Source of the DNA: the human T2T-CHM13v2.0 reference genome, Homo sapiens
Strand: one strand, 5' to 3'
NCBI RefSeq assembly: GCF_009914755.1
Contig: NC_060931.1
Length of the DNA: 64,000 bases
The number at the start of each line of letters is the position of its first letter. Positions within the stretch are counted from its first letter, which is position 1. The position numbers and the translations under genes are program-made. Positions 1 to 64,000 of this stretch are shown here, piece after piece. Under the pieces are notes generated by a model. It was given only the letters and a program-made list of their open reading frames with translations, did not search any database and had not been told where the DNA came from.

Positions 1-258
<258 letters not shown>

Positions 259-968
259 TAAAGTTGTTTGCAATTATTTCACCTTAAAAGGAAAGGAAAA
301 CAATAGTAGGCATCAGCTTGCATGCTGGAAATTTTCATACAGAATAATATTATGATGACCTTCCCATGAAAGAGAGAAAGAGAGAAATATATATAAAGTG
401 ATATATGTATAATGATTTCTATACTTAGATTTAGGGAGTAGACATGTTTTATTCTAATAGCAAAATAATTAAAGATACTGTTATACTGGTCTTTAACTGG
501 CCCAGCCAGAAAACTTTTTATTTACTAAACTCATCTTCTCAATGAAACAAAACAACTGGGCCAACAGAAATAATTTGCTACTCAACTCGCTCCTAGATGT
601 TCAGAAAAAAATGAGTCAATTAAAAACAGAATTGTATTTGGAAAGGATAGTGATGGACCTGAATTGTGATTCTGGTCTGCTCTGATGGACAAAAGTCATG
701 GGGCAGGAACAGCGGTAGAGAGGGAAGGTGAAGCACCCATTGTTCAAAAACTGGGGCTGCTAGCTTTGTAATACAATATTGTAATGTCCCCTTTAGGCCC
801 AACCCCACCTTCTCTGATCTCCCCAGGACAGAAAAAGATAAGAACTTTGCATCTATTGTTAGATTTATTCATCCTGAGAGATAGAATGCCTAGGCCATAA
901 CATAACCTATATTAGGATCATGGGTGACAGATGGGTTTCTGGTAGTTGTTGGCACTGCCTTGTTTACT

Positions 969-994
969 CTGTGTGTGTGTTTGTGTGTGTGTGT
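969..994. repeat. (TG)n microsatellite, interrupted
   Basis: tgtgtgtgtgtttgtgtgtgtgtgta. Confidence 0.85.
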
Positions 995-2654
995 ACACCT
1001 TTCTCCCTTTATATATCATGTATCAAGATTATTGGATTTGATCAAATACATGGTTAGACCAGGAAAGATTTGAATACACTTATAAACTTGACTTAAACAA
1101 ATTCCAAATCCATTTAACAGCAATGGAAGATGAAATTCTTCCACTTTTTACTTTGTTCATGTCAATTCAGAGACACCACTGGTTATTAAGACTTCCTCCT
1201 ATGACTCACATCATCAAAGCTACATATTCACACACATTTTTCAAAGGGAAAATAACCCACACTTTATTTCTGTAAAGTTCAATGGATAACAGTAATCTGT
1301 GCAAGAATAAATGCCTCACAAGCTTGGATTATGTGAAAACCTCTTAAATCTACATCCCTTGAGAAAAAAAAAAAGTACAGCACTCTCAGATGCATTACAT
1401 GGACCTTGCTTCTTCATTTTTGACTTTCATTAGGAAATCGTCTCTTCCATTTGCCCCCAAATGCAAATGCTTCTTCAAAAACATTTTAAAATGTTCAATC
1501 ACATAAAACAGAAAGCAGCCTTCATGATTAGAAACTTACAAGGTTTCAGATGTTATTTCTTTAATCCAATTCATCAAATCTTAAATAGGTCCAAAATTCA
1601 TATACAGTCCTAATAAGCTTTGAAAAGAATAGTCCTCGCTTCAAACAGAACAGTACTATTAATATACAACTGGTTAAGTTTAAACCAGTAAATCATAATG
1701 AAGCAAAAGTAGGTTTTGAGGAAACTGCCTTAAGCCTCCATGACTTTACAATTCCATATTGAGCACTAATAATAAATCCCAATTCATATGTGTGACTACA
1801 TAAATATTCATGCAGAGTTAAATGTGCACCTATAAATGTACACGATACATATGCAGATGTAAATGCATTTTATGATTTCAGCTTATGAAAATGTCTTATC
1901 TGTTGGTTTTGGAGAAACTATCACTTTGATATCCATTAGATGTAATATATGAGTTTATCATTGTATCACCATCATGTTATAATGCCATTGTCTGAGATTT
2001 ATCTATTAAACAACTCAGAAGTATGTAAATGCTCTTAAAATGAAAAGAAAATTGTGAAGCTATTAAATCATGGTCAATAAAATATTTCTATGCCAGTCAT
2101 TATCTAATCATCTGACTCCATCAAGTCTTAACTGCAATGATTTCCAAACCCACTTAAGTACTTTTGCCTCTTCCTCTGCATCCTTGTTATAAGAATGGTA
2201 AATTGCTTAGATTAGTTGACTGCTGCTGTAAGGCCAAGCAACAGCCAAGTTTGAAACCAAACCAATGATTATGTCTATAAAGTTACCCTAATTAACAAGG
2301 AAGCAATCCTAAGCATTAAATGGTTAAGCTTTAGTATTACCTGAGTTCTGCTATTTACTCAACTTAGGAAGTCAGAACCACGGAATTAAACATTTGTATT
2401 TTGATACAGTTTCTTCCATAAAAATCATCACAAAATTTTAGGAGAAACACTCCTAAAAAGCTTTTTCTTATTGCATAAGATTAAGGAAACCATTTGATTC
2501 AAAGGCTCAATGCTGATAAGCTTTAGCAGATAATAATAAACTCTCTAAAGAAATTATTTGATTCATACTAATTTGTATTGGTCTTATAAATGGCAGGATA
2601 TGGATGGTTGTGGGATGGAAGTAGCCTAGACTAGCCAACAGGGAAACTGTTAAG

Positions 2655-5075
2655 TGTATAAGGGAATGCATATGTTAAATAGCTTGATTTAGTCACCCCA
2701 CAATGTATACAGGCATAGCTCAGAGATGTCACAGGTTCTATTTCAGACCACTGCAATTAAGTGAATATTGCAATAAAGTGAGTCATGTGAACTTTTTTAT
2801 TTCCTAGTGCATATAAAAGTAATGTTTAGGCTATATTGTATTCCACTGAGTATGCAACAGCACTGTATCAAAAAATGTACACACATTAACTCTAAAATAT
2901 TTTATTGCTAAAAATGCAAAGAATCATCTGAACCTTCAGAAAAGCATAATATTTTTGCTGGTGGAGGGTCTTGCCCCAATGTTGATGGCTGCTGACTGAT
3001 CAGGGTGGTGGTTGCTGATAAATGGAGTGGCTGTGGCAATTTTGTAAAATAAAACAACAATAAAGCTTACTTCATTGACTGACTCTTCCTTTCACAAGAA
3101 ATTTCTTGGTAGCATGTGATGCTGTTACAGCATTTTACCCACAGTAAAAGTTCTTTCAAAATTGGAATCACTCCTTTCAGACCCTGCCACTGCTTCATCA
3201 ACTAAGTTTATGTAATATTCTAAATCCTTTGTTATTTCAACAATGTTCACAGCATCTTCACCAGGAGTAGATTCCACCTCAAGAAATTACTTTCTTTGCT
3301 CATCCATAAGAAATAACTCTTCATCCATTCAAGTTTTATGAGATTGAAGCAATTCAGTCACATCATCAAATTCCACTTCTAATTCTAGTTCTCTTCTTAT
3401 TTCCACCACATCTGCAGTTATTTCCTCTACTACAGTCTTGAACCCCTCAAAGCCATCCCTAAGGGTTGGCATCAACTTCTTCCAAACTTCCTGTTAATGT
3501 TGCTATTTTTACCTCCTCCCATGAATCACAAATGTTCTTACTGGCATTTAGAATGATGAATTTTTTCCAGGAGTCTTCATTTACTTTGCCCGGATACATA
3601 CAGGTATCACCATCTAGGAAACCTATAACCTTAAAAAAATGTATTTCCTAAATAATGAGACTTGAGAGGTTAAGTTACTCCTTGATCCATGGGCTGCAGA
3701 ATGGATGTTGTGTTAGTTGTCATAAAAACATTAATTTCCTTGTGTATGTCCATCTGAGCCCTTGGAAGACTAGGTGTGTTCTCAATGAGCAGTACTATCT
3801 TGAAAGGAATCTTTTTTTTTTCTGAGCAGCAGGTCTTAAGAGTGAGCATAAAATATTCATTAAACCATGCTATAAAGACATGTACTGTAATCCAAGTTTT
3901 ATTCTAATTATAGGGCATAAGCAGAGTAGATTTAACATACTTCTTAAGGGCCCTAGGGTTTTCAAGATGGTAAATGAGCATTGGCTTCCACTTAAAGTCA
4001 TCAGCTGCACTAGCACCTAACAGGAGGGTCAGCCTGTCCTGTGAAGCCAGCATTGACTTCTCCTCCCTAGCTATCAAAGTCCTAGACAACATCTTCCAAT
4101 AGAAGGCTGCTTTGTCTACATTGAAAACCTCTTGTTTAACATAGCCACCTTCATCAATGCTCTTCACTAAATCTCCTAGATAAGTTGCTTCAGCTTCTAC
4201 ATTAGCACCTTCTGCTTTACCTGGCATTTCTGGTTATGGAAACAGCTTCTTTCCTGAAACCTCAGATTCTTTTTCTGCAGCTTCTTCACCTCTCTCCCTT
4301 CCTTTATAAAATTGAGGAGAGTCAGGGCCTTGCTCTGGATTAGGTTTTGGCTTATGGGAATGTTGTGGCTGGTTTGATCTTCTATCCAAACCACAAAAAC
4401 TTTCTCTATATCAGCAGTAAGGCTGTTTTGCTTTCTTATCATTCATGTGTTCACTGGAGTAGCATTTTCAATTCCCTTCAAGAACTTTCCAGTTGCATTC
4501 ACAATTTGGCTGTTTGGCATAAGAGGCTTAGCTTTCAGTCTGTCTCAGCTTTCGACCTGCTTTCCTCACCAAGCTTCATCATTTCTAGCTTTTAATTGAA
4601 AGACAGAGGTATGAATCTTCCTTCCACTTGATAACATAGGGACCACTGTAGGGTTATTAATTGACCTAATTCCAATATTGTTGTGTCTCAGGGCATAGGG
4701 AGGTCCAAAGAGAGGGACAGAGATGAGGGAATGCCTGGTCAGTGTAGCAGTAAGAAAATATATAACATTTTTCAATCAAGTTCACTGTCTAAACAATCAC
4801 AATAGTAACATCAAAGATCACCATAACAGATATAATAATAGTAAAAATAATTTGAAATATCGGGAAAATTACCAAAATGTGACACAGAGATACTAAGTGA
4901 ACACACGCTGTTGGAAAAATGTCACCAATAGACTTGCTCAATGTAGGGTTGCCACAAAATTTCAATTTGTAAAAAAAAAAAAAAAAAAAAAAAACACTAT
5001 CTGTAAAGTACAATAAAGTGAGGTGAGCCTGTACATATAAACATCATGTTGTACATCATAAACACACAATTTTTA
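2655..5075 (+). mobile_element. Short old L1M 3'-end fragment split by Tigger1 (pieces ~2655-2709 and ~5032-5075)
   Basis: Left piece (atatgttaaatagcttgatttagtcaccccacaatgtata) rejoins right piece (catataaacatcatgttgtacatcataaa) to give a typical L1MA/MB 3' end. Confidence 0.6.
2710..5031 (-). mobile_element. Tigger1 DNA transposon (TcMar-Tigger), near full length, transposase disrupted
   Basis: Degenerate TIRs CAGGCATAGCTC / GAGGTGAGCCTG; TA duplication at 2708-2709 and 5032-5033; minus-strand ORF pieces 4197-4442 (MIRKQNSLTADIEKVFVVWIEDQTSHNIPISQ, CENP-B-type HTH) and 3904-4227 (QEVFNVDKAAFYWK...DRLTLLLGASAADDFK, pogo/Tigger catalytic region). Confidence 0.93.
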
Positions 5076-5159
5076 GAGATCCAGACCAGTTTATATATAC
5101 AGGGACTGGGTGGTAACAATGTTAAAAACAAATAACCAAAGAATAGGAGGGAAATAATA

Positions 5160-5408
5160 ATAACAATGGTAAAAACATGTTGAACTCTATCCTTGCATTA
5201 GGCTTTGCTAACTGCCTTAAACATATCCTATTTTATGTTCGTCAGTGTTTCACTCATTCAAATATATTCATATACATCTCACTGAATATAAAGTAGATAA
5301 GGAAACTGAAGCCCAGAAAGTTACTCCAGATTTCACAATCACTGAATTGTTGATAGGGGCTTCAATTAAAGGTCAGTCTTATGAATGCACTTAACTATTA
5401 CACTACAA
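5160..5408 (-). mobile_element. MIR SINE, degenerate
   Basis: Core motif agataaggaaactgaagcccagaaagttac...cttaactattacactac. Confidence 0.55.
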
Positions 5409-6903
5409 TGGTAGCCACCTTCATCAAGGAACTTAGCTGAATCTTCTAGGAGGGCTATGAGTCCATGAGGAGAACTAATATCCATTTATAAGAGATTAGT
5501 TAAAATGGAGGTTGTCGGCAGGTTTTGAGTTTGGACAGGTGGTTTGGACTCCCAGTATAGAGACCAAATAGCAACAGGAGCACAGGCAGCAATAAGATCC
5601 GGGTGTATAAGGCAAAAGTCCAAAGATTTATTCAAGGCAGAAAGACCCAGGAGGAAATAGCTTTTGGGTATAAATCAGGTAACATTTTGAAATTCAAGCC
5701 ACACATCAGAAACAGGTATCACAAAGAAAGCATTTCAAGATCTGCAACAAGGCCTTCAATCCCTTTGCCGTATTTATAAGACACCAATCTGCACTAATAA
5801 GTGTGCACAATTCTGTGGAGGTAGAGACAGGGTCTGCAGGTCACTGTAGCCGAATAACAGGTCCCTAGGCTGAGTAGTGCTCATGCTTCTAAAATTTCCA
5901 CTTCCAAGTTCCAAATGCTATGCTTTCCCCTTTTCCAATTACCACTATCTTCATCCCCATACATGTCTATTAGGAAAAAACAACAATAAGACATCTACTT
6001 AGTTCAGTCATCTGGGAAATGCTGTGGATAATACAGTACTGTGGGTCAAATAACACATTCAAGAACCAGTCAATTTGGTGAAAAAAGAAAAATCAAATTG
6101 CTTATTTTGCATCATGCAGAGCAAAAAAATTACTATTTGAATGTTGTGCTTTTCAAATAGTTGTACTGATGTTGAGTAGACACAATCATATTCACCAGGC
6201 ATCTCTACACTGTCACTTTGGTATATTATTTTTTACACTGCCTTTTCTCTTCTCGGAATCAAATTTAGTTATCCTTTGGGGATGCTTAATTCCTTAATGT
6301 CAATCACCTTTTTTTTTTAACTAAGCAAGCAGGTTCTTTATTTTTTCAACTAAATTCTTTAATCAGCTTTTGTTCAGAAACTGTTTATTTCTATCTGCAT
6401 TACAAATGCTAGATTTAACCAATCTATCAAACCAGGATAATACAAGGAAGGATATTGTCAGTTCATCCTTTCCTCTTAGGAACAAAGATGCCGTATTTTG
6501 TGCTTTAAAAGAAAAGAAATAATAGGATTAGACTAAGATTGAGGACAAGAGGATGTCAAACCAAAGAAAAGCATGTGGTCCTTCTAAAGCTCTCCCAACT
6601 AGTATGGGGAATTGTAATCCATTCATGCTAAGTGCTTTGACTATGCTCATTATGCAAAAACCATTAGAGCCTAGTATATTTAGTTACCATAGTTCTGCCT
6701 ACTGGGAACTATAATTAAAGCACATTTGAGCAAATGCAATTTTATTTGTTATTAAGCAACTAAAAGCTTAGTCAACCTTGCAAATATGGCATTATCTTAA
6801 GATTACAATATGAGCCAGACAGCTATCCAATAAACTTTATTAGGTCCTATCTTTATTAGCTATGTCTTGTATTCCTATTGCAGGAGCATTGTATGCTGTA
6901 CAA

Positions 6904-7100
6904 CAGTGGTCTTAATAGTTCTAATAGTTTAGGATGCACCAGAAACACCTGGAAAAGCTTGTAAAAACACATTACTGGGCCCCACTCTCAGAGTTTCTCA
7001 TACCTTAGGTCTGCAGTAGGGCCCCAAAATTTGCATTTCTAACACATCCCCAGAGGATGCTGATGCTGCTGGTCTGCAGACCACACTTTACAAACCATTG
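6904..7100. mobile_element. MER5A hAT-Charlie MITE
   Basis: cagtggt...gcaccagaaacacctgg...gggccccactctcagagtttct...tttgcatttctaac...gatgctgatgctgctggtctg...accacacttt...ccattg. Confidence 0.85.
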
Positions 7101-7104
7101 CTTT

Positions 7105-7360
7105 GCTGTATAAAATAGTGGTTAGAGCTTTGGAGTGAAACCCACCTGGGCTCATGTACTTGCTCTTCTACTAATACATACATGTCCTTGGACAGGTTAC
7201 TTCATGTCTCCAAGCCTGTATCTTAATCCATATAGTAGGGATAATAACATCTATCCAATAGGTTGGTTGGGATAATTAAATAAGATTAAAAGTATAGAAA
7301 GTGCTTAGCCCAGGTCCTGGCAAGAGAGAAACCAATGAATGTCAGTGATAAGTTTATTAT
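7105..7360 (+). mobile_element. MIR SINE
   Basis: atagtggttagagctttggag...gtccttggacaggttactt...aagtgcttagcccaggtcctggca. Confidence 0.75.
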
Positions 7361-7579
7361 TGTTGTTAATTTTAAAAATATGCCAAGATCTAGGTCAACA
7401 TATTTATAACCAATGGTGTGCATCAGACTCAACTGTAGGGCTTTTGTAAAATTCACACAGTGAGACACCATCCCCCTCAGAGATGTTGATGCAATCAATA
7501 TTTCATTGATTCTAAGATGCCATTGATCATAAGATACACCATTATTTTATGTATCACTAAGAAAGATAAGGCAGAAATT

Positions 7580-8292
7580 AACCCATGATTATTCTCAGTG
7601 AAATAAATGAAACATAGAAAAATACTGCATAATCTCTCTTATATGTGGAGTCTAAATAAAAAACGTCAACTATACAGAGAGAGTAGCAGTTAACTAGGAT
7701 GCACAGGTCCAGAAATATAATGAACAACATGAGGATTATGTAGGTTGAGTATCCCTAATCCAAAGATCTAAAATCCAAAATGCTCCAAAATCTGGAACTT
7801 TCTGAGCACAGACATGATGCTACACAGGTACCTGAGATAGTGGCAACACTGCCTTCTGATCATTCAACATACACAAACTTTGTTTCATGAACAAAATTAT
7901 TTAAGATATTGAATAAAAATTACTTTTAGGCTATATGTATACGGTGTAATAAAACATAAATTTTGTGTTTAGGCTTGGATCCCATCCCCCAGATATCTCA
8001 CTATGTATGTGTAAATATTCCAAAATACAGAAAAAGGCCCAAATCTGAAACACTTCTGGCCTCAAGTATTTTGGATAAAAGATACACAACCTGTAGTTAA
8101 TAAAATTGTATTGTATTGGGCATTTGCGTTAAATAAGTAGATTTAGTTGCCTGCTTTTGTCATCAAAAAAGTAACTCCATGAGATGATAGATATGTTAGT
8201 TTGCTTCACTATAGTAAACACCTTACTGTCTACATGTATCCCATAACATCACGTTGTAAGCCTCACATATGCACAAAATTTATCTTAAAAAA
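7580..8292 (+). mobile_element. Old L1M 3'-end fragment, split by Tigger4
   Basis: attattctcagtgaaataa...aaatactgcataatctctcttatatgtggagtcta; right piece gagatgatagatatgttagtttgctt...taacatcacgttgtaagcctc. Confidence 0.75.
7742..8093. mobile_element. Tigger4 (Zombi/MER46) non-autonomous DNA transposon
   Basis: TIRs aggttgagtatccctaatcc / ggataaaagatacacaacctg followed by TA; aaaatccaaaatgctccaaaatc and aaatctgaaacacttctgg motifs. Confidence 0.85.
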
Positions 8293-8455
8293 GTTTGATC
8301 AAACTAATGTAAAGCACATCCAGATTTCAAAAATGAGAAAATATGGGGAAAAAAGTACATACTGGAACTGATGAAATAAGGTAGCTGGAGATATAAGTGT
8401 GGGCTTGCTTCCCAGGTTATTGTGATGTGCAATTCTGATTAAAAACCACTAACTT

Positions 8456-8742
8456 GGCTGGCCACAGTGGCTCACACCTATAATTAATCCCAGCACTTTG
8501 GGAGGCTAGATGGGCAGATCACGAGGTCAGGAGATTGAGACCATCCTGGCTAACACGGTGAAATCCTGTCTCTACTAAAAATATTTTAAAAAATTGGCCA
8601 GTCATGGTGGCAGGCACCTGTAGTCCCAGCTTCTCAGGAGGCTGAGGCAGGAGAATGTCGTGAACTCGGGAGGCGGAGCTTGCAGTGAGCCAAAATCGCG
8701 CCACTGCGCTCCAGCCTGGGTGACAGAGCGAGACTCTTGTCT

Positions 8743-8773
<31 letters not shown>
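8456..8773 (+). mobile_element. AluY-like SINE, full length, long A tail
   Basis: Diagnostic accatcctggctaacacggtg and ggcggagcttgcagtgagc; ~30 A tail; TSD AAAAACCACTAACTT at 8441-8455 and 8769-8783. Confidence 0.95.
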
Positions 8774-8775
<2 letters not shown>

Positions 8776-10118
8776 ACTAACTTAGTCAATGTGACAGCTG
8801 CAAGTGGGACTCAAAGTTCAGATGCCTCAAAGCTGAGAGGGCTCATAGGTTGGAATCCCCATTCTTAGAACAAGAATATAACCCAATATCATAATCAACC
8901 ACCTAATTCCATAGACTGTTTATGAAACAAAAAATATTTCCTCTTGGTGTAAGAGCACCCAACCTCTAAACTTAGAAGAAGACTTCTCCCACTGAATAGC
9001 ACTTACCCGCATGAACTGGTCATGTTCATGACCAGAACACATCAGTCAATCAGATCAAAGGAGAGTATAGCACAGTTAGAAGGAAGGTGTCAAGCTGTTA
9101 GACCAAGATAGGTTTTTCTTCTTAAACATGAATTCCAATCTTGAGATTTGAGGATTATTTAGGGAGACAAAACATGATTTACATTTCAGGGAGAAGGGAG
9201 GATGATGAAGGTCACATATGTTACCAGGACGTGGCCCTAGTAGGCTTCTATTTTCCGTCTTGAGTTTTAAATTGCAGTTTGTAATTTGTTTCAAAACAAA
9301 GAAAGTAGATTTTGTATAATCTGTTTGTCTTATCAAGTTTATGGCCACTCCCATTTGCCTTCACTCTGGGAATCTTGGATGAAGGTGGGGAAGGCATGGG
9401 CCTACCCTCAACTTTATGCTAACACTCCTGCCCATAGGAAATGCATTAATTCTGTAAGCCATCACAGAACAGGACAAGATCTTATGACAGTTTTATTTGG
9501 GAGCTCAGAATTTCTAATAACTTCAATAATTATCTCCGGTAGTCTCCATGCACATGAGTTAATTATAACAAGAAAATAAAATACTTATTTCAGCTTCTAA
9601 AAATTCTAAGAATGTAAATCTCTAATGAAGTGTTGAGATAATACATAGCTGTTTTTACAAACTTTCAACTAAGAAAATTTCATTTTAACTCCTGCCTACC
9701 TCATGACCACCCAGTCCTCTCTTTATTATTACTTATGTTAATATTAATTTAATTATTATTAATTTTCTAACCAGGGCTCAACCCAGATGGACAAACAAAC
9801 ATGAAATCAGGGACTGCCAAGGACATTTCTTCAAGGTCCAAATAGTTACAAATTGTAGTGATAATGAAGTTGAAAAACACATGGATATGGATGACTTTCT
9901 CATTTTCTCACTATACTGGAAACACACACATAAACTATCAATGAAATCTATACTTCAAAAAATATATTTTCAAACCTTAGATACCTCTTCTGGTCCTGGT
10001 CCATATTGAATTCCTTTCTAAAATCAGAAATTAAAGCTTTATCATAATACTCTTTTTAAAACTACGATGTTCTTAAATTTTTATGCTTCCAATTGGAGAA
10101 TGGAACATACAAAGTATT

Positions 10119-10463
<345 letters not shown>

Positions 10464-11964
10464 TTATGTTTCCAAAAGGATAACACTGATTTTATTAAAA
10501 TGTCTACATAATTTAAATGACTGCACATGTGGAATAAAATTTAATATAAAACTCAGTCACCTGAATAATGACAACTTAGAAACAGTCACACTGGTCATAG
10601 AGAGTATCTGTCGACTTGAATGAGAAGGAAGCAGCCATGTCTTTATAGGAAACTAGTTCCTGTTTTACTATAGAGATGACAGGGGGTTGGGGTTTTATTT
10701 TCATTATTTTTTTTTTTTTTACAGATTTTACCTTGATTTAGTTGCATAATGAATGCAACACCTATTTTCCACATAAGAAGATAAAGACTGATTTGAAATT
10801 TTTCAATTCTGTCCATCACTGTTGTATCCAACTGACTTATTAGCATACACCTTGCTGCAAGGGTTTTATTTTTACTGAGGGATTCTTCGTGTGCCTCCTC
10901 ATTTTCACCAAAATGTATATAAATCTCCTGAATTTTCATGACACTGATGTGGCTAAAAATTTTAAATATTTTCAGTTCTTTGAAAATACAAGAAAAACCT
11001 TCAGAAATAAGAATTAGCCATGGTTCAGAGGTTCTGATTTGTTTTAACAAAAACATCAATTATTTCAAGTTCTCTGCTGACTAGAAAATAGTGGATTTCA
11101 TTTGATATGGCAAAGCAACTTGTTATGTTTTGTGCTACCATAAAATGCATCACAATTTATAGTAATTACCTGAATATTCAGTTTGTTTCTGGTACCCTCC
11201 TCTCAGTCCTACGTGTCTGTTAGAGAATCAAAGGGTACTGCTTGTCTAAGAAATATGCTAAAGAGAGGACAACACAATATCTGGAGAAGGAAATAAGAAT
11301 CATCAAATGCCCTTTCCTTCTTTGATATAATTCCTAAGATTACAGAAATTGAAGATAACCTAGCACACATCACCTCCAAAGAGAACAGAAGAAGGTCTTT
11401 TAACTTAATCTTGTAGATAAAATGGATTACAGGAGCTGAGTGCCCAGACTGTGAGGCAGATCAGTAACAGTTTCAACAGCTATATTCAAACGGTGTTAAC
11501 TAGTGCATCAGCATCAACCTAGTTCTAAATCTCAGAATCATAGAATTCTTTTCTGGGTTCCATTTGTTTCACCATGTTACTCAATGTCCTGGAAGAAAAT
11601 AGAGCGGACATCATAAAATTTGTAGAAGGGAGAGTGGCCATGTGGATGACTGAATGGGGTTGGAAGCTGACAGGTTGGAGACAAGGACTATATCTTAAAT
11701 TAATAAAAATAAATTTTAAAGTACTTATAGAAATGAAGTATCCACAAATGAAAAGTAATAATAGAAATAAATTGAAAAGAAATAGAAGTAAATGTAAAAT
11801 GATGTGATTAAGTCCAAAAGGACAATTGTTTTGTACAGAATGGAGATGTGGCATAGTAGCAATACAGGCAACTAAGACTTAGAGATTTTAGTCTACAGAA
11901 AGGTTAATGTGAATCAACAGTAAATGGAATATTTTTGAGTGAATGAATAAATGTAATGTATTAT

Positions 11965-12058
11965 AGGAGGGGAGAGGAGGGAAGGAGAAAAAGAGTAGGG
12001 AAGCGGAGGGGAGGAAAAGACAGGAGAGGAGAGGAAGGAGAGGAAAAGGAGAAGAGAA
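11965..12058. repeat. GA-rich low-complexity tract
   Basis: Nearly pure purine run ggaggggagaggagggaagg...gaagagaa. Confidence 0.8.
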
Positions 12059-12369
12059 TCTGTATAAAAGGAAGCAAAAGCCCCACTTATCTCTATATAG
12101 CCTGGACAACCCATGAAGTACTGCAATACAAGCATGGAGAAACTGAGCACATTCAAGCATGACCTGAGATGTACAAACAATCAAATCAATAATATCCAAG
12201 AATTCCTCAAAGTACTTGAGCATATTTACCCTGGAGATCTGATCAGCATGCTCAAATATCCTAATAACTTCACTGGGAAAAAGAATTAGAGGTGTTGTGT
12301 TTGACCCCAGTGGTTACAAGTAGGACAGATGTATTAGACTCTCTAAGGGTACCTTGGTGTCAAAGTCCT

Positions 12370-12540
12370 CTAAGGACAGAATGGCTCAGCTTGGGAGCTA
12401 CTGATCACTCTCTCTCCTGAAGATGCTGAAACCCTGATTGGATGACCCTTGGTAAGACTTTTGCAAAACCAAGTCAAGTGTTAGATAGGTGGCAGGATTA
12501 GATGATCTTTGAAAGTCCCTCCAAACCTTAAGATTCCAAT
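12370..12540 (+). mobile_element. L3/CR1 (or MIR3) 3'-end relic
   Basis: ctctcctgaagatgctgaa...ggatgaccc...ttagatgatctttgaaagtccctccaaaccttaagattc resembles the CR1/L3 terminus. Confidence 0.5.
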
Positions 12541-13744
12541 ATGTAAACATTTTCCTGTGGTGCACATTAAATCCTTACAAAAGACTTTCTCTCATAAAGA
12601 CAATGAAAACAAATGGTTAGCCTAAGGGAGGTGAACCAATCTTCAGAAAACCCTAAGAGACTCCCCTATTTTCTTGCTTGTTTGCTCGTTAGAGAACTAA
12701 TCTCCTATAAAACAGGAATTTATTAATATTTCTTTGTCCTCTGCTATACTGGCCGACTTTGGGAATTTGCACACAGCACACTTTATCTTGCTAAATATAA
12801 TAGTCTGTCTGGCATTCTTCCTTTGTGAGAAATCCTTATTCACTTGCATAAATTATGTGTAAAGATCTGAAGCATACTTTCCTTTCTTCAATACAGACTA
12901 TTCCCAGAAGTAGCCTGACACATGCCAAACATCTGCTCCCACATGCAGCTCAATACATGATATTGATATGTATTATCACTGGGTGAATTCTAAATACAAA
13001 GCCAATTTAGCACACTCCTGAACAATTCCCTCCTTCTCTCCCGGCCAAGCTGCAGGGAGCTCAAGGAAATCAGAATAATTCTAATACTTGCCTAAGCAAG
13101 CTATAACCAGGTAAATCTGCTAAAACAAAAACCACAGTATAACATTTCAAAATCTAATAAAAATTAGATACACATGATAAATATAAATGTTCATCTAATT
13201 TAATACATAGCTAAATACATAGAAGTATTTTTTAGTATCTGCTATACTTACAGTATTGAAAGACGTTGCTTTCCTCAACTGTGAATTCCTGGGTGTCTTG
13301 AGTGTTTGTTAAGCATTTATATGAGCCTAGTCCGTCTTTTAATGATCGAATGCAATTATCGTTCATGTGGTACAAAGAAAGGTGACCAGAATCCCTAAAT
13401 CTTGAAGTTTTTCTAGTCATCTATGAAAGCCTCTAGTTCTCTAACAGGTATTTTCACAAAGACCTTCAGAGTAAACTCATTTTTACTGCTAACTAGGGCT
13501 TTGGACCCAAACACCTCTCTGCTCTCTTTCCCTGGTGAAGTAACCTGGATCTCACATAAGCTTGGCAGACAGCTCCTATCCCTTGGGCTAAGGATTAATA
13601 AAACCAGCCCCAGCAGTGAATCCGTTATTTCCTTCCCAAGTCCCACACTGCTTCTGGCCCCTGGCAAAGCCACTGCCCTGGCACAGGTTACATCTGCCCA
13701 GAAGAGGCAGGTTTCCTAACTGGTGAAGTCATTATACACATCTG

Positions 13745-13880
13745 CATTGCCCAATACAGTAGCCACAAGCTGCATGTGGCAATTAGTTCCTCAGATGTAC
13801 AAGCCACATTTCAACTGCTCCATAGCCATATGTGGCTAGTATACAGAATATTTTCATCATGCGCTACTGGACAGTGTGCC
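13745..13880. mobile_element. MER3/MER33-like hAT-Charlie MITE, internally deleted
   Basis: ccaatacagtagccacaagctgcatgtggc...agccacatttcaactgctccatagccatatgtggctagt...ctggacagtg. Confidence 0.7.
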
Positions 13881-13974
13881 CTAGGATTCCATTTTGTTCT
13901 CAATTTGGGCAAACATTGTTCTTGGACTTGGGCAGACTTTATCTCCCACTTAAGGTCAGAGTATGCAAGGGTTT

Positions 13975-14140
13975 ATTCATTTATTCATTCAACAAATATT
14001 TATCAATCCCTTGTCTAACTACTGAACATATAACCACAAATAAAACAGACATGGCACCTACTCTCATGGAGCTTACATTCTGGTCAGAAAAAAATTAACG
14101 ATAAACAAGTCAACACCTAATGGAAATGATTCTTTCAGCT
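13975..14140 (-). mobile_element. L2 LINE 3' end
   Basis: ttcatttattcattcaacaaatattt...ctctcatggagcttacattctgg. Confidence 0.75.
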
Positions 14141-14699
14141 ATGAATTTCAGTATTAGTTTGTATCATTTTTAGCTTCATGGTAACAAGATATTTTGGTTT
14201 CATTCAAGTGGATCCATCCCCACAGCAGCTGGCCTGCTTTCTCTTGATTTTCTTCAGATGACAGTAACTAATGGTTTTAATATTTACTTGAATCTAGAGT
14301 TTCTTCGCCTTTGTTTCTTTAGAACTTTTACTCAAAGCTTAATTCTTGCCTCTGTCCTTGATTCTGTCTTGAAAGGTTCTCCAAACTTTAACTTTTCAAT
14401 CATCAGTTTTAAATGTAACTCTTAACTATTTATATTCTCAAATAGTACAACAAACTACTAGGCATTCGCCCTTGGAAGATACCACCTCCTCAGCTCCTTA
14501 ACCTTGGCGATAGTTCTTCAGAATTTCTCTTGAACTATTACCTTTCTTTCATTCCCAGTGGGCCATACTAACTAAGCTGTCATTTCTCATACATGAATCT
14601 CTAAAACAACCTCCCCAAAAGGTTTATTGTCTCAATTTTGTTTCCTTACAATTGGTCATGCACACTAAATCACAACTACTTTAAAAACTACTTTTAAAA

Positions 14700-15725
14700 G
14701 TGCCAGTCATTGCCTCTCTCAACCTTCTCTGCACTAGGGAAGCTCCCTTGCCCCAGTCTTTCACCCCTGAAAATGTACACCTGTGCCAAGTGTGTTCCCA
14801 CCTTTCTCTGTTTGAGAGCACCTGTCAGGTGCTAAGCCCACCACTCTCTGCAGTAGTTCTCAAGCAACCAGAGACACTAACAGACGAGAGCTTCAGCAGT
14901 TTGGCAGCCCCACATCCCCCGACCTCACTTAACCCTAGTCACAGCTTCCAAACCAGCACCACTTCAAGGGATATTGGCATAGCAGCCAAGTTCATTGGGG
15001 CTAGGACTTCCAAAGTCAGGACAGCTGGCTCTGGGGCTAAAATTGCAGCTGTGTTTGGGAGCCTCACCATTGATTATGCCAAGAACCCTGTCTGAAGCAA
15101 CAAGTCTTCTCCTATGCCATTCTGGGGCTTTGCACTCTATATATGTCAGTTTTTTGCTGCTTAGAACATCTGAAAATGGGTAATTTATTTTTAAATAATT
15201 TATTTCTTACAGTTTAAGGAGAACTTGAGTCCAAAGTTAAGAGACCATATCTGGTGGACACTCTCTACAGTCCTAAGGTAGTGCATGGTATCACATAGCG
15301 AGGAAGTTGAGCATGCTAAAGTGCTAGCTCAAGTCACTCTTCCTCTTCTTATAATGCCACCAGTTAATCCATTAACTCATTAATCCATGGATAGACTAAT
15401 CTATTCCTATGGACAGATCTCTCATGAGCCAATCACCTCTTAAAGTCCCTACTTCTCAATACCGACACACTGGGTATTAAGTTTCAACTTTGGAGGGAAA
15501 AAATATTTAAACCATAGCACCCTCTTAGAGGCCATGGAGTTCTTTGGCCTAAGGGTGGCTTTTCTCATCCTCTTCACCATGTAAAGAAGCTGTCCCCACC
15601 ATTAATAGTTCTTTCCTCCATGTCTCATCTATCTTGTATGTTCTTTTCCCTATACCTTCTCAGGCAATCTGAGAAAAGTGGTTGGCTCAAGGTTTGACAG
15701 AGGGAAGACAAATAAATACTGCATC
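14700..15725 (+). pseudogene. ATP5MC2: Processed pseudogene of ATP synthase F0 subunit c isoform 2 (ATP5MC2/ATP5G2), interrupted by an MST LTR
   Basis: Translation STCQVLSPPLSAVVLKQPETLTDESFSSLA...SFQTSTTSRDIGIAAKFIGA...AGSGAKIAAVFGSLTIDYAKNP matches the ATP5MC2 presequence and mature N-terminus. ATG at 14773 in the cacccctgaaaATG context. C-terminal codons (EAMEFFGLRVAFLILFTM-stop) resume after 15524. 3'UTR has AATAAA at 15711. Intronless, with frameshifts. Confidence 0.92.
15138..15519 (-). mobile_element. MST-family (MSTC/D-like) ERVL-MaLR solo LTR
   Basis: aatttatttcttacagtt...ccaatcacctcttaaag...aaccatagca; 5-bp TSD CACTC/CCCTC at the pseudogene's GCC CTC codons. Confidence 0.88.
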
Positions 15726-16206
15726 TTATTAGTCGGGGTTCTCTAGAGTGACAAAACTAATAGGATAAATACATCTATATCTATATCTATATCTATATCT
15801 ATCTATTTATCTATCTAGGGAGTTTATTAAGTAGTATTAACTCACATGATCACAAGGTCCCACAATAGGCTGTCTGCAAGCTGAGGAGCAAGGAAGCCAG
15901 TCTGAGTCCCAAAGCTGAAGAATTTGCAGTCCGACGTTCAAGGGCAGGGAGCATCCAGTAAAGGAGAAAGATGTAGGCTGGGAGGCTAAGCCAGTCTAAC
16001 CTTTTCATGCTTTTCTGCCCACTTTATATTCTGGCCATGCTGGCAGCTGATTAGATGGTGCCTATCCAGATTAGGGTGGGTCTGCCTTTCCCAGCCCACT
16101 GACTCAAATGTTAATCTCCTTTGGCAACACCCTCACAGACACACCCAGGATCAATACTTTGAGTCCTTCAATCCAATCAAGTTGACACTCAGTATTAACT
16201 ATCACA
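15726..16206 (-). mobile_element. MLT2A-type HERV-L LTR (left arm), contains an (ATATCT)n microsatellite
   Basis: Reverse complement begins tgtgatagttaatactgagtgtcaacttgattggattgaagg and ends ctctagagaaccccgactaata; TATA at 16023-16028 (minus). Confidence 0.93.
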
Positions 16207-17088
16207 AGTCCACCCCTTGACAACTTGAACCTATACACGTCTCCTGAGATCATACATAATCTTCAAATAAAGACAATAATGAGGTCATAATTACACCTAA
16301 TATAATACAACTATCCTTTATACAACTAGAAACGCACCAATCCCCAACCCAAATGCTATTCCATAGAGTTAACAATACTTAAATACTGACATGGATATGA
16401 GGTCAATAAATCTTATGTCACATGATAAAGGAAAAAGGAAATGAAGATATTTTCTTAGTACAAGTGTGTACATGCACAAACATGTTTTTAACAAAGAAGG
16501 AAGAAATATGACAATTACAGTCCTCATTTCTGCAACTGGTCACGTGGTCATAGCTGGTATTGATGACTACCTTCTTCTACTACCCATTCTGTATTCCCTT
16601 TGCCTTTAGCAAGCACCTCAGCAGGTCATGGTTTTTTTCCTGGAGTGACCCAAACCTTCATTCCTGAAGGGTCTGAGCCATCTGCAGTCCTGCCTGGATT
16701 GGGCTGCTGTAGTTTCCCATTGACCTTAATCACAGGGCATGGTAATACTAAGAGATGCCCTAATGAATCTCCTATATTCCCTGCATACCCTTCCTTACCT
16801 CTGTTGTGTAGTAGTAGACTGATTTCGTCTTGATAGTCTGGGTCAATCACCCCAGCCAGCACTGTAACCCCCTTCTTAGCCTGTTGACTTAAAGGTAGGA
16901 GGAGCCCAAAGTGTCCAGGTGGCAATCTTAACTTCCAGTTCAAAGGAATCATTGTTGTGTCTCCTGGTGTTCCTCCCTCTGGAACTAAGACTTCTAGGCC
17001 AGCAGAACATAATATTGTGGGAACAGGAAGCAAAATTTTGCTAGTGGGTCACTAGGAGTAATGGTGAGTGGTGCCATCAAAAGGCCAT
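16207..17088 (-). mobile_element. HERV-L internal 3' region (dUTPase, 3' untranslated region, PPT), left arm
   Basis: ORF 16626-17033 (IPLNWKLRLPPGHFGLLLPLSQQAKKGVTVLAGVIDPDYQDEI) has dUTPase motifs typical of ERV-L; PPT caaggggtggact abuts the LTR. Confidence 0.92.
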
Positions 17089-18077
17089 CCTGAAGCATCT
17101 GGATTGAAAGGATAATAGAATTGCCTTTGGAAGTCAGAATTAAAATGCCAACTAAGTGACAATACTTTGCAGGGCTGGGGCAAAGTTCTCCAGAAGGCTG
17201 TGTATGCTCTGAGCCAGCTTCCAATATACGGTACTGCTTTTCCCATAGCCAGGATATGCAGAGTCCAGGAATCAGGGGTGGAAGTGGAAGTGGCACCTCT
17301 TATTATCACCCCTAGTGACCCACTAGCAAAATTTTTGCTACCTGGACACTTGGGGTTCCTCCTACCTTTAAGTCAACAGGCTAAGAAGGGAGTTACAATG
17401 TTGGCTGGGGTGACTGACCCAGACTATCAAGATGAAACCAGTCTACTACTCCACAACGGAGGTAAGGAAGGGTATGCGTGGAATACAGGAGATCCATTAG
17501 GGCATCTCTTAGTATTACCATGCCCTCTGATTAAGGTTAATGGGAAACTACAATAGCCCAATCCAGGCAGGACTACAAATGACCCAGACACTTCAGGAAT
17601 AAAGGTTTGGGTCACTCCACCAGGAAAAAAACCCACGGCCTGCTAAGGTGCTTGCTAAAGGCAAAGGGAATACAGAATGGGTAGGAGAAGAGTGTAGTCA
17701 TCAATACCAGCTATGACCACGTGACCAACTGCAGAAACAAGGACTGTAATTGTCATGAGTATTTCCTCCTCCTTTTGCTAAAAACATGTTTGTTCAGGTA
17801 TACAGAAAATATCTTCATTTGTACCAAGAAAATATCTTCATTTTATTTCCTTTTTCCTTTATCATGTGACATAAGATTTATTGACTTCATATCCATATCA
17901 GTATTTAAGTATTGTTAACTCTATGGAATAGCATTTGGCTTGGGGATTGGTGTGTTTCCAGTTGCATGAAGGATAGTTGTATTATGTTAGGCATAATTAT
18001 GACCTTATTATTGTCTTTATTTGAAGATTACATATGATCTCAGGATGTGTATGGGTTCAAGTTGGCAAGGGTGGACT
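17089..18077 (+). mobile_element. HERV-L internal 3' region (integrase C-terminal part, dUTPase, PPT), right arm
   Basis: ORF 17167-17556 (GWGKVLQKAVYALSQLPIYG...AKKGVTMLAGVTDPDYQDETSLLLHNGGKEGY); caagggtggact before the LTR. Confidence 0.92.
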
Positions 18078-18526
18078 TGTGATGGTTAATATTGAGTGTC
18101 AACTTGATGGGATTGAAGGACTCAAAGTATGGATCCTGGGTGTGTCTGTGAGGATGTTGCCAAAGGAGATTAACATTTGAATCAGTGGGCTGGGAAAGGC
18201 AGACCCACCCTCAATCAGGGGTTCACCTAATTAGCTGCCAGCACAGTCAGAATATAAAGTGGGCAGAAAAATGTGAAAAGCTAGACTGGCCTAGCCTCCC
18301 AGCCTATATCTTTCTCCCGTGCTAGATGCTTCCTGCCCTTGAACACCAGACTCCAAATTCTTCAGCTTTGGGACTCGGACTGGCTTCCTTGCTCCTCAGC
18401 TTGCAGACAGCCTATTGTGGGACCTTGTGATCATGTGAGTTAATACTACTTAATAAACTCCCCTTTATATATAGATATAAATATGTCCTATTAGTTCTGT
18501 CACTCTAGAGAACCCTGCCTAATATA
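18078..18526 (+). mobile_element. MLT2A-type HERV-L LTR (right arm)
   Basis: tgtgatggttaatattgagtgtcaacttg start; TATAAA 18253; AATAAA 18452; ends ctctagagaaccctgcctaatata. Confidence 0.93.
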
Positions 18527-19289
18527 GATTTTGTCATTACCCTACTCAGTAATACATTATGACTCCCTATTATCTATGGAATCAAGTTTCTTTTTTATGA
18601 AGTTATTGCCTTGAAAAGATAACCCTAAAATTGAATAATTCTGTTATTTTTACCATTTTACTTAGGAGTAAGAATTATAACCTGTTTGGTTCTGAAAATG
18701 ATTTTAGACCTTTCAGGCGGATGCACCTTTTGGTTCATGTGATATATACCTGCATATGCCTCATTTTATGTAATTAAAAGTTTCCTGATAATTATACTCC
18801 CAGTTTCCAATAAATTCTTCCACCACACACACACACAACACACACACACATGCATGAAGTAGAAGAAAAGCTTTTAGAGATCATTTACTGAGCTTATTGA
18901 CACAAATGAGAGTTTTAAGAAGCACAAGCAAACAATTTTAGCATATTTTGGCCAACTTTATATATATTAATATTTCCCATTTCCTTGTCACGTGCATGAA
19001 GCCCACATCATGTCTTTTTCCACAGGGTATAAGGCCCTATGCTCAATAGCTTGAATTAGTCACAGAATGTCTTTCTGTTGGCAACTTTTGGATTAACATC
19101 CACAAATTAAAATCAGCTCAACCTCAAACTAAAGTATCTGGTTATCATTAATAACTTCGCCACTGGACAGAATGATAAAAAATAAAAAGAGAAAACTCAT
19201 TAATTTATTATGATCTCAAACTAAATGTTTTTCTCTTATGTATTTTAAAGATCTGAGAAGCAAAATTACAATTTGAGTTTATTAGTAAC

Positions 19290-19710
19290 TATCTGAGTCC
19301 ACTTTCTGTTGCTTATAACAGAATACCTGAAACTGGTTAATTTATATGGAAAATAATTTATTTCTTACAGTTATGGAGGCCGAGAAGTCTCCAAAGTCAA
19401 GGGACCATGTCTGGTGAGAGCCATCTTGCTGGCAGGGATTCTCTGTGGGGTCTCAAGGCAGTGCAGGGCAGGGCATCACATGGGGAGGAAACTGAGCATG
19501 CTTACTCAGGTCTCTCTTCCTCTTCTGATAAAACCACCAGTCACTTCTGATGACAACCCATTTATCTATTAAGCCATGAATACATTAATCAGTTAATAAA
19601 GGCAGGTTCCTCACTATCCAATCACATCTTAAAGGCCCCACCTCTCAATAGTGACATACTGGGGATTAAGTTTCAACATAAGTTTTGGAGGGGACATTTA
19701 AATCATAGCA
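19290..19710 (-). mobile_element. MST-family (MSTC/D-like) solo LTR
   Basis: tatctgagtccactttctgttgcttataacagaatacctg...aatcatagca; exact 5-bp TSD GTAAC (19285-19289, 19711-19715). Confidence 0.92.
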
Positions 19711-19824
19711 GTAACTGAAGCAGAACTACTAAAAGATTGTTAAAATATTCTAATCACCTTTTCAAAAATATATAATTCCTTTTTCATGAGGGTTAAATGT
19801 ATAAAAATTCAAAAATTCAAGTCA

Positions 19825-20114
19825 TTTTTTTTTTTAGACAGGGTCTTGTTCTATTGTCCCAGCTGGAGTCCAGTGGTACAATCATCAGTCTCTGCAGCCT
19901 CCACACTTCCTGGGCTCAAGTGATCCTTCCACCTCAACTTCCTGAGTAGCTGGGACTAAAAGCATGTGCCACCACCCCTGACTAATTTTTTTAAAACATT
20001 TTTTGTAGAGACAGGGTCTTTCAACCCTGGTCTCAAACTTCTAAGCTCAAATGATCCTCCTGCCTCTGCCTCCCAAAGTGCTGGGATTACAGGCTTGAGT
20101 CACCACACACAGGC
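19825..20114 (-). mobile_element. AluJ SINE
   Basis: agacagggtcttg...gggctcaagtgatcc...cctcccaaagtgctgggattacagg; flanking caagtca repeat. Confidence 0.9.
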
Positions 20115-20659
20115 TGTAATCCCAAGTCACTTTTATTATCATAACCTGCTTTAGTAATCAAGAGAAAGAAAATTCTTTTTATCCTTATGTCATATTTTAT
20201 TATGGTTGAATTAATTCTTATAGTTAGAGTACATCCTAAATACAACTAAAGAAGTTAACTGATGCTTAAAGTTACTAAAGCCCAAATTATTTTTACTTTT
20301 CTTTTCTTCATAATAATGTCTGTTTCTGTTATCATAAATGTAGTGGTCTCTGAGAAGCTATGCACTTTTATATTTGTTACTCAGACCTCTTGAAAAATGT
20401 TCAAAATTATTAATATACACAAATGTATAGAAAATATCCATATACATTAATATACAGAAATAATTTCCTCTCAGTAGAGGAGACTAGATCATAGTGAATC
20501 AATGTTTAACCCATTTCCCAACACCATTTAACATGAGCTTCAGGCCACTAGAATTACCTCCATTGACTTAGAAAAGTACAGAAGACATAAGTCATATCAA
20601 AGACAACAGGAAAATGTTTAATTGTGTTTAAGTGCTTCTATATTTGTATGACAATATTT

Positions 20660-20905
20660 ATTTAACAAACATTGATATAGCACTTGCTACATCAGGCAAT
20701 GTTTCAAGCTTTTTTAATAAATATTAATTCATCTAATCCTCATAACAACCTTATGAGTTAGGTAATATCATCCCTATTTTTCAAATGGGAAAACTGCGCG
20801 TAAAAGAAGTATCTTGCCTAAATCCCTAGAATCAATAAATGGCAAAGTCAGAATTTGAACCTATGAGTCTGGCTCCAGAGTCTGAGCTTTCAAGCACTAC
20901 TCCAT
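20660..20905 (-). mobile_element. MIR SINE
   Basis: catctaatcctcataacaaccttatgag...gggaaaactg...gaatttgaaccta...tctggctccagagtctgagc. Confidence 0.8.
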
Positions 20906-21069
20906 CAGGCTACCTCTCAATATTCTAAATCATTTCCATATTTGGAATCTGATTTAATATAAAGGTGTTATAGCTTTTAGTCGTGTAAAAAACTTTTCTT
21001 TTTGAGATCTGAAAGTGACTTCAGATCTCAAACACCTAAGGAGACGTGCTGGTAGAGATCTGAAAGTGA

Positions 21070-21568
<499 letters not shown>

Positions 21569-23465
21569 TTCTTGTTTACAGTTTTATCTCCAACACATGT
21601 ACCTGAGCAGACAAAGCATGATTATAAATTACTCAACAGCCAGAGAGTTAAACTAACTTCTTATCAAATTACAACACCTAAAATAAATAGGTTTCTTCTC
21701 TATACCTATGGGAGTAGGTACTCATTCCAATTTTAAAATTAGCATGTGTGTGGAAATAATCTTGTGATTTAAAGAAAATGACACTGCAGAAAACTACATT
21801 AATGAATGGTCCTCTCCATCTTGGCACAGAGATTTAAAATTTGGGTGTTTCAAAATTAAAGACACTAAAGCTCTTCGTTTAAAAAAAAAAAATGACAACA
21901 CAGATGCACTGAGCTTTTCAAACTAAAAGTCAGGAATATATATCAAGCTACTATCACAAAACACTTCCATCAAAACCCTGCAGGAAGCAAACAATTGCCA
22001 GCTAGCACATCACCCTTCATGCGAAATGACGTGCGTCATTTTGTGCAAAGGACATCAAAAGAACTTGTCAGTTAAACAGAGGATTTAGATATACCATGAG
22101 AAAACTTTCATGCACCACTTTACATATTTCCAGCAAAATTGCTATAGAAGCACTTAAGGCACAATAATTTGAACCTAACTTGACTTAAGTAACCAACACA
22201 AACTACTTTTCTAAAATGTCTCCTATTTTCATAAGTGATAGAATTTAGTTATAAAAGTCCTACTAACTCTTGTAAAATAATCTACAGAGACATGGTGATT
22301 CATTTGCTTTCATTCAGCAGCATTTGCTTGTAAAATTATTAATTATGTGCCTATTATGTGCTAGGTACTCTATTGGGTGTTCTTGTACAAATCATTTTTC
22401 TGCCAGCAAAGCCATATTTTTTTGAGTTAGTAATTCCCAGATTTTTGTCAAATTCAACAGCATTATGCAATGAGTTCTTAGTATGTACAGTAAGGAAGAG
22501 CAGAATTTTAGTTGATGTAAGTAATTCTACATTTTATTTTGGATAACAGGAACATACAAACTATATACATGCAACCTGAATATTCTTATTAACTGTTCAT
22601 TTTGCATTTCTGTCCAATTTGACCAGTGAATTCACTCAAATAGTCAAGTTGGCTTTGGCATTTAGGTAGGACCAGTAGGTCCATAAAGTGAGAGAGTCAA
22701 ATGGGTAATGGAAGACAAACTCCCTCCTAGATCACAAGCTCCTGAGAATAAGAACTGTGACTTCTATAGTACTGGGGCCAAATGTATTTCCTGGCACAGA
22801 CTATGCATTAATATATGATTGTTTGAATGAAAGAATGACCTCACTAAACTTCTCCCAAACATATAAAACTATATCCCATCTGTAAAAATTTCCAGAGGGA
22901 CCAGACATGATGATGGTCATTTGGTCATTATCCTTATTAATATTAACCTTCCTAAGTACAGAGATCCCATAGAGGCTCTTAGGGTACAATAAATCAAACC
23001 TAAGTACATTAATTAACCAATACAAGTTATAACTTTACTAACAGTTATTATTTTCCGTTAAATTTCCTAAATTCTCTTAATCTTTTATCACTGAATCTGT
23101 TTTTTTAAACTTTTTTCTTATCTTTTAAATTATTCTGATTATTAAGTTAAAGGTTAACAAGATAATAAATCATAACTCTGCTTCAAAGCTTGCCAGCTTA
23201 AATTCTATTAACAATGCCTGATTATTCAAGCTTATCTCCTTTTTATAACTTTGAAAATAAGCTGAAATCTGCACCTCTAATCACAGTGTCCTGTACCCTT
23301 TCAACTATACGTTTGCCTTGCCTTCCACTAAATCCTAAACTAGAGCAGGGGTCAGGTTCTTGTTCCTCTTTCTTGCCATCCTCTCACCCTGACACGCACT
23401 ACTGTATCCACTTCAAGGGCATGTTCAGGAAAGATAATATAGCACTGCAAAAATGGGCTACTGGG

Positions 23466-23766
23466 GGCTGGGCACGGTGGCTCATGCCTATGATCCCAGC
23501 ACTTTGGGAGGCCAAGGCAGGCAGATTGCTTGAACCCAGATGTTTGAGACCAGCCTGGGCAACATGGCAAAACCCCATCTTTACAAAATGTACAGAAAAT
23601 AAATAAAAATAAAAATAAATAGCCAGGCATGGTGGTGCGTGCCTGTGGTCCCAGCTACTCCAGAGACTGAGGTGGGAGGATCACCTGAGCCCAGGAGGTA
23701 GAGGTTGCAGTGAGCCACTGCACTCCAGCCTGGGTGACAGAGCAAGACCCTGACTCAAAAAAAAAA
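23466..23766 (+). mobile_element. AluJ SINE
   Basis: ggctgggcacggtggctcatgcc...cagcctgggcaacatggc...gaggtgggaggatcacctgagcccagg...gcaagaccctg. Confidence 0.92.
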
Positions 23767-23957
23767 TGGGGGATAGGAAGGCAGAGAAAAGCACCCCGAA
23801 GCCCTCGGGCGGAAAATTGGATTAAAACCTTAAAGAGAAGTAAAATATTCTCCTTTACTGTCTCCATTTCAGTCATTGCCTTTAAAATTCATACATATAT
23901 TCCACTAGTGCTAACCTAAGAGAATCAGCATTATTTAATATCCATTGCCTCAGACAC

Positions 23958-24420
23958 TGTTGTTTGGCCAACCATACTCATTCCCAGGCCCCAGCCACCT
24001 TCTTCTGTGGCTAGGAACACTAAATACTTATTTTTCCTGCTTCTCTTGCAGCTAAGCATTGCCCTGGACACAGTTCTGGCTGATGAGATACAAGCAAAAC
24101 CCACCAGAGGGTTCCCTGAAAAGATTTTGCTTTCATGATTAAAAAAAAAAAAAGGAGAAATATGGCTGGCATTGTCACTTCTCCCTTCATCATGTCCTGA
24201 ACATACAATACCTAGGCTTGCATTATGTATTTTGCAACCGTGAAATAAAAAGCATGAAAATGAAAAACAAACTCAATGGGAATGGTGGAACAGAGGATTA
24301 AACAGGATTATTAAGCAACTAAACCTATGCAAACAATCCCCTGTTTTCAGATAGCTTGATGTGGGAATAAAAGATTGTTGACGTTACCGTTACTTACAGA
24401 CAAATGCTTTCCAATGGAGA
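23958..24420 (+). mobile_element. MLT1 (J/K/L-like) MaLR LTR
   Basis: tttcctgcttctcttgcagcta...cagttctggctgatgagatacaagc motif. Confidence 0.65.
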
Positions 24421-24434
24421 TGCTACTTAAGACA

Positions 24435-24630
24435 GCCATGGTTTAAATCCTGGTTCTGCCTTTTACTGTGTGACCTTGGGCAACTTAATAAACTTTTCCA
24501 AGCCTCCATTTCTCATCTGTAAATGGGCATAAGTGAAATTGCTACAATAGCATTGTTGTGAAAAATATAAAATAATGCATTTCAAGTACTTGGCATTGAA
24601 TTTGGCACAAAGCATTTCTCTCAAACATTA
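24435..24630 (+). mobile_element. MIR SINE
   Basis: tttaaatcctggttctgcc...tgtgtgaccttgggcaa...ctcatctgtaaatggg. Confidence 0.8.
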
Positions 24631-26426
24631 AAAGCACATTTTAATACTAAACACAATAGAAATGTTTTAAAAATAAATGTTGCTTTTTTCTCCAAATAAT
24701 TACATATAAAAATTAAACATTTAGGGTGTTAGAGAAGTCAATTCTTTATTTTTAAAATCATCATTATATATAGTTTAACTTAAGACAATTTACAATAAGA
24801 ATTAAAATGTATAATGTAAATGTAAAATGTACATTTGTGTAATTAGGTAGTACAAATATTAACTAATAATTGCTATGTGGATTAAATTTTTTATATTATT
24901 CTAATTATTGTGATACAAAATAAGCCATTTCCTCCAGCACAAGATAGACTGAAATGACTGGCAGTAACCTCACAACTTCTTGTTGCCATACCACCCAGAA
25001 ACCTGAGACATGTGAATCTTTACTGTTCCACTTACTAGGTTATTTTCAGGACATTCAATCATTTCTCTTTAATCATTGAAGGAAACAGCAAATCTCTGTT
25101 TGTTGTTTCGCTTTGTTTTAGTCAGAAGCATTTTTGCTTCACTTCAACAAGATCATCACTCCAATTGTTTCTCTTTAGCAGCTTATCTTACAAGGCCAGT
25201 AAAAGACTGTGTTCCGAAGCCTAGAGACTTTCCATTTATAGCTTTCCATTAAGCCTCTTAAAAGTAGGTATTTACACAAATTAATTACTTAAAAGGTAGG
25301 GCCTTTTATGAAATAGCTTTTTTATTAATTCAAAGAGATTATAATTTTTAATCTAAACCTTTTTAAAAAGGATTTGAGTCGACTTACAACAAAAGACATA
25401 AATAGATTAAGATTGTTAAAATAAACCAAAACATATGCAAATACTGGGAAAAAAGGATGCAAATAAAAAAATCATGATGGCCACAATTATGCAAAACATT
25501 TAACTGTGAACTTCTACTAAAGCAAAAATGGAAACAGAGTTGATTTTTAAAATCTCATTATGTTAGAGGGAAAGTGTATGGTCTATATTTTTATATGCTG
25601 ATACTCAGTGTAGCCTTAGTACTAAAATTTCAGTAGGAATTTCTCTCATGGCCCTTCCCCAAGAAAAATTAAGTTCCATAATACACAGTGTTTTCATCAG
25701 TGAGGTTCAGTGGCTGCTTTGAACTTTAATAAAAGTCAATAGCATGACATTATACCAGTAATTTTAAAATGATTTTAAGCTATGGAATCTGAAAAAAATA
25801 TGCAGCAGCTAAATATATAAAATTATAGATAAATAAGAACTTCTCTAATTGAAACAGAGTTAAAGTGCCTAAAGCTACTATAACCAGTGATTACAGAATC
25901 TGAGTAAGGAAAAAAACTGTAGCCAATAAACTGATCACAGTGCCTTGCTTAGTTACAAATATACAAATGCAAATACAATGTCCTAAGCTCTTATGCTCTC
26001 CTGACAAGGTTGGGGATGAGGCAAGAATGTCTACTCTCATTGCTCTTATTGAACATTATACTGCAAGTCCCAGTTCAATAAAGCAAAAAGAAAAAATGAC
26101 ACATAAGGAAGACAGGAAGAAATAAAACTGTCTTTATTCAGAAAGAGTGTATTGTGCATGTAGAAAATCTTAAAAATCTACAAAAAGCCACTAAATCTAA
26201 TAAGTTAATTGAGCAAGATTGCAGGATACAAGTTCAATAGAAAACAACCATTTGTATTTCTATATATTAACAATAGGCAATTGGAAATAAAACAAAATAT
26301 ATTCACAACAGCATCAAAAATCATGTAAAACTAAGGATTAAATCTAACAACAGGTGGGCACAGGCAGTTCATTAAAAATTACAAATTATTACCAAGAAAA
26401 ATTAAAGAAAAATTAAATAAGGATAT

Positions 26427-26859
26427 TTCTATGGAGTGAATTTTGTCCCCTTCTCTACTTCAGTTTATATGTTGAAACCCTCAATGTGACAGTATTATAA
26501 ATGGGTACTTTGATAGGTAATTAGGTTTACATGAGGCCATGAGGATGGGCCCTCATAATTAATTAGTGTCTTTATAAGAAGAAACACCAGAGAGCGTGCC
26601 ATCTCTCTCTCCGTGTGTGTGTGTGTGTGTGTGTATGTGTGTGTGTGTGTGTGTGTGTGTACACAAAGAGGTCATGTGAGCACACAGTGAGATGGTGGCC
26701 ACCTGCAAGCTAAGAGAAGGGACTTCAAAATAAAACTTACCTTCCCAGCACCTTTATCTTGGACTTCCCAACATCCGTAACTATGAGAAAATAAATTTCT
26801 ATTATTTCAGCTACCCAGTCTATGATATTTTGTTATGGCATCCCAAGCTGACTAAGACA
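26427..26859 (+). mobile_element. MLT1A-type MaLR LTR containing (TG)n at 26613-26660
   Basis: ctatggagtgaattttgtcccc...gaggtcatgtgagcacacagtgagatggtggccacctgcaagc...ctgactaagaca. Confidence 0.85.
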
Positions 26860-26969
26860 GAGATATACAGTGCTCATGGATCAGACGACTTGAGGTTAAA
26901 ATTTAAGATACGAATTCACTGCAGATTTTTCTATAAACTCAGTATAATCAGAAATAAAATCCCACTAGG

Positions 26970-29900
26970 CCTATATGACCCAAGAATTCCATTTGTAGGC
27001 ATATACATAATAAAAAACAGGGACTCATACAGATATTTTTATCATTGCTGGATAATTCACAATAGGCAAAAGTTAAAAACAACCCAAGAGTCAATCAACA
27101 GGTAAATGGATAAACAAAATGTGGTATATACATACAATAGAATGTCATTCAGCCATGAAAAGGAATGGAGTTCTGACATATGCTACGACATAGATGAATC
27201 TTGAAAATATTATGCTGAGGGTGGAGCAAGATGGCCAAATAAAAGTCTCCACAAATTGTCTCACCTAAAAGGAACACCACATTTTAACAACTGACTACAC
27301 ACAATAAAAGCACCTTCATAAAAAACAAAAATCAGGTAAGCAATCACAGTACCTGGTTTATATTGCTGACAGAGGAACTAAATGGGTAGGAAAGACAGGC
27401 TTAAATCACTGAGACCACCCCTCTCACATTCCCCAGAAATAATTACATGGCATAGAAAGAGAATCTGTACACTTGGGGGAGGGAGAGCACAGTGACTGGG
27501 GGACTTTGCATTGAACTGAGTTTTGCCCTGTCACAGTGGAAAGCAAAAGCGTGATGAACTCAGCCAGTGCCCACACATGAAGGGAGCATTTGGACCAGAC
27601 CTAACCAGAGAGGAAGTGCCCATCTCAATGGTCTGAACCTGAGTTTCTCTGCAAGTCTTGCTACTGCAGGCTAAACTGCTCTGGGATCCTAGGTGAACTT
27701 GAAAGGCAGTCGAGGACACAAGGACTGCAATTCTTAGGGAAGTCCTGATGCTGTGCTGGACTTAGAGCCAGTGGATTGGGGTGGCACATGGCCTAGAAAG
27801 ACACCAGATGGGCCAGCTAGGGGAGTGCTTGTGCAACTCCTCCCACAACCACAGGCAGGAAAGCTTGCAGCAATAAAAGGACTCCTTCCTTCTACTTGAG
27901 GAGAGGAGACAGAAGAGCAAAGAGACTTTGTCTTGCACCTTGGATGCCAGCTAAACCAACATAGGGTAGATCAGTGGGCAGAGTAGTGAGGCCTGCATCC
28001 TAGGCCCTACCTCCCAGATGACATTTCTAGACACACTCTCGGCCAGAAGAGAAACATCTTCCTTGAAGGGAATGAACAAGTACTGGCAGAATTCATCACC
28101 TTCTGACTAAAGAGCCCCCGAACCCTGAATCACCAACAGCAATACTCAGGTGGTATACCACTGGCCTTGGGTAAGACTCTGAGACATGCTGGCTTCAGCT
28201 ACCAGCTCAGCCATAGTAGCGCAGAGCACCAAGTGGGCTCTTAGGGATCCCTGAATCCAGGAATAGGCTATTGGATGGCACTTATAGACCTGCCCTAGGC
28301 CAAAGGGGAGCCCACTTCCCTGAAGAGTGAGCCCCAGGCCTGGCAGCATTGACCACAATCTGACTGAAGAGCCCCTGGGCCTTAAGTGAATCTTAGTGGT
28401 GGCCTGGAAAAACTCCCTATGGGCTAGTGGTGGTGGTGGCAACAGGGAAAGGCTTCTCTGCCTGTGGAAAGGGGAAAGAAGAATGGAAAGAGCTTTGTCT
28501 TATGGTCTGAGTACCAGCTTAGCCACAATGCAACAGAACACCAGGTAGATTTCTAAGTTTTTTTTTTAATTCTAATCCCTGGCTCCCAGACAGCATCTCT
28601 AGACCTGCATGGGTTCTGGGGAAACTGACTGCCCTGAAGGAAATGACAAAATCTGTGGCTTCCCCACCTACTGATTGTAGATCCCTAGAATCTTGAGAGA
28701 ATATAGGTCGTAGTCAGGTAGCAAATATAGTGGACCTTGTGTGAGACTCAGTACTGTGCTGGCTTCAGGTCTGACCTGGGATAGTCCCAGTGGTGGTGGC
28801 CACAGGGGTGCTTGAATCATGCCATCCCCAGCTCCAGGTGGTTCAGCACAGCAAGAAAGACTTCATTTGTTTAAAAGAAAGTAGCAGAAGATAACGAGAA
28901 TTTCTTCCTGGTAATCCAGGGAATTCTTCCAGACCTTATCTAAGACCACCTAGGTGGTATCTTTATGAGTCTGTATTACTCGGCTTGGAACCCAAGTCTC
29001 TTTTGAATATCTAGAAAGCCTTCCCAAGAAGAATGAGCATAGAGCATAGACAAGCTCAGACTGAGAAGACTACAATAAATACCCAACTCTTTAATGCCCA
29101 GACACAGACAAACATCCAGAAGTATCAAGACCATCTAGGAAAACATGACCTCACCATACAAACTAAATAAGGGACCAGGGACCAATCCTGGAGAAACAGA
29201 GATATGTGGCCTTTCAGGCAGAGAATTCAAAATAGCTCTTTCGAGGAAACTCAAAGAAATTCAACATAACACAAAGAAGAATTCAGAATTCTATCAGATA
29301 CATTTAACAAAGAGATTGAAATAATTAAAAAGAATCAAGCAGAAATTCTATAGTTGAAAATGCAACTGATGTATTGAAGAATGTCTTAGAGTCTCTTAAT
29401 AACATAACTGCTCAACAAAAAGAAAGAATTAATGAGCTTGAAGACAGGCTCCTTGGTAATATACTGTCAAAGGAGACAAAATAAAAAGGAATAAAAAATA
29501 ATAAAGTAAGCCTACAGAATCTAGAAAATAGCTTCAAAAGGGCAAATCTAAGAGTTCTTGGCCTTAAAGAGGAAGTAGAGAAAGAGATGAGGGTAGCAAG
29601 TTTATTCAATGGGATAATATAAAAGAACTTCCAAACTTAGAGAAATATATAAATATTCAAGTACAAGAAGGTTATAGAACACCAAGCAGATTTTACCCAA
29701 AGAAGACTACCTAAAGGCATTTAATAATCAAATTCAAAGATAAAGAATCCTAAAAGCAGCAAGAGAAAAAAAACACACACACAATAGAACTTTAATGCAT
29801 CTGTAAGCAGACTTTTCAGTAGAAACCTTACTGGCCAGAAGAGAGTGGCATGACATACTTAAAGTACAGAAGGATAAAAACGTTTTACCCTGGAATAGTA

Positions 29901-32900
29901 TATTCTGTGAAAATATCCTTCAAGCATGAAGGAGAAATAAAGACTTTCCTAGACAAACAAAAGCTGAAGGATTTCATCAATACCAGACCTGCCCTAAAAG
30001 AAAGGTTAATGGGAGTTCTTCAATCTGAAAGAGAAGGACAATAAGCAATAAGAAATCATCTGAAGGTACAAAAATCAGATAGTAGAAAGCAGACCGAAAA
30101 ACACAGAATACTATAACACTGTAATTGTGGTGTGTAAACTATGTTTATCTTAAGTCAAAAGACTAAATGATGAACCAGTCAAAAATAACAACAACTTTTT
30201 AAGACACAAACAGTACAACAAGACAAAGAAAAACAACAGAAAGTCCTTACTTGTCAATAACAACATAAAATGTAAATGAACTAAACTCTGTAATCAAAAA
30301 GCATAGAATGGCTGAATGAATTTTTAAAAAAAGACCCAATGATCTGCTGCTTATAAAAAACATACTTCAACTATAAAGATACACATAGACTAAAAACAAA
30401 TAAATGGAATATTTCATGGCAATGTAAACCAAAAAAGAACAGGAGTAGCTACAGTTATATCTCATAAAATAAATTTAAAGACAAAAACTATAAGAAGAGA
30501 CAACATTGTTATACAATGGCAAATGGGTCAATTCAGCAAGAGGATATAACAATTGTAAATAGATATGTACCCAACACTTGAACACCCAGATATATAAAGT
30601 AAATATTATTAGAGCTAAGGAGAGAGACAGACCTCAGTACAATAGTAGCTGGAGATTTCAACATCCCACTTTCAACATTGTTGATTTTCTGCCTGGGAAA
30701 TCTGTCCAAAGAAACATCAGACTTAATCCAGACTATAGAACAAACGCATCTAATAGATATTTACAGAATGTTTCATCCAATGGCTACAGAATAAAAATTC
30801 TTCAACTCAGCATCATTCTCACAGACAGACCATATGTCAGGCTACAAAACAAGTCTTAAAACATTCAAAAACAATTGAAATTGAAATAATATAAAACATA
30901 TTCTCTGACCACAATGAAATTAAACTACCCATCAGTAACAACAGGAATTTTGTACACTAAAAAAAAAAACATGAAAATTGAATCATATGCTCCTGAATGA
31001 CCAGTGGGTCAATGAAGAAATAAAGAAGGAAACTGAAAAATTTCTTGAAATAAATGATAATGGAAACACAACATACCACAACTCATAAGATACAGCAAAA
31101 GCAGTACTAAGAGGAAAATATATAGCTTTAAGTGCCTATATCAAAAAAAGAAAAACTTAAACAGCCTGATGATGCATCTTAAAAAATTAGAAAAGCTAGA
31201 ACAAACCAAACCCCAAATTATTAGAAGAAAAAAATAAACATCAGAGCAGAAATAAATGAAATTGAAATGAAGAAAACATAAAAGATAAACAAAACCAGAA
31301 GTTTGTTTTTTTTAAAGATAAGCAAAATTGGCAAACCTTTAGCCAGACTAAGAAAAAAAAAAAAAGAGACGATCCAAACAAATAAAATCAGAGAGAAAAA
31401 AGAAGACATTACAACTGATACAACAGGAATTTAAAGGATCATTAGTGACTACTATGAGCAATTATATGCTAATAAATTGGAATATGTGGAGGAAACGGAT
31501 AAATTCCTAGGCTCAAACAACCTACCCAGATTGAACCATGAAGAAACCCAAAAATGGAACAGACCAATAACAAAGTAACAAGATTGAAGCTGTAATGAAA
31601 AGCCTGCCAGTAAAGAAAAGCCTGGGAACCAATGGCTTCAGTGCTGAATTCCACCAGACATGTAAAGAACTAATACCAATCTTACTCAAACTATTTCAAA
31701 AATGGAGGAATAAATACTTCCGAATTCATTCTATAAATCCAGTATTATCCTGATACCAAAATCAGACAAAGACACATCAAAAAAGAAAACTATAGGCCAA
31801 TATCCCCGACGAATGTTGATAGAAAAATCCTCACAAAATACTAGCAAGCTGAATTCAACAATACATTAAAAAGATCATTCATCATGACCAAGTGGGGTTT
31901 ATCCCAGTTTCAACATATGCTAATCAATCAATGTGATATATCATATCAACAGAATGAAGGATAAAAACTATATGATCATTTCGATTGATGCTGAAAAACC
32001 TTTTGCTAAAATTCAACATCTTCTTATGATTAAAACCCTCAAGAACTGTATATAGAAAGAACATACCTCAACAGAGTAAAATCCATGTATAACAGACCCA
32101 CAGTTAGTGTTATACAGAATGGGAAAAAACTGAAAGCCTTTCCTCTAAGCTCTAGAACACAACAAAGAACTCCAATGTCACCACTGGTATTCAACATAGT
32201 ACTGAAGTCCTTCCTAGCTAGAGCTGTTTTCTGTTTGAAAAGAGAAAGAAATACATGGTGTCCAAATTGGAAAGGAAAAAATCAAATTGTCCTTACTTGC
32301 AGATGGTATTATATTATATTTGGTAAAGCCTAAACACTTCACCATAAAACTGTTAGAACTGATAAACAAATTCAGTAAAGATGCAGAATAAAAAATCAAT
32401 ATAAATAGTAGCATTTGTGTATGCCAACATGAAACAATCTGAAAAAGAAAAAAAGTTCTTCCATTTAATATAGCTACAAATAAAACGAAATACAAAGGAA
32501 TTAACTTAAAGAACTGAAAAAAACTCTACAATGAAAATTATAAAACACTGATAAAAGACATTGAAGATACAAAAAAAATGAAGACATTCCATGTTCAAGG
32601 ATTGAAGGAATCAATATTGCTAAAATGTCCATACTACCCAAAGCAATCTACAGATTCAATGTAATCCTTGTCAAAATACCAATGACATTATTTACAAAAG
32701 TAGAAAAAGTAATCCTATGATTTATATGGAACTACAAAAGACCCCAACTAGCCAAAGATATCCTGAGCAAAAAGAACAAAACTGGAGAAACCACATTACC
32801 TGACTTTAAATTATACTACAGGGCAATAACAAATAAAACAGCAGGGTGCTGGCATAAAAACAGATACCTAGACCAATGGAACAGAATAGATAACCCAGAA

Positions 32901-34690
32901 ACAAATCCTTATTTTCAACAAAGCTGCCAAGAACATATATTGGAGAAAAATCATCTCTTTAATAAATGATGCTGGGAAAAGTGGATATCCATATGCAAAA
33001 GAATGAAACTAGACCCCTATCTCTTGCTATATGCAAAAATCAAATCAAAAGGGATTAAAAACTTAAATCTAAGACCTCAAACCATGAAATTACTATAAGA
33101 AAACATTGGGGAAAATCTTCAGGACATTGGACTAGGCAAAGATTTTTTGAATAATACTGCACAAGCACAGGCAACCAAAGCAAAAATGGGCAAATGGGAT
33201 CACATCAGTTAAAAAGCTTCTGCATACTAAAGGAAACAATCAACAAAGTGAAAAGATAACCCACAGAATAGGAGAAGATATTTATAAACTACCCATATGA
33301 TGAGAAACTAATAACCAAAATATAGCAGTAGCTATAAAAACTCTATAGGAAAAAATACAATAATCTGATGTTAAAAAGGGGAAAATATCTGAACAGACAT
33401 TTCTCAAAAGAAGACAAATGGCAGACGGGCATACGAAAAGGTGCTCAATGTCACTGATCATCAGAGAAATGTAAATCAAAACTGCAATGATATATCATCT
33501 CACACCAGTTAAAGTGGCTTATATCCAAAAGACAAGCAGTAACAAATGCTGGAGAGAATGTCAAGAAAAGGGAGCCCTGGTACACTGTCGGTGAGAATGT
33601 GAATTATTACAACTGCTATGGAGAACAGTGTGAAAATTCCTCAAAAACTGAAAATAGAGTGACTATGCGATCTAGAAATCCCACCCCTGGGTATATACCC
33701 AAAAGAAAAGAAATCAGTATATCAAAGGGATAGCTTCACTCCCATGTTTGTTGCAGCACTGTTCACAATAGCCAATAGCCAATATCTGGAAGCAACCTAA
33801 GTGTCCATCAACAGATGAATGAATAAAGAAAATGTGGTACATATACACAATGGAGTACTGGAGCCATAAGAAAGAATAAGATCCTGTCATTTGCAGCAAC
33901 ATGGATGAGACTGGAGGTAATTATGTTAAGTGAAATAAGCCAGGCACAGAAATATAAACTTTGCATGTTCTCACTTATTTGTGGGAACTAAAAATTAAAA
34001 CAATTGAACTCATGGAGAGAGCAGAAGGATGGTTACCAGAAACTGGGAATGGTAGTGGGGATGTGGTGGGGCAGGGAGTGGGAATTGTTAATGGGTGAAA
34101 AAAATAATTAGAAACAATGAATAAGACCTAGTATTTGATAGCACAAAAGGGTGACTATAGTCAATAATAACTTAATTGTACATTGTTAAATAACTAAAAT
34201 AATATAATTGGATTGTTTCTAACACAAAGGATAAATCTTAAGGGGATGGATATCCCATTTACTATGACGATATACATTGCATGCCTGTATCAAAGTATTT
34301 CACATGCCCCATAAATATATACACTTACTATGTACCTACAAAAATTAAAAATAAAAAACATTTTAAGAACCATTACACTAGGTGGCATACGCCAGATGCA
34401 AAAAGAAAATATTGTATGATTCCACTTATATGGTGTATAAATACCTAGAATTGGAAAATTTCCCTAGAATAGGCTCATTCACAGAAATAAAGTAGATTAC
34501 AGATTACCAGGGGCTGGAGGGAATGAGGAGTTATTGCTTAATATGTACAGAGTTTCTGTATGGGGTGATGGAAAATTCTGGAAATATTGGTGACACGACG
34601 ATGCAAATGTAATTAATGCCACTGAATTGAATACTTAAAGATGGTTAAAATAGCAAATTTTATATTTTTTTTACTATACTAAAACACCCT
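26970..34690 (+). mobile_element. L1MB-like 3' end, split by the L1MA (pieces ~26970-27218 and ~34365-34690)
   Basis: aaatggataaacaaaatgtggtatatacatacaat...gatgaatcttgaaaatattatgctga rejoins ...aatattgtatgattccacttatatg...cttaaagatggttaaaatagcaaatttta. Confidence 0.75.
27219..34360 (+). mobile_element. Full-length L1MA (L1MA1-3-like) LINE, ~7.1 kb, inactivated
   Basis: 5' end gggtggagcaagatggcc; ~1.9 kb 5'UTR; ORF1 remnants (YSVKISFKHEGEIKTFLDKQKLKDFINTRPALKE); ORF2 EN/RT remnants with many stops; L1MA 3' UTR ending ctatgtacctacaaaaattaaaaataaaaaa. Confidence 0.9.
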
Positions 34691-36715
34691 TATTTACAAA
34701 ACAAAACCCTAGGAGACTTTTTTATGAAATCTACAAATTGATTGTGAAATACATATTAAAATGTAAAGGATCCACAATAGCCAAAATCATTTGAAAAGAA
34801 CTAAGTTGCATGATTTGATCTGAAGACTCACAGAAACACTACAATAATCAAGACAGCATAGTATTGGTGTTAACCGTAGATGTATTGATCAATAGATGAC
34901 AGAATGTCAGAAATAGACACATATATGATCAATTAGCTTCTGACAAAGTGCCAAGATAATTTAATAGGAAGAAAAATGTTTTCAACATATTGTATGGAAC
35001 ATCAAGATATGCATATGAATACATAAACTCTGACCTTTCCTCAGATCATATACAAAATTAACTTATCAATTACAGACCTAAATGTAAAAAATCTCCTAAA
35101 AGGAGAAAACTTTGCAAAAAAACCCAAAAGTGATAAATTATATCAATTCGTTAATATAGAAATATAGACTATAATTACATGTGTTTGTATACATACATGT
35201 GTCCAGAACTTAATAACCTGAATCTTAGCAACAAGAGGACAAAAACTCATTTAAAAAACTGTCAAAAGATTTGAACAGACACTTCATAAAAATACAAAGG
35301 CCACTAAGTACATCAAAAAATGCACATTTAAACCACATTTAGTTACCATTACAAAGTCATTAGAATGGCTAAAAATTAAAAGGCTAGAACGAGTGGAATT
35401 CTCATACAATGCTAGTTGCAAAGTAAAATATTGCCACTACTTTGTAAATCTGTTTGGCAGATTCTTATAACGTTGAACACATGTCTGCCATATGACCCAA
35501 CAATTCCAAGAGTAATAATCATATGCCAACCCTGCCACAATAACCATATCAGATTTATTCATAGTAGCCACAAAACTGGAAAAAAACCCAACTATCCATC
35601 AGTATGTCAATGGATAGCCCAGTTGTGATACATCCTTTCAATGGAATACTACTAGGCAATGATAAGAGAATAGAGTATTGTTATTATCATTACATGCAAT
35701 TACATGAATGAATTTCAAAAACATTTTTCTGAGCAAAAAAAGATAGGCACACTGTATCATTCCATTTATATGAAACTCTAAAATAAGCAAAACTAATCTG
35801 TAATGACAGAGCACACATCATTGATTGCCTGGGGTTGTGGCTGGTAGGAGAGAGGTGTGACTACAAAGTGGCAGAAAGAACATTTTTGGATAATAAAAAG
35901 GGTCTATATCTTTATAGTGGTGGTGGTTACATAAGTGTATACATTTGTCAAAACTCATCAAACTAGAATGGATGCATGTTGTTAAATGTAAATCATGCCT
36001 CAGTAAAGAAGATTTTAAGAGTAGAAATAAGGATCTATACCCATTACTGAATCTACATTATATACTTGCTGAGGCTGTGACAGAGTGCATCATCAACGCA
36101 ATATGGCTAAGCTTACCCACAAGTAAGCTGGAATGTGGGTATAAATCAAGTTTAAGGATAAGCAGAATACCAGGTAACTGGCAACACCAGAAAAAATTTC
36201 TTCCTCCTACCCAGCTGGGAAATATCCACAGTCTTTTCTACTGCAATGTACATATCCCAGATTAAACAAGTTTGAGAGTCAGGAGAACACTATATGACAT
36301 CTTCCTCCTAAAAGATGACAACTGCTCTTGGCAGTGGGTACTTGAGACAGAATTTAGGAAACCTCTGCCATGGCTAGCTCTCGAAGTATAATAATTAGTA
36401 AACCACTTTATCTGGGAGTGATAATAAGATTTTGTGCATTTTTGTTACTGCATTGCCTCCTTGACCAGGACAGTCCACTAATACTCAGTCTTCCACCTCC
36501 AAGGTAGTCCTTTAAGAATTTGTTCAGAAACCCTAGGTTTCAGCCAGGAATGATTTTAAAACATTGAAAGCATAACCAAGTGATGGTGTATATATTCCTC
36601 TTTGCACAGATATAAATTTATTGTGCAGTTTTTCTATGTTGTTTAATAAAGTTCACTTTCTCTAGTGATCTTACAGGCAACTTCTAATACTACTACTACC
36701 ATTAATACTAATACT

Positions 36716-36846
36716 ATGGTTCTCAAACACTGCATGTTCTTAAGTCAAATTCCCAGAGGTCTGGGGAATTGGGGTCTAAGATCTGGTCTAACCTCTCTCT
36801 GGTGATCCTAGTACAGATAGCCTTCAAACAATTTGAGAAACACTGC
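36716..36846. mobile_element. MER5-like hAT MITE, degenerate
   Basis: TIR-like tggttctcaaac ... tttgagaaacactg. Confidence 0.55.
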
Positions 36847-38039
36847 ACTGTTCCATTGCTCTGCCAGGGACACTTAACTTTTTAGTCCTCCAGTTAGGTG
36901 GGAGTGAGTTGACTGACAGGCTAGATAACAACCAAATACATAATCAAAATCAAATGTATCATAATGTACTTTCAACAAGTTGTCCCTCATGAAGACATAG
37001 CATGATTATTTTTGCATGGGACACTTTACAACTGATGGTTGATGTTTACTTCGTTAAATGAATTTTAAATACAAGTGGCATTGATTCTATAAACAGCAAC
37101 ATCTTAGGAAAACATCCTGTAAAGAATCTCCACACTTAGCTCCTAGAGAATGGTGACAAGGACTGCTTAAAAGAACATGAAATAGTTTGGTGCTATAGAT
37201 TAAATTTCTTCTGAGAAAAAGTGTGAATTTTACAGGTGGCATCCAGATGGAGAATTAGTCCCTTCCCACCCACATGAAGAAAGTCTATAAAACCTCTTCC
37301 ACAACAGGAGAAGAAAGGGAGGACATTTTGTGCCAAGAAATTTTTGCAATTTGTGTACTAGAAGAGTACTGCAACTCTCTGGAGCACTCCATATTATGTG
37401 TAGCTGTGTCGTGTCAAATAGAACAGATACTAAACTACAGAAATTGAGTTAATGAAGAGGTAACACGTCAAAGTCTAAACTTGAACAATGGTAGACAGAC
37501 TAATTGTTTTCTACAATTATATCTGCTTTTAGTTTTGAAAATGACCAATCCAGCATGAGCCAGCATGGGTCAGCATAGGATACAGAAGATTACTAAATAG
37601 ATGGGAACTAAGACCATAACAGAGAGATAATCCAACTACAACCAGCTAGAGATATTCTTAGAATCTTGTGGTTAAGGGTTTTACCAACACCTTGACAATT
37701 AACTCCAAAACAATATGTAGGTGTATCTGTACACTATTTATGAATTTTTCTGTATATATACTTACATTAATTAATTGTTTAGTTCAATTTTAACAGTTCA
37801 TTTTGCTGAGTGGAGCCCTTCATTCTCAGTAAATTTTTTAAGGACTTTATAAACACATACATTATTAATAAAAAGTACTCAAACTAGGCGAATCCAATCA
37901 ATAGTTGCAATTATGATCAGATAAGAGCACTTATTTAAATAGTGGCTCTTACCTTTTAAAAATATTTTTATGAAAATTCACCACAAATACTTTAATAAAA
38001 TGAGTTATATGGATATGAATTCAATTACTATAGCTCTAG

Positions 38040-38680
38040 AACCAGGTGATGAAATAACAAAATGAAACAGAAAGATTGCAGAAGTAATAAAACAGAGTGA
38101 GTGGCAAAAGAATATCATTAATAAAATAATAAGATCAAAGAAATGAATAGACAAGGTTGAAAACTAAATTACTCACTAGAGGAAACATTTGAGAAACATC
38201 ACAGTAATGCAGATAAAAGACACAGAAACAAAAACAATTATTTAAAAGTAATATATACAGAAGATAGAAAAGATAGGTAAGACAATAAATGTGACAGAAA
38301 ATGTATTAAAAGATATGGTACAACAAAGCTTCACCGATATTGAGGTAAAAAATAAACCTGTATATTGAAAGGACACGAGAAATTCCTGGAAAAATTTATA
38401 AATGATCATCTGTAAGAAAGTGCTTTAGTGAAATTGTTTTTCCCCAACTTTAAGGATGAAGAAAAATAACTTGGCTATCAGTTCTTGCTATCCATCCTTT
38501 TACCTATACATATAAACACAGAGAGATTTCCAGAATCGTAACCTTCAAAATTATAATGATTATGTCTAGTAGGTGAAATTTGAGTTATTACATGTTTCTC
38601 TGGACTTTCCTCTATTGCTTGTATATTTATAATGAACATATGTTACTTTTATAAAAGCAATACAGTCATTAACTTAAAAA
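38040..38680 (+). mobile_element. Very old L1-related relic (HAL1/L1ME-like ORF1 plus 3' end)
   Basis: A-rich ORF1-like stretch (gaatagacaaggttgaaaactaaattac) followed by ttataatgaacatatgttacttttataa terminal motif. Confidence 0.45.
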
Positions 38681-39449
38681 ATTAAAGAAGGAAAGAAAGG
38701 GATGAAGAAGAAAAGAAGGAAAGAGACAATTATTGATTTGCCTAGATACTATTTTATCACTTTCTTAGTTACCTAATCATTACGAAAGAGGAAGAAAAGG
38801 AGGAGAAAGAAGAAGAAGATAAAGAGGAAAAAAACCATCATTTTGTGCTGATCACAGATTACGTATGTGAAGTCTTGGGAATTTCTGCTTATGTCTGATA
38901 TATTACAACTTTACTGCTAGGAACTTTTTTTTTTTTTTTTTTGGCCTAGTATTTTGAAGTATCTGAAAGAGAACTCCATATTTGTAGAAGCCCAACTGGG
39001 CTACTGTTAAAAGGGGTTTATATTCCATAAATATTTACATTCTGCTCTACAAGAGCTGAGAAACAACTTGATGTGCCTGTTGTTCCCATTTAAACAACAA
39101 CAAAAAAAATAAATTGTGAATCTTTCTCTACATCTAGTATCTTTTCTACCAGGTCTCTGGTAGAATGTCAATTCCCTGAAAACACAGATTGTGCTTTTGC
39201 TTTGTTCCAGACAATATGTGTCTTTTTAGGGTAGAAGTACTAAAAAATGAAAAATAAAATGCTAAGCTAATTGATGGTTATGATATATTGTTTCAATCCC
39301 CCTAAGGCCAGGCTGTGAACTATTTCAACCAGACATAGTCTCCACAAAGTTGTAGATCTGAGTGACTCTGCCAAGCATGATTCTATTTGCAATAAGTCTT
39401 TTACAGTTATCTACTATTTTCTCAATCACTCCCTTGCATTTAAGGTTTA

Positions 39450-40640
39450 GCAACTAGTTCACTGTATACCTCTCCACGACTACTCCATGCACTAGCTTTA
39501 GTAACTCCAATATTCCTTATCCTCTTTTTCTCCTGTGTTCACCTAACAAACTGAAACTCTGTTAAAACCCAACTTTCTATCTGCTCCCTACTTGCACCTC
39601 AGCAGCTGGAAGTAGTCAAAGAAAAACATTCATTTGAATTAACTGATTTTATGTAAACTTTTAGGAAAGAATTTTAAGAAATGCCTTCATTTTCTTAAAT
39701 TTATGACCACAAATCTTAGAAAGACCTCCCCACCACCCAGCATCCTTCTATGTTTCCATAACAAATTCATTTTCCCACTCTCTCAAAAATTTGTTTTACG
39801 TATTTTCCTCTGGCCTCAAAGCCTCCCTCAATACTCCCTCCTTCCACCGTCCTTCACTCTCATATGATGACCTTGACTTCTGTTTAACTGAAAAACTAAA
39901 AGTAATCAGAAGAACATCTCCTGATTTTCCCATCACCAAATCTTCTAACTTACTTGTAACTGACCCATTCACTTCATTTTTCCTCCTAATATGAGGGATG
40001 AAATCTCCTTGGTCCATATAAACCAACTCTTCACAGCGCACTGAATTCCAGCACCAACATTTAAGAACTTTGCAACTGGAATTTTCCCCTCCTTTGCTGC
40101 TTCCTCTTCAGTTTTCCTCTCTCAATTGGATCATTTCCATTTGCATGTAAACATGTTGTAAAAAGACTCTCACCTTGCAAAGCAAACAAACAAAACAAAC
40201 TTCCTTAATTCTATTTGCCCCTTCAGCTTCCGTCCATTTATCTGCTTCTTTGGCAAAGGGTATCTACTCTACCCGCTTTTTCTTTAATCCACTCCAATCA
40301 GACGTCTGTCTCCACTACTCCCATGAACTGTTCGAATCAAGGTCATTAACAACCTCTATCTTGCCATATTTGTGTCTCAATTATTCAGTCTCTCAAGAGT
40401 ATTAACTTAATGGAGAATAGCATTGTTGTCAAACACTAGCTTTGCTTGACTTCCTGTGAAGAGTGCTTTACTGGTTTTCCTCTTCATTCTCTGGCATTTT
40501 CTTTTTTCCTCAGTTTCCATTGCTGGATCCTCCTCTCAATATTCTCCAGAGTTCAGTCCTTGAACGTCTTCTCTTCTTTATACTTAGTTCTCACCAGATA
40601 GTCTCAAGTTCCATTGTATTATATGATATATACGCATCCC
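39450..40640 (+). mobile_element. L2 LINE (ORF2 region), degenerate
   Basis: gatgaccttgacttctgtttaactgaaaaactaaaagtaatcagaag; tttaatccactccaatcagacgtctgtctccactactcc; ctggttttcctc. Confidence 0.7.
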
Positions 40641-43600
40641 CTATTTGATCTGTTTCCCTGAGGAGCCCTGACTAATACAATAACCTTTCCTCTTTGCCTC
40701 CTATGGAGCTCTGGAATCAACTCAATGTGGAAGATGTCTCACCAGTGTCAATCCTTTCCTTCTTTCTTAGTAACAGTCTTTTATTTTACGTAGCCAGCCT
40801 CAGTCTGTCAACTGAAGTCGAGTAGACACTGGGATCCTTGATGGAAGGTGGAACCCATCTTTCCCTAAAATTCTACGTTGGAGAGAAACAATTCCAATTC
40901 CTCCCCCTAGCAAAGGCAAAGAGCTGCAAACTCTTTACCCCTTTCTTTCAGGGCCATTATTTTCCCCAGATAATCTCAGAAATATTTATATATAAAATTA
41001 ATACAAATTGCTGGTTGGCATGGTAGATACAGTACTTGTTTTCACTTATGCTAATGAGTTGCCATTTTTGTTTAATTACCCCTCACCTTTTTAAAACTAG
41101 AGAATACATTCATCACTCATGACTGTAGGAGAGATTTTTATCTTAATATGGGGGGTAAAAATATAAGGGTTTCTAGTCTGTTTTATGCTCTACTTCTTTA
41201 AAAATTTTAATTCTTCCATAAGAAAACATGTTACCCCTTAGGGAAAAATCCTTGATTCTTCCCATCACTCTGCTTTACTTTATATTAATAACTTGTTTCA
41301 TTAATTTTTACTATTAACTTTTGACTTCTAGCAATGTTTTATCACTAGTGGATTGTTTCAGACCACCATAGGGTAATGTGGTAAGGATTAACACCTTAAT
41401 AAAAGATAATAAATTTTTCGCATTTTTTGAAAGTTCAGGCCAAGACAATTTTCATGTAATCATAGTTAGAGAAAGCTTTTTCACCTGGCTTTTATAAAGA
41501 TGCCAAGTGAAACTCTATATTAAAATATGTTATCAAGTATCTCCTTAACTTAAACTGATACACATAGCTGTTACTTAAGAACTCCAACAGAATTATAGGA
41601 CTCAGAAGTCAGAGATGCCCCAATCTAGAAGTCATTGTAACAGAGCTCCTGTTAAAACTCCTAACTTCCAGTAGTTATTGCAGATTAACAATGTTCAGAG
41701 CATTGCCAAGCTTCTACATTGCCATAAAACACTGTATTTATACCTAAAAGAGTCAATTTACCAGATCCTCTTAAAATTATAATAGGCACCCAGATCCTGA
41801 AAATCATCCACACTACTTGTCAGGATTAATTGTTTCTTTGGCTTTCATACGAAAGTGTAAAAACAATGAAACAAAGAAAGACAAGCAAGCAGAGGAAAGT
41901 CAGACTTAAGAGGTACAGTCTCTACCAGTTGCTCCATTTTTATCTTTCTGGCAGAGGCTTTAAATAGGTATTTGATTATATGATACAAAGAGTATAGGGT
42001 TCTTTCTAGAATTTCTCATGTAGACCCAAATATCCAGCCAGGGTTGAACACTATCTTTTCAACATTAACATGATAGGTAGAATTTTAACCATAACCCTCA
42101 TGTTGCACCACTTAGCAACTGACTGATTCAAATAATGAGCTTCCTTTTAGAAAATCTTAGAAACACTTGGATATAAGAATATGAAAGAAGAAGAAAACAT
42201 GCCAAATGTCAACCATCTATATTTTAAAGTAAATTCATGCTTATAAATACTATTAAAATTCTCCCTCATGCCTCAGGACCTGGGCACTAAATTGTTTGCA
42301 ATGCATTTGTGAAAAGTATGTGCTGTTCTCTAAATTATTTCAAACTGTTTGTGTTTTATGTTGAAATTTAATCTCAGTGTTTGTTCAGACAAACTATTAA
42401 AAGTAAAACATTTACCTAAGCCTTGTTTTTGTCTTGTAATGGCATTTCTGCTTGATTTAATTTAAATCTGTTATTTTTAAGTCAATTAGTAGTACAAAAA
42501 CAATATTCAAAAGTTCCATGGCCATTTTAAAAACAGCCTCTGTTCCCAGGATTATAAAGCATCAATCATTGGTCATGACAGTATATTCTATATAGTTGAA
42601 GGCTGCTTTCTATATAGTGAAAGTAAAATATATATCCGTTGCTCATCGAAGATGTCAACTGCTTTGACTTTTCCGCTTTTCAAATATGTTTTTATCTACA
42701 TCAGTGTAATAAATCATTTATAAAATTCTCATTAAGAAGCATTACATAACACATGCCACCATCTTATCTAACATTTCTAAATCATACACTTCATTTGCAT
42801 TCTTTCTTCTTTTAGTTTGCCAGGCTATGTTGAGCCACATAACTTTTCCTGTAGTGACAGGGGAAACCAATGATCCAGTTTTTTTTTTTTCCATCCCTGC
42901 ACAAAATCAGTTTGACTTTGATTAATGTGACACCAGTGGGGGCTTGACTAAATTAACTACTACTTTACTTGTTAAGAAATCAATTCTTTCAGCTGAGAAT
43001 CAAACTGATTGTGTTTCAAGTATGACCTAGAGTGATCTTTATCAACATTAAGAGAACCAGTCCAAAGCAATAGCTAAAGAATAAAGTATTTTAAAAATGG
43101 CCTAAAAACTCATTAGCTGTATTTACATTAATTTGGAATTTTGATCATTTATACCTATGCTCTTCTGAGTTTGTTCCATAAGACGCTAAAGTGTTAATGA
43201 AACACTTTACTCACATGTGTATTGTAACTATGTGGGCACTTCCTAGAATGACATTCTTTACAAAGCATTAATGATACAGAAAGTATAAACCTGACTCAGT
43301 AAGTGGTACCTCATAGAAAACCTCAACATTGCTCATGTAACCCACTGAGCAGGAAATAAATGCACCGCAGGAAAATGGAAGCTTCACTCTAACCTATGTT
43401 CTTAATTCTGAGTATGTTTTAAAGAAAAGTAAAAATGAACAGAAAATTTTTACTTTATCACAAAAATTACAGAGTGCTAAAATGTCACAAATTACTGCCC
43501 TACTGATTTGGAATTGTGAAAAATCTAGATTTTTTTTTTCTTTGTTGAAGTTTGTATTTGATCCAGTATAGAAAGAAGTCATTCTCCTTTAAATTCTTTT

Positions 43601-43650
43601 CAACCCGTATAGCATGGTCAGAAATAAGGCTTAGTTTAGTATCTATATGT

Positions 43651-43946
43651 CTTTTTTTTTCTTTTTGCCATGGAGTTGCACTCTGTCACCCAGGCTGGAC
43701 TGCAGTGGTGTGATCTTGGCTCACTGCAACCTCTGCTTCCTGGGTTCAAGGATCCCCCTGCCTCAGCCTCCCAAGTAGGTGGGACTACAGGCATGCACCA
43801 CCACACCCAACTAATTTTTGTATTTTTAGTAGTGTCAGGGTTTCACCATGTTGGCCAGGCTGGTCTCGAACTCCTGACCTGAAGTGATCCGACTGCCTCA
43901 GCCTCCCAAAGTGCTGGGATTATAGGCATGAGCCACCACACCTGGC
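43651..43946 (-). mobile_element. AluSx-like SINE
   Basis: caccatgttggccaggctggtctcgaactcctgacct; TSD tatatgtctttt on both sides. Confidence 0.93.
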
Positions 43947-46714
43947 TTATATGTCTTTTATGTTAATACTTCTCTAATATTTGCCAAACTCTCTTTAAGA
44001 AAATTTATCTCAGCCTCAATCTCCCTCAAGGCAACAGAACTGGCCAATATTTAATAATGTCATTTTCATCACATTATATTGATTTTTATAGTTGCCTTCT
44101 GTTTGCAACAGAGAATACTGGTTTTCTGTTCACGGTACTAATATAAGTTTTCTCTTTAAATGAATTTAGATTGCAAAGTGAATCAATTTAAAGAGAATAT
44201 TGGGAAATAACCGTACAGGTGGTAAGCAAGTATGTCAAAAAATCATGAAAGTAGTAAAAATGGCTGGATGTCAGGAAGTAACTATATATAAAACCAAACA
44301 AGAAAAAATATATACAAAACTGTAAAGAGAAAACCATCTATTTGAACAAATTAATTTCAATCCTTTTCCCAGTATTTGCATAATATCATGTTTAATTCTA
44401 AATGATGTATTTATTAAAGTGGGACCATTAAAACCTTTACCCAACAACATTGTGATAGTTTCTCACTCAGTACAATATAAACTCAAAAACTGTAAAATTC
44501 AGCTCCTTAGTGAAAAAATTCTGTAATTCAGAAACTTCATTGAACAAATGCTTATCAATCACTCAGTATACCCAACACAGTGAGCCAGATTTGAGGAGGG
44601 ACAAAAACATTTAGGTATCCACTCATTAATTCAAAAGCTGTTTTTTGAGTAGATATGATATTCAAAGCCACTTGTTGTGTAGGATTTAATGAAAGAAAGA
44701 GAAAGAGGAGCAGAAGGAGGAAGAGGAAAAGGAGGGAGAAGAGGAAGAGAAGGAGGAGGAAAGTAATTATTAAATAAGGGTCCTGAACTCAAAGAGATTA
44801 CCATCTAGTTCATTATTACTTATTATTGTCCTTGAGTTTTACTTATTATACTATATCATTTTCTCACATATTATCTCTTTTTTAAAATCCATGTATTACT
44901 CAGTCTGTGGTAATATTTAGGAGACATTTCTTTTGACCATCAGATTCTATGAAACTCAATAACAAATTCATGGAATACAAAATAGCACAACCTTAAAACT
45001 CACAGCAATACTTACGAAATTGGACACCCTTGGCCTTTCACATATTCTTTGTGAAAGGGGAGATGCTGCCCCAGAAAAAGTAGTCAACATTCAGTAAAAT
45101 AAACTCACTGTGGTAACTTGAACATATGCATTTAATGAGAATCCACATGCAAAGCATAACTTGAAGGTTTAACTACATAAATTAAAATTGTTCTAAGCTG
45201 TTATCCTTCACAAATATAGTGCTTCCAATTTTTACTAAATTTATACATCTCACTTAGGATGTGCAGTTGTGATCATGATATATAATGTTTATTAAACTAC
45301 TTGCATATATAGCCGCCTCTTCTTCCTCTTTACTCTGTGCCTGAAGCCTAATGAAGACTTCTACAAAAAAAGACAAAACCTATTGTGTTCTAAGGAATAG
45401 TTGTAGTTTTTTAAAATATGAAAATAGATTGTGATGTTCAACACTTAAAGCAAATTTTTCATTTCTGATTCACTGAAGACAGATTTCCAACAAAAGCTTT
45501 ATACCATATGTACTCACATATCACTATTTTTAAAAATTAAAATCTTACAGAAAGATTACAAGACTTCCTTCATATCCTAAACTTTGTGTGATAGTACTTT
45601 CTTACCTTCTCAGCCTAGAATGCCTTCCTTCTGTATTTTAAGTGGATGATGCAACTGGCATGAATGCTACAGCTGCCCTCTAATCCAGCCTCTCATTTGA
45701 ATTACTTTGTACCTTCCACACCAAAAAACTTGAGCTGGCAAATACTAATATCAGCCACCTGTGAATCGACATTAATCATTTCATAACTTAATTGTCACCA
45801 ACAGTATTGAAGGAAAAACAACATTTGGTGTCAAAGAGACTGAACCAGAAAACTGGCCCTAAGGAAATGTGAGTGTAGTGATCCTAGCTGGGAAGCTCTC
45901 TGCGCTTAACTGTCAACTCACCTGGATTCTGGGCTAACTCTGTTTCCTCTGCAGAAAATGAAAAAATATGAGATCCAAGCACCTGCAACTCCTCAAATCC
46001 ACCTGAAGCCAATCCATCTGTGTTCCAATAACCCAGGCCTAGGTTTCCTTCTGACAAGATCGATTTCTACTTGGTTCTATAGTTCTACTATATGCATCCT
46101 TTGCTGTCTTTTCTTCTCATTCTGTATACCCGGTGTGCCCAATACTGTGCTAGCAATAAGAAACAAAGAAGAGCAAGTCTCTCAGAGCAGGGATGCACAC
46201 TAATTCCTAGGATTTCAGTATCTTATGTGACAGCTTTATCTAATTTTCCTTTCCATAAAAGTATAAATATTTTAATTTTTTGCAATGTGAAAAAAATTTA
46301 AATACTCCATAATTGCAGGCATTTGGGCCTTCCGCTCTACTTAAATAGCATTTTTACTGCCTTGGATGTCATAATGAAAGCATTTGCTTATTTTTCTTGC
46401 AATGTTTTTCCTTCAGTTCACATCACAGCTTCTATGATGGTCTTGGGTTGCTGGCTTCCTTAATGGTGCCATCATATAGAATCACTGGAGTTTCCTGGTA
46501 ATTGGAAATAAATACTTCAAAATTATTTTACCTTGAAGCTATTTTTAATATTCTGTAAGATTTGTCACTTCCCTTTTATTCCTTTTACACCTTATTTAAG
46601 GAGAAAATAATATCCTTGCTTCAGGAAAAAGAAAAAAGAGAAGATTTCCATTGTTTCTATCACAAATCCAAAATATTCTCAAGGGTTTAGAAGGTGTATT
46701 AGCATCTTATTGTT

Positions 46715-46950
46715 TAGTCCTACTGCAGCCTTCTTGCAGCCAGAAGGGGAAACACTATTCACACACAGAGGGTGGCAGAGAGGGGACGAGAAACAGCTTG
46801 GGGTCATTGAGGTCATTGCTAAGACAGTGAACCAGCTCTGGGCCTCTTATTTCTAGACTTTCTGTTAAGTAAATGATAATGATCCTTGTGGTTGAAACCA
46901 CTTTTAATCAGGAATGCTTTTACCTGATACCCAAAGTTACCCTGATATCC
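46715..46950 (+). mobile_element. MLT1 (K/L-like) LTR 3' half
   Basis: gagggtggcagagag...ttctagactttctgttaagtaa...aaaccactttta. Confidence 0.55.
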
Positions 46951-47322
46951 CTATAAACACAGCTTGATCAGTTAACTAGTTCAATCAAGGATGGGTGGGA
47001 GGACTCACAGGCTGGAGCAGAGAGGCGGCCAGTTTCAAGTGATGCCCATTCTGGGCTTCCCAATCCAGTTTTCTCTGAGCTGTTTTCTGTAGTTGGGTTT
47101 TCTACAGTGAACATAAACTGTCAACCTCTGCTCAGAGAGTCATGACAGCAGAGGCATGGAGACCAGCAGAATGACCTCACCTCCACCTTCTCCCCTAGTG
47201 TAAACACTTGACCCATGGCTACTACATAATCCACAAAGGGGAAAGGAAGGCAGGTGCCTGTGGACCACATTTCCTATGGAAATGCTATAAACAGGAGTGT
47301 CCTGGCTAACTGGCTCTCTGGT

Positions 47323-47366
47323 GGGGATGGGGGATGGGGGATGGGGGATGGGGGCAGTGGGCAGGG
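47323..47366 (+). repeat. (GGGGGAT)n short repeat, G-quadruplex-forming motif
   Basis: ggggatgggggatgggggatgggggatgggggcagtgggcaggg. Confidence 0.8.
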
Positions 47367-48239
47367 ATGAAGAGTTACCCTGATGTGTAGCCTTTCCCAA
47401 GTTTTGTGGTATAAGTAATCTTACCATAGATGTCAAACTGCTAACAGATTAGTAACCTGCTGACAATATTCCTGAACATTTAACTATTGACTCTGGAAAG
47501 CCAGATAATAATTTAATGAGTTCTTTTTCAGGAGCTGTTTTTGTTTTTGAGAGAATCCTGTGAACTAAGAGGGAACTCTACTGAAGGAATGTCAAGCATA
47601 AAACCTATAATCAAATCCTCTCTTCATGGAGCTTATAGTCCAGCTGCAAGTTCAGCAACATGCAATACAGAAGCAAGAATCACTTGCTTATAAGGTAAGA
47701 TGATTATAAATGCAAATTAATGTAAAGCAAATTGACATATAAGCACCTAAGACAAAGTGCATCAGCCCATCTCATAAGGTGGCTGAAAGGTCCAAATGAG
47801 ACTGTAGATGAGAAGACTCTTGGTGAGTTATGGGCCACAGCAGAAATGTAAAGGATCATTCCTCTTGGTGTGCAGTGAGGATAATCAGACAAGGCACCAT
47901 CTGGATTCCCAGAACATGGTAATTGATAATGACAAGGTCAAAGATGGAAAGGCAGAATGCCTGGGGATACTGAGAAGACAGAGAAGCAAATAGGGGCCGC
48001 TGGCCTCAAAGACAGTGGAGCAAATTGTGTTCACCGATCCAAATTATTTTCTAGCACACCATCGCTGCCTTTTTCATCCCATTTATTATATAACCATGAC
48101 CAAGACTTTAACTTATCTAGTACTCAAAAGCTCCACCTGCGAAAGTGTCTTCAAGGGGCTGCTTTTAGGATATTCAGGATGAAGACCTAAATGATCTTCA
48201 GAATAGCCTTCTACAAATTCAATGTCTCATCATGACTTA

Positions 48240-48470
48240 GTAGGTTAGCAGCACGGCCTTTGGGACTGAATTCTGACTCTGCCACTTGCTAGCTGTGTGC
48301 CTTGTGTAAGTAACTTAAACTCTCAGTGCCTCAGTTTCCTCATCTGTAAATGGAGATGGTAATATTTAACTCATAATACGGTTGTGCAGATTAAACAGAC
48401 ATAAATATAAATTACCTAGGACAATGCCTAGCACATAGTAAGAACTCTATAGCTGATAGATATTATTGGT
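48240..48470 (+). mobile_element. MIR SINE
   Basis: ctctgccacttgctagctgtgtgccttg...ctcagtttcctcatctgtaaatgg...atgcctagcacatagtaag. Confidence 0.88.
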
Positions 48471-48707
48471 ATTGATTTTAAGAGTATAACATTCAAAATT
48501 TGGCTTAAAATTCTTAAATGGTAAAGAAATTATAGGCAATTAAATTAGTTTTGCCACCTGCCTTTAAATAAGATGGTTCTAAATTGGCTAGGATGCTTTC
48601 TTTCTGCCACTTAGAGTGTCAACTTCAACTTAAGTGTGGCCTTCCTGTGAAGGAAAGTCAGTTGACGAGTAGCAAGAACCGCTTCATACTTCAGGCACAT
48701 CCAACAT

Positions 48708-48731
48708 GGGAGGGGAGAAAGGAAAGAGAAG

Positions 48732-48763
<32 letters not shown>

Positions 48764-49070
48764 AAGAAGAAGAGGAAGAAGAAGGAGAAGAGGAAGAAGA
48801 AGAAGAAAGAAGAAGAAGAAGAAGAAGAAGAAGAAGAAGAAGAAGAAGAAGAAGAAGAAGAAGAAGAAGAAAGAAAGAAGGAGAAGAAGGAGAAGGAGAA
48901 GGAAGAAGGAGAAGAAGGAGAAGGAGAAGGAAGAAGGAAGAAGGAAGAAGGAGAAGGAGAAGGAGAAGGAGAAGGAGAAGAAGAAGAAGAAGAAGAAGAA
49001 GAAGAAGAAGAAGAAGAAGAAGAAGAAGAAGAAGAAGAAGAAGAAAAGAGAGAGAGAGAGAGAGAGAGAA
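48708..49070 (+). repeat. Compound polypurine microsatellite with (GAA)21, (GAAGGA)n, (GAA)23 and (GA)n blocks
   Basis: 363 nt with no pyrimidine; pure GAA runs at 48809-48871 and 48977-49045. Confidence 0.97.
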
Positions 49071-51269
49071 TGAACATGAACCAAAGAAGAAAGAGGAAGA
49101 GTCATTCTGAGCATCCAATATATGTGTCCTCCTATTACATCACATAGACCAAACCACTGTGTCCAGAGATTTGTGATATGCTGATAGGACGGAGCTGGAA
49201 TGTTTCTTTGGGAAAACGGAGGTTCAAGTAGGAAGAGAAAAAGGTAAGGGGATGGATACTAGGCTGTTAACCTACAAATGGCAAGTATAGTTTTAAAGCC
49301 ATTTTCTGTATTCATCTGTTGACCTTAAACCATAAGGTACAGGCTATTCAACAATAGGCATGATTTGTACTTTCACTGTTCGCAATTCCGACCACTACCC
49401 TATTACATCTAAAACATGAATCTGGCTGCTTATCCTTGGATTTTCTACCTCCATAAAATGATAAAGAGAATGTTCCTTATATACAGAATACCTGAGCTTT
49501 ACCAGCACCAGGACTGGTTGTTACTCTATGTTTTTGATAGAGCTGATTTTCCTATTTCATTAGAGAGACATATATCAACATACAGAAGGTTGATGTATAA
49601 AAAAGAAATAAGCCCAACCAGCTGAAAGAGGAAGAACTTAATTTATTGCTGAATAGTGACAATCAATTCAAATGATTTTAGTTGAACTGACATTAAATTA
49701 TAACCTCTTGGTTTAAGACATTTGAGAGAATGAGATCCAAAGAAAAAGATTGGGCATATTTTTAAAAATTCCTTGAATATCTCTTATTCACTGTTTTTGC
49801 CATACAAACAAGCTTAGATATTTGACTTAACACTGCCCTAGTTCTCAAGCCTCTAGTTTCTCTTCATGACAGTAGCTTTCTATTATGATAGATGAAAACC
49901 CAAATAACATTTATTCTATCCTATTGGAAAACACATGAAAATGTCCAGGGGAGAAGCATCTCTAAAAATAATAAATGAAATACATCCACCAATAAAGAGG
50001 AATAGAATCGTGGTCTCTGATCTCCTTTTTGAGGCACTATTCCTCCCACGGGAGTTAGACTGTAGCAGAAATCTAAGCATGGCCCTAATTCCTACATTCC
50101 AATCCTAGATACACTAAAAGGAGCAGAACCAGGTGAAGTAAACTTAAAAGGAAACAAAGTCTTTATGCATTCCAAAAACAACACTTTTCTCTGTGTGTAA
50201 TCCCCATAATCAAATTGATGCTTGAATGACAAAGCAAGAAAAATGATATAAAATTGGGGAAATTAAGAATGATATAATCGTGTTACTGCCTCTGTGCCCT
50301 ATATATCTAAATATGTATCTATCAAAAAACCTCTCCAACAGAACATGGTGACAGAGATAAATTTCAGTTTGACAAATGCACCAAACAAAAAATGAAATGT
50401 ATCATAAACCATTGCTCTTTCTCAATCCAAACAGAAAAAAATTCCTAAAGAAACCTGCATTCTTTATAATAACTAGGGTAATGTATGATGTGTTCTCTCA
50501 ATTTCTGAAATACTATGTAAGTCACGAATCTAAAGCCATGCAAAAGTTATACATTCACAATATGCTTGTAGAAGATTCATGTTAAATGTGGCTTTGCTCA
50601 TAGTTTTTTAAAACTGGTAGTTTTGACTACAAATACTAAAATAAAGTTTATTAAAATTTTTTCACTTTTCAAACAATCATCTTAGTATAGAGACACTGCC
50701 TTATTCATTTATTCATTCAATATATTCAGATAATTCACTATTTTCTATAAAAGAAAAATGCCCATCTTGATTAATGAGATCATCTATGAAGCAATTGTGC
50801 TAACTTTCCTAAGTTTCATACCTATTAATTTCAAAAAATTTCCACTAATTTCTGCATTATAAGATCGATTGAATGGGAACATCTAATCTGTCTTTACAAA
50901 ACCCTTTATTACTGCAACTATAATCTGTAGATTTTAATACTGTTTTCTGATATTTTCATCAATACTGCAGAAGTTGTCCATATCTATCACAAAATTCACG
51001 ACCTATTTTAAGTAGCTAAGTTCTCTTAAATTTTACTACAAAGTAATCCCAAATTATCTAAATTGATTATTCCATGAGTCATGAGCACCAAAACATGGTA
51101 TATAAATGAGTGTACTGCTTGATGGAGAACATTGATCAGCTGACTCCTGTTCACCCTTGATCTTGCCATCCCACATGTACCAGCACCCACAACCCTACAC
51201 GTTGTACTCCTAGGTGATGGCAATAAGAATACAGAACAGCTAGAGCTATTTGCCAAGCTGCAGAAATAG

Positions 51270-51930
51270 CCCTTAGTGATATAAATAAATGATGTCACAA
51301 ATGACACCAAGTTTTCAAGCTTAAGTAGCTAGAAGAAGGTGTCATCATTTTCAAAGAAGAAGGTGTCATCTTTTTCAGAGGCTAGAAAATTGAGATGGGG
51401 AGCTGATGCATGTCATTTGGAACTTGTTGAGTGTGGGGTGATGGAGAGGCATTCCAGTTAAAAAGCAGTAGGCAGTCAGATGTGTGATAACTGAAACCTG
51501 AGTAAGAAAACTGGGATGGAAATGTAAAGATAATACTCATCTGAGAGAGGGGAAGATTAATCCAGAGAGAGAGAAGCAGGGACAGAAAAATAGAAATATA
51601 AATGAATGGATGAATATTAACGAAAATACTTAAATAATGCTTAAAGTGAGAACAGAGTAAGAGGATGAAAAGAAATGCATTTTTTTAAAAAAGAAAAAAC
51701 AGGAAAGAAAATCCAACAAAATATATTCATTATTAATTTATTCAAATATTTATTGAGAATCCACTTTATCCTAGGCACCGTGTTAGACACTGGGGCAAGG
51801 AGGAATATACAGATTCAAAGTAAATATGGCCGCTGGCCTCAAGGAATTTATAGCCTAGTGAAGAACAGAGCAAAGCACTGGACAAATAACACACACATAC
51901 ACACATACAGACCAATAAGAGTAATTGTAA
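51270..51930 (-). mobile_element. L2 LINE fragments
   Basis: atgacaccaagttttcaagctt...cttgttgagtgtggggtg; ttcaaatatttattgagaatccac...aggcaccgtgttag. Confidence 0.65.
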
Positions 51931-52310
51931 TAAATACGCAAAAAAGAAAAAAATCAAAAACAAAAACAAGGTCCAGGTGCTGGGCATATATAAATGGCAG
52001 CTGCCTCACTTTGCCTGGAGTGTTAGAGAAAGTTACACTAAGAAAATGACATACCTGGCAAATGAGTAATAAAAAATAATAATAAGGAAAAGTGATCACC
52101 AAAGTCAGAGGGAGCAGAGTCAGCAAAACACCAAGGAAGAGAAGAGGAAAACACACAATGGAGAGCAATAAAGAGCCCCCTGAAAATCTTAAAGTGGCTT
52201 TTTTTTTTTTTTTTTACCATTTCCTCCTCCATTTACCATCCTAGTCCAAAAGCCAAGTGTAAGCAGGCAGTTCAGGGCTAGGGTTTGGGTCAGGGTGGAC
52301 ACTGCTAACT

Positions 52311-52803
52311 TGTTACCCAATACACATTCACCAGTTCTACCTACTAACAGAACCCCACATTTTTTAAGGTAGCAATGAGCCTAGACAAATTACTAATTTT
52401 GCCGGCCTGCCTTGTAGCTAGGGGTGACTATGACAACTCAGACCAAAAAGTCATATGCAGGAGGCTGCTAAGGATTACCAGGAAGTTTTGCTTTCCCAAT
52501 GGTAACACAGCCCCTTTCTGCTTGACACCTGATTTTCTTTTTCTTACCTTGAACAACAGGTTGGAAGTGGATCAGTCATCTTGTAACATGAGGCAACCAT
52601 AAGAATGAAAGCCACGTACTAAGGAAGACAAAAGGGAAAAACAGACGACACTAGAGCTTTGAGGGCATCCTGGAGCCACTGCATCAGTTCCAGACTGTCT
52701 AGCTGTACACTTTGTTACGTGAGAAAAGCAGACTCCTATATGGTTAAGTCAGTGTAGACCAGTTTCTTTTACTTGAAATCAAATACAATCCCTAGCTGAT
52801 ACA
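52311..52803 (+). mobile_element. MLT1J-like MaLR LTR
   Basis: ctaacagaacccc...cctgccttgtagctaggggtgactatga...catcttgtaacatgaggcaacc...ctagctgataca. Confidence 0.75.
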
Positions 52804-53504
52804 GGGTTGTAGTGGGATGGGAGGAGGAGTTATTATTGTTAAGGAAGTGATCAAAGTAGGGATGACATATACAGAAACAAAAATAGAAACCATTTCAAGT
52901 CCCTTTTTACAATATAGACACAGTTACTACACAAACACATGGGATAATCAAACTATACAATGAATGTGTTACCTTATTTAGGATAAGGCTTTAGAATTAT
53001 AAACGTTATCTCTTGGAAGCTTTGTAGCTTTAAACTATTGAAAACTGGTATATTTAAAGACACAGTTGTCACATCATAACATTGTCCTTAAAAACAAACT
53101 TTCTCCATTGCTGTATATGACTCAAGACCATCTGAGAAGGTAATGGGAGTGTTGTTCTGAGAGCTCAGCCAGGTGCTATAGCAAATGGTTAGACATTTAA
53201 ATAGCATTATTTATCATAAGTAACATGAAAGAATTATCTTACAGTCTGATTCCAAAATGTATGTCAATTTGGCAGTAAACCAGTGCCTTTTTAATTATAA
53301 AGCATAAATAGATTTCTAACATTTTTCTTTTCCTAATTATACACACTGATTTGTCATGACACTGCCATTTTGCAGGATATGTAAAAATCAGCTCTGGCCA
53401 GCTTGAACAAGTATTACAAACACCAAGAATCATTACACGGGCACACTCTATAACATTGTCCATTGCCGCACAAATTTCACTGTAAGGTGTGTCCAATCTG
53501 ATAC

Positions 53505-53705
53505 AGCTTTGAAGTCAAAAACCTTAAGATTTGAATCTTATCTCTATTGAATGCTAATTATGTTACCCAAAGCAAGTCACCCAATCTGTCTGAGCTTTGG
53601 TTTCCTGAATACCTATATTTTGTGAGTATTAAATGAGATCCTTTATAAACAAACACAATGAGCACAAAGGCCTATCTACACCACTGCAAGCTCTCTGCAA
53701 ACATT
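53505..53705 (+). mobile_element. MIR SINE, degenerate
   Basis: gctttgaagtcaaaa...tttgaatc...gcaagtcacccaatctgtctgagctttggtttcc. Confidence 0.65.
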
Positions 53706-56596
53706 ATCTCCTTTCTCTTTTGCCCTTTCTCTACACTGAACTACATTTGAGGAATTTTCATTAAAAGAAACAGAAGTAAAAGCTAGTAAAATTCATTCCT
53801 ACAGAACAGATCCCAACCTAATTAAGTGTAACACGAAAAGTGAGTTTCTACTTAAATTCTGAGGCAAAGATTATAAATACACAGAAGCCCAAATGTGGCA
53901 ATTGTGCCTATTATCAGAATAGCATGCAGACCATAAAAAGAATATTTTAAGGACTGTTTCCATTTTCAAAAGGCTAGTAAGTTAGTATTATGTAATCACA
54001 AAGCTATGCTAGAAAAGAACTTTCAGCAGTCACTCTCATTTTCCCAAAAATACAGTGTGGGTCATATGCCTGGGCACAGCCCTGAGCAGAGAGAGGTTGC
54101 ACTTGGGGGTAGTGCTCCCTGATGAATTCACCCTGCTCTCATCTTTCTGTGATCTCTCACATTCACAGCTGTCCATCTCCCTCACCTTGAACCAGCACAG
54201 AAATAAAGAAAACAAACATCTCCCCTAGGAGAGCAGCCAGAAGCCCCTTACCAAGCATCACCTCCCTGATGAGTTGTCTTTCTGACTATTTCACTTCTTT
54301 TAGGGCAGTCTGGCAGGCAAGGGACAGTAAGAACAAAATGTTTATAACTCTAGTGATAAAACAGTAGCCACAATCATGGATACTTAGAATTCATATTTTC
54401 CTGCAGGAACTAGGTGTGAATGGTATCATCATCTTGGCCAAGCTCAAAAATGCCCATTCATTTAATACAAATGTGTTACCTCACTGGTTCCCTCCTAAGA
54501 AGGTGAGGGGAAGAACCATCATCACCTAGCCTTGTAATTATTCAGATTACATTTCGTTTTATGTGACAGTGGTCAAATTTGTATTATTCTTCTGTTGCCC
54601 TAATTATCATCATAAATCAGGAAACAAGAATCTCAATGTCCAATTACCATTCAGAATAGATAGAGATAGGAAATTAAAGCTCCTTTTAAGTGGGAGAAAG
54701 GGCAATTCCACAGAGCTTCCCTTAGCTAAGGGAATGGATACTGTGCTGAATAGTACATTATTGAAGAAGAGATAAGCGATTGTGTGATGTGCAATTGCCA
54801 ACACTTTCTATTCTTTCAACTTTAGTTTTAAATGCTTACAAGGAATAACATCTTCACATTTTTCAAAAGGCTGCTACAGGAGAAAGCCACTTATGCTCAC
54901 TTATATTCACAAGTATTGCAAATACAGCAAATTATTACTTAAAGAAGAAAGAGGAAGAGACACAGAGACCAAAAGAAACAGAAAGACTCTGAAGTCTTGG
55001 CTTCCACACTGTATAGGACTTTGGCCAGGAATGTTTTCCACTGAAACCCTGCCCTCACTACTATCCTACACCTCCCCAGCTGCTTCCTTTAAGGAACTGA
55101 AGCCAGAAAGGTACTGCAGAGGGAAATTTTTTTTAAAGAAATCAACTTCTCAGAAATATAATAAGCCCAAGCCTAAACTGTTGTTTTCTCTCCTTGGTAA
55201 TTTTTATTTTTCTAATGATAAAAGTGGCTACTAAGTGATGATACTAATTTCCAGCAATTTAACTATATGTTACTTCTCAATGTACTCATTACAGCTATGT
55301 CACTGTAGGTGGTATAAAAAGGTGAGTCAATCCAGTTGTTTGGACAGTTCAATCAATGACTCAAAGTGGTAGATCTTGTAACTCTGTTTAATTACACCTA
55401 AATTAAATATCCCTAGTAGACTTTATTCAGAAAAAGACAATACACATCTGTGATGTCACTAGAAAAATCTACTTGCCATGCTCTTAAAACAGGGACCTCA
55501 GCTATTGACATAAAAACATTTTTAGAAAAAAGATTTAGCCACACAACTAGTAATAGTTATTAAGTTTGTTAGACTGAATCCAACCATTTTTAAGGTGGTA
55601 AATACAAGATTAGATTCAGATTAGAAAGGATACTAGAAAATACAATGAAAAGATATGTGCAATTTTTATGTCTCTGACTTTAGAGGATTTTTTAACAATT
55701 TTGTGTCCTTCCATTTCAGTTTCATAATTGAGTTGAATGCCGATGAAACAATATGTCATCCAAACCTAAGTCCTATGTTGTAGGTGATTAATAATTGATG
55801 ACAATATTAAAACTGCTCTTATCAGTTCTAACTTTTCTGGCTAGGAAGTAGCTGGCTCACAGCCCAAACATCATAGTAAGCCATAGTTAAAACTGCCTTT
55901 GGATCTTATTAGAATAACACCACTTATTTTCTTCCTTTGAACTGATAATGTTTCTTTTTTTTTTTTTCCAATACAAATTTTATTATGGCAGCACAGGTCA
56001 CTGTGTGGTAACTGTCTGAACTCTAAGCAATCTTGGAAGCAGTGGTTCTTAAGTATAGTTCCAATGTGGTCTGTAAGGATCTTCTAGATGTTTGAAGGAT
56101 TTGTCCAAAATTTAATTCATTTAAAAATGGAGATGTATTTAAATATATAAATCAGTTTCCATTGCAAATGTCAACTTATAAAAGACAAAATATTATTTTT
56201 TTAAATTTAATGACTATAATAATTCTTTACCCTACCCAAAGCACCACAGACCACTCATGCACCCAACCCTGACAGGGGAAGAGAGATGGAGAGGCATGGG
56301 GGTGGAGGGAGGAATGGGGTGGGGAATGAAGGGAGAATAAGGGATTTCGTTTCAGGCCAAAAGGTATGTAAGAATAGGTTGGGTCCACAGTTTCCAAGAT
56401 CATGACTTCTAGGAAGAAGCATATGAATCAGGAAAGAAAGACATCAGAGACAGAAAGAGAATACTTTTTACTAATCAAAAAAATCTCATTAATTGTAATG
56501 CAAGAGTATTATACTTGTAATGCAAGAGTATTATACTTTTCTGTACATTTTGTTTCACCAATCACCTAAATTTTACAGCTTTTTACAATAACTAGA

Positions 56597-56750
56597 AGGC
56601 AGTGTAGCATAGTGACTTCAGTCCAAAACCCAGTTCTCCCACTTAATTTCTCTAAGCTTCAGTTTCCCCATCTATAAAATGAGAGCAAGATCTATATTAT
56701 GAGAACATGTTTTTAAATACCTAGCAAGATGCTCAATTGACGGTAGTAAC
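56597..56750 (+). mobile_element. MIR SINE, deleted
   Basis: ggcagtgtagcatagtg...ctctaagcttcagtttccccatctataaaatg. Confidence 0.7.
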
Positions 56751-56978
56751 ATAATAAATTAGAGTAGGTGACTTTCTAGAAACCCAGCTATGCCCCCTCG
56801 CCTTAGTCTTGTGTGGTCTAGCATTGGTGTGAAGTAACTGCACACTTCCACTTACAGGGTGATTTTTCTAATACCCTGAAAGGATACTTTTATGTTTTCG
56901 GTAGTACTTTGGTTTTCCCAACTGTTTTCTTCATAACGGGTTTTCTCGGCTTTTATCACAGGTGTTTTTTCTTTATTT

Positions 56979-57205
56979 AGAAGAAAATTTAAACAATTAT
57001 AAAACGTTGTTTATTCATCCATTATTTATAGTTTATTATTATGGCAAATCTATTTTTAAGGCTTTGTTATGAATTAGTGCCAACAACCCTCAGAACAAAA
57101 TTTAAACAATTATAAAATGTTCTTTATTCATCCATTATTTATAGTTTCTTATTATGGCAAAACCTATTTTTAAGTCTTTGTTATCAATTAGTGCCAACAA
57201 CCCTC
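56979..57205. repeat. Tandem duplication, 2 x ~113 bp
   Basis: Copies at 56979-57091 and 57092-57205 with about 8 differences. Confidence 0.95.
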
Positions 57206-58269
57206 ATGTTATTCATAGAACCACACAGTATGCAAAAGGGACAGACACTGAAAATACTTTCCAACTGTACATAAAAGAGGTTAATTTTCAAACCCGGACA
57301 GTGGTATTTAAGGAGAAAATTTGTCTCCAAATACTCACAACAGCTAGTCATATTCTAAAACCTAAAACCATGATTATTTCTCCTTTAAGTTTTAAACTAT
57401 TAATTTTACATTTCAAAGGGATGTTAGCTTAGAGCCAAAAGGTTTTGATCATTTCATCAACTAAAAACTGTAAAACTGAATTCATGGAAACAAACCCCCC
57501 AAAAATCTCCTTGGCTGACAAAAATTTCCAATTTCAAATCCACAGTCATCCTTCATTCAGTGTTTGCACAGCTCCATGGAATCTTGTTTGCTCATTAAAG
57601 TGAGGCCCTCCATAAATAGAAAAACTACATTGGAACCCACTATGTAACACAAAATTTCTAAATATTAAAAGCCATACCATCTGAAGGGCATTTTAGAAAA
57701 TGATCAGTAATTTTTCTGAGATGTATTCCTGACACTGCCTGTAACTTCAAAATATCTCTGCATGTAGGGAGGACTATTTCACGTGTTCCTTTTGATATTA
57801 AAGTCTTTTCTCCAAGGCTAGGCCTGTAAATAAAGTAATAAAGTAGCTTTTTTAAAAGAGGGAATTTAGTCAAATATGGAATTGGTTTTACATCACTGCA
57901 CTGCTACTCATTTGCTTGACGAAATTGATAGCTTGTCAAGTCTTGTATTTGGCTATTAACAGCTGCCACCTCTTCTACAGCATTGCTGGTGCATATTCTT
58001 ATAAGGATTAAATAAGGTAAGATTAATTAATATGCCTGGCCCAGGGCATGGCACTTAGTGAGCACTGAGGACATGACAGCTGTTAATATTTTAATAGCAA
58101 TTATTTCACAATTGCTATGAAGCTAAGGGAGACAGAAAGATTTGTCCAGCATTCACCATCAGGGGTTTCCACTGTTTTCTGGGGCCTATTCTGTATTCAT
58201 CATTAACAATGACAACAACAATTGAGATGTTAATACGATAGTCAGAAAATAGAGCTAGTTACTGTGGAA

Positions 58270-58720
58270 CTGGGTCTCCCTGTTTCCACACTCGTCCTGT
58301 CCTCTCCATTCTTCATATGTCACTCAAAAGCATCCTTCTAACACACAAGAGACGACATCTCTTTGCTGACTGAAACCCTCCAGAGACTTCACACTGAGAA
58401 TAAAATAAAATCCAAACTTTCCTGTGGCCCACAAGGTCTCCCAGAAATTGATCCCTGACCTCATCACATATCAGGTCTTCCCTCCTTCGAGTCACACTGG
58501 ACTTATATTCCTGGTTTTAGCACCTGCTGTTGCCTTTGCCTGCAGAGCTCACTCATGTTTTCACATGGCTGGGTCCTTCTTTTCATGCAGACATCAGCTC
58601 CAAAAGGCCACCTCCTCAGGGCAACCCCACCACACCCTACCTAGAAAAGCCTCATCCCTCCCACTCCACTGCCCTGCCCTTCATACGATCTCACCAATTC
58701 CATTTTATTTCCTTCACTTC
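58270..58720 (+). mobile_element. L2 LINE fragment
   Basis: ctgggtctccctgtttccac...aaaatccaaactttcc...gcacctgctgttgcctttgcc...ggccacctcctcagg. Confidence 0.7.
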
Positions 58721-59644
58721 CTCCTATGTTTTTGTTGTTGTTTTTATTTATGTAATAATTTTATGGAAAAATCTCTGCTTACGAGGACATAAACATAAGG
58801 CCATTTCCCCTAACAGTGCTATGTCAACTCCCCCTTCCTGAGAGGAATCAGCTCCTTTGTAGAAACTTGGCCAAATCCTATAGCTTCTCAGCCACTTGAG
58901 CCTAAGAGCAGTCCCACTTTGACATTTAAGACTTGGCCCTATTCATTTTAAAATATCCATCTCAAAATTTATTCAAATCTAGGCTCTTCCTGTTCCCAGA
59001 ACAAGGTAGACTACAGGGTCTTTTGATAGAGAGTGGAGTGAAATCCCCTCTTTTTACACACTTCTTTTCATAATCTCCTTAAACTTCTTACTCTTCTTTC
59101 CTCAGACACTAGACCCTTGGGGACCATCAATACCAGCCACCATACCCAGGAGAAAAGCTGCATGAAGGAAGAGACTCTTTATTTTCTATTTTGCTTGACT
59201 GCTATGAAACAACAATATTGTCCCCCATCCTTTTCCTTGCCAAAGTGCAGTGTTTTAGCTCCGCTATGTGCTAGTTTAGAGACTGGGAGCTGCCTCTCTT
59301 TTAGTCCCACAGTCCATTTGTTCATTTATTCACATGAACAAACATGTACTGGATGCTTTGTATGTGCCAGGCCCTGTGCTAGGTGCAGGAACAAACATTT
59401 CTTGGAGTTTCCTGTATCTTCAATATTTACATTTATTTTTTTTCAAGTTGTGTACCACTCACTGGAAGTCAATATCCTGTCCAGAGACAGTCCACAAGGG
59501 AGCTGGCGAAAAGCAGACTCTATTTTCTCTATTAGCTGTATCATTGTCATTCTGAAAAATAGAGGAGCTAGGCTTGCTCCCAGTAGAAGCAACTAGAGCT
59601 ACTTTAATTTAACAATTAGAATCATATCATTTCTAGGTGATTTA

Positions 59645-63582
<3,938 letters not shown>

Positions 63583-63619
63583 GCTGAGAGATGGGGAGCC
63601 TCCTTGTTAGATAAAGTTC

Positions 63620-63755
63620 CATTTTTAATAGACTTTATTTTTTAGAGTTTTAGTTTTACAGCACAATTGATCAAAAAGTACAGAGTTCTTATATGTCCTC
63701 TGTCCCCCAACCTCACCATACAACAAACACACAACCTACCCCATTATCAACACTC
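63620..63755 (-). mobile_element. Old L1MC/MB 3'-end fragment
   Basis: agactttattttttagag...ttacagcacaattgatcaaaaagtacagagttc...ccccattatcaaca. Confidence 0.65.
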
Positions 63756-64000
63756 AAAAGATTCTTTTTATGTGCCTGGCGAATAAAAGGTGTTCAAGGT
63801 TTTATGCTGAGTCAGTATAGTCTTGACCAAGAAATCTGCCCAGGTGAGGAGTGGGGTTTTCTGAAGGCAGCACCCTCTCTGCTACCCTTCCAGGGGGTGG
63901 CGATGATTCTTTTGCCTTTCCTCAAGTTGAGTGCTTCAAACTCCTACTCCTACACATTGGTCCAGCTCCTGCACCTTGGCCACTCCCCAGATGCCTACAA

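What the first reader, a model, noticed from the sequence alone, without database searches (positions are those of the whole stretch)
15726..18526. ~2.8 kb fold-back palindrome made of two copies of the same HERV-L 3' end, LTRs facing outward
Seen: 15726-~17076 and ~17290-18526 are reverse complements at roughly 90% identity by eye. Each arm is dUTPase, 3' region, PPT and MLT2A LTR. Known: a normal provirus has direct-repeat LTRs around gag-pol. Here gag and most of pol are absent and the LTRs are inverted. The arms share variants that differ from the consensus as I recall it: gaaggaCTCaaagta, ataaagTGggcag, taatacTACttaataaa, gtcActctagag and a catatc/catgtc duplication before agtatttaag. Inference: both arms derive from one copy by fold-back replication or reverse transcription, or were homogenised by gene conversion, rather than being two independent insertions. 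Long, closely spaced inverted repeats are generally unstable, so persistence is notable.
Basis: partly seen in the sequence, partly recalled or inferred. Interest (0 to 1): 0.85.

Follow-up and report, generated by a model that had tools for sequence, protein, structure and literature searches.

The report
Ancient snap-back HERV-L palindrome
Two mirror-image copies of the tail end of an ancient HERV-L retrovirus-like element lie head to head in a GRM8 intron, and their joints suggest that a reverse-transcribed DNA which had folded back and copied itself was patched into a chromosome break tens of millions of years ago instead of being inserted in the usual way.

Summary
15726-17076 (minus sense) and 17291-18526 (plus sense) are inverted copies, 91.7% identical over 1205-1215 aligned bases. 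Each is a pol tail with a dUTPase domain plus one LTR of about 445 nt.

The element is old and fragmentary: no gag, no envelope, broken pol tails.

The arms are each other's nearest relatives, but only just, and unlinked copies can be equally close.

The joints carry the stronger evidence:
- **Inner joint.** The two copies are separated by 9 nt. These are the exact reverse complement of a stretch 37 nt inside the right copy, as 6 of 8 relatives preserve it.
- **Outer ends.** Both arms end at the LTR tip, and there is no target-site duplication.
- **Right flank.** It begins with 7 bases that otherwise follow only a 5' LTR.

Best reading (about 0.6): an unfinished first-strand cDNA snapped back, copied itself to its free end, and was captured at a chromosome break without integrase. 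LTR divergence between the arms (K2P 0.084) is like that within two related proviruses (0.094, 0.128). The event therefore dates to the family's activity, roughly 20-55 million years ago. Interest is moderate.

The parts
15726..17076 (-). Left copy as a whole: 5'-truncated HERV-L 3' end (pol tail with dUTPase domain, 3' non-coding part, one LTR). Read here as the snap-back copy.
   Evidence: In 8 of 8 relatives, homology stops exactly at 17076. The outer end is the LTR tip.
15726..16207 (-). LTR of the left copy, about 482 nt, lengthened by a microsatellite.
   Evidence: extraction against the right LTR; 92.1% identical to it over 445 positions.
17077..17085 (.). 9-nt templated insertion at the head-to-head joint.
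   Evidence: It matches neither copy's continuation (0-2 of 9 in 8 relatives). It is the reverse complement of the stretch 37 nt inside the right copy: 9 of 9 in 6 relatives, 8 of 9 in 2 relatives and in the right copy itself.
17086..18526 (+). Right copy as a whole: 5'-truncated HERV-L 3' end reaching 205 nt further into pol than the left copy. Read here as the template (first-strand) copy.
   Evidence: In 8 of 8 relatives, homology starts exactly at 17086. Also.
18078..18526 (+). LTR of the right copy, about 449 nt, of MLT2A1-like length.
   Evidence: The 5' LTRs of two relatives align from about 18080 to the tip. Consensus lengths of 444 and 549 bp are from PMC8559712 (passages).
18527..18533 (+). 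7 bases beyond the right LTR tip, identical to the bases that follow the 5' LTR of a relative (spacer before the primer-binding site plus its first bases). Such bases are present only in unintegrated cDNA.
   Evidence: 7 of 7 against the chr10 relative and 5 of 7 against the chr9 relative. The 13 control 3' flanks share 0-2 leading bases.
15723..15725 (-). 3 bases beyond the left LTR tip that may be the same cDNA-only extension. This is ambiguous.
   Evidence: The match depends on reading a 1-nt deletion in the LTR tip. Under the other register, no bases match.
15163..15488 (+). Neighbour: left member of an older direct repeat (77-84% identical to 19320-19677). Possibly the LTR pair of an older element that encloses the palindrome.
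19320..19677 (+). Neighbour: right member of the same older direct repeat.
1..64000 (-). Host gene GRM8. The palindrome lies in an intron; the nearest exon is 24398-24485.
   Evidence: RefSeq table supplied with the finding.

Best explanation
The palindrome is a fossil of one aberrant reverse-transcription product of a HERV-L element (MLT2A1-type LTR). It was inserted without integrase. The proposed steps are:

1. First-strand (minus) cDNA had been extended from the LTR back through the dUTPase region to just past the integrase core. This strand is now the right copy.
2. Its 3' end folded back on its own strand. It copied 9 nt from a site 37 nt away, let go, and re-primed 205 nt from the end.
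3. It then copied itself all the way to its free 5' end. This copy is now the left arm.
4. The self-complementary molecule had the cDNA's unprocessed U5 terminus at both ends. It was captured at a chromosome break by end joining in the germ line or early embryo of an ancestral simian.

What is shown: the bounds of both copies, the templated 9 nt, the run-off at the LTR tips, the 7 leader-type bases, the missing duplication, and the age relative to kin. What is inferred: which polymerase made the switches, how the hairpin became double-stranded, and the break-repair pathway.
For: - **Inner joint.** In 8 of 8 relatives, homology of the left copy stops at 17076 and that of the right copy starts at 17086.
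- **Templated 9 nt.** The 9 nt between the copies are the exact reverse complement of the element stretch 37 nt inside the right copy in 6 of 8 relatives, and 8 of 9 in the other two and in the right copy itself. A match of at least 8 of 9 within 50 nt arises by chance in 2.2% of random 9-mers. For 9 of 9 my arithmetic gives about 8e-4.
- **Microhomology.** A 3-nt microhomology, 5 nt in one relative, lies at the first switch in 8 of 8 relatives.
- **Direction.** The template site lies in the 205 nt that only the right copy has. This fixes which copy was the template.
- **Outer ends.** Both arms stop at the LTR tip, as expected for copying that runs off a free end.
- **Right flank.** It starts with 7 bases identical to those after the 5' LTR of the chr10 relative, against 0-2 in 13 control flanks.
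- **No target-site duplication.** Abutting 5-mers agree at 1-3 of 5 positions in four registers. The longest shared word is 4 nt, which is chance level. ERV-L integration makes 5-bp duplications (PMC4516963, passage).
- **Age.** LTR K2P is 0.084 between the arms, against 0.094 and 0.128 within two related proviruses and 0.111-0.154 between unrelated LTRs.
- **Arm similarity.** The arms are reciprocal nearest relatives, and mismatches are even along them.
- **Precedents (passages read).** MuERV-L fragments are captured at breaks in mouse zygotes without LTR ends or duplications (PMC4516963). In yeast, 40 of 56 Ty1 3'-LTR insertions at breaks carry extra bases found only in cDNA (PMC11372161). 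Reverse transcriptase extends self-primed minus-strand DNA in vitro (PMC6088434).
Against: - **Thin comparison for the 7 bases.** Only two 5' LTR junctions of relatives could be seen, and they differ from each other at 2 of the 7 positions. The ancestral state rests on few data.
- **Left end.** The evidence there is 3 bases at best and depends on the register chosen.
- **Second switch.** There is no strict microhomology at it (0 in all sequences).
- **Current right copy.** It shows 0 microhomology at the first switch and 8 of 9 for the template. The argument therefore leans on relatives as proxies for the ancestral sequence.
- **Sisterhood.** Support for the arms as sisters is weak: bootstrap 0.42 with 15 relatives, and with CpG-prone columns removed a rival pairing reached 0.48.
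- **Pre-insertion site.** It could not be recovered, because one search found no paralogues of the flank. A deletion or microhomology at the target is untested.
- **Polymerase.** Host polymerases also make snap-back templated insertions at breaks (10.1101/2024.03.07.583931, abstract start in a search listing). The enzyme is therefore not identified.
- **Missing step.** How a hairpin would be opened and made double-stranded is not shown.
Confidence: 0.58

Rival explanations
1. Two separate unfinished cDNAs of the same source (for instance from one particle) were joined head to head. The joining was by end joining or by a jump of the growing strand onto the 3' end of a second molecule. The dimer was then captured at a break. 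This is the same insertion route as the best explanation, but without an intramolecular fold-back for the long arm.
For: There is no microhomology at the second switch, which fits an end-to-end jump or a ligation. The 9-nt snap-back insertion is also what polymerase-theta-type joining leaves (recalled). Multi-fragment captures with short unexplained bases are reported in mouse zygotes (PMC4516963, passages). The cDNA-type outer ends are as in the best explanation.
Against: It needs two molecules stopped within 205 nt of each other out of an element of about 6 kb, plus three joints. The arms share 7 private states and an LTR distance no larger than that within a provirus. This fits one template at least as well.
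Confidence: 0.15
2. A resident HERV-L copy that had integrated normally was later rearranged by host DNA replication. A fork-stalling and template-switching type fold-back replaced its 5' part with an inverted copy of its 3' part.
For: Templated insertions, short microhomology and an asymmetric centre are typical of replication-based inverted duplications (recalled; foldback insertions at breaks in 10.1101/2024.03.07.583931, abstract start only).
Against: A copy made on chromosomal DNA should run on into the flank. Instead the left arm stops at the LTR tip, within 3 nt. The right LTR is followed by 7 leader-type bases that a processed integration would have removed. No duplication flanks either register. 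The LTR distance between the arms is as large as within proviruses of the same family, which leaves little time between insertion and rearrangement.
Confidence: 0.12
3. Two independent, ordinary HERV-L integrations landed in opposite orientation close together. A later deletion removed both 5' parts and the DNA between them.
For: The arms are hardly closer to each other than to other copies. Blast scores are 1480 bits against 1397-1338 for the next eight. Unlinked pairs are equally close by shared branch (2 of 105). Another locus holds two HERV-L pieces in opposite sense (L010).
Against: The two deletion ends would fall within 205 nt of each other in element coordinates by chance; I estimate under 10%. 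The 9 nt at the joint are templated from the right copy in inverted sense. The right LTR carries cDNA-only bases. The arms are reciprocal nearest relatives, with 0 of 105 kin pairs as close.
Confidence: 0.06
4. The arms were unrelated copies made alike by gene conversion between the inverted repeats.
For: Closely spaced inverted repeats can convert each other (established knowledge). The longest identical run of 85 nt is slightly long (4.5% of permutations reach it).
Against: Mismatches are even, at 4-12 per 100 positions with variance/mean 0.62, and 77% of permutations are at least as dispersed. The distance between the arms is like that of LTR pairs within proviruses. Conversion does not explain the joints.
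Confidence: 0.03
5. Assembly artefact: a chimeric fold-back read.
For: None was found here. Reads were not available.
Against: The arms differ at about 8% of aligned positions and by several private length changes, including one of about 107 nt and microsatellite lengths. Artefactual fold-backs are near-identical.
Confidence: 0.01

Closest known systems
Ordinary HERV-L remnants with MLT2A1 LTRs (class III, ERV-L family)
   Same: A dUTPase domain follows the integrase in pol (this order is described for MuERV-L in PMC1224870, passage). LTRs are about 445 nt, against an MLT2A1 consensus of 444 bp (PMC8559712, passage). Many copies 85-88% identical occur across the genome.
   Different: There is no direct LTR pair, no gag and no 5' LTR. 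Two 3' ends lie in mirror image. There is no 5-bp duplication. Leader-type bases follow a 3' LTR.
Capture of MuERV-L and MaLR sequences at double-strand breaks in mouse zygotes (PMC4516963, passages read)
   Same: It involves the same retroelement family, truncated inserts, no integrase-type duplication, short bases of unknown origin at joints, and heritable early-embryo events.
   Different: The reported inserts were truncated at both ends, lacked LTR ends and were 327-950 bp. No inverted self-copy was described in the passages I read.
Ty1 cDNA intermediates inserted at breaks in yeast (PMC11372161, passages read)
   Same: The 3' LTR region is the hotspot. 40 of 56 such inserts carry extra bases present only in cDNA, the same kind of mark as the 7 bases here.
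   Different: That work is in yeast and experimental, with short inserts. No palindromic product was described in the passages I read.
Self-priming of minus-strand DNA by reverse transcriptase (HIV-1 strong-stop DNA in vitro; review PMC6088434, passages read)
   Same: The 3' end of a first strand, freed of its RNA template, folds back and is extended on itself.
   Different: It is known from test-tube reactions with a defined hairpin and is counted as a dead-end product. Here the fold-back would be in pol, in two steps, 1.35 kb long, and fixed in a genome.
LINE-1 twin-priming inversions (recalled; only the listing of PMC2912911 was seen)
   Same: A retroelement insertion with an inverted part, made during reverse transcription.
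   Different: Twin priming inverts one part without duplicating it and uses target-primed synthesis. Here the same stretch is present twice.

Membership tests
HERV-L / ERV-L (class III) with MLT2A1-type LTR | A dUTPase domain encoded after the integrase at the end of pol. | tested here: met
   Pfam dUTPase in the left arm E=1e-10; right arm E=2.4e-4, 21.3 bits against a cut-off of 22. In relative L009, one open stretch holds the end of the integrase core (E=5.4e-6, 27 bits, below the cut-off of 32.6 because partial) followed by dUTPase (E=6e-9). This order is described for MuERV-L in PMC1224870 (passage).
HERV-L / ERV-L (class III) with MLT2A1-type LTR | LTR of MLT2A1 length (consensus 444 bp) rather than MLT2A2 length (549 bp). 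| tested here: met
   The right LTR is about 449 nt and the left about 482 nt with a microsatellite expansion. Four LTRs of relatives are 441-446 nt. Consensus lengths are from PMC8559712 (passage). This is a test by length only.
HERV-L / ERV-L (class III) with MLT2A1-type LTR | Match to the curated MLT2A1 and HERVL-int models (Dfam/Repbase). | not testable with these tools
No repeat library was on hand. None of the 33 protein hits carries the name HERV-L.
HERV-L / ERV-L (class III) with MLT2A1-type LTR | Primer-binding site for a leucine tRNA. | not testable with these tools
   The remnant has no 5' LTR or leader. Two relatives show a conserved stretch 5 nt after the 5' LTR. Its match to a leucine tRNA is recalled, not tested.
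HERV-L / ERV-L (class III) with MLT2A1-type LTR | Many dispersed copies of similar divergence in the genome. | tested here: met
   6545 first-look candidates, of which 40 were scored. Copies on many chromosomes are 80-87% identical.
Canonical integrase-made provirus or solo LTR | A 5-bp target-site duplication abutting processed LTR tips. | tested here: not met
   1-3 of 5 positions agree in four registers. The longest shared word is 4 nt, which is chance level. 7 leader-type bases follow the right tip.
Canonical integrase-made provirus or solo LTR | Two LTRs in direct orientation around gag-pol. | tested here: not met
   The LTRs are inverted and face outward. Each copy starts in the pol tail.
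Retroelement cDNA captured at a chromosome break | Bases at an LTR end that exist only in unintegrated cDNA. | tested here: met
   Right end: 7 of 7 against one relative's 5' LTR junction and 5 of 7 against the other, with controls at 0-2. The left end is inconclusive (3 or 0 bases by register).
Retroelement cDNA captured at a chromosome break | Microhomology or a small deletion at the target, seen against the empty site. | not testable with these tools
   No primate orthologues were available. The search for paralogues of the flank found only microsatellite hits.
Fold-back (snap-back) inverted duplication | An asymmetric centre that continues one arm, with a templated insertion or microhomology at the switch. 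| tested here: met
   205 nt continue the right copy. The 9-nt inverted templated insertion is shown. A 3-nt microhomology lies at the first switch in 8 of 8 relatives and none at the second.
Fold-back (snap-back) inverted duplication | Arms identical at birth. | tested here: inconclusive
   LTR K2P is 0.084 between the arms, against 0.094 and 0.128 within two proviruses. This is consistent with identity at an event of family age but does not prove it.

The most novel reading that the evidence does not exclude
This locus is a preserved, base-by-base record of a self-primed (snap-back) retroviral first strand that was made into a 2.8-kb palindrome and fixed in the primate germ line by integrase-independent capture at a chromosome break. 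If so, the dead-end products of reverse transcription known from test tubes have contributed to genomes. ERV-L cDNA capture, seen experimentally in mouse zygotes, would also have operated in ancestral simians. Such events would create ready-made long hairpin-RNA loci inside genes.
Probability: 0.45. Interest if true: 0.6.

Novelty: new variant of a known kind. Interest (0 to 1): 0.45.

Why it matters
Nearly all endogenous retrovirus copies are read as integrase products or their later decay. This one keeps three marks of another route: a templated inverted insertion at the inner joint, run-off at both LTR tips, and cDNA-only bases after a 3' LTR. Together they make a natural, datable example of break repair by capture of an aberrant reverse-transcription product in the primate lineage.

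It also suggests a simple census that could show how common the route was: 3' LTRs followed by leader bases, and mirror-image 3' ends.

As a side effect, the GRM8 pre-mRNA should carry a hairpin of about 1.2 kb. That is a candidate substrate for RNA editing, which public RNA data could check. The element itself is old, fragmentary and without gag or envelope, so it has no bearing as a virus.

Tried and rejected
**Flank-contiguity test.** I hoped to map both outer flanks onto paralogues of the older element that seems to enclose the palindrome (direct repeat). The second and last genome search, with the right flank, returned only the locus itself and 14 microsatellite hits. As a result I ran no reciprocal search with the left arm and no genome-wide census of outward-facing pairs. 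Among the 40 candidates scored, only L010 shows two pieces in opposite sense, and in a different arrangement.

**Extended flank-leader similarity.** Local alignment of 400 nt of each flank against 600 nt after two 5' LTRs gave scores at shuffle level (40-99 of 200 shuffles as good). Only the first bases match.

**Exclusive shared states with 8 relatives.** The arms had 3, no more than other pairs. With 15 relatives they had 7.

**Upstream regions.** One of the three fetched (L021) held no LTR.

**Masked-repeat table.** It was of no use for naming.

**Paper look-ups.** The ERV-L family paper PMC104094 is not held. In PMC4531489 only a reference-list passage matched.

**Literature searches.** (listings only) gave no paper describing a fold-back or palindromic endogenous retrovirus insertion. 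That is the extent of my claim that it is not in print.

**Closed supplements.** The supplementary tables of PMC8559712 list MLT2A coordinates and could confirm the subfamily label. I could not see them.

**Primate orthologues, Dfam models and reads.** None of these was available.
Full report
**1.

One search found eight collinear inverted-repeat pairs (83-96% complementary) running from 15727-17076 against 17291-18524, with 214 nt between the innermost arms. Blastn against the reverse strand gave one 1136-column match at 89.1% including gaps, plus end pieces reaching 15723/18529 and 17076/17291. Global alignment gave 1114 identical of 1215 aligned positions: 91.7%, 79 transitions, 22 transversions, K2P 0.089, 192 gap columns. 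With the arms cut at the LTR tips, 1105 of 1205 positions were identical. Nothing else in the genome is near-identical to the region. The only 100% hit is the locus itself. Arms that differ at 8% of positions and carry private length changes are not what a fold-back read artefact gives.

**2. What the pieces are**

Each arm is the 3' end of one retrovirus-like element, read outward.

- **Domain content.** Pfam finds a dUTPase domain in the left arm (E=1e-10, 41.9 bits). The match is weaker in the right arm (E=2.4e-4, 21.3 bits against a cut-off of 22).
- **Domain order.** In relative L009, one open stretch carries the end of the integrase core (E=5.4e-6, partial, under the cut-off) followed by dUTPase (E=6e-9). 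L006 also shows the integrase end. A dUTPase after the integrase is the arrangement described for MuERV-L (PMC1224870, passage).
- **LTR length.** The LTRs are about 449 and 482 nt, the longer one stretched by a microsatellite. Four LTRs of relatives are 441-446 nt. This fits the 444-bp MLT2A1 consensus rather than the 549-bp MLT2A2 (PMC8559712, passage).
- **Protein relatives.** The dUTPase piece finds 33 named proteins, 56-89% identical. They are mostly dUTPase-like predictions from primates, whale, elephant, armadillo and horse. None is named HERV-L.

The family name therefore rests on domain order, LTR length and kin copies. No repeat library was available to test it directly.

**State of the genes**

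Gag, protease, reverse transcriptase and nearly all of integrase are absent from both copies. No envelope region is present. Counts for the pol tails:

| Copy | In-frame stops | Frame changes | Other |
|---|---|---|---|
| Right | 3 | 1 | one internal deletion of about 107 nt relative to the left arm; all 8 relatives examined carry that stretch |
| Left | 1 | 2 | none |

The counts depend on which of four reference proteins is used. The remnant is old, fragmentary and far from whole.

**3. Are the arms sisters?**

Only marginally, by sequence.

- **Genome search.** With the right copy as query, the left arm is the best non-self hit (1480 bits). Eight unlinked copies follow closely (1397-1338 bits). 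Only 40 of 6545 candidates were scored.
- **With 8 relatives.** Arms K2P 0.110; arm to kin 0.125-0.151; kin to kin 0.109-0.158. Bootstrap for the arms as sisters was 0.90-0.91. They had 3 exclusive shared states, no more than other pairs.
- **With 15 relatives.** The arms are reciprocal nearest neighbours at 0.104, and 0 of 105 kin pairs are as close. Bootstrap falls to 0.42. With CpG-prone columns removed, a rival pairing of the left arm with L024 reaches 0.48.
- **Shared history.** The arms share 7 states seen in no relative (rank 1 of 136 pairs; the next has 4). The fitted shared branch is 0.0094 (bootstrap 95% range 0.0025-0.017). Two of 105 unlinked pairs share as much.

The arms come from the same source lineage. 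Sequence alone cannot tell one event from two. Most of what looks like shared variants is ordinary family variation.

**4. Age**

LTR-only K2P is 0.084 between the arms. It is 0.094 and 0.128 between the 5' and 3' LTRs of two related proviruses, which were identical when they integrated. It is 0.111-0.154 between unrelated LTRs. Mismatches are even along the arms (4-12 per 100 positions, variance/mean 0.62), so there are no conversion tracts.

The arms therefore separated at about the time the family was integrating. With K of 0.084-0.110 and neutral rates of 1.0-2.2e-9 per site per year (recalled values), that is about 19-55 million years. PMC8559712 (passage) places MLT2A1/2 insertion in the ancestor of simians, 45-65 million years ago.

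**5. The inner joint**

In 8 of 8 relatives the left copy's homology stops exactly at 17076 and the right copy's starts exactly at 17086. The right copy reaches 205 nt further into pol.

The 9 nt between them continue neither copy (0-2 of 9 matches). They are the reverse complement of the element stretch that begins 37 nt inside the right copy. The match is 9 of 9 in 6 relatives, and 8 of 9 in two relatives and in the present right copy, which has since changed. By simulation, 2.2% of random 9-mers find at least 8 of 9 within 50 nt. For 9 of 9 my arithmetic gives about 8e-4.

In 8 of 8 relatives the strand end at the point matching 17086 shares 3 nt (5 in one) with the bases just before the template site. 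At the second switch there is no strict microhomology, though the two template sites share a 4-7-nt word.

Read on the minus strand, the whole 2.8 kb is one strand:

1. The right copy in minus sense.
2. Nine bases copied from itself.
3. A plus-sense copy of itself from 205 nt back to the LTR tip.

The template of the 9 nt lies in the part that only the right copy has. This fixes which copy was the template.

**6. The outer joints**

- **LTR tips.** The LTR ends of 13 relatives could be located, out of 15 examined. In 11 of them the end is the same terminal dinucleotide, followed by unrelated host sequence. Both arms end at that tip, at 15726 and 18526.
- **Right flank.** In the two relatives whose 5' LTR I could fetch, the tip is followed by a short spacer and a conserved stretch that begins as a primer-binding site should. 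The first 7 bases of the palindrome's right flank are identical to that sequence in the chr10 relative (5 of 7 in the chr9 relative). The 13 control flanks share 0-2 leading bases.
- **Left flank.** It shares 3 bases if a 1-nt deletion in the tip is assumed, and none otherwise.
- **No extended similarity.** Beyond these bases the flanks do not resemble the leader.
- **No target-site duplication.** None appears in any of four registers. ERV-L integration makes 5-bp duplications (PMC4516963, passage).

Bases after the LTR tip exist only in unintegrated cDNA, because integrase removes them. The same mark identifies Ty1 replication intermediates inserted at breaks in yeast, in 40 of 56 3'-LTR inserts (PMC11372161, passage).

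**7. Mechanism**

The best-supported account is that the fold-back happened on a free cDNA, before insertion.

1. The first strand had reached just past the integrase core.
2. It snapped back in two steps.
3. It was copied to its own 5' end.

This explains why the left arm stops at the LTR tip instead of running into the flank. The product, with unprocessed termini on both sides, was then joined into a chromosome break.

Precedents (passages read):
- Reverse transcriptase extends self-primed minus strands in vitro (PMC6088434).
- MuERV-L fragments are captured at breaks in mouse zygotes (PMC4516963).
- HERV-L/MLT2A is transcribed in human cleavage-stage embryos (PMC8559712).

What is shown: the bounds, the templated insertion, the run-off, the cDNA-type right end, the missing duplication and the relative age. 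What is inferred: the polymerase, the conversion of a hairpin into duplex DNA, and the repair pathway.

**8. Rivals**

- **Two unfinished cDNAs joined head to head.** This fits the outer ends equally and is hard to exclude.
- **A later replication fold-back on an integrated copy.** This fits the inner joint. It does not fit the run-off at the tip or the leader bases.
- **Two ordinary integrations plus a deletion.** This explains neither joint.
- **Gene conversion and assembly artefact.** Both are contradicted and by the divergence of the arms.

**9. Stability and consequences**

The structure was born with a 214-nt centre. In yeast, widening a spacer from 12 to 100 bp lowers inverted-repeat recombination 300-fold, and divergence lowers it further (PMC10164571, passages). 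Persistence is therefore not surprising.

On the GRM8 sense strand the region folds to -2070 kcal/mol, against -730 to -766 for five shuffles. 1147 of 1236 bases of one arm pair with the other arm. An intronic hairpin of about 1.2 kb is therefore predicted. Whether it forms or is edited was not tested.

**10. Novelty and limits**

Each component is known. I found no description of the combination, in three literature searches seen as listings only. That combination is a snap-back self-copy of an endogenous retrovirus cDNA, captured without integrase and fixed.

Limits:
- Only two 5' LTR junctions were seen.
- The sample was 15 relatives, chosen from the 40 candidates that were scored.
- There were no orthologues, no repeat library and no reads.
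- Supplementary tables were closed.

Noticed in passing
window 15163-15488 and 19320-19677: A direct repeat, 77-84% identical and about 4.16 kb apart, brackets the palindrome. It looks like the LTR pair of an older element into whose interior the palindrome was inserted. By recall it resembles a MaLR-type LTR. The interior flank has no detectable paralogues.
   Followed up: partly
L010 (G000:C23:54907417-54909548), about 142-300 versus 450-1990: A 159-nt HERV-L pol-tail piece lies in opposite sense about 150 nt beyond the LTR tip of a longer copy. The arrangement is convergent, not the divergent one of the window. It may be a nested insertion.
   Followed up: partly
one search hit list (P0001, P0008, P0010, P0014, P0016, P0023, P0027, P0030, P0032): Proteins labelled as bacterial or fungal (for example Hafnia, Clostridium, Escherichia, Helicobacter, Staphylococcus, Rhizopus) are 76-89% identical to this HERV-L dUTPase piece. 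Most sit on contigs of 359-3088 nt. This looks like human DNA contaminating those assemblies.
   Followed up: no
loci L028/L030 and L003/L026: Unlinked HERV-L copies on different chromosomes form well-supported sister pairs (bootstrap 0.98 and 0.91). Their shared branches are as long as or longer than that of the two arms. The family therefore has source sub-lineages.
   Followed up: partly
3' flanks of relatives: Three of 13 located 3' LTR flanks begin with the same two bases as the leader, and 5 of 13 with the same first base. This could be a target preference or occasional incomplete end processing in this family.
   Followed up: no
window about 15767-15815 and 18823-18850: A tetranucleotide microsatellite has expanded inside the outer part of the left LTR, adding 29 nt relative to the right LTR. 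A dinucleotide microsatellite lies in the right flank and gave all the spurious hits.
   Followed up: no
right arm, pol tail: In relatives, the private deletion of the right arm is bounded by a short direct repeat (overlapping match ends). This is the pattern left by slippage-type deletions.
   Followed up: no
window 15726-18526, minus strand: As part of the GRM8 pre-mRNA the region is predicted to fold into a hairpin of about 1.2 kb: MFE -2070 kcal/mol against about -750 for shuffles. It is a candidate double-stranded RNA in a brain-expressed gene.
   Followed up: partly
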